Positions 1 to 64,000 of a stretch of DNA of 64,000 nucleotides are shown piece by piece (position 1 is the stretch's first letter; the number at the start of each line of letters is the position of its first letter). Source of the DNA: Candidatus Microgenomates bacterium (lineage in GTDB: Bacteria; Patescibacteriota; Microgenomatia; UBA8517; JACQJR01). The stretch covers positions 369,132 through 433,131 of the forward strand of contig JACQJR010000001.1 of the NCBI GenBank assembly GCA_016204995.1. The letters run 5' to 3'. The notes below the pieces were generated by a model. The model was not told the origin of the DNA. It searched no databases and worked only from the letters and a program-made list of their open reading frames with translations. Position numbers and translations under genes: made by a program.

Positions 1-46
1 CTTCAGTTTCTTTTTCTCACGCACCATTTTTGATGTCTTCGCCACC

Positions 47-592
47 TTATTTACCACCTTTCTCAAACGGCATGCCTAATTCTTCTAGTAATCTTTTAGC
101 TTGAGTCTCGCTTTTGGCACTAGTCACAATTGTAATACCTAAACCCCGGCCGCGACTAACTTTAGCTAAATCAATCTCCGGGAAAATAGTATGTTCAGTT
201 ATACCTAACGTGTAATTACCCGCTTTATCAAAAGAGGCGGTTTTGACTCCCCGAAAGTCCCGAATACGAGGAAGAACAATTTTAAAAAGTTTCTCCAAAA
301 ATGACCACATATATTTACCTCGCAAAGTTACCCGCAAACCAACTGGCTGACCTCGCCTAATACCAAAGCCGGAAATATCCCGGCTAGCCGGGCGAACTTG
401 CCCTTTTTGGCCGGTAATCGCTGCCAGCTCTGCTTGCACTTGCTCCAAGACACTTGCAGTTTTAGCAGCCTCGCCAATACCCATATCTAGGACTACCTTG
501 GTAATTTGCGGTACTGCCATCACACTTTTAACTCCTATTTCTTTTTGGAGCTTAGGCCGAATTTCATCTTTATATAATGTTTGTAAATTCAT
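47..592 (-). CDS. rplE: 50S ribosomal protein L5
   Basis: ORF translation MNLQTLYKDEIRPKLQ...; typical L5 length and position upstream of L24/L14 in spc-type order. Confidence 0.9.
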   Translation of the reverse strand: MNLQTLYKDEIRPKLQKEIGVKSVMAVPQITKVVLDMGIGEAAKTASVLEQVQAELAAITGQKGQVRPASRDISGFGIRRGQPVGLRVTLRGKYMWSFLEKLFKIVLPRIRDFRGVKTASFDKAGNYTLGITEHTIFPEIDLAKVSRGRGLGITIVTSAKSETQAKRLLEELGMPFEKGGK

Positions 593-594
593 AT

Positions 595-924
595 CTATTT
601 AGCTTTCTTTCTTTCTTCTATGCCTTTACCGCATTTTCTGCACATCCGTATCTTGCTACCATCTTTCAAAACTTGCGTGCCAATTCTGGTCGGTTTATGA
701 CAAGTCGGGCAAATAAGGGCGATATTAGAAACTGGAAGAGGCCGGGAAAATTCTATAATACCTCCTGGTTTACCGCCTGGCATACCTTTACGATGTCTTT
801 TATAGACATTAACGCCCGCGACTAAAAGACGGCTTCTGGTAGGAAAAATCTTCTCCACTGTTCCTTTTTGGCCCTTATCTTTACCAGCCATGACTAATAT
901 TTCATCTCCGACTTTGAATCTCAT
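595..924 (-). CDS. rplX: 50S ribosomal protein L24 with C-terminal CxxC...CxxC zinc-ribbon extension
   Basis: KOW-type N-terminus MRFKVGDEILVMAGKDKGQKGTV; C-terminus CPTCHKP...CRKCGK; located between L14 and L5. Confidence 0.85.
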   Translation of the reverse strand: MRFKVGDEILVMAGKDKGQKGTVEKIFPTRSRLLVAGVNVYKRHRKGMPGGKPGGIIEFSRPLPVSNIALICPTCHKPTRIGTQVLKDGSKIRMCRKCGKGIEERKKAK

Positions 925-1289
925 ATGACCTCCTTTGCCAGTGATACTATCTTAGCAAATCCTGCTTCACGTACTTCCCTGGCAATTGGACCGAAGATCC
1001 GGCTGCCGCGAGGTACACCCTGTTTATCAACTACCACTGCCGCATTCTCGTCAAAACGAACTGATGAACCATCTACCCGCTTCCTTTCTTTTTTGGTCCT
1101 GACAATAACTGCATCTACCAGTTCTTGATCCTTTACTATTCCGTTCGGATCAGCTCCCCGCACTACACATTTGATAACCATTCCTGAATAGGCAAAACGC
1201 TTTCTAGAATAGTGTGGAATACCTATTAATTTCAAAAGATGAGCTCCTGAATTATCAGCCGGTTTTAACATAGAAAGTAGCTGTACCAT
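921..1289 (-). CDS. rplN: 50S ribosomal protein L14
   Basis: MVQLLSMLKPADNSGA... matches L14 N-terminal signature; 122 aa. Confidence 0.9.
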   Translation of the reverse strand: MVQLLSMLKPADNSGAHLLKLIGIPHYSRKRFAYSGMVIKCVVRGADPNGIVKDQELVDAVIVRTKKERKRVDGSSVRFDENAAVVVDKQGVPRGSRIFGPIAREVREAGFAKIVSLAKEVI

Positions 1290-1290
1290 A

Positions 1291-1518
1291 TTATTTAATA
1301 ACCTCCATTATTTTCCAACTAATTGTGCGTGATATCGGCCTAGTTTGTACTAAAATTACCTTATTACCAATTTTGGCATCTATTAAATTTTGAGCGTGAT
1401 AGTTTTTTTGGCGGCGCAGACGCTTACCATATAAAGGATGGGTCACCCACCGCGAGACCTTTACCGTGGCAGCTTTTTCCATTTTATTACTAATTACTAC
1501 TCCTTGAACTTTCTTCAT
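1291..1518 (-). CDS. rpsQ: 30S ribosomal protein S17
   Basis: 75 aa; ...KTAVVKVSRWVTHPLYGK motif; between L29 and L14. Confidence 0.85.
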   Translation of the reverse strand: MKKVQGVVISNKMEKAATVKVSRWVTHPLYGKRLRRQKNYHAQNLIDAKIGNKVILVQTRPISRTISWKIMEVIK

Positions 1519-1727
1519 GATTTTTTGACCTCCAATTGTAAATTACGCAAGACCGTTAAAATCACCGCAATTTGCCGGCGCAAATTACGCCCAGCGTGCA
1601 CATTTTTAATCTTGCCAGTTTTAATATCCAGTTTAGTTTTAATAAACTCCTGTCTCTTTTTAGACAACAAGTCACCCAGTTCTTTAATTGATTTATTTTT
1701 TAATGCTAATAATTCTTGCTTTTTCAT
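1515..1727 (-). CDS. rpmC: 50S ribosomal protein L29
   Basis: 70 aa helical protein MKKQELLALKNKSIKELGDLL...; position between L16 and S17. Confidence 0.8.
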   Translation of the reverse strand: MKKQELLALKNKSIKELGDLLSKKRQEFIKTKLDIKTGKIKNVHAGRNLRRQIAVILTVLRNLQLEVKKS

Positions 1728-1752
1728 ATTTCTAAGATCTAATTTCTAATAT

Positions 1753-2220
1753 CTAAGATCTAACTACTATCTTGCAGGCCACTGGTAATTTGGCAGCTGC
1801 TAGCCTTAAAGCCTCATGAGCTATTTCGCTACTTACTCCCGCTACTTCAAATAACATCCGGCCAGGCTTAATTACTACGACATAACCGGTAATTTCACCT
1901 TTGCCTCCGCCCATCCGGACCCCGGCTGATTTTCCCGTAATTGGCTTATCAGGAAAAACCCTGGTCCAAATTTTACCACCCCGGCGCGTAGAATGAGCAA
2001 TTGCTCGTCTGGCGGCTTCAATTTGGGCGGCGCTGACCCAACCAACTGAAAGAGATTTCAAGCCATATTCACCAAAGGCGATATTTGCTCCTCTGGTAGC
2101 AATACCTTTCATACTTCCCCTAAATTGCTTGCGATATTTTTGTCTTTTTGGCTGTAACACAGCATCTGGAAGGACACCTACGGTTTCCCTCCAACTCCTT
2201 TCCCTTTTTTGTGAATCCAA
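1753..2220 (-). CDS. rplP: 50S ribosomal protein L16 (annotated start probably too far upstream; N-terminal ~20 aa overlap rpsC)
   Basis: ...LQPKRQKYRKQFRGSMKG...GANIAFGEYGLKSL matches L16; 43-nt overlap with S3 ORF suggests a later or non-ATG start. Confidence 0.88.
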   Translation of the reverse strand: MDSQKRERSWRETVGVLPDAVLQPKRQKYRKQFRGSMKGIATRGANIAFGEYGLKSLSVGWVSAAQIEAARRAIAHSTRRGGKIWTRVFPDKPITGKSAGVRMGGGKGEITGYVVVIKPGRMLFEVAGVSSEIAHEALRLAAAKLPVACKIVVRS

Positions 2221-2828
2221 ACTTTTATTCCGACATACCCTCTTTTTAAGAGAGCCGTAGCTTGGGCATAATCAATATCAGCCCGTAAAGTTTGAGTCGG
2301 CACCGACCCAGTGTGAAATTTAGCTTTACGAGCAATCTCTGATCCTTCAATCCGGCCGGCAAATAAAATTTTAATACCCGCCGCTCCAGCTGACATTACT
2401 CTTTCCATCGCCCGAGTGGCCACCCGCCGATGCGGCAAGCGTCGTTCCAGTTCAGTAGCAATTCTATTGGCAACCAGTCTGGCTGATAATTCCGGCTCCC
2501 TTACCTCTTCTATTGCTAAATCTAATTTCATAGGAATATCTGGCAAATCTTTACGGATAAATTCCCGTAGCTCTTCCACCCCTGTTCCGCCTCGGCCAAT
2601 TACCATACCAGGTCTGGTCACTAAAATTCTGATAGTCATGGCCTTGGGTAGCCGTTCAATAATGACGTTTGTAAGCCCAGCGTTTTTTAATTTTTCTGTT
2701 AGTATCTCTCTTAGCCTCAAATCTGCCAAAAGATATTGACTAAAAAGACGCTTATCCGCAAACCATTTCGCCTTCCAATCGGAAAACGTCCCTGTGCGAA
2801 ATGCGACTGGATTAACCTTTTGTCCCAT
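2178..2828 (-). CDS. rpsC: 30S ribosomal protein S3
   Basis: MGQKVNPVAFRTG... KH domain signature; 216 aa. Confidence 0.9.
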   Translation of the reverse strand: MGQKVNPVAFRTGTFSDWKAKWFADKRLFSQYLLADLRLREILTEKLKNAGLTNVIIERLPKAMTIRILVTRPGMVIGRGGTGVEELREFIRKDLPDIPMKLDLAIEEVREPELSARLVANRIATELERRLPHRRVATRAMERVMSAGAAGIKILFAGRIEGSEIARKAKFHTGSVPTQTLRADIDYAQATALLKRGYVGIKVWIHKKGKGVGGKP

Positions 2829-3183
2829 CTTTAACTCCTTTCACTTCTTCTTTAGTCTCAAGTACCACTCTAATATGGCTGGTTCTTTTCAAAATCGGCT
2901 TGACTCTGCCTGATGTACCAGCCCGAAATCTTTTAATTCTCGGCCCTTCGCCAATTTGGATCTCGCGAATTTCTAAACTATCTGGATTTATCCCTTTATT
3001 GTTTTTGGCATTGGCTATCGCCTGTTTGATAACTTTACTTAAAGGAGAAGCCGCCTTTTTATGCACAAATTCCAGTTGGGTAATTAAAAGAGCGGGGTTT
3101 TTGATCTTTTTAGCCAGGTAAGCCACATCCCGTAATTTTTGCGGGCTCATTCTAATATATTTTTGTTCAGCTTTTATAATCAT
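2812..3183 (-). CDS. rplV: 50S ribosomal protein L22
   Basis: 123 aa; position between S19 and S3; L22-like basic protein. Confidence 0.85.
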   Translation of the reverse strand: MIIKAEQKYIRMSPQKLRDVAYLAKKIKNPALLITQLEFVHKKAASPLSKVIKQAIANAKNNKGINPDSLEIREIQIGEGPRIKRFRAGTSGRVKPILKRTSHIRVVLETKEEVKGVKDGTKG

Positions 3184-3197
3184 AAAATCTAAGGTAT

Positions 3198-3227
3198 CTA
3201 GGCTGTTAGGCTCTTAGGCTATTAGGT
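3198..3227. repeat. short tandem repeat (TAGGCTNT)x4 in the rplV-rpsS spacer
   Basis: CTAGGCTGTTAGGCTCTTAGGCTATTAGGT. Confidence 0.6.
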
Positions 3228-3267
3228 AAAACCCAATACCCCAGTGGCCCAGGAACCCAATAGCCCT

Positions 3268-3552
3268 CTACGTTTTTTCTAATATTCTCTTAACAACTGC
3301 TCCGTGTCCACGAAACAGGCGAGTGGGAGCAAATTCTCCCAAGCGATGTCCCACCATGTCTTCGGTCACAAACACCTCTACAAAATTTTTACCAGTATGC
3401 ACCAAAAACCTCTGTCCCACAAAATCTGGCGAAATCTGACTCCACCTGGACCAGGTTTTAATAGGTGATTTCTGACCGCTCTCTTTTTGAGCCATCACCT
3501 TTTTGACTAACATTTCATCAATTGCTGGACCTTTTTTACTAGAACGACTCAT
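3268..3552 (-). CDS. rpsS: 30S ribosomal protein S19
   Basis: ...[18 protein letters not shown]-terminal S19 signature. Confidence 0.9.
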
Positions 3553-4295
3553 GATAACCTAGATCTTCTCCTTCCAATAATATACTTATCTGAATATTTA
3601 TGTCGTTTTCTGGTTTTAACTCCTCTGGCCGGCTTACCCCAAGGTGTTTTAGGCGGCATACCTTCACCCGATCTACCTTCTCCACCTCCGTGGGGATGGG
3701 CAGTCGGATACATGGCAACCCCTCTAACTGTCGGTCTAATTCCCATATGGCGGCTGCGGCCGGCCTTGCCAATTATTTCAGTTTTATGCTCCAGCCTGCT
3801 TACTTGACCAATGGTAGCAAAACAGCGACCATCAATTTTTCTGATTTCTCCTGATGGCAACTTGATAGTTATCATACTATCTTCTTTACCTTGCACTGTG
3901 GCTAAAGTACCTGCGCTCCTGACAATTTGACCACCTTTACCAAAAGTTAGCTCAATATTGTGGATATTGGTTCCAACTGGAATTTTAGACAGCGGCAAAG
4001 CATTACCCACCTTCAAAGAGGCATCTTTTGAAGCCATAATGGTTTGACCAACTGCCAAACCTGCGGGCGCTAAAATATAGCGTCTCTCGCCGTCGGTGTA
4101 AACCACTAACGCTACATCAGCAGTTCTATTTGGATCATATTCAATCGCCTCCACCCGACCAACAATATCTAGCTTATCGCGTTTAAAGTCAATTTCCCGC
4201 AAAAAGCGTTTATGTCTGCCACCCTGATGCCGGACCGAAATCCTACCATTAGAGCTGCGGCCAGAGTTTTTAGCTAAAATTCTTTTTAATTTCAT
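3549..4295 (-). CDS. rplB: 50S ribosomal protein L2
   Basis: 248 aa; ...[14 protein letters not shown]... L2 signature. Confidence 0.92.
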
Positions 4296-4609
4296 TTTTT
4301 AATCCTGCCCGTCTTTTTGGACTTTTTCTCGCTAGGGAATAAATCAATGGTCTGACCTTTTTTAAGGTAAACTATGGCCTTAACTCGATCTGATAATTTC
4401 TGAAAATTCCTACGATTTCGTACCCGTTTAGTCTTACCAGCGAGTTTTATAGTTCTTACTTTGACCACCTCTACTCCAAAAGTCTCTTCCACAGTTTGGC
4501 TAATCTGATGCTTGTTAGCCGCCCAATCTACTTCAAAAGTAAAGGCGTTTAGATTTTCAACAATTTTAGTTGATTTTTCCGTTAATATTGGTTTGATTAA
4601 AACGTTCAT
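4292..4609 (-). CDS. rplW: 50S ribosomal protein L23
   Basis: 105 aa; position between L4 and L2. Confidence 0.85.
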
Positions 4610-5265
4610 TTATTCTCCTTTTGACCCAAGAAAGTTTTTTTCAAAAGTTCTACCCCCGCTTCAGTGATAACCACTTTAGGATAGATAATTAGCTGATAAG
4701 CATTAATTTGGGAAGCTGGCATCAGTTCTACGCTTGCTATATTCCCCAAACCTCTCGCTAATTTTTCTTCGCCGCCATGCAAAACTAAAACTTTAGTTTT
4801 AGTTAAACCTAATTTATCTAACCATTTTTGCGCGGTTTTAGTTTTTCCCTCCAAGGCCGTTGCTTTAACCACTATTAAGTCTTTACTTGCCAGTTTTTCT
4901 GACAAGGCGACAGTTGTGGCTTGACGAGCCAGCCTCTTAGATAAACTCAACTGACGTTTTAGACCAGTTGGGCCATGAGCAATGCCGCCGCCGACAAAAA
5001 TAGGGGCTTTTTTCATGCCATGTCTGGCCCGGCCAGTTCCCTTTTGACGAAACATTTTAGCCGTGGTGCCAACTATTTCAGCTCTGGTTTTCACCTTATG
5101 GGTACCCTTGTGTTGTCTATCCTGATAAACATAGAAAGCCTGGGCCAGTAATTTATCATTTGGTTTCTGGCCAAATAACTCGTCAGGCAAAGACAATTTG
5201 GCAGCAGTTTTTCCTGTAGTTGGCCCCGATTTAATCGGGGTTGGTTGTATAATTATCTGTTTCAT
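4606..5265 (-). CDS. rplD: 50S ribosomal protein L4 (coding sequence contains a copy of the 17-bp palindrome CCCCGATTTAATCGGGG)
   Basis: 219 aa; L4-like; position between L3 and L23; palindrome at 5224-5240 encodes PIKSG near the N-terminus. Confidence 0.88.
   Translation of the reverse strand: MKQIIIQPTPIKSGPTTGKTAAKLSLPDELFGQKPNDKLLAQAFYVYQDRQHKGTHKVKTRAEIVGTTAKMFRQKGTGRARHGMKKAPIFVGGGIAHGPTGLKRQLSLSKRLARQATTVALSEKLASKDLIVVKATALEGKTKTAQKWLDKLGLTKTKVLVLHGGEEKLARGLGNIASVELMPASQINAYQLIIYPKVVITEAGVELLKKTFLGQKENK
5224..5240. repeat. 17-bp palindrome CCCCGATTTAATCGGGG, copy 1 of 4 (others at 6231-6247, 26712-26727 and 26921-26937 with 1-2 mismatches)
   Basis: a 13-bp core CCGATTTAATCGG would not be expected even once by chance in 64 kb; three copies lie within coding sequence and encode PIKSG or PLKSE. 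Confidence 0.8.
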
Positions 5266-5267
5266 AA

Positions 5268-6050
5268 TTACTCTTCTTTCTTTTCCTCCTTCGGCTCGCC
5301 GGAGTCTGCGGCGGAGGCGGCTTCAGCTTGTTCTGCTTCTACTTCTACTTCCATTGGCGGTAATTCCTCTGGTTTAATATCTTGGCCACGGACTACAAGG
5401 GGAGAAAAATCTTTAATTTGACCAATTTTGGTAATGGTCACCAAACTATCTTTATTGCCTGGTACCGGACCGGATAATAACACTTCACCGTTATCTTTCA
5501 CCGATAAGACTACCAAATTACGGATTGTGACGCGGTCGCTACCCATTCTACCAGCCATTCGCTTACCCTTATAAACCCGGCCAGGAGTGGTAGTTTGGCC
5601 GATGGATCCGGGGGCGCGTTCTCGATCTGATTGGCCGTGGGTGCGAGGACCACCGGCAAAATGATAGCGTCTGACCACACCGGCGAAGCCTTTACCTTTG
5701 GAAATACCAATTACTTTAACTAAATCACCAGGGCTAATCACATCCGAAGCTTTAACTTCATCTCCCACTTTTAAATCTTCGGCAGGCTGTTTGATTTCCC
5801 TTAAAAAGCGAGGAGCAACTTTTTCGCCTTTTGTTGCTCCTTTAAGATGCCCTAAAACTGCCTTTGAGATATTTTTAATTTTTCGCTCTCCTAAGCCTAA
5901 TTGAACTGCCTCATAACCATCTCTATCGTGAGCTTTAATTTGGGTAACCACCAGAGGACCAGCCTGAATTAAAGTAGTCGGGATCCGCCGACCATCTTCA
6001 CTCCAAGCCTGTGACATACCCTTTTTGATTCCTAAAATAGCATTAATCAT
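5268..6050 (-). CDS. rplC: 50S ribosomal protein L3 with acidic C-terminal tail
   Basis: MINAILGIKKGMSQAWSEDGRRIPTTLIQAG... L3 signature; C-terminus EVEAEQAEAASAADSGEPKEEKKEE. Confidence 0.9.
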   Translation of the reverse strand: MINAILGIKKGMSQAWSEDGRRIPTTLIQAGPLVVTQIKAHDRDGYEAVQLGLGERKIKNISKAVLGHLKGATKGEKVAPRFLREIKQPAEDLKVGDEVKASDVISPGDLVKVIGISKGKGFAGVVRRYHFAGGPRTHGQSDRERAPGSIGQTTTPGRVYKGKRMAGRMGSDRVTIRNLVVLSVKDNGEVLLSGPVPGNKDSLVTITKIGQIKDFSPLVVRGQDIKPEELPPMEVEVEAEQAEAASAADSGEPKEEKKEE

Positions 6051-6083
6051 ACTTGTTTGTTTTTCCTGTTAGGGAAAAGAGAT

Positions 6084-6108
6084 GGAGAAAAACCGTAGGT
6101 TTGTCTCC
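6084..6108 (-). promoter_or_regulatory. 10-bp-stem hairpin in the rplC leader
   Basis: GGAGAAAAAC-CGTAG-GTTTGTCTCC, 9 of 10 pairs, about 30 nt upstream of the rplC ATG. Confidence 0.35.
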
Positions 6109-6110
6109 AA

Positions 6111-6137
6111 GCACAAAAATGGGTGCTCGCCGCACCC
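6111..6137 (-). terminator. rho-independent terminator after the crp/fnr-family gene
   Basis: minus strand GGGTGCGGCGAGCACCC followed by ATTTTTGTG. Confidence 0.55.
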
Positions 6138-6252
6138 TAAATGTGGAGTGTCAGACCGAACACACTTTTCAGGAAGTAACGAACTCTTCCATTAACAATA
6201 AGTATATCAAAAAGAAGCTAATATGGCAAGCTCCGATTTAATCGGAGTAAGC

Positions 6253-6909
6253 TCAATATTCGCTCAAGGATTCTTTCGCCAGATCTGCCAGATTATTGAC
6301 TGCGGGCAGATGCTTCTGGAAAGAAATTAAACCTTTCTTTTCCAGCTTTGATAATTCAAGGCTGGTAGTTTCCCGAGTCACTCCTGCCAGACTGGCGATA
6401 TCTTGATGGGTGAGCGGCAACTGAATCACTACCTTATTGCCTTCTTTTTGCCCGAACTTTTCCGCGCAGATTAAAATCATGGAGGCAACTTTAGCGTAAG
6501 CATCTCCAAAGGCCAGATATTCCATTCGCCGCAGAGCAAATCTAAACCGATCATTAACTTGTTGACTGACTATTCTAAATACTGCTGTATTTTGATAAGC
6601 AAAGTCTATGAATTGTTTTTTATCCGCCCGTTTGAGTTCCACAGGCGTTAAAGCTTCGCTGTAATAAAGACTGGGCCCTCCCCCGGCCAAGACCAGAGCG
6701 GCCGGAAAGACATCACCTGCTTGGTAAATTAATAAGGTCAATTCTTTGCCTTCTGCGGAAAGTGAATAAAGCCTCACATAACCTTTTTCCAGTAAATAAA
6801 TACCGGCGGGGGGGTCGCCAGCGCGAAGAATGGTTTCTCCTTTTTTGTAGGTTATTTTTCTGAACTGGCTAAAAAAATTCTCTAGCGCGGAAGGGACTAT
6901 ATTACTCAC
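6253..6909 (-). CDS. Crp/Fnr-family transcriptional regulator (cNMP-binding domain plus C-terminal HTH)
   Basis: 218 aa; beta-roll-like region GETILRAGDPPAGIYLLEKGYVRLY and C-terminal HTH QDIASLAGVTRETTSLELSKLEKKGLI; inserted between rpsJ and rplC. Confidence 0.75.
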   Translation of the reverse strand: MSNIVPSALENFFSQFRKITYKKGETILRAGDPPAGIYLLEKGYVRLYSLSAEGKELTLLIYQAGDVFPAALVLAGGGPSLYYSEALTPVELKRADKKQFIDFAYQNTAVFRIVSQQVNDRFRFALRRMEYLAFGDAYAKVASMILICAEKFGQKEGNKVVIQLPLTHQDIASLAGVTRETTSLELSKLEKKGLISFQKHLPAVNNLADLAKESLSEY

Positions 6910-7131
6910 TTAAAAACATTGTACCACTTGTTAGTTATCTTACACAAATTTGGTAGTCAGTCTTACTGCATCCGCCAAAAATCCGAAATAAAATTTTAGT
7001 AAGTATGGGGAAAAGATTGTTAGACTTAATCGGTAGCTTGATTGCCTTCTTTAATGCGCCGACTGGTTAAAAATTAATTGGCTATGGAACGCCGCGTGGT
7101 ACCGCAAGTGTCGCGAGGACCTTAAATTAGG

Positions 7132-7440
7132 CTACATTTTGATCTCTATTGATACTCCGGCCGGCAAATCTAAATTGGATAACGAATCAATGGTACGGGA
7201 AGTAGGATTCATAATATCTACAATCCTTTTATGGGTTAAAATTTCAAAATGATCTTGGGCGTCTTTATCCACATGAGGCGAAGCATTAACAGTGATTAAT
7301 TTGCGACGAGTTGGTAAAGGGGTGGGACCGGACACACTAGCACCCGTGGAAAGAGCCGCCTCCACGATTTTGGCGGCTGCCTCATCAATGACCCGATGGT
7401 CAAAGGATTTAAGTTTAACTCTAATTCTTGACGCTGGCAT
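7132..7440 (-). CDS. rpsJ: 30S ribosomal protein S10
   Basis: 102 aa; ...IRVKLKSFDHRVIDEAAAKIVEAA... S10 signature. Confidence 0.9.
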   Translation of the reverse strand: MPASRIRVKLKSFDHRVIDEAAAKIVEAALSTGASVSGPTPLPTRRKLITVNASPHVDKDAQDHFEILTHKRIVDIMNPTSRTIDSLSNLDLPAGVSIEIKM

Positions 7441-7493
7441 ATTTACTCCAATTCAAAGTGCAAAATGCAAAATTAAAAATTCCGATAGTAGAA

Positions 7494-7522
7494 ATTATAA
7501 CCTAGAAATTAAGTGAAGTCAA
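7494..7522 (-). promoter_or_regulatory. sigma-70-like promoter for rpsJ (TTGACT-N17-TATAAT)
   Basis: the reverse complement of 7494-7522 reads TTGACTTCACTTAATTTCTAGGTTATAAT, about 55 nt upstream of the rpsJ ATG and just after the tuf stop. Confidence 0.55.
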
Positions 7523-7524
7523 AG

Positions 7525-8727
7525 TTAAGCAGTTACACTGGAGATGACGCCGGCGCCGACGGTTCTGCCGCCCTCACGAATGGCAAAACGCAGACCTTCT
7601 TCTAAGGCTACCGGCTGAATCAATTTCACTTTTAATTTGGCGTTATCCCCAGGCATGACCATTTCTACGCCTTCCGGCAAAACAACATCTCCGGTCACAT
7701 CAGTGGTTCTAATATAGAATTGGGGTTTGTAACCTGGGAAAAATGGGGTATGACGACCACCCTCCTCTTTGGTTAAAATGTAAGCCTCTGCTTCAAATTC
7801 TGTATGAGGAGTAACGCTGCCTGGTTTAGCCAACACCTGACCACGTTCTACATCATCTTTTTCAATACCGCGAATCAAAATCCCGACGTTGTCTCCAGCT
7901 TGACCTTCATCAAGAGTTTTTCTAAACATTTCAACACCAGTCACGACAGTTTTCTTGGTATCTTTAGTTAAACCGACAATTTCCACCTCTTCTCCCACCT
8001 TAATTTTGCCGCGCTCTACCCGGCCAGTCACTACTGTACCACGGCCTTTGATAGCAAAAACGTCTTCTACCGGCATCAAAAATGGTTTATCTATCTCCCG
8101 CTCGGGCGTTGGAATAAACTCATCCACTGCCTTCATCAGTTCCAAAATTTGTTTCTCTGCTTCCGAGTCGCCCTCGTAGGCTTTCAAAGCTGAACCACGA
8201 ATGATCGGAGTATCTTTACCTGGATATTGATATTTGTTCAAAAGTTCCCGAACTTCTTCTTCCACTAAGTCTACTAAACCCGGATCATCAACCATATCAA
8301 CTTTGTTCAAGAAAACTACTAAAGCTGGGACGTTGACTTGACGAGCCAGTAAGACGTGCTCGCGGGTTTGGGGCATCGGTCCATCAGCAGCGGAAACTAC
8401 TAAAATAGCTCCATCCATTTGAGCGGCGCCGGTGATCATGTTTTTGACGTAGTCAGCGTGTCCCGGAGCATCAATATGAGCATAATGACGTTTATCCGTT
8501 TCATACTCCATGTGGGTAATGTTGATGGTCACTCCGCGTTGTTTTTCTTCCGGGGCATTATCAATATCATCAAAAGCAGCCGATTTAGTAGGATTACCAG
8601 GTTGTTTGGCTAAAACGCGGGTAATAGCTGCAGTTAAAGTAGTTTTACCATGATCCACGTGACCAATAGTACCTACATTAATGTGAGGTTTAGTTCTCTC
8701 GTATTTCTTTTTTGCTTCTTCTGCCAT
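7525..8727 (-). CDS. tuf: elongation factor Tu
   Basis: 400 aa; [27 protein letters not shown] motifs. Confidence 0.97.
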
Positions 8728-8756
8728 ATTAAAAAGGGCCTCTGCCCTCTATATCA

Positions 8757-8790
8757 AGTATTATATGAAATATGAGCCTAATCTGTCAAT
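8757..8790 (-). promoter_or_regulatory. candidate tuf promoter (TTGACA-N18-TATAAT) immediately after the fusA stop
   Basis: the reverse complement reads TTGACAGATTAGGCTCATATTTCATATAAT, followed by a GGGCAGAGGCCC hairpin in the leader. Confidence 0.5.
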
Positions 8791-8792
8791 AG

Positions 8793-10958
8793 TTAACTTT
8801 TCTTAGCGCTAATTATTTTCTCGGCAATGTTATTGGGCACTTCTTCATAATGAGATGGTTCAACATAGGGATTGGCCCGGCCTTGAGTCAGCGAACGCAA
8901 AGTAGTAGTGTAGCCGGAAATTTCAGCTAGTGGCACTCGAGCCAGCACAATGGTAGAATTACCCCGTTTTTCCGTCCCTAAAATTTGGGCCCGGCGGGAA
9001 GATAAATCACCAATCACATCACCCATAAATTCTTCCGGCGTAGTCACTTCTACTTTCATAATTGGTTCCAAGAGTACTAAACCGGCTTTGCGGGCCGCAT
9101 CCTGTACTGCCATAGAGCCGGCAATTTTAAAAGCAATTTCCGAAGAGTCAACATCATGATAAGTTCCGTCAAAGACCGTCACTGACAAATCAACTACCGG
9201 GTAGCCTGCTAAAATGCCATTAGATAAAGCTTCAACCACTCCTTTTTCAATTGGCGGAATAAATTCATTAGGAATGGCACCGCCTTTGATTTTATTAATA
9301 AACTCAAAACCTTCTCCCCGGCCTTTAGGTTCCACTTTTAAGAAACAATGACCATATTGTCCATGGCCGCCGGTTTGGCGAATGTATTTACCTTCGCCTT
9401 CAGCCAAGCCCTTGATAGTCTCCTTATAAGCCACTTCCGGAGAACCAGTGGTCGCCTCCACCCCAAATTCCCGGCGCATCCGATCCACTAGAATTTCCAA
9501 ATGCAGCTCACCCATACCGGAAATAATCGTCTGGCCAGTTTCCGGATTGGAACGAATTCTAAAAGTGGGGTCTTCCTCTGACAATTTGCCCAAGGCTTCA
9601 CCTAATTTTTCCTGGTCGCTTCTGGTTTTAGGCTCAATAGCCAAGGAAATAACTGGATCGGGGAAAGCAATTGATTCTAAAACTAAAGGATAACTGCTAT
9701 CTGCCACTGTATCCCCAGTAACGGTTTCCCGTAAACCGACTGCCGCGACAATTTCTCCCGAGTAGGCTTCGCTGACCAACTCCCTTTGATCGGCATGCAT
9801 CAACACTAAGCGGCTAGTTCTTTCCCGTCTGTTTTTAGTGGTGTTGTAAGTCTCCTGGCCGGCTTTTAAAACACCGGAATAAATTCTTAACCATACTAAC
9901 CTACCCACATGAGGATCGGTTTGCACTTTAAAGGCTAAGGCTGATAAAGGCTCATCATTACCCGGTTTTCTTTCTTCGGTATTACCATTCCATTGACCCG
10001 TCACCGGCGGCAAATCAATCGGCGAAGGCAAATATTCTACGACCGCATCCAGTAATGGCTGAACTCCTTTATTGCGCAAAGATGAACCGCAAAAGGTCGG
10101 AAAGAGTTCGGATTTAATGGTGGCCCGGCGCAAAGCAGACTTTAACTCGTGAGTATCCGGCTCTACTCCCCCCACATACTTTTCCAAAATGCCCTGGTCG
10201 GTTTCGGCAATGGCCTCAATAGTTTGAGCCCTGTATTTTTCCATTTGCGCGACTAATTCTTCCGGCACCTCGGTCTCTGTATAAACTGCGCCTGTATCAA
10301 CTTGTCCTGAGACAGCCGAAGGATCACCTTCCCAAATATAGGCTTTGCGATCTAAAACTGACACAATGCCCCGGAAACTTTGTTCACTGCCAATGGGAAA
10401 GGTTAAAACTACAGGTTTTGCGCCTAATCTCTCGCGAACGGCAGCTAACGTCCCATCAAAGTTAGCTCCTAATTTATCCATTTTATTGACAAAAATAATT
10501 CTTGGGACATGATATTTATCAGCCTGGCGCCAGACTGTTTCAGTTTGCGATTGAACCATTTCTTCCGCATCTAACACCGTAATGCCGCCGTCCAAAACGC
10601 GTAAAGATCGCTCCACTTCAGCCGTAAAATCCACATGGCCCGGAGTATCAATGATGTTAATCCGGTAATTACCATGCTCAACGGAAGAGTCTTGTTTTAA
10701 TTCCCAAAAAGCGGTGATGGCTGCCGACACAATGGTGATACCCCGTTCCCGTTCCTGGGCCATCCAATCGGTAACAGTGGTACCCTCATCAACCGATCCC
10801 AACTTATAAGTCCGGCCGGTGTAAAAAAGAATTCTTTCGGTAGTGGTAGTTTTACCCGCGTCAATATGAGCAATAATACCGATGTTGCGGATTTTATCCA
10901 AAGCCACTTCGCGATTTTTGGTGACTACTTGTGATAGTGATGCTTTTTGCCCGGCCAT
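8793..10958 (-). CDS. fusA: elongation factor G
   Basis: 721 aa; AHIDAGKTTTTERIL, DTPGHVDF G-domain motifs; upstream of tuf. Confidence 0.97.
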   Translation of the reverse strand: MAGQKASLSQVVTKNREVALDKIRNIGIIAHIDAGKTTTTERILFYTGRTYKLGSVDEGTTVTDWMAQERERGITIVSAAITAFWELKQDSSVEHGNYRINIIDTPGHVDFTAEVERSLRVLDGGITVLDAEEMVQSQTETVWRQADKYHVPRIIFVNKMDKLGANFDGTLAAVRERLGAKPVVLTFPIGSEQSFRGIVSVLDRKAYIWEGDPSAVSGQVDTGAVYTETEVPEELVAQMEKYRAQTIEAIAETDQGILEKYVGGVEPDTHELKSALRRATIKSELFPTFCGSSLRNKGVQPLLDAVVEYLPSPIDLPPVTGQWNGNTEERKPGNDEPLSALAFKVQTDPHVGRLVWLRIYSGVLKAGQETYNTTKNRRERTSRLVLMHADQRELVSEAYSGEIVAAVGLRETVTGDTVADSSYPLVLESIAFPDPVISLAIEPKTRSDQEKLGEALGKLSEEDPTFRIRSNPETGQTIISGMGELHLEILVDRMRREFGVEATTGSPEVAYKETIKGLAEGEGKYIRQTGGHGQYGHCFLKVEPKGRGEGFEFINKIKGGAIPNEFIPPIEKGVVEALSNGILAGYPVVDLSVTVFDGTYHDVDSSEIAFKIAGSMAVQDAARKAGLVLLEPIMKVEVTTPEEFMGDVIGDLSSRRAQILGTEKRGNSTIVLARVPLAEISGYTTTLRSLTQGRANPYVEPSHYEEVPNNIAEKIISAKKS

Positions 10959-10971
10959 AAATCAATTGTAC

Positions 10972-10998
10972 ACAAAAAAGAAGCGTTATTGTCGCTTC
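10972..10998 (-). terminator. hairpin plus U-run between the unknown gene and fusA
   Basis: minus strand GAAGCGACAATAACGCTTC followed by TTTTTTGTG, ending 13 nt before the fusA ATG. Confidence 0.45.
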
Positions 10999-11075
10999 CG
11001 TAGCTAATTTTAACCTAAAATTTGAATTTAAGCAACCTATGAATAAATTATAATAATTAAGAGGCGTACTTTTGC

Positions 11076-11558
11076 TTAAGGATTTTGGTTCTCTTTATCG
11101 TTTTCTTTGTTGCCCGTCTGTCTCACTTCATTTTCATTATATCCATGTTCTTTACCCCACTTAATCCAATCAGCCGCCATCGCTTTCAAACGCCCTCTAT
11201 GTTCTGGAAGAATAGGATCAACTCCAGTAATGGTGTATAAAGCCTCAAACCAGTGATCCGGCTTTTGCGCAAGTTTCTCTAAAATTAAAGGAACAATTGG
11301 CATTCCCATCTCAATAATTTGCTGGTAGGCTGGATGTTCCACCATCACGCTAATATCCATGTGATGTGGTCTTTCTCGCACCCAGAGATCAGCCAGTTGA
11401 TTAAATTTATCTCTAGTAGCCCTACCTTCAATTACCTCATCAGTAAATTTTGTCAAAGCCTGTCTATCTTCGTTTGATATGTATGGAATCCATAGGTATT
11501 GTTCAAGTTGACTTGCTCTTTCTTCACCATTGAAGTTTGAACCTTGTTCTTTTTTCAT
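11076..11558 (-). CDS. hypothetical protein inserted between rpsG and fusA
   Basis: 160 aa ORF with no recognisable family; host-like composition; own candidate promoter upstream and hairpin plus T-run downstream. Confidence 0.5.
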   Translation of the reverse strand: MKKEQGSNFNGEERASQLEQYLWIPYISNEDRQALTKFTDEVIEGRATRDKFNQLADLWVRERPHHMDISVMVEHPAYQQIIEMGMPIVPLILEKLAQKPDHWFEALYTITGVDPILPEHRGRLKAMAADWIKWGKEHGYNENEVRQTGNKENDKENQNP

Positions 11559-11618
11559 TTGGAGTTAGTTTACCACCCTAAACTCGCTTGTCAAGCAATA
11601 TCACCAAGGAGTGATCAT

Positions 11619-12098
11619 TTACCATTTAAAGTGGGCAAAGGCCCGATTGGCTTCGGCCACGCGTTCCATATCTTTTTTCTTACCGATGGCTCCACCCAAC
11701 CCGCGACTGGCATCAATAATTTCTGCCGCTAGTTTCTCGGCAAAGGTGTGATAATCTTTATTGGAACGAGCGCGGGCGGCCATAATTAGCCAGCGGATGG
11801 CCAGAGATTCGCGCCTGGGACCCCGAACTTGCATGGGTACTTGATAAGCAGCGCCTCCCACCCGGCGAGGCCTAACCTCCATCAAAGGCTTAACTTGGTC
11901 AATTGCCGACAGAAAAATCGGTAAAGCTTCTTCGCCTGAATCTTGGCCAATTTTTTCCAAAGCCTCGTAAACTTCCGCTTGGGCCACTGATTTTTTACCA
12001 TCCAGCATGACTCCGTTAATAAATTTGGTCAATAGAACGTTATTAAAAACCGGATCGGGAGCAACAATTCTAGTAGGGGTTTGTCCGCGTCTGGCCAT
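11619..12098 (-). CDS. rpsG: 30S ribosomal protein S7
   Basis: MARRGQTPTRIVAPDPVFNNVLLTKFINGVMLDGKKSVAQ S7 signature. Confidence 0.92.
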   Translation of the reverse strand: MARRGQTPTRIVAPDPVFNNVLLTKFINGVMLDGKKSVAQAEVYEALEKIGQDSGEEALPIFLSAIDQVKPLMEVRPRRVGGAAYQVPMQVRGPRRESLAIRWLIMAARARSNKDYHTFAEKLAAEIIDASRGLGGAIGKKKDMERVAEANRAFAHFKW

Positions 12099-12103
12099 AA
12101 AAA

Positions 12104-12559
12104 TTAAGCTGCGGCTGGGGCCGGTGCGGCCGGTCGGGGCGCAACCCCTCCTCCTTCGCGACGTGTGCCATAGCGAGACCGGCCGGTTTTGCGGCCGACC
12201 ACGCCGGTAGTATCATATTTGCCGCGCACCACATGATATTTAACGCCTGGCAAATCTTTGACCCGACCACCCCGAACCATGACGTTTGAATGTTCTGCCA
12301 GTTCATGTCCTTCACCAGGAATATAGGCGGTAATTTCCTGCTTATTAGACAATCTAATTCTGGCCACTTTGCGCAAAGCCGAGTTAGGTTTTCTGGGAGT
12401 CATCGTGCGGACAGATAGCACCACCCCTCGTTTAAAAGGACTGGCTAGCTCACTAAATTTGCGGGTTCTGGTATTGAACCAACGGCGCAATGACGCGCTG
12501 CGGAATTTACTCACAGATTTCTTTCTCCCATGTTTGACTAATTGATTAATTGTTGGCAT
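12104..12559 (-). CDS. rpsL: 30S ribosomal protein S12 with Ala/Pro-rich C-terminal extension (start taken at internal Met of MPTINQL)
   Basis: [14 protein letters not shown]...[14 protein letters not shown]12 signature; the ORF-track N-terminal 15 aa ([15 protein letters not shown]) look non-native; C-terminus [13 protein letters not shown]. Confidence 0.9.
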
Positions 12560-12672
12560 AGCTCTCCCTTCGGTCGAGAATAATACCAATATTACAAATT
12601 TCAAATTTCAAATGTTTTATCATTGGTATTTATTGGTATTTATTTGATATTGGTACTTATTTTACCATGTTT

Positions 12673-15600
12673 TCAGCTTTGGGGCAATGGGGCTTGGGGT
12701 AAATGCGCCCTTTCAGCGGTAACAGGAATCAGCCTACCGATAATCACATTTTCTTTTAAGCCCACCAGTTTATCTTCCTTACCCAAAAGGGCCGCTTCGG
12801 TCAAGATGTTGGTAGTTTCCTGGAACGAAGCTGCCGACAGCCAAGACTCGGTGTAAAGCGAAGCTTTAGTCACCCCTAAAATGACCACTTGGGCCGTAGC
12901 CGGTTCTCCACCGGCGGCCAAGACCCGTTCATTTTCCTCCACAAAAGTGACTCGGGAAACGAGCTCTCTAGGCAGTAAAGTAGTATCGCCGGAATTAATA
13001 ATCTGCACCTTATCGCTCATCTTGCGCAAAATTACCTCAAAATGCTTGTCATTAATCGGAATACCTTGCGACTCATAAACTGCCTGAATTTCAAAAATTA
13101 AATATTCTTGGGCAGAGCGCAAACCACGAATAGCCAACACCTGTTTAATATCCAAGAGTCCTACCGCCAGTTGCTTGCCGGCCGCGATTAAATCGCCGTC
13201 TTCTACAGCCAGCTGAATAGTTTTAGGCACCACATATTCCCGTTCCTCCGGTGGTTTCACATCGGTGCTTTTAACCCGGACTTTCCAGGAATCCTCCGAC
13301 TCAACTACCTCTACCAAACCTGCAATCTCTGCTAGAGGCGAAATAATCTTGGGCATTCTGGCTTCAAACAATTCCTCTACCCGAGGTAAGCCTTGAGTGA
13401 CGTCCAGACCGACGATACCGCCCGAATGCTTCACCCGCATAGTAAGTTGCGTACCCGGTTCGCCGATGGATTGAGCGGCAATGACGCCCACCGGTACTCC
13501 CAATTCCACTCGCTTTTTGGTAGCCATATCCCAACCATAGCAGGCGGCGCAAAGTCCATAGCGAGAGGCACAAGCCAAAGGTGAACGAATTAACACTTCA
13601 GGAATTTCCATCTCAAAAATTTTCTGGGTAATTTCTTCACTCATTTCCTCACCGGCCCGAACGATGGTTTCCTTACCAACTATGACATCGCTGGCGGCTG
13701 TTCTACCCAGTAAACGGGCACTAAAGGCCCGAGTTCGTTCAGATCTTTTGACTAACACCCCTTCGGCAGTACCACAATCCTCAATTCTGATAATCACATC
13801 ATGAGCCACATCTACCAGGCGGCGTGTCAAATAACCGGCATCGGCTGTTTTTAAGGCTTGGTCTGTTAAACCTTTGCGCGAACCGCGGGCGGTAGAAACG
13901 TATTCAAAAATAGACAAACCTTCCTTAAAGTTGGATTTGGTCGGCAATTCCACCACCCGGCCCATCGGATCTACCACCAAACCGCGCATGGCGGCAATTT
14001 GCTTAATCTGCTCCCGAGAAGCCCGACCGACTCCGGCGTCAATAATTAGCTTGATAGGATTGTCCGCCTCAAATTTTTCCCAGGTCCGGTCAGCCAACTC
14101 TTCGGTAGTTTCAATCCAGACTTCCTGGGCCAGTCTCTTTTTCTCTTCTTCGGTAATAAGGCCGCTCCTGAAATTTTCTTCAATCTCTGCGACCTGCCCG
14201 TTAGCAGTTTCTATCCGCTCATTTTTCCCTTCTAAGGTGACGGCATCAGCCACGGAGAAAGACAAGCCGGACACAGTCCCGGCAGAAAAACCAATGTTTT
14301 TAATGGTGTCAATCATTTCTACTACTTCTGCTTTGGAACCGCGGGCAAAAGCGGTATTAAAAATGCCTTTGAGTCTTGCGGCCGTCACCGATTCGTTGAC
14401 ATAATTCATCCAGGAAGGCAACAGCTCATTGAAAAGTAAGCGGCCGACAGTGGTGGTTAATTTTTCTCCCTCATGGAAAATCTCTATTTCCTGCCTCAAA
14501 CCCAGTTGTCCCCGTTGGTATAAATAAATGACAGTTTCGGCATCGCCAGTAATTTCCCGCTTGGAAAGACGAGGATCGGTGGAAGTTAAGTAGTAAACTC
14601 CCAAAGTCATTTCCCGACTAGCCGGGATCGTAATCGGGGCGCCGTCAGAGGGTTTGAGTAAATTGTGTTCCGGCAACATCAGATCGCGAGCCTCTGCTTT
14701 GGCCCGTTCTGACAAAGGCACGTGGACGGCCATTTGATCACCGTCAAAGTCAGCGTTGTAGCCGGCGCAGACGCAGGGATGCAGCCGGATAGCATTACCT
14801 TCAATTAACACCGGATAAAAAGCCTGGATACCCAGTTTGTGCAAAGTGGGAGCGCGGTTAAGTAAAACCGGATGATCAGAAGTAATTCCCTCTAAAATAT
14901 CAAACACTTCCGGCACCCGTTTTTCCACCATGCTCTTGGCGCTTTTAACATTGGGGGCAATGCCTTGAGCAATCATTTCCCGCAGCACAAATGGCTTAAA
15001 CAACTCCAAAGCCATTTCTTTAGGCAAACCGCATTGGTTAAGAGATAATTCCGGACCGACTACAATGACAGACCTGCCCGAATAATCTACTCTTTTACCC
15101 AATAAATTCTGTCTAAATCTGCCCTGCTTACCGCGCAGCATATCAGATAGCGATCTTAAAGGTTGGCGCGTCCTACCCCGGCGCATCACCTGTCTTTGGC
15201 TGGCATCAATTAAAGAGTCTACTGCCTCTTGCAACATTCGTTTTTCATTCCTCAAAATAATTTCTGGCGCGCCCAATTCTAATAAATGACGCAATCGATT
15301 ATTGCGATTGATGATGCGGCGATATAAATCGTTTAAGTCGCTCGTCGCAAAACGGCCGCCGGATAGCTGCACCATCGGCCGCAGATCTGGCGGTAAAACC
15401 GGCAAAATTTTACAAATCAGCCAAGCAGGCGACACACCGGATTTTCTCATTCCCTCTATTAATCTCAATCTTTGGGCAAGCTTAATCGCCCGGCTGCCGC
15501 TGACTTCGCCGATTTGTTTACGGACCGCAGCAGCTGTCTCCTCCAAATTCAATTCGGAAAGAAGGCTATTAATCGCTTCGGCGCCCATTTTAGCCACAAA

Positions 15601-16383
15601 GAAATCGTTAGCGTCATGTTCTGCCAGTTCCTGATACTCTTCTTCCGACAAAAACGTCCGGGGAGTAATATCGCCCACCACGGCAATTAATTTTTCAAAT
15701 AATTCGCGGGTTCTATTAATAGTTTCAGCTGCCTGCTCGGTCTGGGCTGTCTTTCTTTTGCGCTTTTCCAGTTCCAGTTCCTCCAAGGCTAAAGCCTGCT
15801 GTTCAGAACCGCTAATTTCCTTTTTCTTTTCCGATATTAAATGATCAAATTCACGATCTAAGGCAGCCAACCGCTCTTTAAGCTGCACCTGCTGCTCCTT
15901 TTCCAAACTCTCTCGCTCTTTGGCTAAACCAACCAATACCCCTTTTCTCTTTTCCTCGTCTACCGAGATGACTACATAGCGGGCCAGATAAATTACCTGT
16001 TCTATTCCTTTGGAAGGTAAATCCAGTAACACTGACAGACGGGAAGGCGAGCCTTTGAAGAACCAAACATGAGCGGCAGGACAAGACAGGTTAATATGTC
16101 CCATTCTCTCCCGGCGGACCCGAGATTGAGTAACCTCCACACCGCATTTGTCGCAAACTACCCCTTTATAGCGAATTCGTTTGTATTTGCCGCAGTAACA
16201 TTCCCAATCACGGGTCGGACCAAAAATTCGTTCATCAAATAAACCGTTTTTCTCCGGCTTCAGCGTCCGGTAATTAATTGTCTCTGGTTTGGTAATCTCG
16301 CCATGCGACCAGCTCTTAATATCATCGCCCGAGGCCACTTTAATAACCAGCGATGAAAAATCAGCTAAATCTCTAGTATCCAT
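12673..16383 (-). CDS. rpoC: DNA-directed RNA polymerase subunit beta-prime, with lineage-specific coiled-coil insertion
   Basis: 1236 aa; N-terminal zinc finger CYCGKYK...CDKCGVEV; NADFDGDQM catalytic motif. Confidence 0.97.
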   Translation of the reverse strand: MDTRDLADFSSLVIKVASGDDIKSWSHGEITKPETINYRTLKPEKNGLFDERIFGPTRDWECYCGKYKRIRYKGVVCDKCGVEVTQSRVRRERMGHINLSCPAAHVWFFKGSPSRLSVLLDLPSKGIEQVIYLARYVVISVDEEKRKGVLVGLAKERESLEKEQQVQLKERLAALDREFDHLISEKKKEISGSEQQALALEELELEKRKRKTAQTEQAAETINRTRELFEKLIAVVGDITPRTFLSEEEYQELAEHDANDFFVAKMGAEAINSLLSELNLEETAAAVRKQIGEVSGSRAIKLAQRLRLIEGMRKSGVSPAWLICKILPVLPPDLRPMVQLSGGRFATSDLNDLYRRIINRNNRLRHLLELGAPEIILRNEKRMLQEAVDSLIDASQRQVMRRGRTRQPLRSLSDMLRGKQGRFRQNLLGKRVDYSGRSVIVVGPELSLNQCGLPKEMALELFKPFVLREMIAQGIAPNVKSAKSMVEKRVPEVFDILEGITSDHPVLLNRAPTLHKLGIQAFYPVLIEGNAIRLHPCVCAGYNADFDGDQMAVHVPLSERAKAEARDLMLPEHNLLKPSDGAPITIPASREMTLGVYYLTSTDPRLSKREITGDAETVIYLYQRGQLGLRQEIEIFHEGEKLTTTVGRLLFNELLPSWMNYVNESVTAARLKGIFNTAFARGSKAEVVEMIDTIKNIGFSAGTVSGLSFSVADAVTLEGKNERIETANGQVAEIEENFRSGLITEEEKKRLAQEVWIETTEELADRTWEKFEADNPIKLIIDAGVGRASREQIKQIAAMRGLVVDPMGRVVELPTKSNFKEGLSIFEYVSTARGSRKGLTDQALKTADAGYLTRRLVDVAHDVIIRIEDCGTAEGVLVKRSERTRAFSARLLGRTAASDVIVGKETIVRAGEEMSEEITQKIFEMEIPEVLIRSPLACASRYGLCAACYGWDMATKKRVELGVPVGVIAAQSIGEPGTQLTMRVKHSGGIVGLDVTQGLPRVEELFEARMPKIISPLAEIAGLVEVVESEDSWKVRVKSTDVKPPEEREYVVPKTIQLAVEDGDLIAAGKQLAVGLLDIKQVLAIRGLRSAQEYLIFEIQAVYESQGIPINDKHFEVILRKMSDKVQIINSGDTTLLPRELVSRVTFVEENERVLAAGGEPATAQVVILGVTKASLYTESWLSAASFQETTNILTEAALLGKEDKLVGLKENVIIGRLIPVTAERAHLPQAPLPQS

Positions 16384-16386
16384 ATT

Positions 16387-19300
16387 TTAAGATTTAATCT
16401 CCACCTCCATCGGAGATTCGGCCGCAGTTAGCTCGCCTTCTTCTGCTTCCAGACTGGCACCGGCTGCCTCGGCCAGCTCGCGGGCTGCTCTGGCGGTAGT
16501 TTCCCCACTCTCTGGTTCTGTTTGGGTAGCAATAACTGCTCCTTTAGGTTCTACCGACAAGTTCAAGGCATTTAATTCCCGCATCAATACTTTGAAAGAA
16601 TCAGGAATGGTGGATTCCGGAATGTCGGTCCCTTTGACAATCGCTTCAAAAGCCCGAGCCCGACCGACAACGTCGTCCGACTTAATGGTTAGCATCTCCT
16701 GCAGGGTGTGACCGGCCCGATGCGCTTCCAGGGCCCACACTTCCATTTCTCCCAAGCGCTGACCACCCATTTGGGCTTTGCCGCCTAAAGGCTGCTGCGT
16801 CACCAAAGAATAAGGACCGGTGGAACGGGCATGCATTTTATCCTCCACCATGTGAATTAATTTCATGATGTAAGCCACTCCCACCATGGTTTCCTGCTCA
16901 AACGGCTCGCCGGTTTTGCCATTAATCAGCCTGGTTTTGCCAGAGACTGGTAATCTCGCTTCTTTTAGTTTTTCGCTAATCAGCTCAAAGGGCACTTTTT
17001 CAAAAACCGGAATACCACCATGCTCGCCTTTTTTATCTAATGCCCAGCCTAAATGCGCCTCTAACAGTTGCCCTAAATTCATCCGGGCCAGGACTGACAA
17101 AGGGGAAATAATAATATCAATCGGGGTGCCATCAGGCAGATAAGGCATGTCGGCGGCCGGCACAATTTTAGAAATAACTCCCTTATTGCCGTGACGGCCG
17201 GCCAATTTATCTCCGGCGGTGACTTTTCTAATTTGAGCTACCCGTACTACCACTTTTTTCAACGTCCCTGGCTCCAATTCATCTCCTTTTTCTCTGTCTA
17301 AAATGGAAACGCCAATGACAATACCACGCTCACCATGAGGCATTCGCAGCGAAGTATCGCGCACTTCCCGGGCTTTCTCGCCGAAAATGGCCCGCAACAG
17401 TCTCTCTTCAGAAGTCAGTTCTGTTTCGCCTTTAGGCTGAATTTTACCGACCAAAATATCATTTGGCCCTACTTCAGAACCCACCACCACAATGCCATCT
17501 TCATCCATTAAACCTAGATCAGTCTCGGGCACATTAGGAATATCTTTGGTTAATTCTTCCGGACCCAGCTTAGTTTCCACCACTTCCGCTTCATATTCCT
17601 CAATATGAATGGAGGTCAAAACATCTTCTTTCACTAACCTATCAGAAACTACTAAAGCGTCTTCATAACCTAAACCTTCAAAAGAACAATAGGCAATCAA
17701 CATATTTTGACCCAAGGCGATCTCGCCGTTATCCGTAGCCGGACCATCAGCCAGGAAATCACCGCGCTTGACCTGATCGCCCACCGAAACCCGCGGCTTT
17801 TGGTGATAACAGGTGGATTGGGAAGTCCGCTTAAAGACAGTTAAATAATGAATTTCGCGCTTTTCGTCAATTTCCAGATGATCGCTTGTAATCTTTTCTT
17901 TGACTTTTTCCTCCAGTTGAATTTCAATTCTTTGGGCATCAACGTAAGACACCCGACCGGCGTTTTGGGCTAGAATCACCCAATTTTGCGATCTGGCTAC
18001 CATTTCTTCCATGCCGGTACCGACAATCGCCGCCGCTGGTTTGATCAAAGGCACAGCTTGACACTGCATGTGAGTACCCATAAGAGCACGGTTCGCCTCA
18101 TCGTGAGCCAAAAAGGGAATTAGGGAAGCGCTGGTACCGACTACTTGCCCCGGCGTCATATCCATAAAATCAATCAGTTCGGCCGGACCTTCCAAGAATT
18201 GACCTTGATAGCGCATCGGCACCCAGTCATCTTCAATTAGGCCAGATTCAGAAACTAATACACCGGCATGAGTCAAGTGATACTCTTCTTCATCATCAGC
18301 CGATAAATAAACAATTTCATCCGTTACTCTGGGCCTGATTTCACCGCGGATTTTGTCTTTGACCACCCGACGATAGGGTGCTTCTAAAAAGCCATATTCA
18401 TTAACTCGGGTATATAAGGCCATATAAGTTACCAAGCCGATGTTGGGGCCTTCCGGCGATCTGATCGGATCAATCCGACCGTATTGAGAAGAATTGATAT
18501 CGCGAATAGGAAAGCTCGCTCGCTCGCGGGAAATGCCGCCGGGACCAGTGACAGTTAAACGGCGTAGATTGTCAATTTCCGAAAGTGGATTGGTTTGATC
18601 TAAAATGGAAGATTGCGGGTTGGAGCGGAAAAATTCGTTTAAGGAAGCAATCACCGGCCGGGCGTTGACAAAAAATGAGGGGGCAACTAAATCATCGGTG
18701 GAAGTTAAGCTCATTTTCTCTTTTACTGATCGTTCCAGCCTTAACAGCCCCATGCGAAAACCATAAGTGGCCACTAATTCTCCCACCCGGCGGACCCGAC
18801 GATTGGCCAGATGATCAATATCGTCAATTCTACCCTCGTTATTTTGTAAACCAATTAAATAGCGAATCGTCCCAACAATATCTTCTTTTTGTAAAATCCA
18901 GTTCTCTTTAACATTTTCCAGACCAAGACCTAACCGCTTATTAATTTTATAGCGGCCAACCTTGGATAAATCATAGCGACGATAGCTAAAAAACAAATTA
19001 GTAAAGAAATTCTTGGCTGTGTCTAAAACCACCGGCTCGCCCGGCCGCATTCGGCGGTAAATTTCCAATAGAGCCTCGTCGGCGCTTTTGGTATTATCTT
19101 TATCCAAAGTAGCCTGAATATAACGATGTTTATCATCTCTATCAATATCGGCAAAAAGGTTTAAAATTTCTGCCTCCGTAGCAATTCCCAAGGCCCGCAG
19201 TAAAATCGTTACCATGATGCGGCGGCGGCGATCAATTCTGGCCATAATCACGTCATTTTTACCTACTTCAAATTCCAGCCAGGAACCGCGCACCGGCCTA

Positions 19301-19770
19301 ATTTCCGCCCGATGCAAGAAACGTGCGCTGACTGGATCCTGATCTCGGGAAAAATAAACTCCGGGAGAACGGACAATTTGATTAACAACTACTCGCTCAA
19401 TGCCGTTAATAATAAACGTCCCCTTATCGGTCATTTGGGGAATATCGCCCAAAAAGACATCCTGGGTGGTGGATTTCTCGGTCTTTTTGTTGAAAAGTTT
19501 GGCTTCTACTTTAAGGGGAGAACTATAAGTGAGTCCTTTTTCTTGGGCTTTTAAGGGAGTAATAGTTGGTTTGCCCAAGTAATACTCGCCTAGGCTCAAG
19601 GCCCAATTTTTACCGGTAAAGTCTTCTACGGGGGAAATTTCAGAGAGAGCCTCGGCAATTCCTTCCGCCAAAAAGCGCTCCCACGATTCTTTTTGGACGG
19701 CTACCAAGTCTAAGGGCGGCAGTTTAAATTGCCCCTGTCTCTGCGCTAGTATTTGACGCTTTGACGGCAT
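16387..19770 (-). CDS. rpoB: DNA-directed RNA polymerase subunit beta (start probably the internal Met MPSKRQ at 19770, since a terminator-like leader hairpin lies at 19790-19816)
   Basis: about 1127 aa; rpoB-typical motifs; immediately upstream of rpoC. Confidence 0.95.
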   Translation of the reverse strand: MPSKRQILAQRQGQFKLPPLDLVAVQKESWERFLAEGIAEALSEISPVEDFTGKNWALSLGEYYLGKPTITPLKAQEKGLTYSSPLKVEAKLFNKKTEKSTTQDVFLGDIPQMTDKGTFIINGIERVVVNQIVRSPGVYFSRDQDPVSARFLHRAEIRPVRGSWLEFEVGKNDVIMARIDRRRRIMVTILLRALGIATEAEILNLFADIDRDDKHRYIQATLDKDNTKSADEALLEIYRRMRPGEPVVLDTAKNFFTNLFFSYRRYDLSKVGRYKINKRLGLGLENVKENWILQKEDIVGTIRYLIGLQNNEGRIDDIDHLANRRVRRVGELVATYGFRMGLLRLERSVKEKMSLTSTDDLVAPSFFVNARPVIASLNEFFRSNPQSSILDQTNPLSEIDNLRRLTVTGPGGISRERASFPIRDINSSQYGRIDPIRSPEGPNIGLVTYMALYTRVNEYGFLEAPYRRVVKDKIRGEIRPRVTDEIVYLSADDEEEYHLTHAGVLVSESGLIEDDWVPMRYQGQFLEGPAELIDFMDMTPGQVVGTSASLIPFLAHDEANRALMGTHMQCQAVPLIKPAAAIVGTGMEEMVARSQNWVILAQNAGRVSYVDAQRIEIQLEEKVKEKITSDHLEIDEKREIHYLTVFKRTSQSTCYHQKPRVSVGDQVKRGDFLADGPATDNGEIALGQNMLIAYCSFEGLGYEDALVVSDRLVKEDVLTSIHIEEYEAEVVETKLGPEELTKDIPNVPETDLGLMDEDGIVVVGSEVGPNDILVGKIQPKGETELTSEERLLRAIFGEKAREVRDTSLRMPHGERGIVIGVSILDREKGDELEPGTLKKVVVRVAQIRKVTAGDKLAGRHGNKGVISKIVPAADMPYLPDGTPIDIIISPLSVLARMNLGQLLEAHLGWALDKKGEHGGIPVFEKVPFELISEKLKEARLPVSGKTRLINGKTGEPFEQETMVGVAYIMKLIHMVEDKMHARSTGPYSLVTQQPLGGKAQMGGQRLGEMEVWALEAHRAGHTLQEMLTIKSDDVVGRARAFEAIVKGTDIPESTIPDSFKVLMRELNALNLSVEPKGAVIATQTEPESGETTARAARELAEAAGASLEAEEGELTAAESPMEVEIKS

Positions 19771-19789
19771 CGGGATTTTTCTTTGTATA

Positions 19790-19816
19790 CGCAAAAAGTC
19801 CCGTTTCTCACGGGAC
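19790..19816 (-). terminator. terminator-like hairpin plus U-run in the rpoB leader (putative attenuator)
   Basis: minus strand GTCCCGTGAGAAACGGGAC followed by TTTTTG, about 20 nt before the MPSKRQ start. Confidence 0.45.
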
Positions 19817-19852
19817 AAAATAATTTTGCGTACCTGACTACGCCTGGAATTG

Positions 19853-19883
19853 TTTATATCACAGCTAGCCGACAGTTGTCAAT
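19853..19883 (-). promoter_or_regulatory. candidate rpoBC promoter (TTGACA-N18-TATAAA)
   Basis: the reverse complement reads TTGACAACTGTCGGCTAGCTGTGATATAAA, between the lemA stop and the rpoB leader. Confidence 0.5.
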
Positions 19884-19893
19884 ACCCAGCTGA

Positions 19894-20445
19894 CTAGAGG
19901 GAAACTTTAACGGCGGCGCGGTTTTCCTCTTCCGTCTGGAAGAATTCCTGGCGACGGAAGCCAAAGATAGAAGCTAACAGATTATAAGGGAAACTTTCAA
20001 TTTTAATATTCAGCTCCCGCACATTGGCGTTATAAAAACGTCTGGCGGCTTCAATTTTATTTTCCGTATCAGTTAAATCACTTTGCAGTTTGGCAAAATT
20101 TTCCGAAGCTCGTAGTTGAGGATAGTTCTCTGCTACTGCAAAAAGAGATTTCAAAGCGCCGGCCAGCATATTGTTAGCCTCGGCAGCAGCAGCCGGATTT
20201 TGAGCGCTCATCACGGCGGTACGGGCCACAGTGACATCGGTAAAAACTTTCTTTTCATGCTTGGCATAACCTTTGACTACTTCCACCAAATTGGGAATTA
20301 AATCAGCCCGGCGCTTCAGCTGAACATCAATATCGGCCCAGGCATTTTTAGTCTGATTGACTAAGGAAACAAAACTATTGTAGGCAAATATCACCCACAA
20401 GAAGATGACACCCACTAATCCTAAGATGATATAAGTTAAATTCAT
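19894..20445 (-). CDS. lemA: LemA-family membrane protein
   Basis: 183 aa; N-terminal TM helix then the conserved LemA core ...YNSFVSLVNQTKNAWADIDVQLKRRADLIPNLVEVVKGYAKHE... Confidence 0.8.
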   Translation of the reverse strand: MNLTYIILGLVGVIFLWVIFAYNSFVSLVNQTKNAWADIDVQLKRRADLIPNLVEVVKGYAKHEKKVFTDVTVARTAVMSAQNPAAAAEANNMLAGALKSLFAVAENYPQLRASENFAKLQSDLTDTENKIEAARRFYNANVRELNIKIESFPYNLLASIFGFRRQEFFQTEEENRAAVKVSL

Positions 20446-20483
20446 GATTTAATTGTCCTTTAAAATCACCTGTTTGTCAATCT

Positions 20484-22220
20484 TTACCAACTGCCGCCGC
20501 CTCCACCACCAAAACCGCCGCCGGAAAAACCTCCGCCTCCGGCGAAGCCCGATCTGGGACTAGCCATAATGGCCGAAGACATAGAACTGGAAAAATTACT
20601 AATATTGGAACTAAAGATGACCGGATTAAAGCGGCCTGTACCATAATACCAGGCCGGTTGAGTAGGTTTGATGCCCATCTCTTCAAAAACTTTGGCAAAT
20701 TTTTCAGTTAAGCCAAAAACAATGGCATAAGGCAATACTTCGTTAAAAATATTTTCCCTCTCCATAAATTGCTGTTTATATTTTTCGGCCTTTTCAATAA
20801 ACATTCTAAAGCCAAGTACTCTTCTAAATAATTGATAACCCGCCGTGGTTCTTCTAGGGAAAGAGCGGGAGAAAATCATTAGGATAATCCCTATAAAAAA
20901 TATACCCAGGATAAAGCCGGGCCAATACCCGCCTTCTTCAAAGGCGGCGGCGCTGGGAGCAAGAATCACGCCTAAAAAGAAAAGTATGGATCCAAAACCA
21001 GTGTATTTATTTCTTAATTTTTCGGGATTGGTGGGAAAATATTTTTTATCTATCATATCTTTGTATAAAGCATCCTTAACCAAAACCAAATCTTTATAAA
21101 ATTTATTTTGTAAGTCGGATAATAAAATTTCCTCTTTTTCTTTAAATAAACTCTGTAAAAGTATTTTTTCGTAATTAACCAAGCCGGTAATTTCCTTTTT
21201 AGTCCGAGTCAAAGTGTAATCTCCGCGACTTAACAATCCTTTTTTCGGCTCTTCCGTAATGGTTAAAAATCCACGGGCCGCCAAATCCACAATGGTAGCC
21301 GTTACATCCAGACTATCTGCCTTCTCATCCACTAGAGTACCGACTTGAGCCGGTTTTAATTTTTCCGGCGGAAAATATTCCGCGACCAGTGGCAAATTTT
21401 TACCCACTTCCCGGCCATGGTAAAACCAATAGGCAAAAATTGTCCCGCCGCCCAACAGAAAAAATACCCCGGCCACAATCAACATTGTTAAAACTGCTTT
21501 ACCCTGCTCTGGATTATAATTTTGGGAAGAGATTTTAGGACTTTGGGTTAAGGTAGTAATTGGTATGCTTCCCTTTTTATATCCGACTACAACTGTTAAT
21601 CCCCAACTAGGCAGCAAGGGGTTGCGCGCCTGAAAAGAAGCTTGGCTAGCAGATAACAAATTACTGCGACACTTGTTGTTTACCCCAAATCGTCCTTCAA
21701 AACAGGTAATACCGGTAATGGCATTTTGCGGTAAAGTGACTTGAGCCGAAGCCTTATTAATAAAAACCGGCCACTGATCACCAGTCACATCCCAATACAA
21801 CTCATCATGATCGCTAAAACTTCTTAAAGCACCCCTGACCAAATATTGAATTTGATAACTAACTTTACCAGAAACCGTTTGGCGGGGATCACCAATTTTA
21901 ATATGTAAAAAGTCGCCACTCGTAGAAGACTCATAAATCGCCGGAACGTTATTTTGTAAAACACCTAACAGAAGAATATCTATGTAATAATTCTGGCTAT
22001 TACCCAGTTGGTAAATATAAGGAATATCGCGGAAGATACCGTGTTTATCAAGCTCGCCAAAATCCGCATCAATCGTTTCTAAAACTTGTACTTTGCCATC
22101 AGATTGAATATTGATCTCGCTTTTAAAATTATCAATCACCCAATTTTCCGCAGCCTGTGCCTGCCGAACAAAAAGAAGAAAAAATAAGCTAGTAAATAAT
22201 AGAACTAAATGCTTTATCAC
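20484..22220 (-). CDS. DUF2207-family membrane protein with C-terminal Gly-rich tail (usual partner of LemA)
   Basis: 578 aa; signal peptide, extracytoplasmic domain, TM helices, C-terminus [18 protein letters not shown]; adjacent to lemA as in the conserved LemA-DUF2207 gene pair. Confidence 0.7.
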   Translation of the reverse strand: MIKHLVLLFTSLFFLLFVRQAQAAENWVIDNFKSEINIQSDGKVQVLETIDADFGELDKHGIFRDIPYIYQLGNSQNYYIDILLLGVLQNNVPAIYESSTSGDFLHIKIGDPRQTVSGKVSYQIQYLVRGALRSFSDHDELYWDVTGDQWPVFINKASAQVTLPQNAITGITCFEGRFGVNNKCRSNLLSASQASFQARNPLLPSWGLTVVVGYKKGSIPITTLTQSPKISSQNYNPEQGKAVLTMLIVAGVFFLLGGGTIFAYWFYHGREVGKNLPLVAEYFPPEKLKPAQVGTLVDEKADSLDVTATIVDLAARGFLTITEEPKKGLLSRGDYTLTRTKKEITGLVNYEKILLQSLFKEKEEILLSDLQNKFYKDLVLVKDALYKDMIDKKYFPTNPEKLRNKYTGFGSILFFLGVILAPSAAAFEEGGYWPGFILGIFFIGIILMIFSRSFPRRTTAGYQLFRRVLGFRMFIEKAEKYKQQFMERENIFNEVLPYAIVFGLTEKFAKVFEEMGIKPTQPAWYYGTGRFNPVIFSSNISNFSSSMSSAIMASPRSGFAGGGGFSGGGFGGGGGGSW

Positions 22221-22227
22221 TCCTATA

Positions 22228-23187
22228 TTATATAGCAGGGGAAGTAGCAGCAGGCCTAGAGGTTGGTTTTAAGATGGGGGTGGTGGTGGCATATGGCGAA
22301 GCCAGAGGCAAAACAGACGGCAAAGGCATTTCCTGTTGCAAAGATTTGATCCTAACTGCTTGCGAAATTATGCCAATAATTAAGGAAAAGAAAAGAATGG
22401 CTAAAATCCAGCCGAGCACTGCGATAATCCACACCCACATCAAGCTGGCTCCTTTTTCATTTTCCAGCCCCTGACTGGCTTGCTTATATAAAGTGACTGA
22501 ATAGGCAAGAGCATACCAACCCAATAAAATATTAACTAACATAGATAAAACAGGCGCTATTCTATTTAAAATTAGGACTATGCCTACTGTGACTAAAAAT
22601 ATAATCAGCACTCTGATTAAAATTTCTCCGCCATGTTTTTCAAATATTAATAAACTTCTCCTTAAAGCGCCTGTCCAGCGCTGATTATTAAGCACTACTT
22701 CATAAGCTGCAAAATAAAATAGGAACATAAAAAGTATTGCCGGCAAAATTAATAAAAATAATCCGCCTAAATTAATAAATAATAATAAAAGATTGACTAG
22801 AAAAAGAGGAATAACCAGCCGGAAACTTTTACTAATAGCACTAACTAAAGCTAATTCCCCCTTACTGTCTACCGTCAAGATGGAAGCTATCTGAAAGACA
22901 GCCGTAATAACCATGAAATATATTACTAAGGAAATTATTAAAACAGGCCAAATGGGGGGCATCATGGAAATACCTGATAAACCGCCTTCTTTTAAGTTGG
23001 CTAAAGATAAACCTAGGGTGTCGATAAAAATGATTATGAAGGGGATTAGCACAATGAAAGTTACTATCAAACTGATAATAGTTAGAATGAAAAGCTTTAA
23101 GGAGCTTTTGGCAAAAACATCCCAGGATTCTGTAAACAAGGCACCGATGGAAGGCAATGAGGAAACGGCTGATTTAGAACTATCCAT
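22228..23187 (-). CDS. polytopic membrane protein, hypothetical
   Basis: 319 aa with 7 or more hydrophobic segments; Pro/Thr/Ser-rich C-terminus. Confidence 0.5.
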   Translation of the reverse strand: MDSSKSAVSSLPSIGALFTESWDVFAKSSLKLFILTIISLIVTFIVLIPFIIIFIDTLGLSLANLKEGGLSGISMMPPIWPVLIISLVIYFMVITAVFQIASILTVDSKGELALVSAISKSFRLVIPLFLVNLLLLFINLGGLFLLILPAILFMFLFYFAAYEVVLNNQRWTGALRRSLLIFEKHGGEILIRVLIIFLVTVGIVLILNRIAPVLSMLVNILLGWYALAYSVTLYKQASQGLENEKGASLMWVWIIAVLGWILAILFFSLIIGIISQAVRIKSLQQEMPLPSVLPLASPYATTTPILKPTSRPAATSPAI

Positions 23188-23202
23188 TTTCTAATTAAAA
23201 AC

Positions 23203-24240
23203 TTACAACAAGTATTTGTCAATGTTCTGTTGATGTTCTTCGGAGTTGGCCGCATAGTGGATTTGGCCGGTATTATCATGCAGATAGAACCAATAAGGAG
23301 AATCTTGGGGACTCGCTGCAGCTTTAATTGAGGACAGTCCAGGACTGGCAATTGGTCCGGGCGGCAAACCGCGATGTAAATAAGTATTGTAAGGAGAATT
23401 TATTTTTTTATCCGCCACTGTGGCTGGTTCCCACCAGGAACAATTTTCGTCCAGATGACGACCAGCCTTTGGCTGGGAGATTTGACCTGCCTGCGCAGGC
23501 AGGCATTTGAGATTGACAACTGCGTACTGCAGTGTCGCATCAGCTTGCAAAGGCCAACCAGCCTTTATTCTTTTCAGTAAAATACCGGCGACAATCGGCC
23601 GCTCCTCATCGGTTCTGGTTTCCCGCTCTATGATGGAAGCCAAGGTTACTAATTTTTCCAAAGTTAAATCTTGTTGCTTGGCTTGGGAAATTATGTCTGC
23701 GGAAACTTTTTTATCAAAAGTATCACGCAGTTTTTTCACCACTGCCCCGGCAGTAGCATTTCTGCTCAACAAATAAGTATCGGGGAAAAGGAAACCTTCC
23801 ATGCCTTGCGACTCTTTCATAAATTCTTTCAAAAAAATCTGCTGTTTTTCTGAAGTTAACTCCAAAGCAGTCGCTATTTTTTGGGCGATTTCTTCCCGGC
23901 GAAAACCTTCCGGAATAGTCACCCATAGAGCCACTGGCCCACGAATTAACTCTGCTACTAATTGAGGTAATGGTAAATTTTTAGTAATTCTAAAATCGCC
24001 GGCCGGGATTTTTTTAGTCCGATCGGCAATGGAAACGTAAACTTTAAAAGCCAAAGAAGAACGAATAAAACCTTGTTTTTCTAACTCATCACCGATTTGA
24101 GAAGCGCTTTCGCCTTTGATAATCACAAAGGGATAGTAAATTTTATCAGTGGAAGGAGCAATGGTAGCATCTCGCCACCACCACATCACGAGTAGGGGCA
24201 AGGCAATGATTATCAGAAGAAATGTAACAAGACGTTTCAT
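23203..24240 (-). CDS. mltG: endolytic murein transglycosylase MltG/YceG family; carries an 18-bp palindromic insertion encoding LPAQAG
   Basis: 345 aa; N-terminal TM; YceG-like core ...GEGFLFPDTYLL...LASIIERET...; synteny alaS...ruvX-small ORF-mltG as in Firmicutes. Confidence 0.85.
   Translation of the reverse strand: MKRLVTFLLIIIALPLLVMWWWRDATIAPSTDKIYYPFVIIKGESASQIGDELEKQGFIRSSLAFKVYVSIADRTKKIPAGDFRITKNLPLPQLVAELIRGPVALWVTIPEGFRREEIAQKIATALELTSEKQQIFLKEFMKESQGMEGFLFPDTYLLSRNATAGAVVKKLRDTFDKKVSADIISQAKQQDLTLEKLVTLASIIERETRTDEERPIVAGILLKRIKAGWPLQADATLQYAVVNLKCLPAQAGQISQPKAGRHLDENCSWWEPATVADKKINSPYNTYLHRGLPPGPIASPGLSSIKAAASPQDSPYWFYLHDNTGQIHYAANSEEHQQNIDKYLL
23486..23503. repeat. 18-bp perfect palindrome CCTGCCTGCGCAGGCAGG (core of the 36-bp element), in-frame in mltG
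   Basis: matches the two 9-bp arms of the 36-bp element without the inner 18 bp; encodes LPAQAG. Confidence 0.8.
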
Positions 24241-24443
24241 ATTTCCGACAACAGTGCCCGACGATATTTTTTGGCTTTACTATCAAACAGAAAAACACGG
24301 CCGCAACTACAAGTAACTTTTTCCCAACCCTTGACTTTGCTTTTTTGAGGTTTATGAGGATTTAAATCCCGGCCGCAGCCGACACAGCGGCCCTGGGAGA
24401 TGAGCCAAGCTTGAACAGGAGAAATTAATTGCTTAATCACCAT
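24237..24443 (-). CDS. small zinc-ribbon protein (CxxC...CxC)
   Basis: 68 aa; CVGCGRDLNPH...VTCSCGRVF; sits between ruvX and mltG where Firmicutes carry a small ORF. Confidence 0.4.
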   Translation of the reverse strand: MVIKQLISPVQAWLISQGRCVGCGRDLNPHKPQKSKVKGWEKVTCSCGRVFLFDSKAKKYRRALLSEI

Positions 24444-24819
24444 GTGTCTCTAGATATGATTGTAGCATAACGGCGGCGGCAAATGCATCTTCCATGCTTT
24501 TTCGCCTGACCCTGGCCATGCCAGAAGCAATAGCTAACTTTTGAGCATCGTAAGTGGTTAAGGTTTCATCCCACAAAATCACCTTTATGCCTTGATGTTT
24601 TAGTTTATCAGCTACCTGTTTTATTATCTTTTCCATCTCTCCGCTTGGCAGGCCGATTACCACCTCCAATGCTTGTTCTCTTCTGGTTAAATCCGTGATT
24701 TTTTGGATCAATTTAGCTAAATTACTTTCTTTGATCACCACCAGCGGCTCGGCCAAAATTCCTACGCCCCGGGCCACTCCGGTTTTAATTTTGCCAATAT
24801 CTAATCCCAGTCTAATCAT
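24433..24819 (-). CDS. ruvX: RuvX/YqgF-family Holliday-junction resolvase-like pre-16S rRNA nuclease
   Basis: 128 aa; MIRLGLDIGKIKTGVARGVGILAEPLVVIK... RNase H-fold YqgF signature. Confidence 0.8.
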   Translation of the reverse strand: MIRLGLDIGKIKTGVARGVGILAEPLVVIKESNLAKLIQKITDLTRREQALEVVIGLPSGEMEKIIKQVADKLKHQGIKVILWDETLTTYDAQKLAIASGMARVRRKSMEDAFAAAVMLQSYLETHGD

Positions 24820-25505
24820 ATACTTGCCCCCGACTGCATCGGGGCTAACTCCGCTTTCACTATTAGCCGCCGCAAATAAGTTCCCGGCGGCACGCAGGTA
24901 ATTAAAGTCAGGTGGGGTTTATCGTTAGGTTGGGCCAGCACCGAGATTTCGGTCGGCGCCACCTCAAACATCTCTGAAATGACAAAACGATAAGTGATGC
25001 CATCATAGCTAACTATTATTTCATCTCCTTTCGCCAAAGTTGGCAGGGTAGAAAAAATAGATAAATAATTGGTAGGGCTAAAAAACTGCGGCAAAGTAGA
25101 ATGGCCAAAAATGACAGCATTACCCACTCGGCCTGGTATGGCCGTCCCCTTATAATGAATTAAATTTTTACTTAAGTCTTCGCCGGCAATTTCCACTGTC
25201 GCCTGGCTAATTTTTAATTTAGGAATTGATAAAGTATAGTATTTAATTTGAGAATTAGCTTCTGGCCGGTCGGGGAAATCCAAGCTGCCTACAAACCAAT
25301 TGGAAGCCCGAGTTAAATCTACGGGGCTATATTTTTGGCTATTGCTGTCTCCTACCGGAGATAAAAATTTAGAATCACTATCGCCCCGACTAAAGTTAGG
25401 GGCAGTAAACAATTCGTATGAAATAATAGGGAAAACGGCGCTGGTTAACACCAAGCCTCCCCCGATAATTAAAAAAATAGCCAATAACCGAAGCCAAAAC
25501 ATCAT
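24816..25505 (-). CDS. sortase-family transpeptidase
   Basis: 229 aa; N-terminal TM anchor; catalytic His (VIFGHS), TLITC cysteine motif, downstream Arg (RRLIV). Confidence 0.75.
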   Translation of the reverse strand: MMFWLRLLAIFLIIGGGLVLTSAVFPIISYELFTAPNFSRGDSDSKFLSPVGDSNSQKYSPVDLTRASNWFVGSLDFPDRPEANSQIKYYTLSIPKLKISQATVEIAGEDLSKNLIHYKGTAIPGRVGNAVIFGHSTLPQFFSPTNYLSIFSTLPTLAKGDEIIVSYDGITYRFVISEMFEVAPTEISVLAQPNDKPHLTLITCVPPGTYLRRLIVKAELAPMQSGASI

Positions 25506-27715
25506 TGTTCGGCAACCACCTTAATGGTAATGTTGTCGCTTTTTTGAGGCAGAAAATCGGACAGAAATGGCAAACGGGGAGAAAATTTAATGGAAGTACG
25601 AGAATAGCCTGGTAAAGCAGCCAGTTTTGTCTTAACCTCCGATTGGCTTTTACCAGCCAGTTGCGAAACCAGCTGTCTTTGATTAATCTGCGGCAGTAAA
25701 TTAGCTTGCGCTGTCACATTAATAGTCAGCACCTTATTTTTTTCTTTTTTCTCACCTGTCTGGCTAATGGAACTAAAACTAGCTGCTATATCACCCTCTT
25801 CTAAATTAAACTTCTCTGGCACTTTGGGACGCAAAACAGTTAATAGCTGGCTGTTTAACTGATCATGCGGTATGGTTACTGCTATTCCTTCCGCTTCTAG
25901 GTTTAACTTCAAGGTTTGTGCTTCCTCACCGACATTATGAGAAAATGAACGTCGCACAATGTTCATTTGGATTGATTCATTAATGACTGTTTCATCGCCA
26001 CTAACCTTCTGTCTAATATCTGTCTTAAATTTGTCGGTCAGTTCTGCCAACAGGTCTGTTTCCAGTTTTTGTCTATCTTCTTTGGCCACAGCCGGTACTT
26101 CTCGCGAGCTGCCGCCGGTAAAAACATTATCGTTTTTGGCAGCAAAACTATTGGTGGAAAAATTAGTGATCGCAAAACTATTGCCAGAGGCTAAATTGTA
26201 TTGGGTACCAATATCAGCCGCACTAATTACGGCTTTGGCTTGGCCTAGCACAATGTTGGGCAAAATGCCAGAGGCGGAGGCCACCGTCACCTGACTATCA
26301 AGACTGAACTTTAAACCGTTAGGACCAACTAAAATGGTATGAGCGGGAAAAGTTTTGGGCTGGGCGGTGTTATTGAAAATTATGACCTCTCCTTTGGCCC
26401 GATCTCCCACAGTTTTAGAACCGGTAGTGGAAGTAGTCTTTTCACCTTCCACGGTAGAAGAAATGGTCCGGCCGGCCACAATACCATCTCCGCTCCCACC
26501 AGTGGGATCAACCTGCAAAGTCAATTTTTCCTCAATTTTTTTAGGAGCAATATAAATAGTGAGCTGGGCCTTGGGTACAAAATACCACACTAAAGTAAAA
26601 ACTAAAATCGTTAATCCCCCTAAAATTAACCATATCTTCAACTTGCCTAAAAACCCACTTTTAGCAGAAACCGCATTAAAGAGGGAATTTAGTTTGGAAC
26701 CGGTCTCCGATCCTGATTTAATCGGGGCAGGCCCGCCTGCACCAACAGGCCTGTCTGCGCCAGCAGGCTCCACCACTTCCTCGTGGGTTTCCTGGAAACC
26801 GAAATCTTCTACTGGTGGTGTGACAGCAACTGGCAATTGCGGCTCTGGAGTCACTGAAGAAACCTTTTCCGTAGCAATTTCTTCCTCTACTACTGGTCTC
26901 CGGCCCTGGAAGGTCTCTGGCTCCGATTTAAGCGGGGCTGGTTCTGTCGCAGTGGTTAATTCCGGTTGAACCGGGGCTTCAGTGGAAGCAGCGACTGAAA
27001 TAGCGGATAATAACTCGTCCGATGTCAATCTTTCAATCCTGGGAGTATGCAGGAAAAAGGCCGAAGGCCATTCCCAGTTAACTAAATTTTGCCGTGCCTC
27101 CTCCAACTCGTTATTATTTCTGTTGTATAAAACTAACCGCGCAGGCAGTGATTCTCCGACGCCAAAACGGGATAAGCCCTCGGTAATATCATCTGCCAGC
27201 GATATACTGCGGCTGACCAGATGGGAATTAACAATTTTACCCGATCTAACCAATAACACTTCCGCTTCCTCTTCTTCAATACCAACTAAAATGGCCGAAA
27301 GGGGTGAGCCTTCTTTGTTTTTCAAAAAATGAATAATCGCTTCCGGTACTACCACAAAGCCTTTAGGTTTAAGTTCTAATTTTTCGCACAAGAGACGCAG
27401 GTGGGCCAGTTTTTCAGGAACAATATTACCATCTTCTATCCAGAAATTAGGCAAGCCAAAAACTACTGATAAAATTTCCTCCGGCGGCTCATTCATACTA
27501 CCTACTGCGGCTGATAAACTGTCATCAGCCGCCTGGACAAAAGATTCACTGTCCTGCCAAGCATCAGTCGTGCCGGCTGCCATTAATTCACCCTGACCGG
27601 ATAGAGTACGCCACAAACCGGCCTGAATCCAATTTTTACCAATCACAAAGGAAACAAATACTTCTTGCGGAGTTTCTTTTTTACCAATAATTTCCGTAAT
27701 GCTGGGCAATTTCAT
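25502..27715 (-). CDS. bitopic membrane protein: N-terminal cytoplasmic FtsA/PilM-like actin-fold domain, Pro-rich linker carrying repeat-element insertions, TM helix, large extracytoplasmic domain
   Basis: 737 aa; N-terminal region resembles PilM/FtsA subdomains (VFVSFVIGKNWIQAG..., AILVGIEEEEAEVLLVRSGKIV); TM KIWLILGGLTILVFTLVWYFV; the linker contains PAGADRPVGAG and PIKSG encoded by the palindromic elements. Confidence 0.5.
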   Translation of the reverse strand: MKLPSITEIIGKKETPQEVFVSFVIGKNWIQAGLWRTLSGQGELMAAGTTDAWQDSESFVQAADDSLSAAVGSMNEPPEEILSVVFGLPNFWIEDGNIVPEKLAHLRLLCEKLELKPKGFVVVPEAIIHFLKNKEGSPLSAILVGIEEEEAEVLLVRSGKIVNSHLVSRSISLADDITEGLSRFGVGESLPARLVLYNRNNNELEEARQNLVNWEWPSAFFLHTPRIERLTSDELLSAISVAASTEAPVQPELTTATEPAPLKSEPETFQGRRPVVEEEIATEKVSSVTPEPQLPVAVTPPVEDFGFQETHEEVVEPAGADRPVGAGGPAPIKSGSETGSKLNSLFNAVSAKSGFLGKLKIWLILGGLTILVFTLVWYFVPKAQLTIYIAPKKIEEKLTLQVDPTGGSGDGIVAGRTISSTVEGEKTTSTTGSKTVGDRAKGEVIIFNNTAQPKTFPAHTILVGPNGLKFSLDSQVTVASASGILPNIVLGQAKAVISAADIGTQYNLASGNSFAITNFSTNSFAAKNDNVFTGGSSREVPAVAKEDRQKLETDLLAELTDKFKTDIRQKVSGDETVINESIQMNIVRRSFSHNVGEEAQTLKLNLEAEGIAVTIPHDQLNSQLLTVLRPKVPEKFNLEEGDIAASFSSISQTGEKKEKNKVLTINVTAQANLLPQINQRQLVSQLAGKSQSEVKTKLAALPGYSRTSIKFSPRLPFLSDFLPQKSDNITIKVVAEQ
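26741..26781. repeat. degenerate copy of the 36-bp element in the linker of the 737-aa membrane protein gene
   Basis: GCAGGCCCGCCTGCACCAACAGGCCTGTCTGCGCCAGCAGGC shares TGTCTGCGCCAGCAGGC with the element; encodes EPAGADRPVGAG in the same relative frame. Confidence 0.6.
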
Positions 27716-27729
27716 TTTGGCGAGTATCT

Positions 27730-29076
27730 CTATTTTACACCTTGGCGGGAAACTTGTTGATGCCGACTAAATTCTTCGTTAAACTGTTGTCTATCAATTT
27801 TCTGACCTTTAACCGCAAATAATTCTTCCAAAACTTCTAAAGGAAAACCATAAGTTTGATAAAGATCAAAAGCAATCTTGCCGTCAATTTGAGCAATTTT
27901 TTCAATCTCTGCCAAACCTCTCTCTAAAGTTTTACCAAATTTATCCAGCTCTTGGCGAATAACATCAGCTATCTCATCTTTTTTAGAAATATCTAACATA
28001 TCGGTACCAGCGTATGTGTCAATAACACTACCACTGACTACTGCTAAATCTTGAGGTTTTTCCGTGGAACCGCAGATGCTATTAAATTTTACCGCCGCTC
28101 TTCTTAATAGTCTTCTTAAGACATAACCTTGCATTTTGTTGGAAGGTAGAATATCACTGGCAATAATAAAAGTAGCCGCTTTCATATGATCGGTAATGAT
28201 CTCAAATTGCTCTGATACAGCGATATCTTGGTAACTTCTTCCACTAATATTTTCTATTGCAGTAATAATTTTACTAAATAAGTCTGTCTCAAATATATCA
28301 GGGTTATCATTTGTTGCCGCTGTCATTCTCTCTAAACCGCCGCCAAAATCCACGTTTTTTTGGGTAAGTTCTTGTAAAGTTCCGTCCGCTTGCTTTTGAT
28401 ATTGGATAAAAACCGAGTTGCCGATTTCTACAAATCTGCCGCAATCGCAATTAGGATGACATTTATCTCCAAATCTTGGATCATGTTCCACTTGAGTAAA
28501 TTCATAAAATACTTCACTGTCCGGACCGCCGATTTCGCCGGCTGGCATTTGCTCCGGTGTGCCCGAACGAGACCACCAGTTTTTTTCTACGCCGTAGGCG
28601 AAAATATGATCCTCGGGGACGCCTAAACTTTTCCAGATTTCATAAGACTCATTATCTTTTGGTACTCCACTATTGCCACCTGTCCCGAGCGAAGCCGAGG
28701 GATCAAAAATACTGACATACAATTTTTCGTGAGATAGCTTTAACTCTTCTGTTAAAAATTGCCAAAACCAGGGAAGTTGTTCTTTTTTAAAATAATCTCC
28801 CAAAGACCAATTACCTAACATTTCAAAAAAAGTAGTATGGCGATTATCACCTACTTCTTCTATATCCTGTGCTCTAAAACATTTTTGGGAATTAACTAGT
28901 CTTTTTCCTTGCGGATGCGGCTTACCCAATAGATAGGGAACTAAAGGCTGCATGCCAGCACTGGTAAATAAAGTGGAAGGGTCATTTTCCGGAACAAGAG
29001 ATGCACTAGGGATTTCCTGATGCCCATATCTCACAAAAAATTCAATATATTTTCTCCGCACCTCTTCTGAAGTCAT
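27730..29076 (-). CDS. alaS: alanine--tRNA ligase, N-terminal catalytic/tRNA-recognition half only (448 aa; no editing or C-Ala domain)
   Basis: FTSAGM, FFEMLGNWSLGDYFK class-II AlaRS motifs; ORF ends after the tRNA-recognition region. Confidence 0.85.
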   Translation of the reverse strand: MTSEEVRRKYIEFFVRYGHQEIPSASLVPENDPSTLFTSAGMQPLVPYLLGKPHPQGKRLVNSQKCFRAQDIEEVGDNRHTTFFEMLGNWSLGDYFKKEQLPWFWQFLTEELKLSHEKLYVSIFDPSASLGTGGNSGVPKDNESYEIWKSLGVPEDHIFAYGVEKNWWSRSGTPEQMPAGEIGGPDSEVFYEFTQVEHDPRFGDKCHPNCDCGRFVEIGNSVFIQYQKQADGTLQELTQKNVDFGGGLERMTAATNDNPDIFETDLFSKIITAIENISGRSYQDIAVSEQFEIITDHMKAATFIIASDILPSNKMQGYVLRRLLRRAAVKFNSICGSTEKPQDLAVVSGSVIDTYAGTDMLDISKKDEIADVIRQELDKFGKTLERGLAEIEKIAQIDGKIAFDLYQTYGFPLEVLEELFAVKGQKIDRQQFNEEFSRHQQVSRQGVK

Positions 29077-29133
29077 GAAGATAGTATACTTGAGGCTACT
29101 CTTTAACTCAAGAGACGTATACCAGTATTATCA

Positions 29134-29550
29134 TTAATTAATACGCAATATACTATTTAATTCCGGTTGCAGATGGGGATTATTTTTCAGCTCACACCAC
29201 CATTTCAATTCACTACCTTGTGGTACGTAAACTTTTAATAAAGGGGTTATAGAAATTTTATAGTTTTTATCGAAATCTAAACCATAAGATTTAATAATAT
29301 TTTGCGCTTCCTCTTCACTAATAGATTTATATCCAACCAATAATACACCTTCTTGATATTGATGGCTTTTTCCAATCTCTTTTTGTTTTTGTTTTATACA
29401 TTGAGACAATTCATTAGGTATGGGAGAAGAAAATGGTTGAGAAGAAAAAAAGTTAATTTTTTGCGAAATAAGATAACCACCTATAACTAAAGCTACTACA
29501 ATAAATATTATTATTGGCACAAAGCCTTTTTGGGGAGAATTTACCGTCAT
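29134..29550 (-). CDS. membrane-anchored hypothetical protein with prepilin-like N-terminus (paralog of 30488-31102 at the N-terminus)
   Basis: 138 aa; MTVNSPQKG|FVPIIIFIVVALVIGG resembles a class III (G|F) signal; shared N-terminus with the neighbouring paralog. Confidence 0.45.
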   Translation of the reverse strand: MTVNSPQKGFVPIIIFIVVALVIGGYLISQKINFFSSQPFSSPIPNELSQCIKQKQKEIGKSHQYQEGVLLVGYKSISEEEAQNIIKSYGLDFDKNYKISITPLLKVYVPQGSELKWWCELKNNPHLQPELNSILRIN

Positions 29551-29806
29551 ACTTAACTATTAATTCCCCCCCCAACATGTCAAGTGCCAATCATGGAAAA
29601 TAATGATATAATGAATAACTATGACCAAGTCAACACGATTAACCAAGGCATATAGAAGGTACCGAAAAGAACGTGTTGGCACCAAAGTCGTGTTGGGATT
29701 TTTGCGCCTTTTTATGCCTGAAATGATTTTTAGAACCACCAGACTGGAAGGAGAAAAGGTCAGTCGCCGAACGGTTTCCTCTCTATTCAAATAATCTGGC
29801 GAGTTA

Positions 29807-30445
29807 ATGGCAAAAGCTACCACCAAACCAAAAGGGGCCACTTCTTATAAAGAAACTGCTTTTGGCATTATTCCCCATTCAAAACTTATCAAACTAGAAT
29901 TGGAAGGCATTAAAAGAGGACTGGAATATATTTATGGAATTATTCAGAGAAGAAAAGCTACTAACGTTACACCAAATTTAATCTGCAAGCTCCATCTAAT
30001 TTCCTTCGGTTGGATTTTCCCTACCTGGGCAGGAAAGTATAGAAAAATTCAAGTAACCTTTTCCGGAAAAGAAACACCATCTTATTATCAGTTACCAGAA
30101 CTCATTACAAATCTTTGCCAGGATTTAGAGGAACGATTAAAACATTTACCAGAACCCCTTAATGATGCTTTCATTATTGAAGTGGTAAAACTTTTAGCCT
30201 GGTTTCAACATCAATTTGTCTTCATTCATCCGTTTCAAGACTACAACGGCAGAACCGCCAGAATGTTAACAAGCTTCATCCTATTAAAACTTAATTTACC
30301 TCCAATTGAGCTTAAAGCAGAAACAGGTCTGGACAGAAAAAAATACCTCAAGGCTATGCAAAAAGCTGATGGGGGAAACTACTCGCTGCTTGAAACGCTT
30401 ATTAAGCGTGCTCTATCAGAATCATTAGAAAAAGTGAGGGGATAA
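29807..30445 (+). CDS. Fic/Doc-family protein (Fic motif variant HPFQDYNGRTAR)
   Basis: 212 aa; HPFxDxNGRxxR core matches the Fic HxFx(D/E)GNGRxxR motif with Gly to Tyr substitution. Confidence 0.75.
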   Translation: MAKATTKPKGATSYKETAFGIIPHSKLIKLELEGIKRGLEYIYGIIQRRKATNVTPNLICKLHLISFGWIFPTWAGKYRKIQVTFSGKETPSYYQLPELITNLCQDLEERLKHLPEPLNDAFIIEVVKLLAWFQHQFVFIHPFQDYNGRTARMLTSFILLKLNLPPIELKAETGLDRKKYLKAMQKADGGNYSLLETLIKRALSESLEKVRG

Positions 30446-30487
30446 TCTTCTTGTCATGGCGAGGAGCGAAGAGACGAAAGAATCTAA

Positions 30488-31102
30488 TTATTGAGTGAAT
30501 TTAAAGGTGGAGAGGATTTTAAATAGTTCATCTTCAATAGATTGATTTGGCCCTTCATATCTAAGGTAAAATATGAATTCATCGCCGTCCTTTTCAATCA
30601 TATTAGACATGAAGTCTTGGTGACCGTCATTAATACGGGCCATCTCATCTTCTGTGTTGTTTACCAACTTTTTATATTCTTCATCTGATATTTTGGTTAT
30701 TTTGTTAATTTTCAATTGATTATTTGATAATACTACCTTTATCTCTCCTGTAATGACATTAATACCATGGCCCCCCATGAATTTTTCTATAATTAATGTA
30801 GGCTTCTCGGGTATTCCTGCATTACTAATAACTACCATACTGCCCCCTCCTGTAGTATCCGCTAAGGAATAAGTTAAAGGATATTGAATTGAAAATTTAT
30901 ACCTTGAATTGGTATACGTTTTCCAGCTAGCAGTTTCATCTAAAGAGGTAGGAGAAGGTAAAACCGTGTTCATAGATTCGCGGGGAGTTAGAGTTATGGA
31001 TTGTTTACCCAGAAAGTATGCTCCGCCACCAATAGCTAAAATTACCACTATTATTAAAATTAGTATTGGAGTAAAACCGCCCTGTTTGGAGTTTACGACC
31101 AT
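30488..31102 (-). CDS. membrane-anchored hypothetical protein with prepilin-like N-terminus
   Basis: 204 aa; MVVNSKQGG|FTPILILIIVVILAIGG; the N-terminal 25 aa are paralogous to 29134-29550. Confidence 0.45.
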   Translation of the reverse strand: MVVNSKQGGFTPILILIIVVILAIGGGAYFLGKQSITLTPRESMNTVLPSPTSLDETASWKTYTNSRYKFSIQYPLTYSLADTTGGGSMVVISNAGIPEKPTLIIEKFMGGHGINVITGEIKVVLSNNQLKINKITKISDEEYKKLVNNTEDEMARINDGHQDFMSNMIEKDGDEFIFYLRYEGPNQSIEDELFKILSTFKFTQ

Positions 31103-31160
31103 ATTTAATTTTTAATCCCCCCCCAGCATGTCAATAGGCAAAAGGTGTATAATAAAATAT

Positions 31161-31376
31161 ATGCAAAAAGTTCATGCTGTTGTCTGGCAAGAAGATAGTT
31201 GGTGGGTAGCCAAAGCTCTGGAGGTAGAAGTGGCTAGTCAGGGCAAAAGCGAAAAATCAGCTCTGGCTAATTTAAAAGAAGCACTAGAGCTATATTTTGA
31301 AGATCAAACGAAAGTAGAATTAACTCCAGTTCACTCACCGAAACTTCAGGATATGGCTATTCAAACAAATGCCTAA
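31161..31376 (+). CDS. hicB: HicB-family antitoxin (UPF0150-like); the ORF track starts at 31128 but the internal Met MQKVHAVVWQ is the likelier start
   Basis: HAVVWQEDSWWVAKALEV...SEKSALANLKEALELYFED matches the HicB N-terminal domain; overlaps the downstream hicA by 8 nt. Confidence 0.65.
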   Translation: MQKVHAVVWQEDSWWVAKALEVEVASQGKSEKSALANLKEALELYFEDQTKVELTPVHSPKLQDMAIQTNA

Positions 31377-31593
31377 ACTTTACTCTGCTAGGGAAATCAT
31401 TAAAACACTAAATAGGGCAGGTTTTACTATTGTCAGCCAAAGAGGCAGTCATATTAAATTATTTAAAAGAGAAAGGGATAAATCTTTTACTGCTATTGTG
31501 CCCAATCACAAACAAGTTGCCATCGGTACTTTTAACAGCATCTTGAAACAAGCCGGCATGACCAGAGAAGAATTTGAAAAGTGGATTAGATAA
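31369..31593 (+). CDS. hicA: HicA-family mRNA interferase toxin
   Basis: 74 aa; ...REIIKTLNRAGFTIVSQRGSHIKLFK... YcfA/HicA signature with conserved GSH. Confidence 0.75.
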   Translation: MPKLYSAREIIKTLNRAGFTIVSQRGSHIKLFKRERDKSFTAIVPNHKQVAIGTFNSILKQAGMTREEFEKWIR

Positions 31594-31596
31594 AAA

Positions 31597-31962
31597 TTAA
31601 GCCAGGGGTTTACCTTGGCGGTGAAAGACCCGGCGGCCGCGTTCTTGCAGAGCCGTAATATGCTCCAAAGAATCTTTTTGGGTGTGAACTACCACGTCAT
31701 CAGTTTGATATTGGGCAGTACTAGTCACAGAATTTTCATATTCTGATGTAGAATTTTTACCGCTTTTTAAGACATGCTCTAATAACCCCCAGGCGGACAG
31801 AGTAGAAGTTTGGGCAGATTGCGAAATAGTATGGTTAATTTTTTTGACCGTGCCTCTGACATCTTTTAAGATAAAAATGACTTGTACTCCCACAAATACC
31901 AACAGGGCTGTTAAAATTAAGACCACCGCTCCCAATAATAATTGAACGCCAGCAATTTCCAT
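31597..31962 (-). CDS. small membrane protein, hypothetical
   Basis: 121 aa; single N-terminal TM. Confidence 0.4.
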   Translation of the reverse strand: MEIAGVQLLLGAVVLILTALLVFVGVQVIFILKDVRGTVKKINHTISQSAQTSTLSAWGLLEHVLKSGKNSTSEYENSVTSTAQYQTDDVVVHTQKDSLEHITALQERGRRVFHRQGKPLA

Positions 31963-32555
31963 TATGGTATGGCTACTTCTTTTCTGGTAGCCTTGCCGCT
32001 TCTGGATAAAGCTTCAATAGTCAAAGTGGTGCCGGTTTGGGCGGTTAAGTTAAATTGAAAACTGCCATTATCTTCTACCAACACCACCTCGTTATTAATC
32101 ACAACGCGGCTATCAGCGTTAGTGGTGCCTTTAATTAAAACTGAATCACCTTTTCGTTCCATACCTACGGTCAATGGCGGCGGAACGGCATATACTAAAT
32201 ACTGTTTAGTCAGATAAAAAACTAACAGCCCAATAGTAAACACTGCTACTGCCGCTATGGTTAGTCGGGGAGTCCAGATAGCCCGTGGAACTACTGTCTC
32301 CACTTTTTCCTCTTCTGCAAAATCACGACGCAGAAGTGCCAAAGCCAATTCCTCGCTCACTCCTACTGCCCCGGCAATGTTTCTGACAAAGCCGCGCGCG
32401 ACAGCAAAATTTGGCACCATTTGCCACTCGCCCTTTTCAATCGCCAGAATATAACGTGGTTTAATTTTGGTGGCGAAAGACAAGCGATCAATAGACACCC
32501 GATGTTTTTTTCTGGCTTCTTGAATAATTTCTCCCAAAGTCTTCATATAGGTCAA
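31962..32555 (-). CDS. RodZ-like HTH (XRE-type) bitopic membrane protein
   Basis: 197 aa; N-terminal HTH LGEIIQEARKKHRVSIDRLSFATKI, central TM, C-terminal beta-rich domain; adjacent to ftsK. Confidence 0.55.
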   Translation of the reverse strand: MTYMKTLGEIIQEARKKHRVSIDRLSFATKIKPRYILAIEKGEWQMVPNFAVARGFVRNIAGAVGVSEELALALLRRDFAEEEKVETVVPRAIWTPRLTIAAVAVFTIGLLVFYLTKQYLVYAVPPPLTVGMERKGDSVLIKGTTNADSRVVINNEVVLVEDNGSFQFNLTAQTGTTLTIEALSRSGKATRKEVAIP

Positions 32556-34612
32556 TTTCCCGATAGAAATTCTTCAGCATTTTTGACTAACACTTCGCGA
32601 GGCTTAGCTCCTTCGGCCGGCCCGACCACTCCTGACCCTTCCAGTTGATCTAAAATTCTGGCGGCCCGGGCATAGCCGATAGATAATCTTCTTTGTAAGA
32701 GCGAAGCCGAAGCCCGATCGTATTGGCAAATAATGCGCACTGCCTGATCAAATAAATCATCTCGTTCTTCTACCCCGCCATCTCCCCCCACACCGCTTGT
32801 CACATATTTAGTCGGCATGGTTACCACCTCTTCCGTATATTGCGGCGTCACTCCATTACGCTTTAAGAAATCAATCACCCGATTAATCTCCGCATCTGAC
32901 ACGAATGACCCTTGAATCCGAGTGGGTTTGGCTTGCTCCGGAGGAATAAACAACATATCGCCCCGACCCAATAATTTCTCGGCCCCAGGCACATCTAAAA
33001 TCACCCGCGAATCAACTTGAGACGCTACGGCAAAAGCGGCTCGGGCCGGGATGTTGGCTTTAATTAAACCAGTAATAATATCAACTGATGGCCTTTGAGT
33101 AGCAATCAACATGTGAATGCCGGTCGCGCGGGACATTTGGGCAATTCTGGTGACTGTTTCCTCCACTTCGGCTGGGGCAAATAACATAATATCCGCTAGC
33201 TCGTCAATGAACAAAACTATGTAAGGCAAGGCTTGAAAGCCGGACAATTCGTTAAAACTTTCAATGTTGCGGGCCCCTACCTGGGCAAACAGTTTATAGC
33301 GGCGGTCCATTTCCGCCATGGTCCATTTTAAGGCAGACAAAACTTTTTCCGGTTCCACAATCACTGGACTTAATAAATGGGGAATGCCGTTGTAGCCGGT
33401 CAATTCCACCCGTTTAGGATCCACCATAATAAATTTCACTTCATCCGGCGAAGCCCTAAATAGAATTGAACAGATAAAAGAGTTAATGGCGACAGACTTG
33501 CCGCTGCCGGTTTGGCCGGCAATTAACATGTGGGGCATCCTAGCTAGATCTGTCACAATCGGATTACCGGAAACATCCAAGCCCATAGACAACCCTAATT
33601 TGGATTTGAGATTACGCATATTTTCTGCTTCTAAAATTCGTTTTAAACCCACAAATTCCGGACTTCTATTGGGCAATTCTATGCCGATTAGGGAACGGCC
33701 GGGGATAGGCGCTTCAATTCTGATTTGTCCGGTAGGAGCAGCCAAAGCTAGGGCTAAATCCCGATCCAGAGCGGTAATGCGAGACAGCTTGGTTCCCAGT
33801 CCTACTTCCAAAGCATATTGAGTAACTGTCGGGCCTAAATTAACTTCTACTACTCTGGCAGTAATACCAAAAGATTCCAGAGTCCGTTCAATAATAGAAG
33901 CATGCTGTTTAATATCGCCCCGCTCGGCTTTGCCGCCGACGCTGTCAGATAAAAGCGATAAGGGCGGATATTGCCAGACCCGGGCTTGACCGGGGACATT
34001 ACTGACTAAAGTTTGAGAAAGGGGTTGCTCTTTATTATTTTTGACCGGCGAAGACGGTTTATTCTGCTCGGCTCCGGAAACCCGCAAATTAGAACGCGTT
34101 GCCAGCTGCGGTCTCTTACCAAATAAAATCCCCTTCAAAAAATTAAAGGCAGATAAAATTCCGCCAATAATCTGATCGGTAGAGGTGTTGAAAAAGACCA
34201 AGATACCAACGATGGCACCGGCTAAAAATAGTAAAAAGGCGCCGGGGGCGGTAATTAATGAAGTAACGCCGGCAAAAGCATTTTGTCCGGCCAGGCCTGC
34301 TTGGGTCAAACTGATCGCACAGACAAAAAAAAGTAAAAATCCCACAAAAACATTAGGCGAGTTTAGAGGAGTTTTAAAACGGGAGAATAAAAAACCAGTA
34401 ACGATCAATAAAAATGGCAATAAGAATGTGGCCCAACCCACCATTTGGAAAAGCAAATCATTTAAAAGGGCCAGCCACATCCCCTGGCGGGAAAAGGAGA
34501 CAATTACTAAAACCGCCAAAATTAAAAAGGTAATTTGGGCGATAGAATAAACAGTCTGCTTCTTAATGCGGAGTTTAAAGGCTCGGACAGTCAACTTCCT
34601 TCTTCTGGACAT
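32552..34612 (-). CDS. ftsK: DNA translocase FtsK/SpoIIIE
   Basis: 686 aa; N-terminal TM helices; motor domain with HMLIAGQTGSGKS Walker A and FIMVDPKRVEL. Confidence 0.92.
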   Translation of the reverse strand: MSRRRKLTVRAFKLRIKKQTVYSIAQITFLILAVLVIVSFSRQGMWLALLNDLLFQMVGWATFLLPFLLIVTGFLFSRFKTPLNSPNVFVGFLLFFVCAISLTQAGLAGQNAFAGVTSLITAPGAFLLFLAGAIVGILVFFNTSTDQIIGGILSAFNFLKGILFGKRPQLATRSNLRVSGAEQNKPSSPVKNNKEQPLSQTLVSNVPGQARVWQYPPLSLLSDSVGGKAERGDIKQHASIIERTLESFGITARVVEVNLGPTVTQYALEVGLGTKLSRITALDRDLALALAAPTGQIRIEAPIPGRSLIGIELPNRSPEFVGLKRILEAENMRNLKSKLGLSMGLDVSGNPIVTDLARMPHMLIAGQTGSGKSVAINSFICSILFRASPDEVKFIMVDPKRVELTGYNGIPHLLSPVIVEPEKVLSALKWTMAEMDRRYKLFAQVGARNIESFNELSGFQALPYIVLFIDELADIMLFAPAEVEETVTRIAQMSRATGIHMLIATQRPSVDIITGLIKANIPARAAFAVASQVDSRVILDVPGAEKLLGRGDMLFIPPEQAKPTRIQGSFVSDAEINRVIDFLKRNGVTPQYTEEVVTMPTKYVTSGVGGDGGVEERDDLFDQAVRIICQYDRASASLLQRRLSIGYARAARILDQLEGSGVVGPAEGAKPREVLVKNAEEFLSGN

Positions 34613-34690
34613 TAAGCCTATTATAGCATCACTATACGAAGTTGCAATTCAAAATCTTGACAAGAAAACTATGGGTAGTAAACTACAAAT

Positions 34691-35023
34691 ATGCCACAAA
34701 TAGAATCACCATTGCCTCATCTACCAGTAGAAATAATTACTATTGGCAAACGCCATGATGAAACGGAAATTCACCCTTGTATGCTTTGCAAAACTCCCAC
34801 TCAAAAAGTCTATTTATCTCACGAGATGTGGACAAATTATAAAGCAATTAGAGCCGAGGAAATGCCGGCTTACAGGTGCGATGACTGCGGTGGACTGGAA
34901 ACTTTTAACACTGAAGGTGTAATTGAATTTCTTACTCAAGCTATTGGTTTAATTAATCCCACTAAAGACCCGATAATACACGAACTTCTCCGTCAAGAGC
35001 TAACTGCTGCTCTTATAGCGTAA
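34691..35023 (+). CDS. hypothetical protein with 4-Cys zinc-ribbon-like motif
   Basis: 110 aa; CMLC...CDDC. Confidence 0.4.
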   Translation: MPQIESPLPHLPVEIITIGKRHDETEIHPCMLCKTPTQKVYLSHEMWTNYKAIRAEEMPAYRCDDCGGLETFNTEGVIEFLTQAIGLINPTKDPIIHELLRQELTAALIA

Positions 35024-35080
35024 AAAACAAAGTCTGAAATACTTAGGTCGCGAAGCTATCTAACCTGGAAGGTTAAGAAT

Positions 35081-36730
35081 CTAGACTTCTACTACTACCG
35101 GAATGACAATGGGGCGACGGGAGGTTTCTTCCCATAAAAACGGCTCGGTCATAGCCACAATTTGCTCGCGGACAAAATGAACGTCTTTTAATTTCATCTT
35201 TTGCAAGCGTTGGAAAATCAAATTTTTTAATTTATTGTTAATTGCTTCTTCTGATTTGCCAAACAGGAAACCGCGGGTAATCATATCAATATTTATTAAT
35301 TGGCCACTGGCTGCTTCCCATTGAGCAATCACTGCCACAATTCCTTCCTGGGCTAAAGTTTTGCGGTCGCGCAAAATAACCGGCCCCACTTCACCTATCC
35401 CCATACTATCCACAAAAACTTCCCGCACCGGCACCTTACCAGCCACTTTCACCTGATGCTTGTCTATTACAATAGCATTATCCGCCTCTGGCAAAATTAT
35501 TTGCTCTTTTCTATATTTCATCTCATTTGCCAATAGGCGGAATCTGTGCATATGGCGTAAAGTTCCGCCAATTGGGATAAGAGCGCGAGGACGAGTTAAG
35601 GCAATTAACAAAGCAATTTCTGAATGACTGGCATGACCAGACACATGCAAATCATCGGCAATTTCCGCATAGGTAACTGACACGCCGCTGGCGGTTAATA
35701 AATCAATTAAGGCATGAATGGCTAGCTCATTGCCGGGAATATAATCGGTGGAAAAAAGCACGTGGTCGCCGCTGGTCAGTTTAATATGAGGATTTAACCC
35801 TTGAGCAATTTTATCTAAAGATGAACCCATCTGGCCTTGAGCCCCGGCCACAATCAAAGTTAATTTTTGCCTCGGAATTTTATGTAATTGTCGTGGGTCA
35901 ACCAAAGTACCAGAAGGAATTCGCAAATATCCTAGTCTTTGGGCCACCCGGGTAGTTTGCTCAAATGATCTTCCCACAAAGCCGACTTTACGGCCGTTTC
36001 TGACCGAAGCATCAATCGCCTGCTGCACCCGGGAAATATTGGAAGACATAGTGGTCATGATAAAACGGCCCTGAACGTGTCTAATCTCCCGATCAAACAT
36101 ATCATCCAGCGTACTTTCCGACGGAGTTACTCCTTCGTTTTCAATTCTCAAGCAATCTGAAAAAAGCAAATCCACTCCGGCATCGCCGGCCCGGGCAATG
36201 GCTGCCACATCGGAAATTTTGCCGTCAATCGGCGTCCAGTCAAATTTAAAATCACTGCCATGATAGACATTGCCGTAAGGAGTCCGGATAAAATAATGCC
36301 TGGAATCTGGAATAGAATGAGTAATGGGAATAGCCGTAATTTGAAAAGCTCCCAAAGTTAGCTGTTTATCAATCTCACGAAAATTAGCCCCGACGGCAAA
36401 TTCTTTTAGTTTCTCGCTAGCCAGCCCTAAAGTTAATTTACTGCCGTAAATAGGAATTTGTGAACCGCCTTGCAGTTTAGGTAAAACATAAGGCAGGGCG
36501 CCAATGTGATCTTCGTGACCATGGGTTAAAACTATTCCCTTAATTCTTTTTTCCTTGCCCCGTAAAACCGAAATATCAGGAATTACTAAATCTACCCCAA
36601 ACATTTCTTCCTGGGGAAAACCAAAGCCGCAATCTACAATTAAAATATCTCCCTCCGGCGCAATCTCATAAACGAACATGTTGGTCGTCACCCGACCAAA
36701 ACCGCCCAAATTATAGATTTTTAACATCAT
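35081..36730 (-). CDS. rnj: ribonuclease J (beta-CASP metallo-beta-lactamase RNase)
   Basis: 549 aa; LTHGHEDHIGALPY motif and beta-CASP region. Confidence 0.85.
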   Translation of the reverse strand: MMLKIYNLGGFGRVTTNMFVYEIAPEGDILIVDCGFGFPQEEMFGVDLVIPDISVLRGKEKRIKGIVLTHGHEDHIGALPYVLPKLQGGSQIPIYGSKLTLGLASEKLKEFAVGANFREIDKQLTLGAFQITAIPITHSIPDSRHYFIRTPYGNVYHGSDFKFDWTPIDGKISDVAAIARAGDAGVDLLFSDCLRIENEGVTPSESTLDDMFDREIRHVQGRFIMTTMSSNISRVQQAIDASVRNGRKVGFVGRSFEQTTRVAQRLGYLRIPSGTLVDPRQLHKIPRQKLTLIVAGAQGQMGSSLDKIAQGLNPHIKLTSGDHVLFSTDYIPGNELAIHALIDLLTASGVSVTYAEIADDLHVSGHASHSEIALLIALTRPRALIPIGGTLRHMHRFRLLANEMKYRKEQIILPEADNAIVIDKHQVKVAGKVPVREVFVDSMGIGEVGPVILRDRKTLAQEGIVAVIAQWEAASGQLINIDMITRGFLFGKSEEAINNKLKNLIFQRLQKMKLKDVHFVREQIVAMTEPFLWEETSRRPIVIPVVVEV

Positions 36731-37797
36731 GCTGGCAGATACTCCTTAATGTTACTTTCCGTAAGTTGCACTTGACTAGTTTTTCCCTCTACTATCAGTT
36801 TAGCTACTTTTCGCACAATTGCCTCAATGGTTCTTTCTAAAGTTCTCATCCCTGCATCATAACCTAATGGTCGCACAATTATCGGCCAGACGGAATCGGC
36901 AATTTGGACAGCTTGGGAATTAAGACCGGCTTCTGTTAAAGTCCGAGGCAATAAAAATTTACTGCCAATCACGATTTTTTCGCTATCGGTATAAGAGGGC
37001 ATGGGAATTACTTCCAACCGATCAAGGACGGCTGTCGCGATATTATTAGTATTATTGGCTGTCGCAATAAATAGAGCTTCTGATAAATCAAATGGGTAAT
37101 CAAGATAGCTATCAAAAAAAGCCACGTTTTGCTCCGGATCTAAAATTTCAACTAGTGCCCCCATAATAGAAGCCCGTGAGGTTTGTTCCACCCGATCAAT
37201 CTCGTCCAACAGTATCACCGGATTTTTGGCACCACTCCGAATTAAAGCTTTCATAATTTGGCCTGGTTCTGCTACCATGTCAAAACGAGGCCGACCCCGT
37301 AGCATCGCCACCTCTCCTAAACCGCCAAAGGGAATTCTGACAAAATTTCTACCTAAGGCCTGGCTAATTGATTTGGCAATCGTGGTTTTACCAGTACCGA
37401 CTAAACCGACGAAACATAAAATCGGCGCCCGCAGGGAATGATTACCTGCCTGCGCAGGCTTGTCTGCGCCAGCAGGCAGGTCTCCTTTTTCTTTTTTCAA
37501 TTTCATCACGGCCATATATTCCAAGACGCGTTCTTTCAAATCGTTTAGACCATAATGATTACTATCTAAAATTTGTTTAGCGTGGGTTAAATCCAGGGTG
37601 TCTGGCGTTCTTTTCTCCCAGGGTAAAGTTGTAACTACATCAATATATTCATCAAGTCTTTCGCGTTCAGTAAAAGGCATTTCGGAAGAGCTAAAGCGGG
37701 AGAGGTAATTATTAATCAGGTCAGCTAAATCACCCGGCAAAGAAGCTTGTTTAACTTTCTCGGAAAGCTTAGTTAATTCATCCGTTGGGACAGGCAT
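36727..37797 (-). CDS. Lon-like AAA+ ATPase module without N-terminal substrate domain or C-terminal S16 protease domain; carries a 36-bp in-frame palindromic insertion before Walker A
   Basis: 356 aa; HYGLNDLKERVLEYMAV, ILCFVGLVGTGKTT, VILLDEIDRV, EILDPEQN and YDAGMRTLER motifs typical of the Lon AAA+ domain; stop overlaps the rnj start (ATGA). Confidence 0.75.
   Translation of the reverse strand: MPVPTDELTKLSEKVKQASLPGDLADLINNYLSRFSSSEMPFTERERLDEYIDVVTTLPWEKRTPDTLDLTHAKQILDSNHYGLNDLKERVLEYMAVMKLKKEKGDLPAGADKPAQAGNHSLRAPILCFVGLVGTGKTTIAKSISQALGRNFVRIPFGGLGEVAMLRGRPRFDMVAEPGQIMKALIRSGAKNPVILLDEIDRVEQTSRASIMGALVEILDPEQNVAFFDSYLDYPFDLSEALFIATANNTNNIATAVLDRLEVIPMPSYTDSEKIVIGSKFLLPRTLTEAGLNSQAVQIADSVWPIIVRPLGYDAGMRTLERTIEAIVRKVAKLIVEGKTSQVQLTESNIKEYLPA
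37445..37480. repeat. 36-bp palindromic element (CCTGCCTGCGCAGGCTTGTCTGCGCCAGCAGGCAGG) inserted in-frame in the lon-like gene
   Basis: identical to 43062-43097; 9-bp terminal inverted repeats CCTGCCTGC/GCAGGCAGG; encodes LPAGADKPAQAG on the minus strand. Confidence 0.9.
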
Positions 37798-37806
37798 ACA
37801 ACTTAA

Positions 37807-40113
37807 TTATCTCTCATCTCGTCGTGATCTGAAAGGTCGCACTCCACGTCTTTCCGGCATAAAACGCGAAATAGGAAAATGCGGCGCCCGGCTCATTCCT
37901 CCCGGACGGCGGCCGAAATTACGCGGCCCGCGACTGTCGTTCCGATCAGATCTGACTGGACCACCACGATCCCTCCGATCATCAGTTTTCGCGCCTTCAC
38001 CATTTCTCATGGTTAAATTAATTCTACCCAACTCATCAATTTCCTTAACTTTGACAGTAACTTTTTGACCAATAGAAACTACTTCGTTGGGATCATTGAC
38101 AAATGAATCGGACAAATCAGAAATGTGGACTAAACCGTCTTTACCTGGCAAAATCTCCACAAAGGCCCCGAATGGCTGAATCCGTTTCACTTCCCCTTCG
38201 TAAACCTCCCCCGGCTGAACTTTTTTGGTTAAACCCTCTATCACGCTTCTGGCTTTCAGGACTGATTCATCACTTACGCCGCTGATATTAACTGTGCCGT
38301 CATCTTCCACCTCAATTTGAGCCCCGCTATCGGCCATAATCTTGCGGATCATCCGACCGCCCGGACCAATCACTTCGCCAATTAATTCGGTAGGAATATG
38401 CAGCATCACAATCCGGGGAGCGTATTCCGACAGCTTCTCCCGCGGCGCAGCTAAATGCTCGGTAATTTTAGCTAAAATATGCATTCTGCCTACTTTGGCC
38501 TTCTCCAAAGCTTGTTCCAAAATAGCCACTGTCAACTCTAACGTTTTGACATCTAATTGAATAGCGGTAATACCTTCACTCGTGCCTGCTACCTTAAAAT
38601 CCATATCGCCCGAGCCATCTTCAATACCGGCAATATCAGATAAAACTACAAAGTTGTCTTTATCTATTACCAAACCCATGGCAATACCGGCTACTGGCCG
38701 GGAAATTGGCACGCCGGCATCCATTAAGGCTAGCGTGGAACCGCAAGTAGAAGCCATAGAAGTGGAACCGTTGGAAGATAAAATTTCTGACACCACGTGA
38801 ATTGCATAGGGAAACTTTTCTTCACTAGGCAAAACTGGCATGAGAGCTCTTTCTGCCAAGGCTCCATGGCCGATTTCGCGGCGGTTAGGACTGCCAATCC
38901 GACCAGTTTCGCCAGTGGCATAAGGCGGCATGGAATAATAATGCATATAGCGCTTGGTTTCTTCGCCTTCGGCCGACTCTATCTTTTGTTCTAAACTAGG
39001 AGCACCTAGCGTTGCTACTGACAAAGCTTGAGTTTGGCCACGGGTAAAAATGGCTGAACCATGAGTGCGGGGCAAAATACCAGTTTGAACGGTAATTTGA
39101 CGAATTTCTTCTGGTTTACGACCATCTGGCCGAATACCTTTCAAAAGTTTATCTCTTAATCTTTTACGAACAATTTCTTCAAAAACGAAGGAGGCTTGTT
39201 GATCAGTGATGTGGAAATCTTCTTTAATGGCAGCCTTGATGGCAGCTGCTTCTTGCTCACTGGTACGGTTGGTAGCCCGGCCAATGGCCCATTCTTCAAT
39301 CTGATCACCATATTTTTTATCAATTTCGGCACTTTCTTTAATCTTGGCTGAAGAGGTTGGTAATTGTTTAGCTCCTACTTTTTGGACAAATTCGTTAATT
39401 CCGGTTTGTATAACTTTAATTTCGCGTTGTGCAGCAGTGATGGCTCCAATGATCTTTTCCTCGCTGATCTCACGAGAGCCTGCTTCTAACATTAAAATTG
39501 ATTCATCATGTCCAGTCACCACTAAATCAAGGTCGGAAAATTTCAATTCTGACTCTAAAGGATTAATAATAAAATCACCATTGATGGCGCCTACTCTAAC
39601 TACCCCGACTGGCCCCTTCCAAGGGGTACCAGCTAAAGCTAGAGCTGCTGAAGCTGCTACCGCTGATAAAACTGCCGGATCATTTTCCGCGTCAACCGAC
39701 AGGGTAGTTAAAACTACTTGGACTTCATCACGATAATCTTTAGGAAAGAGGGGACGAAGAGAGCGATCAATTAAACGACCGGACAGAATTGCCTCGTCAC
39801 TTGGCCTACCTTCTCGTTTGACCCATTGGCTACCTTTGATCCGGCCACCGGCGTAAAGTCTTTCCACATAATCAACCGTCATCGGCATATAACCAGGATC
39901 ATTAAGTAATGGTTTAACCACCACGGTCGCCAAAACTATTAAATCGCCATAGCGAGCCATGACCGCGCCGCTGGCAAAGCCGGCAATATCACCAGTTGAG
40001 AAAATTAATTTTCTGCCTGCGACTTCAAATTCGTGGGTAATCTTCTCACGAGTCATTTTTACTTGAGTAACTTTTTTTTGAGTTTCTTTTTTCATTCTTT
40101 CTTTGTCTAACAT
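37807..40113 (-). CDS. pnp: polyribonucleotide nucleotidyltransferase (PNPase) with Arg-rich C-terminal tail
   Basis: 768 aa; two RNase PH domains, KH and S1 domains; C-terminal DRRDRGGPVRSDRNDSRGPRNFGRRPGG... Confidence 0.95.
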   Translation of the reverse strand: MLDKERMKKETQKKVTQVKMTREKITHEFEVAGRKLIFSTGDIAGFASGAVMARYGDLIVLATVVVKPLLNDPGYMPMTVDYVERLYAGGRIKGSQWVKREGRPSDEAILSGRLIDRSLRPLFPKDYRDEVQVVLTTLSVDAENDPAVLSAVAASAALALAGTPWKGPVGVVRVGAINGDFIINPLESELKFSDLDLVVTGHDESILMLEAGSREISEEKIIGAITAAQREIKVIQTGINEFVQKVGAKQLPTSSAKIKESAEIDKKYGDQIEEWAIGRATNRTSEQEAAAIKAAIKEDFHITDQQASFVFEEIVRKRLRDKLLKGIRPDGRKPEEIRQITVQTGILPRTHGSAIFTRGQTQALSVATLGAPSLEQKIESAEGEETKRYMHYYSMPPYATGETGRIGSPNRREIGHGALAERALMPVLPSEEKFPYAIHVVSEILSSNGSTSMASTCGSTLALMDAGVPISRPVAGIAMGLVIDKDNFVVLSDIAGIEDGSGDMDFKVAGTSEGITAIQLDVKTLELTVAILEQALEKAKVGRMHILAKITEHLAAPREKLSEYAPRIVMLHIPTELIGEVIGPGGRMIRKIMADSGAQIEVEDDGTVNISGVSDESVLKARSVIEGLTKKVQPGEVYEGEVKRIQPFGAFVEILPGKDGLVHISDLSDSFVNDPNEVVSIGQKVTVKVKEIDELGRINLTMRNGEGAKTDDRRDRGGPVRSDRNDSRGPRNFGRRPGGMSRAPHFPISRFMPERRGVRPFRSRRDER

Positions 40114-40139
40114 CTAAATTCTAATATCTAAAATCTAAC

Positions 40140-40415
40140 TTATGGAAGCTTTTCCTCTTTTAATTGCGACATCAGTTTAGCGTATCTTGTTTTATCCCGT
40201 CTTTCTAAATAACTTAATAATCTTCTCCTTTTGGCTACCATTGATAAAAGACCGCGACGGGAATGATCATCTTTTTTATGAGTTTGCAAATGTTGAGCTA
40301 GTTTTTGAATTTGGACGGAAAGAAGTGCTATTTGTACTTCAGGACTGCCTGTATCTTTCTCTCCCTGACCAAATTTTTCAATGATTCTCTGCTTTTCTTG
40401 AGGCTCAAGTGCCAT
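40140..40415 (-). CDS. rpsO: 30S ribosomal protein S15
   Basis: 91 aa; [49 protein letters not shown]15 signature; upstream of pnp. Confidence 0.85.
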
Positions 40416-40532
40416 AACCTAAACGAGAAACAAAGTAAATCGAAATTCCCGAAGAACCTTGTTTTCAATCCTTTTCGTGAATTATATCACTAAATTTCTG
40501 CTTTAGCAAGCAGTAAATAATTACCTTAAAGA

Positions 40533-41111
40533 TTAGGCTGTGTGTCGTTGTGAAGGATGACGTAATTTTTCCAGAGCTCTAGTTAAAGATTGTTCTACCT
40601 CATCCGGGGAAATGTTCATACTTTGGGCAATTACTTCTAATTCCTCGGGCCGACCGGTAAACAAACCAAAATATCTATGGATAATTAAATTTTCTCTCTC
40701 TGTTAAGATCCCAAGCACTTCTTTTACTTCATCCTTAATACCTTCAGGATATTTTTCATTGTATTTCGCTTTAATTTCCTCGTATGATAAGGAAGTATCA
40801 ACTGCCTCTCCTACTTGTTTTGCCATCCTTACTCTTTGCCTTTCCTGTCGTTCTTCATCTTGTTTAGCTAAATAATCGGCAGGCCTATTAACTATCTCTT
40901 GAAAATCAGGATAATCCTCAAATATATTCATTAATAACTTATCTTCTGCCGTTAATTTAGTCTGTAAATCTATATATGCTTGAGGTGTACCCTCCGGCCA
41001 GCGCCCATCTTTTCTTCGTGTGTTTCTCTCTTCTTCGGTCATAGAAGCTTCCCAATTAAAGAATTCCTGCCATTCTTGAGGAACAAATTTTGGTTGTCTT
41101 TCTTCTGTCAT
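40533..41111 (-). CDS. hypothetical protein with C-terminal sigma-70 region-4-like HTH
   Basis: 192 aa; the C-terminal 60 aa (LTERENLIIHRYFGLFTGRPEELEVIAQSMNISPDEVEQSLTRALEKLRHP) resemble sigma-70 region 4.2; no region 2. Confidence 0.45.
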   Translation of the reverse strand: MTEERQPKFVPQEWQEFFNWEASMTEEERNTRRKDGRWPEGTPQAYIDLQTKLTAEDKLLMNIFEDYPDFQEIVNRPADYLAKQDEERQERQRVRMAKQVGEAVDTSLSYEEIKAKYNEKYPEGIKDEVKEVLGILTERENLIIHRYFGLFTGRPEELEVIAQSMNISPDEVEQSLTRALEKLRHPSQRHTA

Positions 41112-41156
41112 TTGAGAATATTATAATACCGTTTCACTAAAAGTCAATCTCTATAT

Positions 41157-41357
41157 TTAAGTTAGCTCTTCTTTTTTAATTCCAGATTGTCTAAGTATAC
41201 TTTGCAAGGTGCCTGGTTTTAAATCTTTATTGTGATATGGCACTGTAACTCTTAAATCACTTTTTCTATATAATCTATGACTACCTTTTTGTCGGATAAA
41301 TTGAAACCCTTCTTTTTCCAAGACTTTAATAATTTGTCTTGGTTTGACAGATTTCAT
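41157..41357 (-). CDS. hicA: HicA-family mRNA interferase toxin
   Basis: 66 aa; QIIKVLEKEGFQFIRQKGSHRLYRK... with conserved GSH. Confidence 0.75.
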   Translation of the reverse strand: MKSVKPRQIIKVLEKEGFQFIRQKGSHRLYRKSDLRVTVPYHNKDLKPGTLQSILRQSGIKKEELT

Positions 41358-41593
41358 AGACTAACTTGGATGGGGGAAACCACAATGGGTTTAGATTCAC
41401 GGGGAATTTCTGTTCCTTTTAAATCTTCTACATAAAGTTCTGCCGCTTCTTTAATATTATCTAAAGCTTCTTCAAAAAAATCCCCTTCAGAAATACAACC
41501 TGGCAAAGCAGGAATTGACACTGAATATCCCCCACCCTTTTCAGGCTCAAAAACCGCTGTATAAGTTAAAACTTGAGCCATTTTCTTGACCAT
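41354..41593 (-). CDS. hicB: HicB-family antitoxin (UPF0150-like)
   Basis: 79 aa; YTAVFEPEKGGGYSVSIPALPGCISEGDFFEEALDNIKEAAELYVED; 4-nt overlap with the downstream hicA. Confidence 0.65.
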   Translation of the reverse strand: MVKKMAQVLTYTAVFEPEKGGGYSVSIPALPGCISEGDFFEEALDNIKEAAELYVEDLKGTEIPRESKPIVVSPIQVSL

Positions 41594-41671
41594 GATGAAG
41601 ATATTATATCAAAAATAAGAAGGGAATCAAACCTCCGCTTTTTAAAAATTCTGAAATTGGGATTTGATTGC

Positions 41672-42487
41672 CTATGGCAATGCTGTGCCCTTGTAGACTT
41701 TGGGACCGAGCCATTCTTCCGGCGGATTTTCTTCCGCTGTGGCTACTTGCTGTTCGTTAATCACGCCACCCTTAATATGACCCTTCATTCGCATTAACTT
41801 GCCTGCCACTTCAAAAGTTTCCGGCCGGACGCGATTGGAGGTGAAATTAGCGGTTGCTCCCACTATTCCCATTAGTAGATTAGCCGCCATATCTTCATCT
41901 AACGGCAAATTATTATTGAGAATGTTAATAGCCATAATTTCACAAATAGAGGAAGTTTGCCGGTCAATCAGTTCTATCACCCGGCCGCGTCTGGCAAAAG
42001 CCGGAGTCGCCTGGACAGTAATAAATTGAGACACCGAATTTAAATCTTCCAATATTTGCTGATCTAATTGTACCTCGTTAATAATGCCCACCAGGATTAC
42101 CACATCGGCGTTCATACCACCCATTTGACTGCGGACTTGTTCCGGCGTAGGAGAAGCAAGATCTGCTTTAGGAACAATTGTTAAACGAAATTCTCCATGA
42201 TCAATGTCATAACTAACTTTTTCAATATTGGTGGCCGGATAACCAGCCAGACTAATAGTTAAATTGCTGCTACCCAGTTCGGTAGTTATTTTATCTACTC
42301 CCACCAGACGATTAAATTCTACCAGCATCGGAGAAGAACAGGAAATAGTCGTTTGTTTACCGTATTTATTTAAAGACAGAAAAAGAGATAGGCCGGCGGC
42401 CACTGTGTCAAAATCCGGCTCTTTCGGCAAAAGTATTAAAAAGTTTTTGCCTTGGGCAATAGCGTCTTGAAAATTTTTAGGTTCCAT
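41672..42487 (-). CDS. DHH/DHHA1-like phosphoesterase-fold protein (NrnA-like position after infB) with degenerate catalytic motifs
   Basis: 271 aa; N-terminal FLILLPKEPDFDTVAAGLSL resembles the NrnA start but the DHH triad is not obvious; synteny nusA-infB-X. Confidence 0.45.
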   Translation of the reverse strand: MEPKNFQDAIAQGKNFLILLPKEPDFDTVAAGLSLFLSLNKYGKQTTISCSSPMLVEFNRLVGVDKITTELGSSNLTISLAGYPATNIEKVSYDIDHGEFRLTIVPKADLASPTPEQVRSQMGGMNADVVILVGIINEVQLDQQILEDLNSVSQFITVQATPAFARRGRVIELIDRQTSSICEIMAINILNNNLPLDEDMAANLLMGIVGATANFTSNRVRPETFEVAGKLMRMKGHIKGGVINEQQVATAEENPPEEWLGPKVYKGTALP

Positions 42488-42496
42488 TTATATTAA

Positions 42497-43936
42497 TTAC
42501 CTTACGGACTCTAACACATCTCCAATCTGAAAGTCAACAGTACCTGCAAAAATAAGGCCGCATTCTTGACCTTTTTCCACTTTATCCACTGTTTTGTCTG
42601 CTTGTTTCATGGAACTTATCTTAACCTTACCGATAACTTCCCCTTTTCTACTTAAAGTTAAATTATCGCCGCGGGCAATTCGGCCTTCAGCGACACGAAT
42701 TCCGGCAATTTTTTGATTCGCCCCAAAAGGAAATTGAGCAATAATTTCTGCCCTGCCTAAAATTTTAACTTCTTCTGCCACTTCTCCAGCCAAAGCTTTG
42801 GCTATCCAGTCAAAAATTTCATAAATAATGGCAAAAGAGAAAATTTTAACCTTGTCTTCTTCGGCTTGCTGGAGGACTTCTGGCGGGACTTTGACCCCGA
42901 AGGCAATAATGGTAGCGCCAAAAGAACTAGCCAGCGCTACATCGCCGGCAGTCACTTCACCAGTACCGCTAGATAAAACTACTACTTCGCTAGACAATCC
43001 TGCCATTAACGCTTCTAGTCTGCCGGCCGTATCAGCCTTGATAATTAAAGAGAGTTTTGCTCCTGCCTGCGCAGGCTTGTCTGCGCCAGCAGGCAGGCCT
43101 TCTTTAACTTCTTGTTGTTTAACGTTAGCTGATTCCACCTTCACCACCCCACCTTCGCCCGCAAGTTTTACCTGACTGCCGACTGTCGGTACTTTTTCCA
43201 ACCCTAAAATTTGCCCGGCCTGTCCCGGCAACACTGACTCTAAATTTTGGCCTTGATCACCGATTAAAGCCTTAACTTTTCCCACTACTTCACCAGCTGT
43301 AATTTTATCGCCCAAATTAAGCTGTCCATTTCTGACAATGACAGTGGCTAAGGCTCCCTTCCGGCTGTCAAATTGCGATTCAATCACTGTAGCTTCTAAG
43401 ACGGCTTCGCTGTCGCCTTTAATCTCGTGAATTTCACTTACCAAACTAATCATTTCTAGTAAATGAGAAATTCCCTGACCGGTTTTACTGGATACTTCCG
43501 TCACCACAATATCGCCGCCGCGACCCTCCAGAAGAATTCCTTCTTTTTCTAGTTCTTGTTTGACTCGCTCTGGTTGGGCAGTCGGTAAATCAACTTTAGT
43601 TAAAACAACGATAAAAGGCACCTGGGCGGCGCGGATAAATTGCAAAGACTCCCTAGTTTGCGGTTTAACCCCATCATCGGCTGCCACAATTAATAACACA
43701 ATATCAGCCACATTGGCTCCCCGTGAACGCATTTGAGAAAAAGCGGCATGGCCGGGAGTATCTATAAAAGTGATGGGTTGAGAGTTATGAGTTATGAGGT
43801 AAGCGCCGATGTGCTGGGTAATACTGCCTGCTTCCCGAGAGGCTACGTTAGTTTTACGGATCGCGTCTAACAGGGAAGTTTTGCCATGATCAACATGGCC
43901 TAAAACGGCGACAATCGGTGAAAGTGATATATTCAT
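42497..43936 (-). CDS. infB: translation initiation factor IF-2, minimal form starting at the G domain; carries the 36-bp in-frame palindromic insertion
   Basis: 479 aa; [27 protein letters not shown] motifs; C-terminal IF2 beta-barrel; insertion LPAGADKPAQAG in domain II. Confidence 0.9.
   Translation of the reverse strand: MNISLSPIVAVLGHVDHGKTSLLDAIRKTNVASREAGSITQHIGAYLITHNSQPITFIDTPGHAAFSQMRSRGANVADIVLLIVAADDGVKPQTRESLQFIRAAQVPFIVVLTKVDLPTAQPERVKQELEKEGILLEGRGGDIVVTEVSSKTGQGISHLLEMISLVSEIHEIKGDSEAVLEATVIESQFDSRKGALATVIVRNGQLNLGDKITAGEVVGKVKALIGDQGQNLESVLPGQAGQILGLEKVPTVGSQVKLAGEGGVVKVESANVKQQEVKEGLPAGADKPAQAGAKLSLIIKADTAGRLEALMAGLSSEVVVLSSGTGEVTAGDVALASSFGATIIAFGVKVPPEVLQQAEEDKVKIFSFAIIYEIFDWIAKALAGEVAEEVKILGRAEIIAQFPFGANQKIAGIRVAEGRIARGDNLTLSRKGEVIGKVKISSMKQADKTVDKVEKGQECGLIFAGTVDFQIGDVLESVR
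43062..43097. repeat. 36-bp palindromic element, in-frame in infB
   Basis: identical to 37445-37480; same reading frame; encodes LPAGADKPAQAG. Confidence 0.9.
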
Positions 43937-44010
43937 AATTCAAATAATCGTAATACCCAGAAAACTCAGCTTGCCAGAACTTCAGAGAATCAGATAATCT
44001 GATAGGTAAA

Positions 44011-45072
44011 TTAACTAGCTTGCTCATGTTCTGGCTCTACTGGTTTACTGATACTTTGATTTTCCGAGTTCTCCGAGTTGTCTGGTTCTTTGATAGGGCT
44101 CTCCGAGCCCTCAATATCAATATCAAAACCAGTTAGGATAGCGGCCAGTCTAACATTTTGCCCTTCCTTACCAATCGCTAGAGAAAGTTGATCAGTAGGC
44201 GCTTTGACGATCGCTTTTTTATTTTTAGGATCAAGCGAAACTGACAAATTCTGGGCTGGCGCGAGAGCCGACGTAATCAGCTGCGTCATTTCATCCGTCC
44301 AGGGAATAACATCAATTTTTTCTCCGCCTAATTCATTAATAACTGCCTGGACTCGCACGCCTTTTTGGCCAACACAAGAGCCGACCGGATCAACTCCGGA
44401 GGTGCTGGATTTAACAGCAATTTTAGTGCGGACCCCAGGTTCTCTGGCAATAGCATAAATTTCCACCGAACCGCCAGCAATTTCCGGAACTTCTCTGGCA
44501 AATAATTTTTTGACAAATTCAGGATCTGCCCGGGAAACGATTAAATCCTTGCCTTTAGCTCCTTCGCGAATTTCTTTTAATAAGAAAGTTAATCTTTGGG
44601 AAAGCTCTAGCCTTTCATTGGGAATTCGTTCACCGGCCGGAAAAAGGGCTTCAGTTTTACCTAAATCCACCCGGGCATTTTGGCCGTCAAAGCGCAAAAT
44701 CACCCCGCTGACCAGTTGACCAATCCGACTCTCAAAACCAGCTAAAATGGCTTCCTTTTCTACCTCCCGGGTTTTTTGTCTGAAGATCTGTCGAAAAGTT
44801 TGAGCGGCAATTCTGGTAAAACCAGGAGGCGTCACTTCAGTCTTTTTTTTACCTTCAACTTTGAAAATTGAAACTTCACCGGTCAGAGAATTAATTTCTG
44901 CGGTAAATTCTTCTTCCTCGGCAACTTCCACGCCTTGTTCCCGCATTTCCCGGCGATAGGCCCCAATTAAGGCCAGCTTTAACTGATCCATTAAAACTTC
45001 CGGCGTTAAACCCCGCTCGGCAGCAAGAGCCGTTAGTGCTTGGGCAAATTCTGATCTTGGTAATTGCGGCAT
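44011..45072 (-). CDS. nusA: transcription termination/antitermination factor NusA
   Basis: 353 aa; S1 and two KH domains (GVDPVGSCVGQKGVRVQAV..., LAIGKEGQNVRLAA); acidic C-terminal tail. Confidence 0.9.
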   Translation of the reverse strand: MPQLPRSEFAQALTALAAERGLTPEVLMDQLKLALIGAYRREMREQGVEVAEEEEFTAEINSLTGEVSIFKVEGKKKTEVTPPGFTRIAAQTFRQIFRQKTREVEKEAILAGFESRIGQLVSGVILRFDGQNARVDLGKTEALFPAGERIPNERLELSQRLTFLLKEIREGAKGKDLIVSRADPEFVKKLFAREVPEIAGGSVEIYAIAREPGVRTKIAVKSSTSGVDPVGSCVGQKGVRVQAVINELGGEKIDVIPWTDEMTQLITSALAPAQNLSVSLDPKNKKAIVKAPTDQLSLAIGKEGQNVRLAAILTGFDIDIEGSESPIKEPDNSENSENQSISKPVEPEHEQAS

Positions 45073-45086
45073 AATTTTATTTTCTA

Positions 45087-45114
45087 CAAAAAGGGTGGGT
45101 CTAACTCCCCACCC
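45087..45114 (-). terminator. terminator-like hairpin plus U-run in the nusA leader (putative autoregulatory attenuator)
   Basis: minus strand GGGTGGGGAGTTAGACCCACCC followed by TTTTTG, about 12 nt before the nusA ATG. Confidence 0.45.
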
Positions 45115-45131
45115 AACCTCACTACATGGGT

Positions 45132-45160
45132 AGTATAAAGCGAAACTGACTAACAGTCAA
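45132..45160 (-). promoter_or_regulatory. candidate nusA promoter (TTGACT-N17-TATACT)
   Basis: the reverse complement reads TTGACTGTTAGTCAGTTTCGCTTTATACT. Confidence 0.5.
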
Positions 45161-45180
45161 CCGGCCGGTTGATTTTTTAG

Positions 45181-45339
45181 TTATTGGCTCTGAGAACTTT
45201 CACCCTCTTCGCCTTCACTTTTTTCTTCTTCACTACCCATAGGTTGGCCTGGATGAGCTTCGTTGTGATGTCGCTCATGTTCTTCCTGGGTATCAAATTC
45301 CATACCGCAAATGTTACAAACAAATGGTTTATCAACCAT
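45181..45339 (-). CDS. small C2H2-type zinc-finger protein with acidic tail (not in the supplied ORF track; below 60 aa)
   Basis: my own minus-strand translation gives MVDKPFVCNICGMEFDTQEEHERHHNEAHPGQPMGSEEEKSEGEEGESSQSQ (52 aa); CxxC-x12-HxxxH spacing. Confidence 0.4.
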   Translation of the reverse strand: MVDKPFVCNICGMEFDTQEEHERHHNEAHPGQPMGSEEEKSEGEEGESSQSQ

Positions 45340-45443
45340 ATCTATCACCTCCCTCCATAGTTAAATTAAAACCATACAGTATGTGAATTGTTTAAGAGGC
45401 AAGAAAGAGAATAGTAAGTAGAAATTATGGCTTTAGAAAATCA

Positions 45444-45854
45444 GTGGCAATTTCAGTCATAGGCATATTATATGCTAAAATAAGTTTGATTATGTTAAAA
45501 GATCGTCCTTTAATCCGCAAAATTTATTTATACCTCTTTTCTTTTGTGGGATTACTTCTGATAGTAATCGGCTTGGTACGATTAGTAGATTTAGGATTAA
45601 AAGTTTATATTTTTAAAAAGGCGGACACATTTGTTTTTTATCCTACTACTCCTAGCCGCCTGGACAAAAATGGCAATACCGTGGATATAACTGAAGAGGA
45701 AAAAGCTAAATTTCAAAAAGAGCAAGAAGCAACTCAATTTCAGCAAACAGAGAGTAACCGCCAGAGAACTGCTTCAAATTCTATTGCCATGATCTTAATC
45801 GGCGCACCCTTATTTTTCTATCACTGGAGAACTATCGGTAAGGAAAATAGCTAG
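45444..45854 (+). CDS. small membrane protein, hypothetical
   Basis: 136 aa; two N-terminal and one C-terminal hydrophobic segments. Confidence 0.4.
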   Translation: MAISVIGILYAKISLIMLKDRPLIRKIYLYLFSFVGLLLIVIGLVRLVDLGLKVYIFKKADTFVFYPTTPSRLDKNGNTVDITEEEKAKFQKEQEATQFQQTESNRQRTASNSIAMILIGAPLFFYHWRTIGKENS

Positions 45855-45863
45855 GGTATAAAT

Positions 45864-46097
45864 TTAAAACTGCACGACAGGAACATCTATTGTATTGTCA
45901 GGTTTAGCATTTAAGGCCTGGTGGATTTTTTGATCAATTTTATCGCTAACTTTTGCCTCAAAATACCTTTCTCCGCATTGTTGGCACACCAGAGCTGGAA
46001 CATCACGTAGAGCAAGAAGATCCTTACCCCAATATCGGGCAATATCTACTTTTTCTTTCTTTAATTTACCACCGCAAAAATAACAAATGTTTGTCAT
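45864..46097 (-). CDS. YgiT-type (MqsA-like) zinc-finger protein, putative antitoxin
   Basis: 77 aa; CYFCGGK...CQQCGERY two CxxC pairs with YgiT-type spacing; downstream of the DUF4258-like gene. Confidence 0.6.
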   Translation of the reverse strand: MTNICYFCGGKLKKEKVDIARYWGKDLLALRDVPALVCQQCGERYFEAKVSDKIDQKIHQALNAKPDNTIDVPVVQF

Positions 46098-46133
46098 ATT
46101 TCACCTCTTATACATTATTATAACATGAACTTA

Positions 46134-46436
46134 TTAGTCGTTTGGTATATAGACTGTGACAATAACAGGTTTTTTAAATCTTAAACCAATGACTACATGA
46201 ATTAATTTATTAGTTTTCGTCTTACCTGCTATCAGACGGCTTTCGCCTCGTGGATCATCCAATCTCTCTTTTATAACAGAACCTGAAAATATTGCTTCCT
46301 CTATCTCATTAACAGTCAACTTATCATTTATTCTTTCTTCATCTGCATGTTCTGAAAAAAGATAATCTTTTTTGCTGATTAAACCCTGTATCTTCTTAAA
46401 ATCCATAGGCAAGAATCTATTTATTATAACTCTCAA
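46134..46436 (-). CDS. DUF4258-like small protein, putative toxin partner of the YgiT zinc-finger protein
   Basis: 100 aa; ...YLFSEHADEERINDKLTVNEIEEAIFSG... resembles the DUF4258 fold; paired gene arrangement. Confidence 0.5.
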   Translation of the reverse strand: MRVIINRFLPMDFKKIQGLISKKDYLFSEHADEERINDKLTVNEIEEAIFSGSVIKERLDDPRGESRLIAGKTKTNKLIHVVIGLRFKKPVIVTVYIPND

Positions 46437-46504
46437 TTAATTGATAAAATGTCTATTATAATAATATTGTGGAGATGCCTGAAGGGTGAAATCGTATTGA
46501 CACC

Positions 46505-47392
46505 TTATAATCCTTCTTCCGCCAATTCTTCAATTAATTCTTTTTGATCTCGGGTCAGTTTTTCAGGGATAGCCACATTCACCCGAACATACTCGTCGCC
46601 TCGTCCCCGGCCGCGCAGATGGGGGATACCACGCTCCTTTAATCTCATCATGGAGCCTGATTGAATACCAGGCCGGATCCGCAATTTCAAATCGCCATCA
46701 ATTGTCGGCACTTTAATTTCCCCGCCCAGTACCGCCAGGCTAAAAGGAATTACTACTTCTACAATCACGTCGCTCCCTTCTCGTCTAAAAACCGGATCTG
46801 GCTGAACACCAATTGTGATATCAAAATCGGCAAAGGCCAAATGAGTTCCATCGTCTGCCCCGGCCGGGATTTTAATAGTCCGTTTTTTGCCCTCAATAGC
46901 AACAGTTTTTTCAACTCCTTTGGCCGCTTCCTTAAAACTAATCTCTAAATGATAATGGGGTTTTTGGGCGCGTCTGTCTCCAAAAGGCGAACCGCCACCG
47001 AAAAATTGTTCAAAAATTTCAAAGGGATCGCCAAAGTCTCCAAAAGGCGAACCGCCACCAGAAGTGGTATAAGTATAAGTAAAAGGACCATAACGGCCAG
47101 TGCGAGCCTGTCCACCGCCACCTCCGAAACCACCACCAAAAGGCCCGCCGCCTGGCATGCCACCGGGGGTAAAAGCGGCATGACCAAATTGGTCATAAGC
47201 GTTCTTTTTTTCCGGATTAGAAAGGACTTCGTAGGCCTCGCTGGCTTCTTTGAATTTTTGTTCAGCTTCGGCGGATTTATTGCGGTCTGGATGCCACTCT
47301 AGGGCTTGCTTGCGATAAGCGCGTTTTATTTCCTCACTTGAGGCATTTTTGGTAACTCCCAGAATATCATAGTAATCTCTTTTTGTAGCCAT
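46505..47392 (-). CDS. dnaJ: J-domain co-chaperone (DnaJ/CbpA-like, no zinc-finger region, single C-terminal domain)
   Basis: 295 aa; J domain [33 protein letters not shown]; G/F-rich region with internal duplicated GGGSPFGD; no CxxCxGxG repeats. Confidence 0.8.
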
Positions 47393-47404
47393 AATAATTC
47401 AATT

Positions 47405-47817
47405 ACAAATGCTAAATGATAAATGCTAAATTAATTTTTCTTCGCATTGATAACAATTTTGCTAATTATAGCAATTATCTGCTGATTCTCATCTAAAACT
47501 GGCTCAAATCTAGTTTTTAAACTTAAATTATGGTCGGACAATAATGATAGCCAATAATGCGTTTCTTTTGCTTCTTTCTTAGAAATAGTAAACCTATGTA
47601 TAAACTCTTTCTTAGATTCTGCTCCATCCGCCTCGCTGGCATTCGCACCTATTGAACCAGATGATCTTATAACTTGTCTTATCATTACTAAATTTTCTGG
47701 AGTATTGGGTACGAATTTAACTATTTGGAGAACACCTAAGACGAATTTATATATTCTATTATGTATATCTCTAGTTTTGATTTCATTGGCCATTTATCAT
47801 TGGACATTTAGCATTAA
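47405..47817. repeat. inverted repeats flanking the four-helix-bundle gene (left 47405-47430, right 47794-47817)
   Basis: left AAATGCTAAATGATAAATGCTAAAT; reverse complement of the right AATGCTAAATGTCCAATGATAAATG; shared AATGCTAAATG and ATGATAAATG blocks in inverted orientation. Confidence 0.6.
47431..47793 (-). CDS. four-helix-bundle protein (23S rRNA intervening-sequence protein family, TIGR02436-like)
   Basis: 120 aa; ...SGSIGANASEADGAESKKEFIHRFTISKKEAKETHYWLSLL... typical of this family; inserted between dnaK and dnaJ; flanked by inverted repeats. Confidence 0.7.
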   Translation of the reverse strand: MANEIKTRDIHNRIYKFVLGVLQIVKFVPNTPENLVMIRQVIRSSGSIGANASEADGAESKKEFIHRFTISKKEAKETHYWLSLLSDHNLSLKTRFEPVLDENQQIIAIISKIVINAKKN

Positions 47818-49730
47818 CTTACCACTTCTCCCTCTTCCACATTCTCTTTCTTTTTATCTTCTTTTTTTTCTTCCGCTTTCTCATCGGATCCGGCTTCACC
47901 GGAGGAGGCGGCTTCACCCTGTGGCTGAGCTTGTTGGTACATGGCACTTCCAACTTGCTGTAAAACTTCAGAAAGAGATTTGGTAGCCAGTTCCAACTGA
48001 TCTTTGCCAGCATCTTCTTGGGCCAGCAGTTCTTTCACTTTCTTCACCTCGTCTTCTACTTTAGTTTTGACATCGGCCGACACTTTATCTCCCGCATCTT
48101 TTAAAGTTTTATCGGCAGTAAAAACCAACGCATCAGCATTGTTTCTGGCTTCAATCGTTTCCTTTTTGGCTGCATCTTCGCTGGCGTGCTTTTCTGCCTC
48201 TTCTTGCATCTTCTTGATTTCACTATCTGACAAACCCACCGCCCCGGTAATGGTAATTTTCTGTTCCCGGTTGGTCGCTTTATCGTGTGCTTTTACATTT
48301 AAGATGCCGTTCGCGTCCATATCAAAAGTTACTTCAATTTGGGGAATGCCGCGTGGTGCCGGCGGAATACCATCTAAAATAAACCTGCCTAAAGATTTGT
48401 TATCAACAGCTAATGGCCGCTCACCTTGAGTGACATTAATCTCCACTTGAGTTTGATTATCAGCCGCCGTGGAGAAAATTTGGCTTTTGCTGGTGGGCAC
48501 CGTGGTATTTCGCGGAATCATGGGGGTAGCCACTCCGCCTAAAGTCTCAATAGATAAACTCAAAGGCGTCACATCCAGCAGTAAAATGTCTTTGACTTCA
48601 CCTGATAACACCCCGCCTTGAATGGCCGCGCCGATTGCCACCACCTCATCCGGATTAACCCCCTTATGCGGCTCTTTGCCGAAAAATTCGTGGACTACTT
48701 CCTGAACTTTGGGCATTCTGGTCATTCCCCCTACTAACACCACCTCGTCTACTTTTTTGGAATCTACTTTGGCGTCTTTCAAACAAGCCGCGACTGGCTT
48801 CATCGTCTTCTCAATTAAATCACCCACCAAAGCTTCCAATTTGGCCCGAGATAATTTCATGGTCAAATGCAAAGGAGTGCCGTCTTTTTGAGTAATGTAG
48901 GGTTGGTTAATTTCAGTTTCGGTGGCGCTGGAAAGTTCAATCTTGGCTTTTTCGGCCGCATCTCGTAATCTTTGTAAGGCTTGAGGGTCTTGCCGCAAAT
49001 CAGTACTGTATTCTTTCTTAAACTCATCGGCAATCCAATTCATAATCACCTGATCAAAATCGTCTCCGCCTAAATGGGTATCGCCGTTAGTAGCTTTAAC
49101 TTCAAAAACACCTTCGCCCAATTCCAAAATAGAAATATCAAAAGTGCCGCCGCCCAAATCGTAAACGGCAATGGTGTGGGCATTTTTCTTATCAAGACCA
49201 TAGGCCAAGGCCGCCGCGGTTGGTTCGTTAATAATCCGCTCCACTTTCAACCCGGCAATTTCCCCGGCCTGTTTAGTGGCAGTTCTTTGATTGTCGTCAA
49301 AATAAGCAGGAACCGTAATAACGGCCCGATCAACTGTTTCGCCTAAATAACTTTCCGCATCTTTTTTCAATTTTGTCAAAATGCGAGCAGAAATTTCCTG
49401 AGGAGAATAAGCTTTCCCTTCTACCACCACTTCAGCCAAACCATCTTTGCCGGCGCGAATCTCATAAGGCACCATTTTCTTGGTTTTTTCTACTTCGGGA
49501 TCGCTAACTCTGTGGCCCATCAATCTTTTAATGGAATAAATGGTGCTCTTGGGGTTTAAAATCATTTGCCGTTTGGCCACATCACCTACCAAATTTTTAA
49601 CCGGCTCAACAACGGATGGGGTAATATTGCGGCCAGTATCAGCCGCCGGAATCACCTTGGGCTGTCCGCCTTCCAAAACCGCGACGACCGAATTAGTCGT
49701 TCCTAAATCAATACCGATTATTTTACTCAT
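47814..49730 (-). CDS. dnaK: molecular chaperone DnaK (start taken at internal [14 protein letters not shown])
   Basis: [32 protein letters not shown] Hsp70 signatures. Confidence 0.96.
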
Positions 49731-50151
49731 GTAATTCCTCCTTTTTTCCAAAAACCTTCACTTTGGCTGGCCGAATGATAAAATCCTCATTTTTCATTTT
49801 CCAGCCTGGCTGAACTACTTCGCAAATGGTATTAACCTGATCGTCTTCTACCATCTGTACTGCTTCTTCCAAAAGCGGATTAAATTTATCTCCTACTTGG
49901 ACTGCTATTACTTCTACTCCTAGATCCGCCAGAGCCGATTTAAAATCTTGAATGACTAATTCTAAACCGCTATCCTTTAAATGCTCCTGGGCCTTATTTA
50001 GCATATCAAAAACTGGCAAAATTCTCAAAACTATTTTGGCAGTTTCAATTTTTGACCAATCTGCCCGATCTGACTCAATCCTTTTTCTTAAATTATCATA
50101 ATCGGCCAGAGCTCTGGCCAGTTGAATTTTTAACTCATTTTTTTTCTGCAT
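49723..50151 (-). CDS. grpE: nucleotide exchange factor GrpE (short form)
   Basis: 142 aa; coiled-coil then ...[14 protein letters not shown]... GrpE motif; between hrcA and dnaK. Confidence 0.8.
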
Positions 50152-50155
50152 ACAA

Positions 50156-50893
50156 TTAGAAATCCCTCATCGCTTCTGATAATAAACTGCCAAAATATCT
50201 GACGCGGGGTATGACATAAGAAAAAGGCAGGCGAGCCGGCCCTACTACCCCGACTGCACAATGTCGACCTTTATTACCAATGAGAAATTTGGTGGCCACA
50301 ATCCCAATTGGCTCAAAATAGGGCCAGCCTAATTCTTCCCCGAACAGAATTGCTACCGGCTCTCCCGGTAATTTTTCAAAAAATAGTTCCTGTATTCTTT
50401 TAACTTCTTCCAAGATGGCTAAAACATGAGAGGTCACGTCAATATTATAAAATTCCGGCTTTTCTAAAATTTTAGCATAGCCGGCGTGCCAAATTGAATC
50501 GTCATCTTCTAGGGCGCCAATCGCTAAAGTACCAGTAGATTGGGCCAGAGCGCGAGTGGCTTCGCGCATCACATGATCCACGTCACGCTTTGAATCTTTA
50601 ATTCGCTCCTTAGCTGAAACCTCTTCGGTGACTGACAGCTGTTTTTCATCCATTAACTGCTGGACATAGAAACGCAAACCGCGAGAGGTGGGAATGCGGC
50701 CGGCAGAGGAGAAGGTCTGTTTTAGAAAGCCAGAACGAGTCAAAGCTACCATTTCATTACGAATAGTAGCAGGCGATACACCTAAACTATATTTTTTCTC
50801 CAGAGTTTCTGAACCGACTGGTTCAGCCGCTTCAATATATTCTTCAATTAGCGCCTTTAAAATATGAGCTTGTCTGGGAGTTAATTCGTTCAT
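50156..50893 (-). CDS. hrcA: heat-inducible transcription repressor HrcA
   Basis: 245 aa; N-terminal wHTH LTPRQAHILKALIEEYIEAAEPVGSETL; CIRCE element immediately upstream. Confidence 0.85.
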   Translation of the reverse strand: MNELTPRQAHILKALIEEYIEAAEPVGSETLEKKYSLGVSPATIRNEMVALTRSGFLKQTFSSAGRIPTSRGLRFYVQQLMDEKQLSVTEEVSAKERIKDSKRDVDHVMREATRALAQSTGTLAIGALEDDDSIWHAGYAKILEKPEFYNIDVTSHVLAILEEVKRIQELFFEKLPGEPVAILFGEELGWPYFEPIGIVATKFLIGNKGRHCAVGVVGPARLPFSYVIPRVRYFGSLLSEAMRDF

Positions 50894-50920
50894 ATATTTA
50901 CCCTGAGTAAAATCTAAGGG

Positions 50921-50947
50921 TTAGCACTATAATACCACGACTGCTAA
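50921..50947. promoter_or_regulatory. CIRCE operator (HrcA binding site) upstream of hrcA-grpE-dnaK
   Basis: TTAGCACTA-N9-GACTGCTAA, 27 nt before the hrcA start; one mismatch to the consensus TTAGCACTC-N9-GAGTGCTAA. Confidence 0.75.
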
Positions 50948-51089
50948 TCTTGTCAAGGGCCAACTTAACTTTAAAAGAGGCATAAAACGTGTAAGTGCGG
51001 ATATATGTAAGTTTTCCTCAGGGTGTAAGGATAACCATAAAGATATTGTGAATATTAATCCAAAATTACATTAGATCTGAAAATAGGAG

Positions 51090-52814
51090 TTATCCTCCAG
51101 GGGGAAGAGGAATACCGTTTTCTTCCGTCGCTTCGCGAGGAACAGGTGGAGCTTCTCTTTTTAATATTTGGCCGACCCAGCGGGCTAAAATTTCCACCTC
51201 GCGAACTTTGAAAAAGACACTCATGGCAAAATAAACCAAAAAGCCGACAGTCATTACCAAGAGGGTTAAAAAGATTAAATTAATCGTATATCTGGTATCC
51301 AGCACAAATCTTTCAAAACCAGTCGGCAAGGACAAGCCTAAGTTGCCCAAGAAAGAAAGATTTTTATCCCAGACTGCCCGGTCCAAAATTTTCAGTAACA
51401 GATACATCACTAATCCTGACGCGGCAGCGGCAAAAATAATTCTCCCCACGCTCAAAAATAAATCACGTGTCAAAACTGCTACTTTTTTATTTAAAATCAG
51501 CATCAAAACCACCAGCTGCACCAAAGAGGCTAGGGAAAAAGCCAGGGCAATGCTCCATACTCCAAAACCCAGAGTTTTAATAAAGAAAAAGGCCAGTATT
51601 GCCTCAATTGACAAAGTCGCCAAAGAAGCCAGCATAGGAGTCTTGGTATTTTGCAGGGCGTAAAAAGAGCGAGTGACTAAATTTAAAACCGCTTGGGCGA
51701 CTGTACCAATGGTAAAGGCGGATAGAGCTAGTCCAGTCTGGACAGTGGCATCCCAGCTAAAACGATCCGTCCCAAAAGCCAGACGGACAAGCGGAATGCG
51801 CAACACCAAAAATACTGTGGCCAGCGGCACCACAAAAAAGAGAATTTGGGAGATAGTAAAATGAAAAGTTTTGGCAAAAGTTTCCCGATCGTTTCTAGCT
51901 ACATGAGCGCTCATTGTGGGAAGGGCCGCCTTGGCAAAGGAGTAACCGAATAAAGCCACCGGAAAAAGCTGGAGGGTGTTGGCAAAAGTTAAAAAGGTAT
52001 AAGAAGCCACCGAAATCAGGGTGGACAAGAATAACTCCACCGACTTAGTAATTTGCACTACCAATAGTTCAATTATACGAGGAGCCGCCAGCTTAATTAT
52101 TCTTCTGAAATCCGGATCTCTTAAATTAAAATAGGGTACAAATCTAAAACCTAAATTTTGGGCAAAGGGCACTTGAAAAGCAAAATGAACCCCGGCCCCA
52201 AATACCGCCCCGATCGCCGCCCCCCACACCCCTAAATGGCCCAGGAAAATGGCTCCGGCAATAATACCTAAATTATAAAAAAGCGGGGCAATGGCCGGCA
52301 CTAAAAAGCGGCCGGTCGCCTCTTGAGTACTGCTGGCAAAAAAACTCAACAGAAAAAAGCCTTGTGCTAATAATAATAAACGGGTTAACCCTGCCATTGT
52401 TTCCTGCATGGCTGGGGGAAAACCGGGAGCTAAAATCTGGGCTAGGGGAAAAGCAAAAATGAAAATAGCCAGGGAAAATAATAAAAAGGCGAACAAAATC
52501 ACAGTTTGCATTAAACTGGCTACGTACCAGGCGCGTTTAGCTTGGCCGCTGGAAAGAAGAGTAGTAAAAACCGGAATAAAAGCCGAAGCTAGCGATCCGG
52601 CCACCAAAATTTCAAAAATTGTTTCCGGTAGCCTAAAGGCGGCAAAATAAACAGATAACTCCTCTACCGAAAAATAGTCTACCAAGACCCGTTGTCTGAC
52701 TAAACCTAAAACGCGGGAAACAGCAATCATGGCCATCACCAAAAAGGCCGCCGATAAAATACTGCCCTGTTTTCGGCTTAAAAAAGCTTTGCCTCTAATT
52801 AACCACCTTTGCAT
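51090..52814 (-). CDS. murJ: lipid II flippase MurJ/MviN
   Basis: 574 aa, about 14 TM helices; N-terminal AAFLVMAMIAVSRVLGLVRQRVLVDYFSVEELSVYFAAFRLPE matches the MurJ signature. Confidence 0.85.
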   Translation of the reverse strand: MQRWLIRGKAFLSRKQGSILSAAFLVMAMIAVSRVLGLVRQRVLVDYFSVEELSVYFAAFRLPETIFEILVAGSLASAFIPVFTTLLSSGQAKRAWYVASLMQTVILFAFLLFSLAIFIFAFPLAQILAPGFPPAMQETMAGLTRLLLLAQGFFLLSFFASSTQEATGRFLVPAIAPLFYNLGIIAGAIFLGHLGVWGAAIGAVFGAGVHFAFQVPFAQNLGFRFVPYFNLRDPDFRRIIKLAAPRIIELLVVQITKSVELFLSTLISVASYTFLTFANTLQLFPVALFGYSFAKAALPTMSAHVARNDRETFAKTFHFTISQILFFVVPLATVFLVLRIPLVRLAFGTDRFSWDATVQTGLALSAFTIGTVAQAVLNLVTRSFYALQNTKTPMLASLATLSIEAILAFFFIKTLGFGVWSIALAFSLASLVQLVVLMLILNKKVAVLTRDLFLSVGRIIFAAAASGLVMYLLLKILDRAVWDKNLSFLGNLGLSLPTGFERFVLDTRYTINLIFLTLLVMTVGFLVYFAMSVFFKVREVEILARWVGQILKREAPPVPREATEENGIPLPPGG

Positions 52815-52849
52815 TGAGTTTTTCCCCTTGTTGGATTATACTGTAAGAT

Positions 52850-53158
52850 ATGCCACAGACAAAATCGGCAAAACGGGCTTTAAGAGCCAGCAAGGACCGG
52901 AGATTAAGAAATGCCAAAATTTCTGCCGGTTATAAAAAGGCCATTAAGCTGGCACGCGCCAAAAATACTCCCAGCCTAATAAGCACTGCATATCAAACAT
53001 TGGATATGGCAGCTAAAATTGGCGTTATTCATTGGAAAAAAGCGGCCCGCCTAAAAAGCCAATTAGCCAAAGCTGGACAAAAGACTCCAAGTTCCACCAC
53101 TCAACCAAAAGTCAAGAAATCTTCTAAGAATGTAAGTTTGAAAAGTATTTTTAACTAA
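52850..53158 (+). CDS. rpsT: 30S ribosomal protein S20; the last 9 codons are supplied by the 94-bp repeat element
   Basis: MPQTKSAKRALRASKDRRLRNAKISAGYKKAIK... S20 signature; C-terminus ...NVSLKSIFN encoded by the repeat starting at 53131. Confidence 0.8.
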   Translation: MPQTKSAKRALRASKDRRLRNAKISAGYKKAIKLARAKNTPSLISTAYQTLDMAAKIGVIHWKKAARLKSQLAKAGQKTPSSTTQPKVKKSSKNVSLKSIFN

Positions 53159-53224
53159 CTTTAGGTTCAATTTTACAAATTTTGATAAATTTTCGAACCT
53201 AAATCATTTTTCAAACTTACACTC
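53131..53224. repeat. 94-bp repeat element copy 1 (internally palindromic, MITE-like); left boundary of the GC-rich insert
   Basis: identical over 94 of 94 bp to 55877-55970; terminal inverted repeats GAGTGTAAGTTTGAAAA / TTTTCAAACTTACACTC and inner AGGTTC...GAACCT. Confidence 0.9.
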
Positions 53225-53395
53225 GGAATACCGGTCCCGCCACCGTACCTGCTTGCTTGCCACCACGATGTCGCTTCTCAGGAACAAATCCATTGTCCAG
53301 GGGGCAAGAAGAAACCCAAAAGCAGGTGCTCGCGGGTTTTTTTATTTCCGGCTAACTGCCAATTCTGGGCCGATTTAGGAACGATGTTGGGGGTT

Positions 53396-53470
53396 TGGAG
53401 CGGGAGACGGGACTCGAACCCGCGACAGCCTGCTTGGAAGGCAGTCTGTTACGGCCTAGCTAGTCTCCGC
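53396..53470 (-). tRNA. tRNA-Gly(UCC)-like element with non-canonical 5' half (pseudo-tRNA or integration-site remnant)
   Basis: minus-strand reading gives anticodon arm CTGC-CTTCCAA-GCAG (anticodon UCC), T-arm GCGGG-TTCGAGT-CCCGT and 3' end CTCCCGC-T-CCA (Gly-like C70/G71/C72 and U73). The 5' strand GCGGAGA mispairs and there is no canonical D-arm. Confidence 0.3.
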
Positions 53471-53990
53471 ACGGTCCTGGGGAGGAGGGTCCAGGCAGAC
53501 GGTCACCGACCATGTCCACTGGACACTAACAATATGCACTATTGGGCTGAATCTGGCAAGGCTCTGCAAGGCATTCGGTAATTATTGACGGCAAGCTACT
53601 ACCTGCCTGACGCGACTCTCTCGCGTCAGGCCGAACAACCAGTTATGCCTGTTCTTAGGAAACGGATCAGTTGTCAACCCCCCAATTCAAGGTCAAGAAC
53701 GGCGGTATTCAGAATACCTGTCTTATAATGAGGTCGGCAGGCAGGGCCGCAAATCATGAGCAAGGAGGCAGAGCCACAGCTACATACATCATCAGAAGTA
53801 AGACCATCGAACCCCGCGGTCTCTAACATCCTGCGGGGCATACATCATAGCTTTCGAAGACCCAGGGCGTTAGAAGTCGCTCTATACTCTGTCCCGGTAC
53901 TTGCCGGAGCCGCAAATTGCTATTTGTCGAAACAATTGGCTTCCAGTGACCTAGCTGAGCGCAGAGCAGCGCTCGGTACCATGCTGATTG

Positions 53991-54653
53991 TCACTGGGGT
54001 ATGGGGCTTGGCTCTCCGTTTGAGGAATTTAAAGCCTTGAATAGGCAAACAAGTGCTTCAATAGCCACTGAAGTGAGTATACTACCCAGCAACACAATCG
54101 ATATCTCTCGAAAATCCGGCAGGGCAGGTGACCCAGAGAGCTGGGAGGAATCCCGAGTTATCTCTAGGAACAATAATGCGCCCGAAGTAACCGCTCCACC
54201 TATCCAAATAATCAAAATACTCGTATTAGCGCCAAGAATTACGCAGGCAACCCGGAAGACCCCCAAGACGGATAATGTAAGAAACGAAACCAAGATAGGA
54301 TTGTTGATGCCTGCGGGTGTTCCTGATCCCACTACGCTTCCTAACCCGAGGCTTGTCCACCCCAACATAATGTACACGAACCAAATCTCCGGGAACTTAG
54401 GGTGTCCCTTATCGCCATTCGAGCAGAACACAGGCAGAGCCCACCCGGAGAATCGATTTGGCCAAACCGCTGCTAGAGTTAACGCACCGATTCCGACCGC
54501 TAATGTTAAGTTGCCACTCCGCGCAATTACCTCAAGTAGCACTTCTCGCTCGCTGCATTCGTTTGTACCTCCGATCACGCCAAGGGCAGCGACGAGCAAC
54601 AACATGAGGGCAACACGGCAGATCTGCTGCCCACGTAAAAGAATACCTAGCAT
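53991..54653 (-). CDS. polytopic membrane protein, hypothetical (inside the GC-rich insert)
   Basis: 220 aa, 6 or more hydrophobic segments; the opposing plus-strand ORF 54001-54666 is Arg/Ser/Pro/Thr-rich and looks antisense. Confidence 0.4.
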   Translation of the reverse strand: MLGILLRGQQICRVALMLLLVAALGVIGGTNECSEREVLLEVIARSGNLTLAVGIGALTLAAVWPNRFSGWALPVFCSNGDKGHPKFPEIWFVYIMLGWTSLGLGSVVGSGTPAGINNPILVSFLTLSVLGVFRVACVILGANTSILIIWIGGAVTSGALLFLEITRDSSQLSGSPALPDFREISIVLLGSILTSVAIEALVCLFKALNSSNGEPSPIPQ

Positions 54654-54680
54654 GGCGTCCGTTTAGCTGTTCCTTCTAGG

Positions 54681-55484
54681 TCAAAATAGCTTCAGAGAAA
54701 CGAGGACATGTTGGAAAGCATCGATCATGCTGCCGTCTTCAGCTAAATCGGTACTTGAGACGCCAGTAAGATTGGCCGTCAATACCAAGAACCTCCCTGT
54801 CCTTGGGAACGCCGCGTGGACGCTCTTTCCTAGAGCACCAGCTGTGAAGAAGTGTCCAGTTACGCCGCTGACCGTAACCTCTTTGCGGTTGGCAACGGTG
54901 GGATCATCTTCTGCAGGCAGTGTATACGAATCAGTCAACACAGCTTCAATGCATTTTGGGCCACCTGGTATCTGATCGCGCAAATTGGTAGTTGGAGGGC
55001 AAAGTCTAAAACCCTTCTGGTTCGGCTGCTCGATAGCAACCTTAATCCAGTCTTTGGGGTACTCAATCGAATATCCGCCTTGGTTGTCCGTAAAAGAAGT
55101 CCATGTTGGTTCTGTGAGCGGTTCGGACGGCAAGCTATAAGCGATGTAGCCGCCAGAGGGGTCTCTAAACATCAGGGAATTGGCCGTATCTCCCTGCTGC
55201 TCGACATCTTCTGTGGAAACAGGCTTCCACCGGGCAGACGGTACGGGAGAAGGACTTGATGATACTCTTTGTCCATGATTTTGGATCATCGTTCTATCGA
55301 CCGCTCGCCACCTAACATAGTCGACGGTACCAATAAGGAGAAGTATGCCAACGACTAGCAAAGGAAGAAACGTGGGAGAATGGGCTACGACGCCGAACAC
55401 CTTTCTCATGTGGCTTGTTGGTATGTTTTCCGAACTTTCATCGGGCTTTAGTAGGTTATTGAGGCTGTCATCGGGTGGTTCCAT
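54681..55484 (-). CDS. membrane-anchored hypothetical protein (inside the GC-rich insert)
   Basis: 267 aa; one TM near residue 40 to 60; higher-GC codon usage than the host. Confidence 0.4.
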   Translation of the reverse strand: MEPPDDSLNNLLKPDESSENIPTSHMRKVFGVVAHSPTFLPLLVVGILLLIGTVDYVRWRAVDRTMIQNHGQRVSSSPSPVPSARWKPVSTEDVEQQGDTANSLMFRDPSGGYIAYSLPSEPLTEPTWTSFTDNQGGYSIEYPKDWIKVAIEQPNQKGFRLCPPTTNLRDQIPGGPKCIEAVLTDSYTLPAEDDPTVANRKEVTVSGVTGHFFTAGALGKSVHAAFPRTGRFLVLTANLTGVSSTDLAEDGSMIDAFQHVLVSLKLF

Positions 55485-55510
55485 AGAAAACGATATGAAT
55501 ACTCATAATA

Positions 55511-55876
55511 TCACATGCTTTCAACAGATCCCGGATGTTCCCTGGTCGGCAGTATCTTACCCAATTCGGCAGCGATGTCATTGGTAGTAATATTCAGTTC
55601 GTCGCCAAAGGCACCCACAGTTCTGGCTGCTCTCATAGCAGCCTGACGCGCCCCTGCATTGACAGCTCCGGCGATTTCGGCCGGTGATCGTCCTGCCGCA
55701 ATTTCTACTAGGCGCTCCAGATCGACCAGGTCTGCCCCCGGCTTGCCGCTAAGATGAATTTTCAAGACAAGGCGCCTAGCATCCGGATCAGGTAATCCTA
55801 CTTCGACCTTACTATCGAAGCGGCCCGCGCGGAGCAGTGCCTCATCCAAATCGGACGGACGGTTTGTCGCTGCGAG
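55511..55876 (-). pseudogene. 5'-truncated AAA+ ATPase gene (FtsH/CDC48-type C-terminal fragment) cut at the 94-bp repeat
   Basis: the reading frame runs ...[22 protein letters not shown]... (AAA second region of homology and sensor) with no upstream Walker A or B; the upstream end is replaced by repeat sequence at 55877. Confidence 0.6.
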
Positions 55877-55970
55877 TGTAAGTTTGAAAAGTATTTTTAA
55901 CTAACTTTAGGTTCAATTTTACAAATTTTGATAAATTTTCGAACCTAAATCATTTTTCAAACTTACACTC
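55877..55970. repeat. 94-bp repeat element copy 2 (direct orientation)
   Basis: perfect copy of 53131-53224; flanked on the left by the truncated AAA gene and on the right by the truncated istA. Confidence 0.9.
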
Positions 55971-56956
55971 ATAACGATTTCGCAAATTATAAGCGTAGTA
56001 AACATATCGAAACTGGCCCAGGCGAACAAGCACAAGTTGATTGGGCAAGTTTTGGTAAAATTGAAATTAACGGTAAAGTAAAAAAAGAGAGATTGTCCTG
56101 TTTTGTCTACGTTTTAAGTTATAGTCGGGCTTTATATATTGAATTTACTATTAAACAAAACCTTCAGACTTTAGAAGAATGTCATCTCCATGCCTTTGAA
56201 GAATTGGGTATACCTAAAACTATTGTTTATGACAATATGAAGACCGTAGTTTTAAAAAGAGAAAAATTACCTAAAGATAAATCAATAATACATTACAATC
56301 CAGCATTTGCTGATTTTGCCCAACACTATGATTTCCATCTATGGGCTTGTACGCCTCATTTACCTCGGGCTAAGGGAAAAGTAGAAAGAACAATTAGGTA
56401 TATAAGAAGTAATTTTATGCAAGGTATTAAAGTCAGACGGCAAGGGCTATCTCTGGAAGAGTTAAATAAAAAGGCATTAACGTGGTTAGAAAATGAAGCT
56501 AATGTCAGAATACATAAAGCTACTAATGAACGGCCACTGGATAGTTGGAAACGAGAAAAACCCTATCTACGATTTCCCAAAGATTATCATCCCTATACTA
56601 CCTCACCTTTCATAGTAAGATACAGCACTAAAGACGGAATGGTGCAATATAAATCAAACTTTTACTCCATACCAACAAAATTTTCTAGGAAAAAGCTCTT
56701 GGTAAGAGAAATAAACAAAAATGGCATGATTTTTCTAGAAATTTATCATGAAGATCAACTTATCACTGCTCATGGATTAAATAGAGATCGTGGACAATGG
56801 ATTACACAAGACCAACACCTTTTATCTGAAAACAAAACATCGCCTAAAAGAAAAATCAAGAAAAATTTATTTCACAAAGCAAAAATACAAAAAATAAAAG
56901 ATTTTACCAGAGGATTTGAGTACTACGAAAGGATAATTTCTACCTATAATGTCTAA
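55971..56956 (+). pseudogene. istA: IS21 transposase IstA, N-terminally truncated
   Basis: the open frame from 55971 reads ...KHIETGPGEQAQVDWASFGKIEINGKVKKERLSCFVYVLSYSRALY... (IS21 DDE region) with no start codon or HTH domain; the ORF track starts at a TTG at 56093. Confidence 0.75.
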
Positions 56957-57758
56957 GTCAAAATCTAATCAGTCTTATATTATTCCCGATGGTTTAAAGC
57001 AAAAGGAAAAAATAGATGTTGGGTTAAAGTTATTGAAGCTAGAAGGAATGAGATTTTCTTTTGATGCCTTAGCGCGGGACTATATTAAACAACAAAAAAC
57101 ATCTTATGATTTTTTGGAAAGCTTAACAGAGATTGAGTGTTCATGGAAACATGATAACAGAGTTGAATATTTAATTAAAAATGCCCGCTTTCCATTTATT
57201 AGAAGTATTTATGATTTTGATTTTGATTTTCAACCTAATATTAATAAACAACAAATAATGGAACTTGCTTCCTGCAGGTTTATTGAGCGGGGAGAAAATA
57301 TTATTTTTCTAGGTAAATCTGGAGTAGGTAAAACTCATTTAATTATTTCCTTGGGTATGGAGGCTATTGATAAATTATATTCTGTGCGTTATTTGCACAT
57401 CGGTGATCTAATTGAATCAATAAATAGAACTACAAATAACGGTGACGATTTATATAAACTTCTCAAGAATTTGCTACGCTTCAGATTACTTATTCTTGAC
57501 GAAATGAATCCTTATAACGTAAGTCCAGAATCAAGTAAGTTTTTATTCAAATTATTATGGGAACGTCACGAACAAAGACGTTCTACAATTTTTGCTTCTA
57601 ATCACGATCTTAAAGAGTGGGTTGTATTATTCGGGAGCAAAAATCGAGCCGAGGCAGTGATGGACCGTATTTTAACCCGCCAGATGTATGAAATTATTAC
57701 TATCGAAGGACCTTCTCACCGAGCCGAAAGAGGAGAAAATAGCCTAAAACTGCTTTAA
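56949..57758 (+). CDS. istB: IS21 helper ATPase IstB
   Basis: 269 aa; Walker A FLGKSGVGKTHL, Walker B LLILDEM; overlaps the istA stop. Confidence 0.8.
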   Translation: MSKSKSNQSYIIPDGLKQKEKIDVGLKLLKLEGMRFSFDALARDYIKQQKTSYDFLESLTEIECSWKHDNRVEYLIKNARFPFIRSIYDFDFDFQPNINKQQIMELASCRFIERGENIIFLGKSGVGKTHLIISLGMEAIDKLYSVRYLHIGDLIESINRTTNNGDDLYKLLKNLLRFRLLILDEMNPYNVSPESSKFLFKLLWERHEQRRSTIFASNHDLKEWVVLFGSKNRAEAVMDRILTRQMYEIITIEGPSHRAERGENSLKLL

Positions 57759-57767
57759 AGAAGTAAA

Positions 57768-58424
57768 TTATTCTAAAGATTTACCGCTAATTTCCTTTGC
57801 TTTCTGTCTGAAAAATGAACGCAACTCCTCCAAAGTTAATAGCTTAATCATCTCGGGCAGAAAATCAAAAGTTTCTACTTTTAACAAATCAGCTCCTACA
57901 ACAAAAGGATCCATTTTAACCTTAAATTTTACTCGTACTCCTTCTAATAAATCCCAAATAGTGAATTCTTTTAATAAGAAATAAAGATCAGCAAAATCTT
58001 TGACTTCAGTCCTTTGTTCTATTGCTAATAGTTTATTAATGGATATATCTAACAGTGAATCAATAGCCAGATTATCTACTATCTTACTCTTCTCTACTCG
58101 CTTATAAGGATAAAAGGCAAAATCAACTTTGACAGTCCGTTTGTCTGAAAAAATTAGGTTAAATATCTGGGTATTTTCTACTGCTAGATAATCAACTATA
58201 AAATGTAATTTTTTCTCCCAGAGAGTCATCTTGTCTAAGATAACTTGCGGATCAAATTTCTCTTGGCTGAAAAAATCAAGATCAATAGACTTACGATGTT
58301 GCAGATAATATAAACTTAAAGCTGTCCCGCCTGTAAAATAAAAAATGGAAGAAAGAAAGCGGTCTTTTCTAACTTCATCTAGTAACAATTCCTGCTCGGG
58401 GGTAATAATTCTTACTTGCCCCAT
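57768..58424 (-). CDS. AbiEii/AbiGii-family nucleotidyltransferase toxin (type IV toxin-antitoxin)
   Basis: 218 aa; FYFTGGTALSLYYLQHRKSIDLDFF matches the AbiEii NTase motif hGGTAL...R.S.DLD. Confidence 0.7.
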   Translation of the reverse strand: MGQVRIITPEQELLLDEVRKDRFLSSIFYFTGGTALSLYYLQHRKSIDLDFFSQEKFDPQVILDKMTLWEKKLHFIVDYLAVENTQIFNLIFSDKRTVKVDFAFYPYKRVEKSKIVDNLAIDSLLDISINKLLAIEQRTEVKDFADLYFLLKEFTIWDLLEGVRVKFKVKMDPFVVGADLLKVETFDFLPEMIKLLTLEELRSFFRQKAKEISGKSLE

Positions 58425-58606
58425 ATTAATAACTCTAGTAATCGTTTACGTGTGGGGAAAAGATGAAGATTTTTCCAGTTTTTTTTCACCTGGGATAAAT
58501 TAATTTTCTCCTTTCCGGGACCATAATTAATCATTCTTTCCAAAAGGAGAATTTTTCCTTTTTCGCTTTGCTCAAGTTTCTTTCTGTTATAATCCCACAG
58601 CCACAT
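58412..58606 (-). CDS. small ORF upstream of and overlapping AbiEii; possible minimal AbiEi-like antitoxin remnant
   Basis: 64 aa, basic; position and 13-nt overlap are consistent with an antitoxin partner, but it is much shorter than the roughly 200 aa of a canonical AbiEi. Confidence 0.25.
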   Translation of the reverse strand: MWLWDYNRKKLEQSEKGKILLLERMINYGPGKEKINLSQVKKNWKNLHLFPTRKRLLELLIWGK

Positions 58607-58800
58607 ATCTTTTTTTATTATACTACAAAATCTAATGTTGCAAAAAAATTTACCAAAACCGCTTCAAAGTAATCCTAGACAAACATAGTTTCACTTCATA
58701 TACTGCGTTTAGTAATTAGTAATGAGAGCTGAGAGGTTGGTAAAATAAAACATTCAACTACTAAACTCTAACCTCTAAACTACTAACTACTCATTGACCC

Positions 58801-59337
58801 ATGCCTGTCCGGAAAAAATCAATCAGCCTGCTACCACAAGATGAGTTTGCCGCCTCACCCTTAGGTAGAGTATTGACTTGGGCATTAGGCGCCGGCCGAG
58901 TTATCGTCATTATCACCGAACTGGCAGTCATTTTAGCTTTCCTTTCCCGCTTCTGGCTGGATCGCCGGCTGACTGACTTAAACGAACAAATTGACGCTAA
59001 ATCCCATCTGGTTGCCGCCAGCAGCAACTTTGAAAATCAATTTCGCAGTTTACAAAATCGTATCAATCTAGTAGCTCAAAAACAGAATAAAGACGATTTA
59101 TTTAAAATCGTAAACAATATTGTTACTCTGATTCCCCCAGAAGTAAAACTAACTCAACTTACCGTCAACCAAGAAGACATCCAAATTACCGGTTTAGGCC
59201 TGTCGGAAAACGGCATTGCCAGGTTTTTAAATAAACTAAACAATGCCAAGCTGGGAGAAGCCAAACTAACTCAATTAGCTACCGGCGAGCAGGAATCAGG
59301 CATTAAATTTAGTCTGGTGATTAATACTAAACATTAA
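58801..59337 (+). CDS. pilN: type IV pilus assembly protein PilN-like
   Basis: 178 aa; N-terminal ISLLPQDE motif (PilN INLLP signature), then a TM and periplasmic coiled coil. Confidence 0.6.
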   Translation: MPVRKKSISLLPQDEFAASPLGRVLTWALGAGRVIVIITELAVILAFLSRFWLDRRLTDLNEQIDAKSHLVAASSNFENQFRSLQNRINLVAQKQNKDDLFKIVNNIVTLIPPEVKLTQLTVNQEDIQITGLGLSENGIARFLNKLNNAKLGEAKLTQLATGEQESGIKFSLVINTKH

Positions 59338-59338
59338 C

Positions 59339-59950
59339 ATGCAAAAATCCTGGCGAGCGAGTTACCAAAGATATTTGAAGCTGTTAAGTTTAACCTGGCA
59401 AAAGCGACAAGATATCCGGGCTTATATTGGCATTTTGTTATCTTTATCTGCCATTTCCTTCTTTGGCGCTTTCGCTCTGCGCCCTACCCTAATTACTATT
59501 GGAGAGCTGGTTAGTCAAATTAAAACCCAAAAAGAAACTCTCGCCCAACTTGATCAAAAGGTCCAAAATCTGCAAACAGCCAGCACTAATTTTAATAAAG
59601 TCAAAAGCGATTTAGGTTTAGTTGATCAAGCCATGCCTGCCAGTCCTAAACCAGATGCCTTTTTGAGACAGATAGAGGCCTTAGCCGCCCAAGAAGGAGT
59701 GGCAGTGCAGGATACAAACATAGAAAAAATTATCCTTAAGGGAGAACAAAAATCAAATCCGCCTACTTTCAAAATAACTTTTACCACTGACGGAGAATAT
59801 ATTAATACCGTCTCTTTTTTGCATAAATTGGTGAGTCTTAGACGGGAACTAACGTGGGATTCGCTCACTTTAGGAGCCAAAGCCGGTGCTGACGAGGGTG
59901 GCAGACCAATTTCGCTGACTATTTCCGGCCAGTTAGTTTTTGTACCATGA
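59339..59950 (+). CDS. pilO: type IV pilus assembly protein PilO-like
   Basis: 203 aa; single TM then coiled coil LAQLDQKVQNLQTAS...; immediately after the pilN-like gene. Confidence 0.5.
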   Translation: MQKSWRASYQRYLKLLSLTWQKRQDIRAYIGILLSLSAISFFGAFALRPTLITIGELVSQIKTQKETLAQLDQKVQNLQTASTNFNKVKSDLGLVDQAMPASPKPDAFLRQIEALAAQEGVAVQDTNIEKIILKGEQKSNPPTFKITFTTDGEYINTVSFLHKLVSLRRELTWDSLTLGAKAGADEGGRPISLTISGQLVFVP

Positions 59951-60165
59951 AAAAAACATCTCAACCCAGAATTGTCACTTTTGCCTTGTTAACTACCATT
60001 ACTATGCTCACCTGGGTAACTTTTGAAGTCTGGCATTCTTTTAACAAACCAGCTCCAATCCAAGTGGAACAAAAGCTGCTGGCGCCTCTTAATCCTCAAT
60101 TAGATACTAAAACTATAGAAGAACTACGGGATAAATTATTTTTTGAAGGAGGAGTAAACCCATGA
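59947..60165 (+). CDS. small membrane protein in the pilus-like cluster
   Basis: 72 aa with one TM; translationally coupled to its neighbours by overlaps. Confidence 0.35.
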   Translation: MKKTSQPRIVTFALLTTITMLTWVTFEVWHSFNKPAPIQVEQKLLAPLNPQLDTKTIEELRDKLFFEGGVNP

Positions 60166-61580
60166 GGAAAGAACGGACTATTCCCACCGTCATTGGTCTA
60201 GTGTTACTGCTGGCCGGGGTAGGAATTTCCGTTCTGCTAGTTCAGCGCCAGCAGTTTTTTAAACTAACGGCGGCGCCGGAAATTACCCCCAAAGATGTCA
60301 GAATCACCAATGTAACTGATGGCGGCTTTACTGTTTCCTGGATGACAGACAAAGAAACCATCGGTTTTGTTTCCTTTGGCGATTCCACCTCATTGGGTCA
60401 GATAGCCCAAGATGATCAAGGGACCAAGAGTTCTCCCTTACACCATGTTACCATCTCCAATTTATCTACCAATACTCGCTACTTTTTCAAAATCGGCTCC
60501 GATCGCGACACCTTTGACCAGGATGGGAAGCCGTGGGAGCAAAAAACCGCGACACAACTTTCACCTCGGACAGCCGATGTCATCTCCGGTACTGTCAAAA
60601 ATAGCCAAGGCGCGCCGGCAAGCGACGCTTTAGTCTATGTCACCCTGCCGCAAGCCGCCCCTCTCTCTACCACCACCGATAGTTCCGGTAGTTTTTCTTT
60701 GTCACTGGCCCCTGCCCGCACCACCAATTTATCTTCCTATGTCACCTACGATAAAAATAATGCCCTCTTGTCTATTTTCGTCCAGGCAGGAAGCGGTCAA
60801 GTATCTTCGGCCCAAGTAGCAGCCGCTAGCGCTCACCCTGTCCCGCCTTTAATTTTGGGCCAGACTCATGATTTTCGTCGCTTAAGCCAGACTGGCGAAG
60901 CTACCTCTCCCGGCGCTGATTTAGCCTTACCATCGGCAGCGCCGACTGCTTCGCCCGAAAGCGCCAGCTCGGGTTTTAATTTAAACCCGATTGCTTCCAG
61001 CTCGCCCGCACCCTCGGTAGATAAACTAACTATTGATAATCCCAAAGAGGGAGAAAATATCAGCACTAAAACTCCGGAGTTTCGTGGTCAGGGTCCTAAA
61101 GGCGTTAAAGTTAACTTAACTCTTAACTCCACTACCCCCATCACCGGTACCGCCACAGTAGCCGCAAATGGCACTTGGACCTGGACGCCGCCCCAAACCT
61201 TAACTACCGGTAGTCACATCCTAATTGCCACTCTTACCGATAGCAAAGGTCAAAAACAAACCACTTCGCGCAATTTTAGCGTCTTAGCCAAAGCGGCTAA
61301 TTTACCAGCTTTTACCGCCACCGGTTCGGCTCAAGCCAGCCCCGGTCCAACCGGGGCCAGTCCCAGTGCCACGCCTCGCGTTACTGCTAGTCCTTCTGCT
61401 TCACCTCGAGCTAGTATTATACCCACTGTGGCCCCTCGCATCTCTATGCCTTCTACCGAATCTGGGGTACCCGTTTCTGGCGACTTGACAAATACTATTG
61501 CAGTTTTCATACTGGGTATAACCTCCATTTTTGGAGGGGCTCTCTTGTTCATAAAAACAAGAGGGAATAATTACCAATAA
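60162..61580 (+). CDS. cell-surface protein: N-terminal signal anchor, FN3-like domain, carboxypeptidase-regulatory-like domain, Thr/Ser/Pro-rich spacers, C-terminal TM plus basic tail (sortase-substrate-like architecture)
   Basis: 472 aa; VRITNVTDGGFTVSWMTDKETIGFVSFG (FN3/purple-acid-phosphatase N-terminal-like); ISGTVKNSQGAPASDALVYV (CarboxypepD_reg-like); C-terminus ...VPVSGDLTNTIAVFILGITSIFGGALLFIKTRGNNYQ. Confidence 0.55.
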   Translation: MRKERTIPTVIGLVLLLAGVGISVLLVQRQQFFKLTAAPEITPKDVRITNVTDGGFTVSWMTDKETIGFVSFGDSTSLGQIAQDDQGTKSSPLHHVTISNLSTNTRYFFKIGSDRDTFDQDGKPWEQKTATQLSPRTADVISGTVKNSQGAPASDALVYVTLPQAAPLSTTTDSSGSFSLSLAPARTTNLSSYVTYDKNNALLSIFVQAGSGQVSSAQVAAASAHPVPPLILGQTHDFRRLSQTGEATSPGADLALPSAAPTASPESASSGFNLNPIASSSPAPSVDKLTIDNPKEGENISTKTPEFRGQGPKGVKVNLTLNSTTPITGTATVAANGTWTWTPPQTLTTGSHILIATLTDSKGQKQTTSRNFSVLAKAANLPAFTATGSAQASPGPTGASPSATPRVTASPSASPRASIIPTVAPRISMPSTESGVPVSGDLTNTIAVFILGITSIFGGALLFIKTRGNNYQ

Positions 61581-61663
61581 TTACCAATATCCGATAATAC
61601 CAATGCATCAATCATTGGAAATTGGACATTTGAAATTGGTAGTATTGGTATTATTTTATTATT

Positions 61664-63382
61664 ATGCCCGACGAATCTGCCCAGAAGCCTGTTTCACCCG
61701 CTAGTCCTACAGTCGGACCGGCTACCCCGCCTCCTGTCCATGAACCCATCACTCCTAACTCTGAACCATCTATGCCGGAAGCAACCCACGATTTCCCGAC
61801 GATTCCCACTTCAGAACAAACTATTCCTACCATGCCGCCAACAGATCCCACTTCCCCTCCCTTCGGCTCCAGTTCGACTTCGCTCACTGCGGGCGCTCAG
61901 GGCCTGCGGCCTACTGCACAACCGGCACCAGCCGCTCCCAATTTTAGCCCGGGCGGCATCCCGCCTGTCATTACTCCACCCTCGCCCCGCCGGCCCAAAG
62001 CCAAAATTGTCGGAGCGATACTGGCTTTATTGATTTTAGTGGTGGGTATTCCGGTCGGAGTTTTTTTAGTCCAGCAAAATCAAGAAGTCCGCGAAAAAGC
62101 TTCTACTTGTCAAGATGATTGTAACAGCGCGCTCACTAGTTGTAATAATCAATGTAATCAAAATTTTGACAGCTGTACGGGCACTTGTGGGCCTGCAGAT
62201 GGCTCTACAGAATACGAAAGCTGCTATGGCGCTTGTCAAGGTGCACAAAACAGTTGCAATAGTGGGTGTGGTGGCGAATTTGATTTTTGTCTCACTTCTT
62301 GCGGCAGCACCACTTGTCCTGACGGCATTTGCAGCGATGAAGAATTTAATAATGGTTCCTGTGCTCAAGACTGCGGTTCGCCTGGATCAAACGTCTGCGG
62401 CGATGGAACCTGTAGCGATGAAGAATTTAATAACAACAATTGTCCTCAAGATTGTACGCCAACCGATGGGGACGGGGATGGTGGGGGTGGAGAAAGTAAC
62501 TATTGTATAGAAGCTGGGTATCATCAATGCACTCCTGGTAGCCCAGCCGGAACTTGTACCAATAATGGTCAAACCTGTACCTCTTATGAGCATTATGCCT
62601 GTAATTATGGAGGGCAGAATTACTGCGACGCACCGATTTGCGATACCAATTCTTGTGGTGGTGGAGATGACGGCGGAGGTGGTGGAGGCTGCCAATACAA
62701 TAACGCCTATGATGCCGGCTTATTAGCCGACAAACCAAATCCTAATGACCAATGCGGCACTCAAGATGGCATTTATTGTAACAATGGCAATACTAATTTC
62801 TGTTGTTACGGCGATGGAAATTGTTTTGCAGGCCAGCAAGGATCCTGTACTAATAACGGCAATGGCAGTATCACCACTACTCAATCTGCCCAAATTATTG
62901 AATTCTCGTGTCCCGGCCAGACTTCAGCGACGGGCAGCTGTTCGGAAAATCAAACCTCTAAAGGTAATCAACCGGCCGGCACTTACACCACGGGCGGCAG
63001 CGGCTGCGGCGGCTTCCAGATAGATGCAGTGGGTCTGTGCGGCAGCTATAAATTTGTTTCCTGCGGGGGCGGTGGCGAGCCAGAGGTTAACAATCAATGT
63101 TTGAACATTAAAGCTTATGATACTAATTGGAAACAGCTGTCAACCAGTGAACTGGCTCAACTTAAAGTGGGAGATCAAATTCGGGTGGCGGTTAACGGCA
63201 ATACTACTTCCGGGACGTTAAATAAAGCCAGATTTAGAATTAATAATAGTTCGTCCTGGCAAGAAACTACGGCTAAAAATCCCAACGGCGAATTCTATAT
63301 TTCCGTGACTATTTCTCAAGGACCACCTACTTGGAAATTTGATGCCCAATTACATCATCAAGAAAGTGATACTTGGTTCTAA
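61664..63382 (+). CDS. type II membrane protein with Pro-rich N-terminal cytoplasmic region, one TM, and a very cysteine-rich repeat ectodomain (about 70 Cys) ending in a beta-rich C-terminal domain
   Basis: 572 aa; TM IVGAILALLILVVGIPVGVFLV; repeated units CPDGICSDEEFNNGSCAQDCGSP and CGDGTCSDEEFNNNNCPQDCTPT plus many CxxxC pairs; Gly-rich spacers. Confidence 0.6.
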   Translation: MPDESAQKPVSPASPTVGPATPPPVHEPITPNSEPSMPEATHDFPTIPTSEQTIPTMPPTDPTSPPFGSSSTSLTAGAQGLRPTAQPAPAAPNFSPGGIPPVITPPSPRRPKAKIVGAILALLILVVGIPVGVFLVQQNQEVREKASTCQDDCNSALTSCNNQCNQNFDSCTGTCGPADGSTEYESCYGACQGAQNSCNSGCGGEFDFCLTSCGSTTCPDGICSDEEFNNGSCAQDCGSPGSNVCGDGTCSDEEFNNNNCPQDCTPTDGDGDGGGGESNYCIEAGYHQCTPGSPAGTCTNNGQTCTSYEHYACNYGGQNYCDAPICDTNSCGGGDDGGGGGGCQYNNAYDAGLLADKPNPNDQCGTQDGIYCNNGNTNFCCYGDGNCFAGQQGSCTNNGNGSITTTQSAQIIEFSCPGQTSATGSCSENQTSKGNQPAGTYTTGGSGCGGFQIDAVGLCGSYKFVSCGGGGEPEVNNQCLNIKAYDTNWKQLSTSELAQLKVGDQIRVAVNGNTTSGTLNKARFRINNSSSWQETTAKNPNGEFYISVTISQGPPTWKFDAQLHHQESDTWF

Positions 63383-63387
63383 AAAAT

Positions 63388-64000
63388 ATGTCTAATAGAA
63401 TTAACTTAAAAAGTATTTTAATTATTATTGCCACTGTCATATTGGCAGCCATTGCTGTTTTTACGGCCTGGCGGCTTTACCAATTAAGAAGCGAACCGGT
63501 CGCTCCCACTGCTCCTAAAAAAGCTCCGGCGGCAGAAAATAAAGCCTGTTCCGCTTTGACATTCACCATTGCTACGGCTACTGCTTCTCCCACCGCCACT
63601 CCTGTTCCCTGCACTGTTACCTGCGCCCAAGCTGATCTTAATAAAGATAATAAAGTTACTATTTTAGATTTGACTAAACTGGGCCAATGTACGGGCAAAA
63701 CTCCTACTGGAAACTGTGCCGGCACCGACTTAAATAAAGATAATGTTGTTGACCAAAAAGATGCTGACTGCGTCAAAACCGTCTGGCAGCAAACCTGCTC
63801 GGCAGCTACAGCTAGTCCGACTGCCTCGCCGACCAGTACGGCGACAGCCCGACCAACTGCCACCGCAACTGCTGCTCCTACCTCTTCTGCAGCACCAACT
63901 GCGACTTCTGCACCTGCCGCCACCGCTACGACTCGGGCGGGAACAGCCGCACCTACTGCAACTGCCGCTGCCCTACCAGTAGCCGGCATGTCCTGGCCGG
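63388..64000 (+). CDS. dockerin-repeat-containing membrane-anchored protein (partial; runs off the window end; not in the ORF track)
   Basis: my translation from the ATG at 63388 gives MSNRINLKSILIIIATVILAAIAVFTAW... then two dockerin-like Ca-binding repeats ADLNKDNKVTILDLTKL and DLNKDNVVDQKDADCV, followed by Thr/Ala/Pro-rich linker; no stop before 64000. Confidence 0.6.
   Translation, partial: MSNRINLKSILIIIATVILAAIAVFTAWRLYQLRSEPVAPTAPKKAPAAENKACSALTFTIATATASPTATPVPCTVTCAQADLNKDNKVTILDLTKLGQCTGKTPTGNCAGTDLNKDNVVDQKDADCVKTVWQQTCSAATASPTASPTSTATARPTATATAAPTSSAAPTATSAPAATATTRAGTAAPTATAAALPVAGMSWP

Follow-up and report, generated by a model that had tools for sequence, protein, structure and literature searches.

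Two predicted surface-protein genes with a common 5′ module alternate with toxin–antitoxin operons in a variable chromosomal slot of a groundwater Microgenomates bacterium

Introduction

In a variable 2.5-kb islet of a groundwater Candidatus Microgenomates bacterium, a small-celled organism (609,565-bp contig, locus tags HY404_), two genes for predicted membrane-anchored surface proteins, P1 and P2, are interleaved with two toxin–antitoxin (TA) operons. Upstream of each surface gene, on the opposite strand, lies what is probably a type II TA operon (FicA–Fic at locus 1 and HicB-like/HicA at locus 2). This arrangement raises the question of whether an exported protein and an intracellular toxin are functionally paired here or are simply neighbors, and of how two unrelated proteins come to begin alike. 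We addressed it in a 64-kb stretch of the contig (64,000 nucleotides, hereafter the window) and in related loci. The account that we favor, at a probability of roughly 0.6, is that of an accessory islet with a shared 5′ module on its two surface genes and a positional pairing with the TA operons. Most of the locus would then be ordinary, a variable slot that carries two TA operons and the genes for two exported proteins.

Results

An islet between alaS and ftsK

The islet (29077–31596) appears to be an accessory element that occupies a variable chromosomal slot flanked by alaS on one side and by a conserved block (a gene for a small transmembrane protein, a rodZ-like gene and ftsK) on the other. 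Its gene content is firmly established:

29134–29550, minus strand: P1, 138 aa, N-terminal membrane anchor and subtilisin-prosegment (I9)-like domain
29621–29794, plus strand: FicA-like small protein, 57 aa, containing TTRLEG
29807–30445, plus strand: Fic-domain protein, 212 aa, motif HPFQDYNGRTAR, PF02661
30453–30484, no strand assigned: GC-rich 32-mer that separates the convergent genes fic and P2
30488–31102, minus strand: P2, 204 aa, N-terminal membrane anchor and PsbP/Mog1-like domain
31161–31376, plus strand: HicB-like small antitoxin candidate, 71 aa, DUF7387, PF24113
31369–31593, plus strand: HicA toxin, 74 aa, PF07927, overlapping the hicB-like gene by 8 nt

The variability of the slot is evident from a synteny comparison, in which eight relatives keep the order RNase J–FtsK–RodZ-like–small transmembrane protein–[slot]–alaS–p737–sortase–RuvX–YceG. 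The slot is empty in two of the relatives' loci (L013 and L019), holds MazE and PIN genes in L015, a DUF5678 gene and an aspartyl protease gene in L012, and other genes in L014, L017 and L018. An apparent divergence of L003 at position 30857 is a Nextera adapter tail. As in known TA-rich genomic islets and hot spots, small TA operons gather here in a variable slot between housekeeping genes, and the same slot carries different TA pairs in different lineages; unlike in those, a look at the slot revealed no flanking repeats and neither an integrase nor a transposase gene. Inspection by eye for the attC-like cores and integrase of an integron-like cassette was likewise negative. The 32-mer occurs once in the window and displays no significant fold.

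The two surface proteins differ beyond their N-termini. P1 gives a marginal match to the Fervidolysin_NPro-like family (PF22148, 21.8 bits versus a cut-off of 21), and its AF2 model (pLDDT 89, transmembrane helix at residues 11–31) has 1spb_P as the best fold match (probability 1.0, TM 0.71). P1 has 62 relatives in a representative library. Its Cys51 and Cys119 are nearly invariant, which suggests that the domain resides outside the cytoplasm. P2, which displays the family motifs WKTYTN and ILSTFKFTQ, scores 21.3 bits against PsbP_2 (PF18933), below the cut-off of 27; many of its relatives carry the PF18933 annotation, and the best fold matches of its model (pLDDT 66) are CyanoP (2lnj), PsbP and Mog1. 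The mature domains are thus modeled as subtilisin-prosegment-like (P1) and PsbP-like (P2) folds, not as pilins, and both proteins probably remain membrane-anchored on the outside of the cell.

A promoter and leader shared by two unrelated genes

The sequence-only reading of this DNA had described two minus-strand ORFs for unrelated proteins with the common N-terminus MxVNSxQxGFxPI, and this is what we find. The N-termini are MTVNSPQKGFVPIIIFIVVALVIGG in P1 (leader MTVNSPQKG|F) and MVVNSKQGGFTPILILIIVVILAIGG in P2 (leader MVVNSKQGG|F), with 17 identities in the first 25 aligned residues. At the nucleotide level, identity over these 25 codons is 65%, and for 9 of the 17 conserved residues the two genes use different codons. 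No other ORF of the window has a G-F-x-P-[ILV] N-terminus. The likeness extends upstream into a block of the form TTGACATGYTG8(A)ATTAA..ATG, and a scan of the window with TTGACATGYTGGGGGGG, allowing three mismatches, matched these two sites only. The promoter elements are arranged as follows:

29551–29583, minus strand: promoter block 1, putative leaderless-type layout, promoter-scan score 10/12; TTGACA at 29583–29578, a 16-nt spacer with G8 at 29573–29566, AATAGT at 29561–29556, then 5 nt to the ATG
29584–29620, plus strand: putative ficA–fic promoter, GTGCCA-17-TGaTATAAT (TATAAT at 29607–29612), 8 nt to the ATG, back-to-back with block 1
31103–31134, minus strand: promoter block 2, putative; TTGACA at 31134–31129, a 15-nt spacer with G8 at 31124–31117, AAAAAT at 31113–31108, then 5 nt to the ATG
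31146–31160, plus strand: putative hicB–hicA promoter, TG and TATAAT (31148–31153), ATG 7 nt downstream; overlap of the upstream part with the −35 element of block 2

Block 2 is missing from the promoter-scan list because its spacer is 15 nt long. The spacers between the divergent genes, described earlier as nearly identical, deserve that name only in the 32–33 nt beside the minus-strand ATGs (29551–29583 and 31103–31134), where 28 of 33 positions, and 17 of 18 in a core, are the same; over the 60 nt beyond, the two sequences are unrelated (23/60). The block lies 23 nt from the plus-strand TATAAT at locus 1 and 13 nt from it at locus 2, while its distance from the minus-strand ATGs is fixed. 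It is therefore not a motif of the toxin-gene promoters and would instead be part of the promoters of the membrane-protein genes, where it fits the layout usual in this genome with the addition of G8 in the spacer. Nor are the two loci paralogous divergent modules, since paralogy is limited to about 110–130 bp of promoter and signal anchor. Within these bounds, the two 5′ regions are specifically related: they have the G8 block in common, and none of 154 relatives other than these two displays the leader M-x-V-N-S-x-Q.

Many operon-first genes of the window are preceded by TTGACA-~17-TAnnnT ending 5–8 nt before the ATG. Judged from this sequence layout, P1 and P2 are probably transcribed without a leader, and leaderless transcripts may be the rule for operon-first genes in this organism, a suggestion that bears on gene-start calling in such genomes. 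We propose that both surface genes are monocistronic and driven by one genome-specific 5′ module, which would consist of a σ70-type promoter with a G8 run in its spacer and a predicted transcription start at or next to the ATG, and would extend through the MxVNSxQxG leader to a K-G-F-[TA]-P-I-L-I-type hydrophobic anchor. Copying or exchange would have placed this module on two genes that are otherwise unrelated, and each TA operon would be transcribed from a promoter back-to-back with it. One observation counts against so plain an account: conservation is higher in the G8-containing 18-mer than in the codons next to it, as if the 18-mer had a function beyond that of a simple promoter.

TTGACATGNTG7N{0,2}ATTAA had no exact match in large collections of genome contigs and of metagenome contigs, a result that says little because the source genome is absent from both. 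Nor did a profile built from the two N-termini (46 aa each) retrieve any candidate. Considered as RNA elements, the shared block and the intergenic 32-mer had no Rfam match and folded no better than shuffled sequences. A parallel was found on a related contig, L108, where a 5′ module, again genome-specific, is common to three exported-protein genes that alternate with TA operons. A portable promoter-plus-signal module occurs on unrelated genes in at least two genomes.

Surface-protein families with a common 5′ module are familiar from the Borrelia Erp/UHB loci and the vlp genes of Mycoplasma hyorhinis, in which unrelated or divergent mature proteins follow a conserved promoter and signal-peptide region; the vlp promoters have in their spacer a homopolymeric tract that sets expression. 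The module described here differs from both in having two known copies and in encoding membrane anchors, not lipoproteins. Where the vlp genes have poly(A), it has G8, and this tract showed no variation in length among assemblies.

Does the N-terminus resemble a prepilin signal?

The N-termini had been likened to class III signals, and the likeness is partial. As in type IV prepilins, a short basic leader ends in Gly and is followed by Phe (+1), by Thr or Ala (+2) and by a hydrophobic stretch of about 20 residues; unlike in these, P1 and P2 have Ile or Leu at +5 in place of Glu and Pro at +3, and neither matches a Pfam N_methyl model at E ≤ 0.1 or an NCBIfam prepilin model at E ≤ 1. An N-terminus of the K-G-F-[TA]-P-I-L-I type is found in 53 of 91 P2 relatives and 18 of 62 P1 relatives. 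K-G-F is its commonest form, and Glu+5 is seen in none of these 71 proteins. Outside the window, no comparable G-[FY]-x-P N-terminus turned up in 1.4 Mb of related loci, so that genes of the K-G-F type must be sparse per genome and clustered where present.

These data allow the proposal, which we regard as rather doubtful, that the K-G-F N-terminus is a true class III signal, which a prepilin peptidase would cut after Gly9 and whose Phe it would perhaps methylate. The type IV pilus machinery would then deal with non-pilin surface domains, as it does with some archaeal solute-binding proteins, and such handling is compatible with our preferred account. With M-x(1-8)-[KR]-G-F-[TA] ahead of about 20 hydrophobic residues, the outline is similar to that of type IVa pilin leaders (for example, MKAQKGFTLIE), and two unrelated protein families show strong conservation of its Gly and Phe. 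Furthermore, PilN and PilO are encoded within the window, and one report describes type IV pili as well conserved in Patescibacteria (PMC11623550). Against processing as a prepilin stand the missing Glu+5, the prevalence of Pro at +3, the lack of profile matches, and the models of the two proteins, in which the helix is a 21-residue transmembrane segment with a linker and not a pilin α1 packed on a head domain. The window contains neither PilD nor a canonical GFTLIE pilin, and a literature search for the motif returned nothing relevant and no description of a pilin-leader-like N-terminus on unrelated surface proteins. If a prepilin peptidase does process this signal, surface-proteome prediction for these uncultured symbionts would change.

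Does the G8 tract act as a switch?

Only two C8/G8 runs exist in the window, about 0.6 being expected from its composition, and they lie just upstream of P1 and P2, in each case after TTGACA and before the −10-like hexamer. In 1.78 Mb of collected loci, 15 runs of at least 8 were counted, six of which are copies of these same two sites. It is conceivable, and in our estimate unlikely, that the tract is a slipped-strand switch in which gain or loss of a G alters the −35/−10 spacing (now 16 and 15 nt) and turns the surface genes on or off; the overlapping divergent TA promoters might be affected as well. Such a switch would account for the exact placement of the tract at both genes, for its conservation between diverged flanks and for the presence of surface-protein genes downstream, and it agrees with the rarity of such runs here and with the finding that homopolymeric tracts of at least 8 are predominantly variable in Neisseria meningitidis (PMC5084427). 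It is at odds with the equal tract length at the two loci and with the promoters of relatives, which lack such a tract. Moreover, no Logan assembly covering either locus departs from C8. These assemblies come from four sequencing runs in total, with locus 1 covered in SRR12113384 and SRR12113383 and locus 2 in SRR12113384, SRR12113383 and SRR12113430; being consensus sequences, they do not display minority tract lengths.

Both proposals can be merged into a bolder one: that Patescibacteria route many unrelated surface domains via a Glu+5-less M-x(1-8)-K-G-F-[TA]-P-I-L-I signal through prepilin peptidase and pilus machinery, and that in this genome two such genes are switched by G8, the leaderless promoter common to them overlapping those of the TA operons. 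We consider this a long shot. If true, an ultra-small episymbiont would possess a portable 5′ module for surface display that is subject to phase variation.

Pairing of exported proteins with TA operons

As a further possibility, the locus had been taken to hold a cassette system that genetically pairs a secreted or pilin-like protein with an intracellular toxin module. The two would then work as a single functional unit, co-regulated from a shared divergent promoter; TA autoregulation, for example, might gate the surface protein, or the TA operon might stabilize the surface-gene array. The promoters are indeed back-to-back and overlapping, and the window has two instances of the alternation, with L108 providing another. 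Fic contexts are demonstrably diverse, and pairing as a general rule finds no support in them: among about 53 other Fic contexts (33 with neighbors on the same strand and 20 with divergent ones), only one has such a divergent neighbor. Three other PsbP_2-like contexts (L176, L177 and L178) are arrays of K-G-F-type genes without TA operons. Considering, in addition, that (i) TA types vary from site to site, (ii) the conserved block is in register with the exported genes only, and (iii) the repeats are too diverged (identical runs of at most 9 nt) for efficient recombination now, we hold a functional cassette to be quite improbable.

The pairing looks positional, because nearly all genes here lie on one strand and opposite-strand modules would fit only at operon boundaries; it does not seem to represent a new secretion–toxin system. 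What could point beyond mere position is the gene order of L108 (exported gene, FicA–Fic, PsbP_2-like, DUF433 and DUF5615, PsbP_2-like), which repeats the alternation with a different second TA pair. As for pure convergence of the two 5′ regions, it is disfavored to the point of being barely credible: a consensus −35 element and an AT-rich −10 region are generic in the window and K-G-F N-termini are frequent among relatives, but the TGYTG8 spacer and the M-x-VNS-x-Q leader are found nowhere else in the window or in the 154 relatives.

The FicA–Fic operon

The toxin-type genes attributed to the plus strand are present as Fic (PF02661, 54.4 bits versus a cut-off of 24) and HicA (PF07927, 63.4 bits versus a cut-off of 27), with one correction: the first gene after the spacer at locus 1 is not fic, but the 57-aa ORF that the sequence-only reading had missed. 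Its TTRLEG fits the Fic inhibitory motif, defined as [S/T]xxxE[G/N] (PMC5033356). An ORF with T[TSF][RK]LEG directly precedes Fic in 69 of 72 loci, separated from it by a stop and found at various spacings and in various frames, and no inhibitory motif is seen inside the eight Fic proteins checked. This points to a class-I-type FicA–Fic pair, with the inhibitory helix on a separate FicA-like protein, and Fic is accordingly predicted from its sequence to be a class-I-type, FicT-like enzyme.

The operon shares with class I Fic TA systems (FicA/FicT; VbhA/VbhT, EcFicA/EcFicT) a small upstream gene with such a helix, the antitoxin-first order and a Fic protein of about 200 aa; its 1270 relatives are about 210 aa long, and the best 120 of the 1270 are 66–77% identical and 196–227 aa long. 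It differs from them in its active site, where the variant motif noted earlier is borne out: HPFQDYNGRTAR retains His, Phe, Asp, Asn, Gly and both Arg residues (R1 and R2) and departs from the canonical HxFx[D/E]GNGRxxR, and 117 of the best 120 relatives have HPFxDYNGRxxR, with Tyr for the first Gly. A second difference is that the Fic core, whose closest solved structures are FICD and VbhT, is nearer in sequence to the class II protein FICD (E 1e-13) than to VbhT (E 4e-5); its NCBIfam scores are far below the equivalog cut-offs.

Here, ficA and fic are in frame with a single TAA between them. A readthrough product or pseudogenized class II protein was considered and rejected, as the spacing and frame of the stop differ among relatives and the 1270 relatives are themselves of Fic length. 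When FicA and Fic were fused and aligned to FICD, the alignment stopped short of FicA, and a split class II protein is a tentative lead. The family itself, large and highly conserved in Patescibacteria, combines a separate inhibitory-helix gene with a Tyr-substituted active site.

The HicB-like/HicA operon

The 8-nt overlap of the hicB-like and hicA genes supports an operon. The HicB-like protein matches PF24113 (41.4 bits versus a cut-off of 27.9) and no named HicB model; it has no DNA-binding domain and no sequence match in the PDB. In common with HicAB systems, a HicA_toxin domain is encoded in an overlapping two-gene operon with a small partner upstream. Unlike in these, the partner is a DUF7387 protein that lacks a DNA-binding domain, and the candidate antitoxin gene comes first, whereas hicA precedes in the E. 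coli operon. Gene callers start the hicB-like gene at 31128; the most likely start is at 31161, 7 nt past the TATAAT.

Genomic setting of the islet

The locus is an accessory islet rich in toxin-antitoxin (TA) genes, with two surface-protein genes that have a 5′ module in common. The window has a G+C content of 43%, and nearly all of its genes are housekeeping genes on the minus strand. The islet and its flanks are as follows.

27730-29076, alaS, one flank
29134-29550 (−), P1, a 138-aa membrane-anchored protein
29551-29583, block 1, conserved DNA before P1
29621-29794 (+), FicA-like 57-aa ORF
29807-30445 (+), Fic
30488-31102 (−), P2, a 204-aa membrane-anchored protein identical to NCBI protein HY404_02050 of Candidatus Microgenomates bacterium
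31103-31134, block 2, conserved DNA before P2
31161-31376 (+), HicB-like protein
31369-31593 (+), HicA
31597-31962, small TM protein, the other flank, with a rodZ-like HTH_25 gene and ftsK

With alaS as the anchor, the order RNase J-FtsK-RodZ-like-small TM protein-slot-alaS-p737-sortase-RuvX-YceG, where the slot is a variable site, was found to be kept in eight Microgenomates-type relatives. L013 and L019 have nothing in the slot, which holds a MazE and PIN pair (8329-9034) in a Woesebacteria genome (L015) and a DUF5678 and retropepsin-like aspartyl protease pair (8715-9322) plus a P2-like fragment in a Daviesbacteria genome (L012), and carries unrelated genes in L014, L017 and L018. Because its filling differs among the eight syntenic relatives, the locus represents variable content in a hot spot. 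The alaS product has just 448 aa and comprises the catalytic domain (PF01411 positions 1-432 of 552); the gene after alaS begins 15 nt past its stop, and the match of alaS relatives across Patescibacteria is also confined to residues 1-448. The 737-aa p737 (25502-27715), without a Pfam match and with a single TM segment at its centre, is conserved in 8/8 syntenic relatives, where it separates alaS from the sortase gene.

The shared 5′ block and its promoters

Both minus-strand ORFs that the sequence-only reading had singled out for their similar N-termini are real: over the first 25 aligned residues they agree at 17, and among the window ORFs P1 and P2 alone have a G-F-x-P-[ILV] N-terminus. 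The "nearly identical spacer" seen before the toxin-type genes narrows to the 32-33 nt adjoining each minus-strand ATG (28/33 identical), with a core, TTGACATGYTG8, that is identical at 17 of 18 positions. The 60 nt further upstream are unrelated (23/60), and the plus-strand TATAAT stands 23 nt from the block in one case and 13 nt in the other. The C8/G8 block is common to both loci, as proposed, but given these differing distances its register follows the membrane-protein genes and not the toxin genes. The window contains two C8/G8 runs (~0.6 expected from base composition), both just upstream of P1 and P2, and the 17-mer TTGACATGYTG7, with ≤3 mismatches allowed, matches at these sites only. 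The block region has no Rfam family match and no fold better than shuffles; the exact block has 0 matches in two large DNA collections, both lacking the source genome.

A consensus scan predicted a minus-strand promoter at locus 1 (the P1 side), TTGACA-16-AATAGT (score 10/12), which ends 5 nt before the ATG and stands back-to-back with the plus-strand ficA-fic promoter, GTGCCA-17-TATAAT with a TG extension. The minus-strand promoter at locus 2 (the P2 side), TTGACA-15-AAAAAT followed by 5 nt to the ATG, is one base shorter. Regulatory coupling through the overlapping minus- and plus-strand promoters is less likely than a purely positional pairing.

Upstream regions were listed for about 63 window genes. 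Many operon-first genes (alaS, ftsK, the sigma-factor gene, those at 11076, 34691, 20484, 52850 and 8793, and others) display the P1/P2 layout: the start codon follows 5-8 nt after the end of a −10-like hexamer (TAnnnT), which is often preceded by TTGACA at a distance of ~17 nt. GGAGG-like sites mostly precede internal genes, and transcription at operon-first genes is probably leaderless. Since TTGACA and the AT-rich part are generic in the window, the distinctive common part is the TGYTG8 spacer.

The leader M-x-V-N-S-x-Q is present in no other of 154 relatives of P1 or P2 and the G8 spacer is common to both genes, so the two 5′ regions are truly related. This kinship is not recent: identity over the first 25 codons is 65%, and different codons encode 9 of the 17 conserved residues. 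The 18-mer is better conserved than the adjoining codons.

Mature domains and N-terminal signals

The P1 model (pLDDT 89) consists of a TM helix (residues 11-31), a linker and a β-α-β-β-α-β domain whose best fold match is the subtilisin BPN′ prosegment (1spb_P, probability 1.0, TM 0.71), with matches to furin-type prodomains as well. A marginal Pfam match to Fervidolysin_NPro-like agrees with this fold, and a Cys pair is nearly invariant in the family. The best fold matches of P2 (pLDDT 66) are CyanoP, PsbP and Mog1; a PsbP_2 match below threshold and the PF18933 annotation of relatives point the same way. P1 and P2 are, by their predicted folds, not pilins. At 54681-55484 the window encodes one more protein with weak PsbP similarity (PF01789, E 4e-4), whose N-terminus is different and devoid of K-G-F.

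The motif [KR]-G-F-[TA]-P-I-L-I after a short leader, the type to which the P1 and P2 N-termini belong, occurs in 53/91 P2 relatives and 18/62 P1 relatives; being found on two unrelated families, it is not peculiar to this locus. No comparable N-termini were detected when 1.4 Mb of related loci were scanned, and a literature search found no paper quoting the motif. It is sparse per genome and can form arrays where present. In L178 (2806-6882), from another Patescibacteria genome, one such array of four genes in a row, with N-termini of the G-F-[TA]-P-I-L-I type, is flanked by the ribosomal protein genes S10 and L3.

P1 and P2 had been described as prepilin-like, and the G-F N-terminus, shared with the relatives counted here, is the part of this description that stands. 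It is doubtful that K-G-F N-termini additionally undergo prepilin-type processing: the window encodes PilN and PilO, but neither PilD nor a canonical GFTLIE pilin, P1 and P2 do not match the prepilin N-methylation profile, neither mature domain is a pilin, and the absence of Glu at position +5, already noted for P1 and P2, extends to all their motif-bearing relatives. An IS21-type pair (a truncated rve/Mu-transposase-like gene and IstB) and an AbiEii toxin gene, located directly upstream of pilN and pilO (56093-59950), may have displaced pilM.

A further addition, a phase-variable switch in the G tract, is still less probable. G8 is situated inside the promoter spacer at both loci (spacers of 16 and 15 nt) and tracts of at least 8 belong to the unstable class in Neisseria (PMC5084427), yet at the consensus level all independent Logan assemblies covering locus 1 (SRR12113384, SRR12113383) or locus 2 (SRR12113384, SRR12113383, SRR12113430) have a C8 tract, and relatives lack the tract. 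The L003 contig (SRR12113385) spans neither tract and is outside this comparison.

Toxin modules and their neighbours

The gene facing P1 had been taken to be fic, which is present, but a 57-aa ORF overlooked in that reading comes first. Its TTRLEG sequence conforms to the Fic inhibitory motif [S/T]xxxE[G/N] (PMC5033356), and a counterpart of the ORF immediately precedes Fic in 69 of the 72 loci with enough upstream sequence. The separating stop varies in spacing and frame among relatives, which rules out readthrough or a pseudogene and makes FicA-Fic a true two-gene arrangement. With the inhibitory motif on a separate upstream gene, the protein is by definition a class I Fic. A family search with the 212-aa Fic gave 1270 matches, ranging over Microgenomates, Gottesmanbacteria, Levybacteria, Blackburnbacteria and other Patescibacteria. 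Among the best 120 matches, identity is 66-77% and length 196-227 aa. The variant motif noticed earlier, HPFxDYNGRxxR, is borne out by 117 of these best 120. By sequence, the nearest proteins of solved structure are FICD (E 1e-13) and VbhT (E 4e-5), and NCBIfam scores are far under every equivalog cut-off. Judged by its motifs, the module is a putative new variant of class I FicTA, which it resembles in the separate upstream small protein with [S/T]xxxE[G/N] and from which it differs in the Tyr that replaces the first Gly of GNG. In the supposed HicB-HicA pair, HicA is confirmed (PF07927, 63 bits); its partner, which precedes it with an 8-nt overlap, matches DUF7387.

Fic upstream neighbours are diverse in ~53 non-redundant contexts (33 on the same strand, 20 divergent), and a divergent K-G-F-type gene lies beside Fic in L108 only (Ga0209542_10001796 1-6630). 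There, a 74% identical Fic is located next to dnaK, not alaS, in the order K-G-F gene (−), FicA-Fic (+), PsbP_2-like K-G-F gene (−), DUF433 and DUF5615 (+), PsbP_2-like K-G-F gene (−). The signal-region DNA is near-identical in all three exported-protein genes, two of which have the promoter AAAATGCTATACTAAnnTTAATG in common; none of the three has a G run. Portable, genome-specific promoter-plus-signal modules are therefore seen more than once, and the alternation with TA operons recurs, with a different TA pair, in this one related lineage. We read this alternation as positional: where one strand carries almost every gene, a two-gene module on the opposite strand has room only at an operon boundary, immediately upstream of a monocistronic gene. 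The proposed cassette system pairing an exported protein with a toxin module is improbable, given one similar arrangement in ~53 Fic contexts and no TA neighbour in 3/3 other PsbP_2-like contexts (L176-L178). The observation behind the sequence-only reading is confirmed, and its interpretation is partly supported.

The convergent fic and P2 genes have a GC-rich 32-mer between them (region 30453-30519). The Logan contigs of three runs end in one and the same stretch, 30490-30519, inside the coding sequence for ILSTFKFTQ, the family-wide C-terminal motif of P2. This suggests paralogues or strain variants having k-mers in common.

Follow-up and report, generated by a model that had tools for sequence, protein, structure and literature searches.

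A Lon protease is defined by carrying its ATPase and its protease on one chain (PMC9569914). In Mycoplasma pneumoniae, another bacterium with a reduced genome, just two ATP-dependent proteases are essential, and Lon is one of them (PMC7737663). The LonA proteins, which include E. coli Lon, B. subtilis LonA, Meiothermus LonA and human LONP1 (MEROPS S16), combine a three-helix bundle, a nucleotide-binding (NB) domain and a lid with an N domain, the coiled-coil part of the HI(CC) domain and a Ser-Lys protease domain (naming of the bundle and of HI(CC) after PMC6722904 and PMC8244335). The protease ring helps the LonA hexamer cohere, and the isolated fragment EcLon(235-584), an engineered protease truncation consisting of the three helices, linker, NB and H domains (PDB 6N2I), crystallized as an open helical hexamer (PMC6722904). 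LonC of Meiothermus taiwanensis is a Lon derivative minus one of the two activities, reported to keep the protease with a dead ATPase and no ATP-powered unfolding (PMC3391209). Retention of the ATPase with loss of proteolysis in an AAA+ protease lineage is reported for the chloroplast FtsHi pseudo-proteases (PMC8197885), membrane-bound proteins from another AAA+ clade that retain a degenerate protease domain. ClpX and HslU, of the same HCLR clade, are single AAA+ modules encoded apart from their peptidases, with GYVG pore-1 loops, docking through IGF loops or a C-terminal tail, and peptidase genes that are usually adjacent (PMC6722904). A search of the literature aimed at protease-less Lon or at Lon of CPR bacteria found no paper describing such a protein.

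The gene studied here (36727..37797, minus strand, in the window, i.e. the whole 64,000-nucleotide stretch analysed) codes for a stand-alone Lon-derived AAA+ ATPase of 356 aa, the equivalent of E. coli Lon ~244-582. The preliminary description of this DNA had proposed a Lon AAA+ module lacking the S16 domain as well as the substrate-binding domain at the N terminus, and Pfam, NCBIfam and the coverage of PDB matches bear this out. Pfam recovers AAA (residues 127-263; PF00004, 5.6e-17) and a Lon-type lid (Lon_lid, 289-340; PF22667, 9.1e-11), in agreement with Foldseek, and gives no match to LON_substr_bdg (PF02190) or Lon_C in the 356-aa protein. The NCBIfam model TIGR00763, 'endopeptidase La', aligns over profile positions 252-572 of 795 only, its 332.1 bits lying below the cutoff of 608.05, and NF008053 is likewise below cutoff (236 versus 891). 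All PDB matches are to LonA or LONP1 and to their AAA+ part only, the B. subtilis entry 3m6a, a construct starting at 240, being matched over residues 7-338. An AF2 monomer model (pLDDT 90.5, pTM 0.86) also has exclusively LonA/LONP1 structures as its top Foldseek matches, and EcLon(235-584), which is of nearly the same extent, is matched with a TMt of 0.89. Compared with LonA, the protein has 35-37% identity and TM scores of 0.8-0.87, and phmmer matches the bacterial LonA entries with E-values of 1e-64 to 4e-74.

Residues 1-104 (37486..37797, minus strand) contain helices that correspond to the three-helix bundle, the C-terminal part of the LonA HI(CC) domain, as judged from the AF2 model and the alignment with EcLon 244-343; the modelled helices span 5-17, 22-37, 42-57, 70-80 and 85-104 (pLDDT 78-97). 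Of HI(CC), the final three helices are kept and the coiled-coil part is absent. The alpha-helical lid recognized by Pfam occupies residues 266-356 (36730..37002, minus strand) and includes sensor-2 R318 (36844-36846). The C-terminus, ...EYLPA, lies at the lid/protease boundary, 2-3 residues beyond the lid and at EcLon ~582, and the chain has no S16 Ser-Lys dyad domain. Upstream extension of the ORF is impossible, because the pnp stop is only 9 nt away. The protein is in this sense the mirror image of LonC, and the FtsHi proteins offer a functional analogy, with the difference that here the protease domain is deleted.

The AAA+ competence set of Walker A Lys, Walker B Asp-Glu, sensor-1 Asn, trans-acting Arg finger and sensor-2 Arg is complete. 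In the P-loop GLVGTGKT (G131-T138; 37384..37407, minus strand), which corresponds to GPPGVGKT in LonA, the two glycines of GLVG and all of TGKT are found in 120/120 family members and the L and V in 119/120. Walker B D198 E199 (37201..37206, minus strand) and the Arg finger R260 (EcLon R484; 37018..37020, minus strand) are invariant in all 120, as are the sensor-1 Asn and the sensor-2 Arg, both of which are present in the ATPase studied, and a further 15 protease-less representatives, more distantly related, also have the ATPase-site residues. The earlier statement that all Lon AAA+ landmarks are present stands for Walker A and B, both sensors and the Arg finger but fails at the pore-1 loop RGRPRFDMVAEPG (R167-G179; 37261..37299, minus strand), where the position of the E. 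coli pore-1 Tyr (Y398) is Asp and that of I399 is Met, giving F-D-M. Among 100 protease-bearing Lon representatives Ec398 is always aromatic (Y96/W3/F1), with V, I or L at Ec399 in 95; in the short-form family to which the ATPase belongs it is H69/Y21/R10/E9, then P/A at Ec399, and across the entire protease-less clade H/Y/R/E/Q/N/S/D/F, again with P/A at Ec399. The Tyr-Val/Ile-Gly-(Ala/Ser)-Met-Pro-Gly of Lon has thereby given way to Φ-His/Tyr-Pro/Ala-(Asp/Glu)-Ala-Glu-Pro-Gly in the protease-less family, about 75% of whose members have a hydrophobic residue plus His/Tyr in pore-1. Given this Φ + His/Tyr pattern in the family and the F-D-M seen here, the loop may still do some polypeptide gripping.

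Retrieval with the family-specific peptides FVGLVGTGK and VRPLG[YF]DAG returned 553 loci, and the same ~348-aa form occurs in at least 553 species genomes, in every one of which it stops just past the lid. The hosts are Woese-, Gottesman-, Shapiro- and Blackburnbacteria, together with one Dojkabacteria relative; this is a conserved Microgenomates gene with Dojkabacteria relatives, labelled in databases either 'AAA family ATPase' or 'Lon protease'. The best 120 clusters (90% identity) are without exception of 342-373 aa with AAA+ and Lon_lid only, and the ATPase is 58-66% identical to 119 of them. It fits the family signature of ~345-360 aa, a three-helix bundle at the start, GLVGTGKT, (D/E)AEPG and VRPLG[YF]DAG. 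In the 120-member alignment the C-termini are uniform, ...[FY]LP[QST][WY] just after the lid; this ending was considered as an HbYX-like docking motif and rejected, as 29/120 end ...LPQ without the aromatic residue and the segment aligns with the Lon DYLG turn. In a neighbor-joining tree, which carries no bootstrap support and has an arbitrary root, the representatives without a Lon protease domain after the lid form one clade (C-tail ≤6 aa, apart from the unrelated tails of P0158 and P0185). The N-terminal extensions of the protease-less relatives P0141, P0132, P0145 and P0143 contain no Pfam domain and show no blastp likeness to Lon N regions, and the 193-aa tail of P0158, examined as a candidate degenerate protease domain, is low-complexity sequence.

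For three unsaturated pairs the dN/dS values are 0.044, 0.086 and 0.092, and this strong purifying selection, together with the conservation of the short form in more than 500 species, marks that form as a working protein and not a broken Lon. The preliminary description had allowed for a remnant, and the protein does lack two of LonA's three domains, in genomes that, as in the CPR generally, are reduced; these are the sole points in favor of a decaying lon or of an artefact (frameshift, misassembly or truncated gene call). However, proteins with identical domain limits are found in at least 553 species genomes, at 54-66% identity, and in all of the best 120 clusters, dN/dS is 0.04-0.09 with invariant catalytic ATPase residues, and an identical protein is recorded at NCBI as 'AAA family ATPase [Ca. 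Microgenomates bacterium]' on a 609-kb contig. Moreover, no frameshift was found, a full-length rnj lies right behind the gene, and since intact pnp and rnj flank it immediately on both sides there is no room for the lost domains. Conservation refutes decay or artefact, to which we attach a negligible probability.

No sequence coding for a Lon N or protease domain was detected around the gene (±10 kb, about 20 kb per locus; tblastn, E ≤ 1e-5) in the loci of 86 relatives. Against the 64-kb window and the loci L001-L006, tblastn with the N domain of E. coli Lon and with its protease domain (EcLon 586-784) gave chance matches only (E ≥ 0.057). This lack of an adjacent protease-domain ORF in the window or in the 86 loci speaks against the local gene split of which the preliminary description had cautioned. 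Pfam searches of 20 further ORFs of the window revealed no peptidase, the genes found being hrcA/dnaK/dnaJ, murJ, alaS, IS21 and pilN/O, and gene calls with Pfam in three distinct close-relative neighbourhoods gave no peptidase consistently beside the ATPase gene, while one distant member (L088) adjoins two M16 peptidases and one M23 peptidase. An assignment to the anti-phage Lon-like ATPases (e.g. BrxL) was tried with PADLOC and set aside, as only weak generic AAA matches were returned (best DolB, 2.7e-06, 24.9 bits).

These searches bear on the earlier suggestion of an unfoldase working with another peptidase, that is, one half of a two-component protease whose peptidase is encoded elsewhere, be it an ancient-split S16, ClpP, HslV or M16. 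Such a role is conceivable in that the ATPase site is intact, about three quarters of the family have the hydrophobic plus His/Tyr pore-1, L088 has its peptidase neighbours, and a separately encoded unfoldase is the rule for ClpX and HslU, whose genes as a rule are separate from the peptidase genes. It is weakened by the 86 loci devoid of nearby Lon protease or N-domain coding and by the three close-relative neighbourhoods without a consistent peptidase; the halves of split genes usually remain adjacent, yet no adjacent half was detected at these loci. Furthermore, the canonical Tyr-Val/Ile is gone from the whole protease-less clade, being F-D-M in the ATPase studied, and the chain ends too soon after the lid for a C-terminal docking tail and has no IGF-type loop; neither the ATPase nor its loci show the pore-1, docking elements or adjacent peptidase genes of ClpX and HslU. 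On balance we regard a two-component protease as unlikely.

Instead, we favor, as the more probable reading, a functional stand-alone Lon-derived oligomeric AAA+ ATPase that acts without a protease of its own. A LonA ancestor would have lost its N-terminal substrate-binding and S16 protease domains, leaving a core of three-helix bundle, nucleotide-binding domain and lid that is almost EcLon(235-584), although that fragment is engineered whereas the ATPase is a natural, selected product with a rebuilt pore-1 loop. From the invariance of the Arg finger, which acts in trans, we predict that this core most likely forms an oligomer, either a ring or a spiral; formation of a stable ring is an assumption, because the LonA hexamer is partly held together by its protease ring and isolated EcLon(235-584) crystallized as an open helical hexamer. 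Most likely, ATP hydrolysis would serve to remodel or hold a partner, as opposed to threading it into a covalently attached protease chamber; the predicted activity is thus that of an ATPase which would remodel partners, or act much like a chaperone, independently of proteolysis. In this protein a large CPR lineage has kept the Lon motor alone; purifying selection on it is strong and its substrate-contact loop has been rebuilt. This provides a natural experiment on the Lon ATPase without proteolysis that touches on the debated chaperone/remodelling activity of Lon and on proteostasis in minimal cells. Labels reading 'Lon protease' on the short-form proteins mislead metabolic reconstructions of CPR genomes.

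The ATPase gene belongs to an rpsO-pnp-ATPase-rnj array on the minus strand, which begins with rpsO (40140..40415) and in which pnp (37807..40113), coding for a 768-aa PNPase with an Arg/Gly-rich C-terminal tail, lies 9 nt upstream. Downstream, in the same transcription unit, is rnj (35081..36730), whose 549-aa RNase J gives full-length Pfam and NCBIfam matches. As had been noted from the sequence, the ATPase stop overlaps the rnj start: TGA (36727-36729) and ATG (36728-36730) share the ATGA at 36727..36730 (minus strand), and this 4-nt overlap is preceded by AAGGAG upstream of the rnj start. In relatives, pnp is upstream on the same strand at 81/86 loci and directly adjacent to the ATPase gene in 58 of these 81, mostly with gaps of 36-150 bp, and rnj adjacency is rare (5/76 loci); the overlap with rnj is a peculiarity of the source genome, and pnp is the conserved neighbour. 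We propose that co-transcription with rpsO-pnp would be the normal state. In more distant family members the ATPase gene is away from pnp. At the compared loci the ATPase is 54-65% identical to its relatives, comparable to PNPase (47-67%) and above RNase J (31-48%). The Microgenomates PNPases have an RGG-rich tail of ~55 aa in which a PHFPxSR motif recurs, the count of this motif being a lower bound.

This arrangement raises the possibility of an accessory role in RNA decay with PNPase (and RNase J), for instance by remodelling RNA-protein complexes or by binding to PNPase at its Arg/Gly-rich tail. The tight rpsO-pnp-ATPase array, the 9-nt gap and 4-nt overlap seen here and the RGG-rich tail with PHFPxSR are consistent with it, and LonA is a known nucleic-acid binder, one PDB match to the Lon AAA+ part being named 'DNA-binding ATP-dependent protease La'. 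Against this, the pnp...rnj-ftsK order, which we take to occur in Bacillus subtilis as well, is ancient, and the adjacency may reflect shared ancestry of an old pnp-to-ftsK array rather than function; distant members are apart from pnp, and the acidic rebuilt pore loop (D/E)AEPG is ill-suited to nucleic-acid threading. We accordingly consider an RNA-decay accessory improbable, more so than a two-component protease. Slightly more doubtful still is a specific version in which the Lon motor, recruited to RNA decay and co-expressed with PNPase and, here, RNase J, would bind the PNPase tail (PHFPxSR) via its acidified pore loop and act on a complex of PNPase and RNase J by assembling, regulating or recycling it; were it true, the motor would be a Lon-derived part of a degradosome-like machine.

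A peculiarity of this copy of the stand-alone ATPase is found in the linker from the helical bundle to strand beta1 (residues 105-123; 37429..37485, minus strand), which is flexible (pLDDT block means 74/53/77). The corresponding EcLon segment is described as a 'long, extended linker', also flexible (PMC6722904). Linker length is 22 aa in the ATPase studied and 8-24 aa across the family. Here the gene hosts, as the preliminary description had stated, a 36-bp element, an imperfect palindrome at 37445..37480 (minus strand) that encodes, in frame, (D)LPAGADKPAQAG (residues 107-118). The earlier placement of the insert 6 residues before Walker A needs correction, as the peptide stops 12 residues ahead of G131, the first glycine of the P-loop, and ~6 ahead of strand beta1. 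A second, identical copy is in frame in infB (GLPAGADKPAQAG; 43062..43097, minus strand), and two identical copies in the window compare with none in 100 shuffles. The element was absent from all of the relatives' loci and had no exact match in JGI metagenomes, where its 23-nt core occurred only in two unrelated 59%-GC contigs, attributable to chance. As RNA it forms a hairpin of -27.2 kcal/mol (z -4.4), and the 12-aa insert is a passenger of this hairpin element, probably neutral, in a flexible linker of naturally variable length.

The minus-strand ORF at 36727..37797 codes for a 356-aa Lon-like ATPase, identical to a protein that is encoded on a 609-kb contig and listed at NCBI as 'AAA family ATPase [Candidatus Microgenomates bacterium]'. 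In this ATPase a Pfam scan matched an AAA domain (residues 127-263) and Lon_lid (289-340) and neither LON_substr_bdg nor Lon_C. Of the 795 positions of TIGR00763, the endopeptidase La equivalog of NCBIfam, only 252-572 align, and the score of 332 bits stays below the cutoff of 608; the alignment with E. coli Lon spans ~residue 244 to ~582; likewise, all relatives of solved structure are LonA/LONP1 proteins, the similarity being confined to their AAA+ part. These results agree with the preliminary description of a Lon AAA+ module lacking the N-terminal substrate-binding and S16 domains. The ORF cannot extend in either direction: only 9 nt separate it from the pnp stop upstream, and at its end the stop codon and the rnj start share an ATGA, the overlap that had been noted, with an AAGGAG ahead of it. 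Both pnp and rnj are full-length, and there is therefore neither room nor an alternative frame for the lost Lon domains; a tblastn search with the E. coli Lon N and protease domains yielded no match anywhere in the 64-kb window.

The next-best 119 clusters (90% identity), representing Woese-, Gottesman- and Blackburnbacteria and related groups, are all 342-373 aa long, 58-66% identical and composed of AAA and Lon_lid only. When a single genome of each GTDB species was scanned for FVGLVGTGK and VRPLG[YF]DAG, two peptides specific to the family, at least 553 loci coding for this short form were recovered, three of them on complete chromosomes among the matches listed. Every family member stops at most two or three residues from ...[FY]LP, a turn (DYLG in Lon) beyond which Lon continues into its protease domain. 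The dN/dS values of the three unsaturated gene pairs are 0.044, 0.086 and 0.092, and family members in other genomes are 54-65% identical to the window protein, a conservation similar to that of PNPase and above that of RNase J or IF-2 encoded at these loci. The suggestion that the ORF might be a remnant of lon is thus refuted by the number of loci, the uniform ends and the purifying dN/dS of 0.044-0.092: it belongs to a conserved family. An artefact is equally refuted by the recurrence of the short form across the best 120 clusters and by the intact flanking genes.

When 50%-identity representatives were searched exhaustively, no relative above ~44% identity had a Lon protease domain after the lid, except P0173, an ordinary Lon. 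P0158 has 193 aa after the lid, unrelated and of low complexity; in all other protease-less relatives above this identity the C-tail is at most 6 aa. Some protease-less representatives carry unrelated N-terminal extensions, and one is from Dojkabacteria. They form one clade in a neighbour-joining tree, which carries no support values and from which a single loss of the protease domain is inferred. The nearest protease-bearing Lons are those of Firmicutes and Chloroflexi.

An AlphaFold2 model based on the family alignment (pLDDT 90.5, pTM 0.86) retrieved only LonA/LONP1 chains in Foldseek, with query TM scores of 0.8-0.87; 6N2I, an engineered EcLon(235-584) fragment (TMt 0.89), resembles it most in extent. 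This fragment crystallized as an open helical hexamer, and a long flexible linker ties its three-helix bundle to the NB domain (PMC6722904). None of 120 family members deviates at the Walker A Lys, the Walker B Asp-Glu, the sensor-1 Asn, the Arg finger (Ec R484) or the sensor-2 Arg (Ec R542); since an invariant trans-acting Arg finger makes sense only in an oligomer, the protein is predicted to be oligomeric. The pore-1 loop, the most conserved axial loop of Lon, contacts substrate at all stages, with Tyr398 at this site in E. coli (PMC6722904). Among 100 protease-bearing Lon representatives the Ec398 position is Y96/W3/F1, followed by V/I/L in 95, whereas in the protease-less family it is H69/Y21/R10/E9, followed by P/A, with a near-invariant (D/E)AEPG replacing G(A/S)MPG. 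Because the commonest form in the family is RGQSRMHPEAEPG, the loop has been re-fashioned and has not just decayed; the window's RGRPRFDMVAEPG is an outlier. Hence, the earlier statement that all Lon AAA+ landmarks are present holds for the Walker A/B, sensor-1, Arg finger and sensor-2 motifs but not for the canonical pore-1 Tyr: absence of the protease goes together with absence of the canonical translocation motif, and the ATPase engine is retained.

Lacking the features that define LonA (the protease domain, the N domain, a score above the curated cutoff and the pore Tyr), the protein should not be classified among the Lon proteases; its motifs are those of a Lon-derived AAA+ ATPase with its catalytic equipment in place. 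No model of the short form exists in Pfam or NCBIfam, and a full-text literature search found no description of a protease-less short Lon. LonC is the mirror case, with its protease kept and its ATPase dead (PMC3391209), and FtsHi a functional analogy, with its motor kept and proteolysis lost (PMC8197885). We propose that the family probably comprises Lon-derived oligomeric ATPases without a covalently attached protease or canonical threading loop, which would act as remodelling, holding or regulatory motors. A two-component protease, in which the ATPase serves a partner peptidase encoded elsewhere in the genome, appears unlikely: most members do keep a hydrophobic residue and His or Tyr in the pore-1 loop, but the canonical Tyr-Val/Ile is lost and none of 86 relatives' loci (±10 kb each) could encode a Lon N or protease domain. 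As the window likewise has no adjacent protease-domain ORF, the gene is not half of a locally split lon, the alternative raised in the preliminary description.

Of these 86 loci, 81 have pnp upstream in the same orientation, directly adjacent in 58, and the gene directly 3' of pnp is usually the Lon-like ATPase. By comparison, rnj is downstream on the same strand in 76 and adjacent in only 5, usually with one or two small genes (metallophosphoesterase, UDG-family gene) intervening; the overlap in the window is therefore local compaction, and rpsO-pnp is the stable operon partner. The PNPases of Microgenomates bear an Arg/Gly-rich (RGG-like) extension of ~55-110 aa after the S1 domain (37807-~37990, minus strand, in the window; also in loci L028, L030, L035, L058, L072, L074, L075, L079, L087 and others), which ends in PHFP(T/I)SR(L/F) in at least 48 of 81 loci and could be a docking tail. 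The rpsO-pnp-ATPase operon and this RGG-rich tail with its recurrent PHFPxSR motif would fit an ATPase working with PNPase/RNase J, which we nonetheless regard as rather improbable; the pnp...rnj-ftsK order, found also in Bacillus, is an old one, and we therefore take synteny as a hint only. More distant members lie elsewhere in the pnp...ftsK region or beside M16/M23 peptidases or groES-groEL. One of them, P0145 (507 aa, with an unrelated 138-aa N-terminal extension; locus L088, JGI Ga0498920_0000017, 186103-203626), has two M16 peptidase genes and a metallophosphoesterase gene at one flank and an M23 peptidase gene at the other, and adjoins a cluster of TraG/PrgI-like type for conjugation or type IV secretion.

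The ATPase gene also hosts one of two copies, against zero expected, of the 36-bp element CCTGCCTGCGCAGGCTTGTCTGCGCCAGCAGGCAGG (37445-37480 and 43062-43097, minus strand), which folds into a hairpin of -27 kcal/mol and is translated as LPAGADKPAQAG in the same frame and orientation in the ATPase and IF-2 (infB). It resembles a very small palindromic element inserted in frame, of the kind known from Rickettsia; no target-site duplication was seen at the element, none of the relatives' loci contains it, and JGI metagenomes gave no exact match. The insert falls exactly in the flexible linker, the model's only low-confidence stretch (block pLDDT 53-77), and because this linker is naturally 8 to 24 residues long in relatives (mode 11; 22 in the window protein), the insert is very likely tolerated. 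A diverged copy occurs at 26736-26771 in a 737-aa ORF (PAGADRPVGAG) and a half-site at 23486-23503 in a YceG-like ORF (LPAQAGQ).

Elsewhere in the window, a chaperone cluster at 46505-50893, hrcA-(grpE-sized ORF)-dnaK ... dnaJ, lies just upstream of nusA-infB, thus placing chaperone genes and the Lon-like ATPase on one 15-kb minus-strand stretch. The alanyl-tRNA synthetase match at 27730-29076 is confined to the catalytic core (448 aa, aligned to 1-432 of the 552 positions of tRNA-synt_2c) and the product in the relative's locus L001 has 602 aa with tRNA_SAD; the window's alaS may be split or shortened. Two overlapping small ORFs at 41157-41593 (79 and 66 aa) may be a HicB/HicA antitoxin-toxin pair, to judge by their sequence. 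Between rnj and ftsK, on the opposite strand, a 110-aa ORF (34691-35023, +) has two CxxC-like pairs and a sub-threshold zinc-ribbon match (E 0.006); in relatives, other small genes take its place. Finally, two 97-nt direct repeats (99% identical; 53128-53224 and 55874-55970), each with its own inverted repeat, enclose ~2.6 kb of small ORFs without family match and are followed immediately by an IS21-like istA/istB pair (56093-57758) and an AbiEii toxin gene (57768-58424), a region that looks like a mobile or recombined island.

What the first reader, a model, noticed from the sequence alone, without database searches (positions are those of the whole stretch)
37445..37480. 36-bp palindromic element inserted in-frame into several unrelated essential genes (RPE-like)
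Directly visible: the identical 36-mer CCTGCCTGCGCAGGCTTGTCTGCGCCAGCAGGCAGG, with 9-bp terminal inverted repeats, occurs at 37445-37480 inside the Lon-like AAA+ gene, just before Walker A, and at 43062-43097 inside infB domain II. In both places it is 12 codons long and in the same frame, adding LPAGADKPAQAG to each protein. An 18-bp perfect-palindrome core (23486-23503) adds LPAQAG to MltG. A degenerate copy (26741-26781) adds EPAGADRPVGAG to the linker of the 737-aa membrane protein. A 36-bp identity shared between two otherwise unrelated genes cannot come from common descent of the genes; it implies a mobile or proliferating element that coding regions tolerate. The only well-known parallel I can name is the Rickettsia palindromic elements, which insert in-frame into protein genes. 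I am not aware of this being described for CPR-like genomes.
Basis: seen in the sequence. Interest (0 to 1): 0.85.

Follow-up and report, generated by a model that had tools for sequence, protein, structure and literature searches.

The report
Tiny GC-rich palindrome inserted inside genes
A Candidatus Microgenomates (CPR) bacterium carries an 18/36-base GC-rich hairpin sequence copied in-frame into disordered loops of at least four unrelated genes, a miniature counterpart of the selfish palindromes known from Rickettsia genes and yeast mitochondria.

Summary
The identical 36-mer sits at 37445-37480 (Lon-type AAA+ gene) and 43062-43097 (IF2). Its 18-bp perfect-palindrome core is at 23486-23503 (MltG/YceG). 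A 27/36 diverged copy is at 26736-26771 (737-aa protein). All four interrupt a codon after its second base and read LPA...(Q)AG. The element is 72% GC in a 43% GC window and has no stop codon in any of its six frames. None of 120 Lon and 120 IF2 homologues has the block. It is a clean insertion without target duplication, in length-variable loops that AlphaFold models as low-confidence coil. Independent assemblies from four sequencing runs match the window exactly and break inside both 36-mers, as a repeat longer than k would cause.

Two findings are new. An equidistant relative has the core (17/18 nt) at the same MltG site, although third codon positions are saturated. Another lineage has that site empty. 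A third lineage has a different 24-bp palindrome in frame in the same IF2 linker.

I read it as a proliferating mini-palindrome family, analogous to RPEs and mitochondrial GC clusters but not a member of either. The mobilising machinery and the genome-wide copy number are unknown. A diagnostic 23-mer found no related copy in three public collections.

The parts
37445..37480 (-). 36-bp element, copy A. It is in frame in the Lon-type AAA+ gene and encodes LPAGADKPAQAG (residues 107-118).
   Evidence: Exact match. Translation. Absent from 119 homologues, a clean 12-aa insertion before the Walker A strand. Lies in coil 105-126 whose 10-residue blocks average pLDDT 55-76. Logan contigs from independent runs end or start inside it.
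43062..43097 (-). 36-bp element, copy B, identical to copy A. It is in frame in IF2 and encodes LPAGADKPAQAG (residues 281-292).
   Evidence: Exact match. Translation. Absent from 120 homologues and located in a hypervariable linker. The segment 263-291 has pLDDT below 50. Logan contigs from three runs end 27 nt into it, and 3'-side contigs start inside it.
23486..23503 (.). 18-bp perfect-palindrome core. It is in frame in MltG/YceG and encodes LPAQAG after the first Cys of a Cys-x(n)-Cys loop.
   Evidence: Exact match. Translation. Most homologues lack it. The orthologous site in L136 carries CCTGCCTGCGCAAGCAGG. The site is empty in L138.
26736..26771 (-). Diverged copy (27/36 identical, with an exact 17-mer). 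It encodes EPAGADRPVGAG in the low-complexity linker of the 737-aa protein.
   Evidence: Repeat family D3. Sequence and flanks. Translation. Same codon phase as the other copies.
36727..37797 (-). Host gene 1: Lon-type AAA+ ATPase without a protease domain. It is identical to MBI4059010.1 from a Candidatus Microgenomates bacterium.
   Evidence: Pfam AAA and Lon_lid. 100% match to P0001. Accession and 609,565-bp contig.
42497..43936 (-). Host gene 2: translation initiation factor IF2 (short form, 479 aa).
   Evidence: Pfam GTP_EFTU, EF-G_D2 and IF-2. Homologues.
23203..24240 (-). Host gene 3: MltG/YceG endolytic transglycosylase.
   Evidence: Pfam YceG, E = 1.6e-75. Homologues.
25502..27715 (-). 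Host gene 4: 737-aa protein with no Pfam family.
37481..37496 (+). T-rich flank (TCTCCTTTTTCTTTTT) that follows copy A on the antisense (+) strand. Together with the hairpin it scores as an intrinsic-terminator-like site.
   Evidence: One of the two terminator-like hits listed first for 36000-44500. On the coding strand this flank is the native KKEKG coding sequence, which is conserved in homologues.
43098..43113 (+). T-rich flank (CCTTCTTTAACTTCTT) that follows copy B on the antisense (+) strand. It is also terminator-like.
   Evidence: Flank similarity to copy A is 11/16 by my own count of the two flanks as aligned in family D3.

Best explanation
This is a family of very small, non-autonomous, GC-rich palindromic DNA elements. 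The family has an 18-bp perfect-palindrome core and a 36-bp derivative, which is the core with 18 further bases at its dyad centre. The element has been copied into several unrelated chromosomal genes of this Candidatus Microgenomates lineage.

Shown: each copy is a precise insertion without target-site duplication. Each splits a codon after its second base. Each is read through as a Pro/Ala/Gly-rich peptide (LPA...QAG) within a length-variable loop that AlphaFold models as low-confidence coil. Two copies are identical (young), one is diverged (older), and one is shared with a distant relative (oldest or recurrent).

Inferred: the surviving copies are those whose position and phase give a harmless flexible loop. 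The other five frames give Cys/Arg/Trp-rich peptides. Copying is hairpin-dependent. It could be single-strand transposition by a trans-acting HUH/Y1-type enzyme, which leaves no target duplication. Alternatively it could be template switching or short-patch conversion between hairpins at replication forks. The enzyme was not identified.
For: - Identical 36-mers in Lon-type AAA+ and IF2, plus a core copy and a diverged copy; none expected by chance.
- The element is 72% GC against 43% for the window. It has 9-bp terminal inverted repeats, no stop in six frames, and all four copies are in phase 2.
- It forms stable hairpins: RNA -23 and -11 kcal/mol, DNA -13 to -14 kcal/mol.
- It is a clean insertion relative to 119 Lon homologues and 120 IF2 homologues. 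Removing it restores the native codon (GA|T to GAT).
- The syntenic sister contig lacks it.
- It lies in low-confidence coil in both AlphaFold models.
- It is not an assembly artefact. Logan contigs from SRR12113383, -384, -420 and -430 are 100% identical to the window and end or start inside both 36-mers, as a repeat longer than k = 31 requires.
- In MltG the orthologous site is occupied in L136 (17/18 nt) and empty in L138, which has an uninterrupted (TCAAATG)x5 tract.
- An analogous but unrelated 24-bp palindrome lies in frame in the same IF2 linker of GCA_016198435.1.
Against: - Only four copies were seen. The rest of the genome could not be read.
- The diagnostic 23-mer found no related copy in GTDB representative genomes, JGI metagenomes or IMG/VR.
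- There is no target-site duplication and no conserved target motif.
- No clear intergenic copy was found.
- No HUH/RAYT/TnpB gene is present in the window. The only transposase is IS21-type, and no match to the element's 9-mer end lies next to it.
- The MltG core is far better conserved than the surrounding gene: 17/18 against 56% gene-wide identity, P about 5e-4. Third positions match 5/6 against 41.5% expected, P about 0.05. This fits constraint on the DNA or RNA better than neutral junk.
- Uniform phase and orientation could reflect function rather than purifying selection.
Confidence: 0.6

Rival explanations
1. There is no dedicated mobility. The 36-mer spread between pre-existing core copies by ectopic short-patch gene conversion or template switching at hairpins, and the cores themselves are ancient loop sequences.
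For: The 36-mer is exactly the core with 18 nt added at its centre, and the added piece is made of core segments (from the sequence). The MltG core is shared with a distant relative. There is no target-site duplication and no transposase.
Against: Lon and IF2 homologues show no core-like sequence at those sites in any relative. A pre-existing core would therefore itself have needed insertion. Nine-base arms are very short for conversion.
Confidence: 0.17
2. The hairpin is a selected functional element at the DNA or RNA level. Possible roles are an intrinsic terminator for antisense transcription, a protein-binding site, or a ribosome-pausing hairpin at domain boundaries. The peptide would be a by-product.
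For: On the antisense strand both 36-mers are followed by T-rich tracts and are the two terminator-like sites listed first for 36000-44500. The MltG core shows nucleotide-level conservation across saturated divergence. Both 36-mer copies sit at inter-domain linkers.
Against: The core copy and the diverged copy lack T-tracts. The diverged copy has lost its hairpin advantage (z = -0.19). The T-tract next to the Lon copy is native Lys/Glu coding sequence conserved in homologues without the element. Only a few copies are present in 64 kb.
Confidence: 0.13
3. The element is transcribed but skipped by the ribosome. This would be programmed translational bypassing, as for GC-cluster-derived 'byps' in Magnusiomyces mitochondria or T4 gene 60.
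For: GC-rich hairpin insertions in coding regions are bypassed in Magnusiomyces capitatus mitochondria (PMC8811140).
Against: Every copy has a length that is a multiple of three, has no stop codon and is in frame, so bypassing is not needed. No matched take-off and landing codons flank the copies.
Confidence: 0.03
4. The shared sequence is a chance or native low-complexity motif, or an assembly or chimera artefact.
For: The host loops are low-complexity and variable in length.
Against: None of 100 shuffles gave a match. Identity is at the nucleotide level across unrelated genes. Both flanks are collinear with orthologues. Four independent read sets reproduce the junctions.
Confidence: 0.02

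Closest known systems
Rickettsia palindromic elements (RPEs)
   Same: Palindromic repeats inserted in frame into unrelated housekeeping genes of a reduced genome. They are translated as extra peptide segments compatible with the protein fold (PMC10969869, read).
   Different: RPEs are about 150 bp, form ten families, and have 44 copies in R. conorii. They are confined to Rickettsia (PMC10969869). The element here is 18-36 bp, occurs in a CPR bacterium, and only four copies were seen. I ran no sequence comparison with an RPE library.
Yeast and fungal mitochondrial GC clusters
   Same: Short GC-rich palindromic clusters in an AT-richer genome. They are considered transposable, occur as in-frame insertions in the var1 coding region, and merge and shuffle to form new clusters (PMC8811140). 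The size class and the 'core plus nested insertion' anatomy match best.
   Different: GC clusters are mitochondrial and mostly intergenic. They carry AG/TAG terminal repeats taken as target duplications, and in Magnusiomyces they are bypassed in translation (PMC8811140). Here there is no terminal duplication, the host is bacterial, and all clear copies are genic.
REP/REPIN elements mobilised by RAYT (HUH Y1) transposases; IS200/IS605-derived palindromic elements
   Same: Imperfect palindromes of 20-40 bp that form hairpins. From my own knowledge of the family, insertion leaves no target-site duplication and acts on single-stranded hairpins.
   Different: From my own knowledge, REPs are extragenic, carry a conserved GTAG at the 5' end, occur in hundreds of copies, and are linked to a RAYT gene. 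None of these features is seen here.
Bacterial MITEs (for example Correia, ERIC, BOX)
   Same: Non-autonomous elements with terminal inverted repeats. They occasionally give in-frame fusions with host ORFs (PMC10969869).
   Different: MITEs are tens to hundreds of bp, have target-site duplications and have a parent IS with matching ends. Here the element is 18-36 bp, has no duplication, and no parent was found.
[quoted passage not shown]
   Same: Coding DNA with dyad symmetry that is thought to be mobilised within and between genomes (PMC2996958).
   Different: PARCELs encode 25-residue units in tandem arrays within ORFs of unknown function. They are not single insertions into conserved housekeeping genes.

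Membership tests
Rickettsia palindromic elements (RPE) | Element length of about 100-150 bp, belonging to one of the described RPE families of Rickettsia | tested here: not met
   The element is 18 or 36 bp. The host is a Candidatus Microgenomates bacterium. RPE size is taken from PMC10969869. No RPE sequence library was available for a direct comparison.
Rickettsia palindromic elements (RPE) | In-frame insertion into unrelated ORFs at positions compatible with the protein fold | tested here: met
   There are four host genes, all copies in phase 2. The block is an insertion relative to homologues. It lies in low-pLDDT coil.
Rickettsia palindromic elements (RPE) | Tens of copies per genome | tested here: inconclusive
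   Four copies occur in 64 kb. The rest of the 609-kb contig could not be read. Collection scans found no related copy. Logan contig ends fall 1-3 nt short of the two-copy expectation, which hints at further copies.
MITE | Terminal inverted repeats | tested here: met
   The 9-bp ends are CCTGCCTGC and GCAGGCAGG.
MITE | Target-site duplication flanking the element | tested here: not met
   The Lon and IF2 flanks share no repeat. Removing exactly 36 bp restores the codon and the orthologous sequence. The TCAAAT repeats around the MltG copy belong to a native heptamer microsatellite that is also present at the empty site in L138.
MITE | A parent insertion sequence with matching ends | tested here: not met
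   This test covers the window only. The one transposase is IS21-type (56093-57758), and the 9-mer scan (up to 1 mismatch) lists no match between 54921 and 59632, so none lies at its ends.
REP/REPIN-RAYT | Extragenic location | tested here: not met
   All four clear copies lie inside ORFs.
REP/REPIN-RAYT | Conserved GTAG at the 5' end and an associated RAYT (Y1 transposase) gene | tested here: not met
   Neither end of the element carries GTAG (sequence). Pfam scans of 39 window ORFs found no Y1_Tnp family. About 30 mostly housekeeping ORFs in the window and the rest of the genome were not tested.
Mitochondrial GC clusters | Short GC-rich palindrome in an AT-richer genome, with in-frame occurrence in coding sequence | tested here: met
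   GC is 72% against 43%. The hairpins are stable. All copies are in frame.
Mitochondrial GC clusters | AG/TAG terminal repeats (target duplication) and a mitochondrial host | tested here: not met
   No terminal repeats are present. The host is bacterial.
Programmed translational bypass elements (byps, T4 gene 60) | The insert disrupts the frame or carries a stop, and matched take-off and landing codons flank it | tested here: not met
   The length is a multiple of three and no frame has a stop. The flanking codons differ. Whether the block is actually translated cannot be tested with these tools.

The most novel reading that the evidence does not exclude
CPR bacteria may host a previously unrecognised class of 'protein-friendly' hairpin elements. 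These would be 18-36-bp GC-rich palindromes, with lineage-specific sequences, that a conserved trans-acting machinery inserts into coding DNA in a fixed codon phase. They would create new flexible loops in essential proteins, and their DNA or RNA hairpin would itself be kept by selection, for example as an antisense terminator. Three results fit this reading: the 17/18-nt conservation of the MltG copy between lineages with about 66% RpoB identity, the empty orthologous site in a third lineage, and a different in-frame palindrome in the same IF2 linker of another lineage.
Probability: 0.15. Interest if true: 0.85.

Novelty: new variant of a known kind. Interest (0 to 1): 0.6.

Why it matters
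In-frame palindromic insertions are a proposed route by which selfish DNA creates new protein segments. Well-documented cases are essentially Rickettsia RPEs and mitochondrial GC clusters.

A much smaller version in a CPR bacterium, inside IF2, a Lon-type ATPase and MltG, would extend the phenomenon to a very large and poorly understood branch of bacteria with reduced genomes.

It would also help explain lineage-specific loop insertions in CPR proteins. It gives a practical warning too: repeats of this length break k = 31 assemblies inside essential genes, as seen in the Logan contigs.

If the hairpin is also under nucleotide-level selection, it would be an example of mobile DNA domesticated inside coding sequence.

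Four full-text searches found no description of such elements in CPR or Patescibacteria.

Tried and rejected
1. Listing all proteins that contain LPAGADKPAQAG failed. A 12-position profile hidden in a 40-column alignment worked locally (E about 4).

2. The generic pattern CCTGCCTGC-N(0-30)-GCAGGCAGG is not specific. It hit at least 120 IMG/VR stretches, mostly high-GC phage contigs. The exact 18-mer occurs in only 25 stretches.

3. The diagnostic 23-mer CAGGCYTGTCTGCGCCAGCAGGC hit only an unrelated Pantoea-type gene in genome contigs and metagenome contigs. It hit nothing in IMG/VR.

4. BLAST of the 36-mer against GenBank phages gave only chance-level partial hits in mycobacteriophages.

5. 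Rfam gave no family anywhere in the window.

6. Pfam found no HUH/RAYT/TnpB gene among the 39 window ORFs scanned.

7. The search for further family members gave no convincing new copy. GC-rich hairpins are enriched (12 against 3.9 expected for stems of at least 8 bp). Apart from the known copies, only ordinary coding hairpins and one intergenic hairpin appeared.

8. I could not decide whether LPAQAG in the phage-like contig L089 is an insertion. The homologue alignments do not cover the site.

9. The sister contig L126 (GCA_964442455.1) has no element in 16 syntenic kb.

Full report
**Observation**

The 36-mer CCTGCCTGCGCAGGCTTGTCTGCGCCAGCAGGCAGG is present, identical, at 37445-37480 and 43062-43097. 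It occurs nowhere else in the window at up to 3 mismatches, and none of 100 dinucleotide shuffles gave a match. The 18-bp perfect palindrome CCTGCCTGCGCAGGCAGG is at 23486-23503. A diverged copy lies in register at 26736-26771, with 27/36 identity and an exact 17-mer.

All host genes are on the minus strand (Pfam; translations):

| Gene | Coordinates | Peptide added |
|---|---|---|
| Lon-type AAA+ ATPase without protease domain | 36727-37797 | LPAGADKPAQAG |
| IF2 | 42497-43936 | LPAGADKPAQAG |
| MltG/YceG | 23203-24240 | LPAQAG |
| 737-aa protein, no Pfam family | 25502-27715 | EPAGADRPVGAG |

Every copy starts after the second base of a codon. The element is 72% GC against 43% for the window, and none of its six frames contains a stop.

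**Source**

The Lon-type protein is 100% identical to MBI4059010.1 from a Candidatus Microgenomates bacterium. That protein lies on a 609,565-bp contig. The next best homologue is only 65% identical, so no close sister genome is available.

**It is an insertion**

- **Lon.** In an alignment of 120 Lon-type homologues, only the source protein has the block. The closest relatives read KLSREKGG-ENSLRAPILC where this protein reads KLKKEKGD-LPAGADKPAQAG-NHSLRAPILC. At the DNA level the element splits GA|T. Removing exactly 36 bp restores GAT AAT CAT.
- **IF2.** The block lies in the hypervariable linker after the domain-II barrel. None of 120 homologues has it.
- **Sister contig.** The syntenic 16 kb of the sister genome GCA_964442455.1 has no element.
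- **Target duplication.** There is none, and the flanks share no conserved motif.
- **Structure.** The AlphaFold Lon model has mean pLDDT 91. The block (107-118) lies in coil 105-126, where 10-residue blocks average 55-76. The IF2 model has mean pLDDT 87.6, and residues 263-291 are below 50.

**Anatomy**

- The ends are 9-bp inverted repeats.
- The 36-mer is exactly the core with 18 extra bases at its dyad centre. Those bases are themselves made of core segments (this follows from the sequences).
- RNA hairpins are stable: -23 kcal/mol for the 36-mer and -11 for the core. The diverged copy has lost the advantage (z = -0.19).
- DNA hairpins are -13 to -14 kcal/mol.
- The other five reading frames would give Cys/Arg/Trp-rich peptides.

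**Independent support from raw data**

Logan assemblies from SRR12113383, -384, -420 and -430 contain contigs that are 100% identical to the window. These contigs end or start inside both 36-mers.

| Junction | Element bases included | Runs |
|---|---|---|
| Lon copy, 5' side | 29 | 2 |
| IF2 copy, 5' side | 27 | 3 |
| 3' sides | 28, 30 and 26 | one contig each |

 I recall from memory, not from any tool output, that Logan uses k = 31. On that basis a 36-bp repeat must break such graphs, so the junctions are real.

Some ends fall 1-3 nt short of what two copies alone predict. Further copies or variants that share flank bases would explain this. That is an inference, not a demonstration.

**Distribution**

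A diagnostic 23-mer found only an unrelated Pantoea-type gene in the GTDB representative genomes and the JGI metagenomes. It found nothing in IMG/VR. This particular sequence therefore looks lineage-restricted.

The MltG site told a different story.

- The closest full-length homologue, from Hainich groundwater (ERZ1292632), reads CLPAQAGQMSNVKC. It carries CCTGCCTGCGCAAGCAGG at the same position, embedded in a (TCAAATG)n microsatellite.
- A soil-metagenome homologue has the same microsatellite uninterrupted, which is an empty site.
- The homologue in GCA_016198435.1 has a different loop.
- RpoB identities among the three lineages with data are 65.6-68.6%, so they are roughly equidistant.
- The two MltG genes are 56% identical at the nucleotide level, and 34% at third positions. 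The element is 17/18 identical (P about 5e-4). Five of its six third positions match, against 41.5% expected (P about 0.05).

This leaves three possibilities: an ancient insertion under nucleotide-level constraint with a later loss, recurrent insertion at a hotspot, or transfer between lineages. I cannot decide among them.

Separately, the IF2 linker of GCA_016198435.1 holds a different in-frame 24-bp palindrome, GCCAGAGGC-TGGTCC-GCCTCTGGC (-18 kcal/mol). This suggests that lineage-specific hairpin insertions may be common in these bacteria.

**Mechanism**

My best reading, at about 0.6, is a proliferating mini-palindrome family. Copies persist where they add a harmless flexible loop.

- Shown: precise insertion, no target duplication, fixed phase, loop location, and copies of different ages.
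- Inferred: hairpin-dependent copying by a trans-acting enzyme or by template switching.
- Not identified: the enzyme. The window holds no HUH/RAYT/TnpB gene, only an IS21-type transposase with no match to the element's 9-mer end beside it.

The rival readings are:

- Conversion between pre-existing cores.
- A selected DNA or RNA function. On the antisense strand both 36-mers plus their T-rich flanks are the two terminator-like sites listed first for 36000-44500.
- Translational bypass, which is not needed here because every copy is in frame and free of stops.

**Comparison with known systems**

The behaviour matches Rickettsia RPEs: in-frame palindromes in unrelated genes (PMC10969869). In size and anatomy the closest match is the yeast mitochondrial GC clusters. 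These are short GC-rich palindromes that occur as in-frame var1 insertions and merge into new clusters (PMC8811140).

The element is a member of neither family. It also fails the defining tests for MITEs (no target duplication, no parent IS) and for REP/RAYT elements (intragenic, no GTAG, no RAYT gene). Four literature searches found no description in CPR.

**Limits**

- Only 64 kb of the genome was readable.
- The motif search over the protein universe failed.
- Translation of the block is assumed, not shown.
- Orthologues of the 737-aa protein were not examined.

Noticed in passing
window 23462-23476: A second mini-hairpin, CCAGCC-AAA-GGCTGG (-9.8 kcal/mol as RNA), lies 9 nt downstream (coding strand) of the core in the same MltG Cys-Cys loop. 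Logan contigs from three runs (SRR12113430, -383, -384) all begin at 23473, inside this hairpin. That implies a reproducible assembly-graph branch, which could be a population variant or a repeat boundary next to the element.
   Followed up: partly
L140:2167-2190 (GCA_016198435.1, IF2 gene): A different 24-bp GC-rich palindrome, GCCAGAGGCTGGTCCGCCTCTGGC, has 9-bp arms and lies in frame (ARGWSASG) in the same IF2 linker of another Microgenomates lineage. I could not check whether it is multi-copy in that genome.
   Followed up: partly
L136:2835-2900; L138 (about 1160-1200): In two relatives the Cys-x6-Cys loop of MltG is encoded by a heptamer microsatellite, (TCAAATG)n, which reads NVKCQMSNVKC. 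The L138 contig turns into unrelated GC-rich sequence right after the repeat and is probably chimeric.
   Followed up: partly
window 53128-53224 and 55874-55970 (partial third copy at 63391-63419): Two 99%-identical 97-nt AT-rich repeats, each with about 30-nt internal inverted arms (MITE-like), bracket a 2.65-kb segment of higher GC (47-50%). The segment holds ORFs without Pfam hits and, judged from its sequence alone, what looks like a C-terminal fragment of an AAA+ ATPase (55511-55849). A Logan contig starts inside the second repeat.
   Followed up: partly
window 53602-53631 and 53737-53745: An intergenic 30-nt hairpin, CCTGCCTGACGCGA-CTCTC-TCGCGTCAGGC, shares the first 8 and last 5 bases of its arms with the element. 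A lone exact right end, GCAGGCAGG, lies 127 nt downstream. This may be a divergent or longer intergenic relative of the family, or it may be chance.
   Followed up: partly
window 53396-53470 (-): ARAGORN found a tRNA-Gly(TCC) gene between the first AT-rich repeat and the higher-GC segment. Rfam at gathering threshold reported nothing in the window.
   Followed up: no
window 56093-58424: An IS21-type pair (rve/Mu-transposase C and IstB) at 56093-57758 is followed by an AbiEii toxin gene at 57768-58424.
   Followed up: no
L089:893-910 and L120:8187-8204 (IMG/VR, 38% GC, phage-like): The exact 18-mer core lies in frame as LPAQAG in an RGP-family (PF03214) glycosyltransferase-like gene of a contig whose neighbouring ORFs looked to me like phage terminase, portal and capsid genes (no family search was run on those). 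I could not determine whether it is an insertion there.
   Followed up: partly
IMG/VR loci such as L100 (4 copies), L026 (3 copies), L005: The 20-bp perfect palindrome CCTGCCTGCCGGCAGGCAGG occurs in at least 30 IMG/VR stretches, mostly high-GC (35 occurrences), often several times per contig. It looks like a host- or phage-specific repeat unrelated to the CPR element.
   Followed up: no
window 31369-31593, 41354-41593, 29807-30445, 47431-47793: The window carries a HicA toxin gene, a HicB-like antitoxin gene, a Fic/DOC gene and a 23S rRNA intervening-sequence protein gene, scattered among housekeeping operons.
   Followed up: no
window 27730-29076: The alanyl-tRNA synthetase ORF is only 448 aa and matches the catalytic domain only. 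The sister genome has a 616-aa form with the tRNA_SAD domain.
   Followed up: no
window 1-64000: Cumulative GC skew falls almost monotonically, and nearly all genes are on the minus strand. I infer that the window lies within one replichore with genes co-oriented with replication.
   Followed up: no
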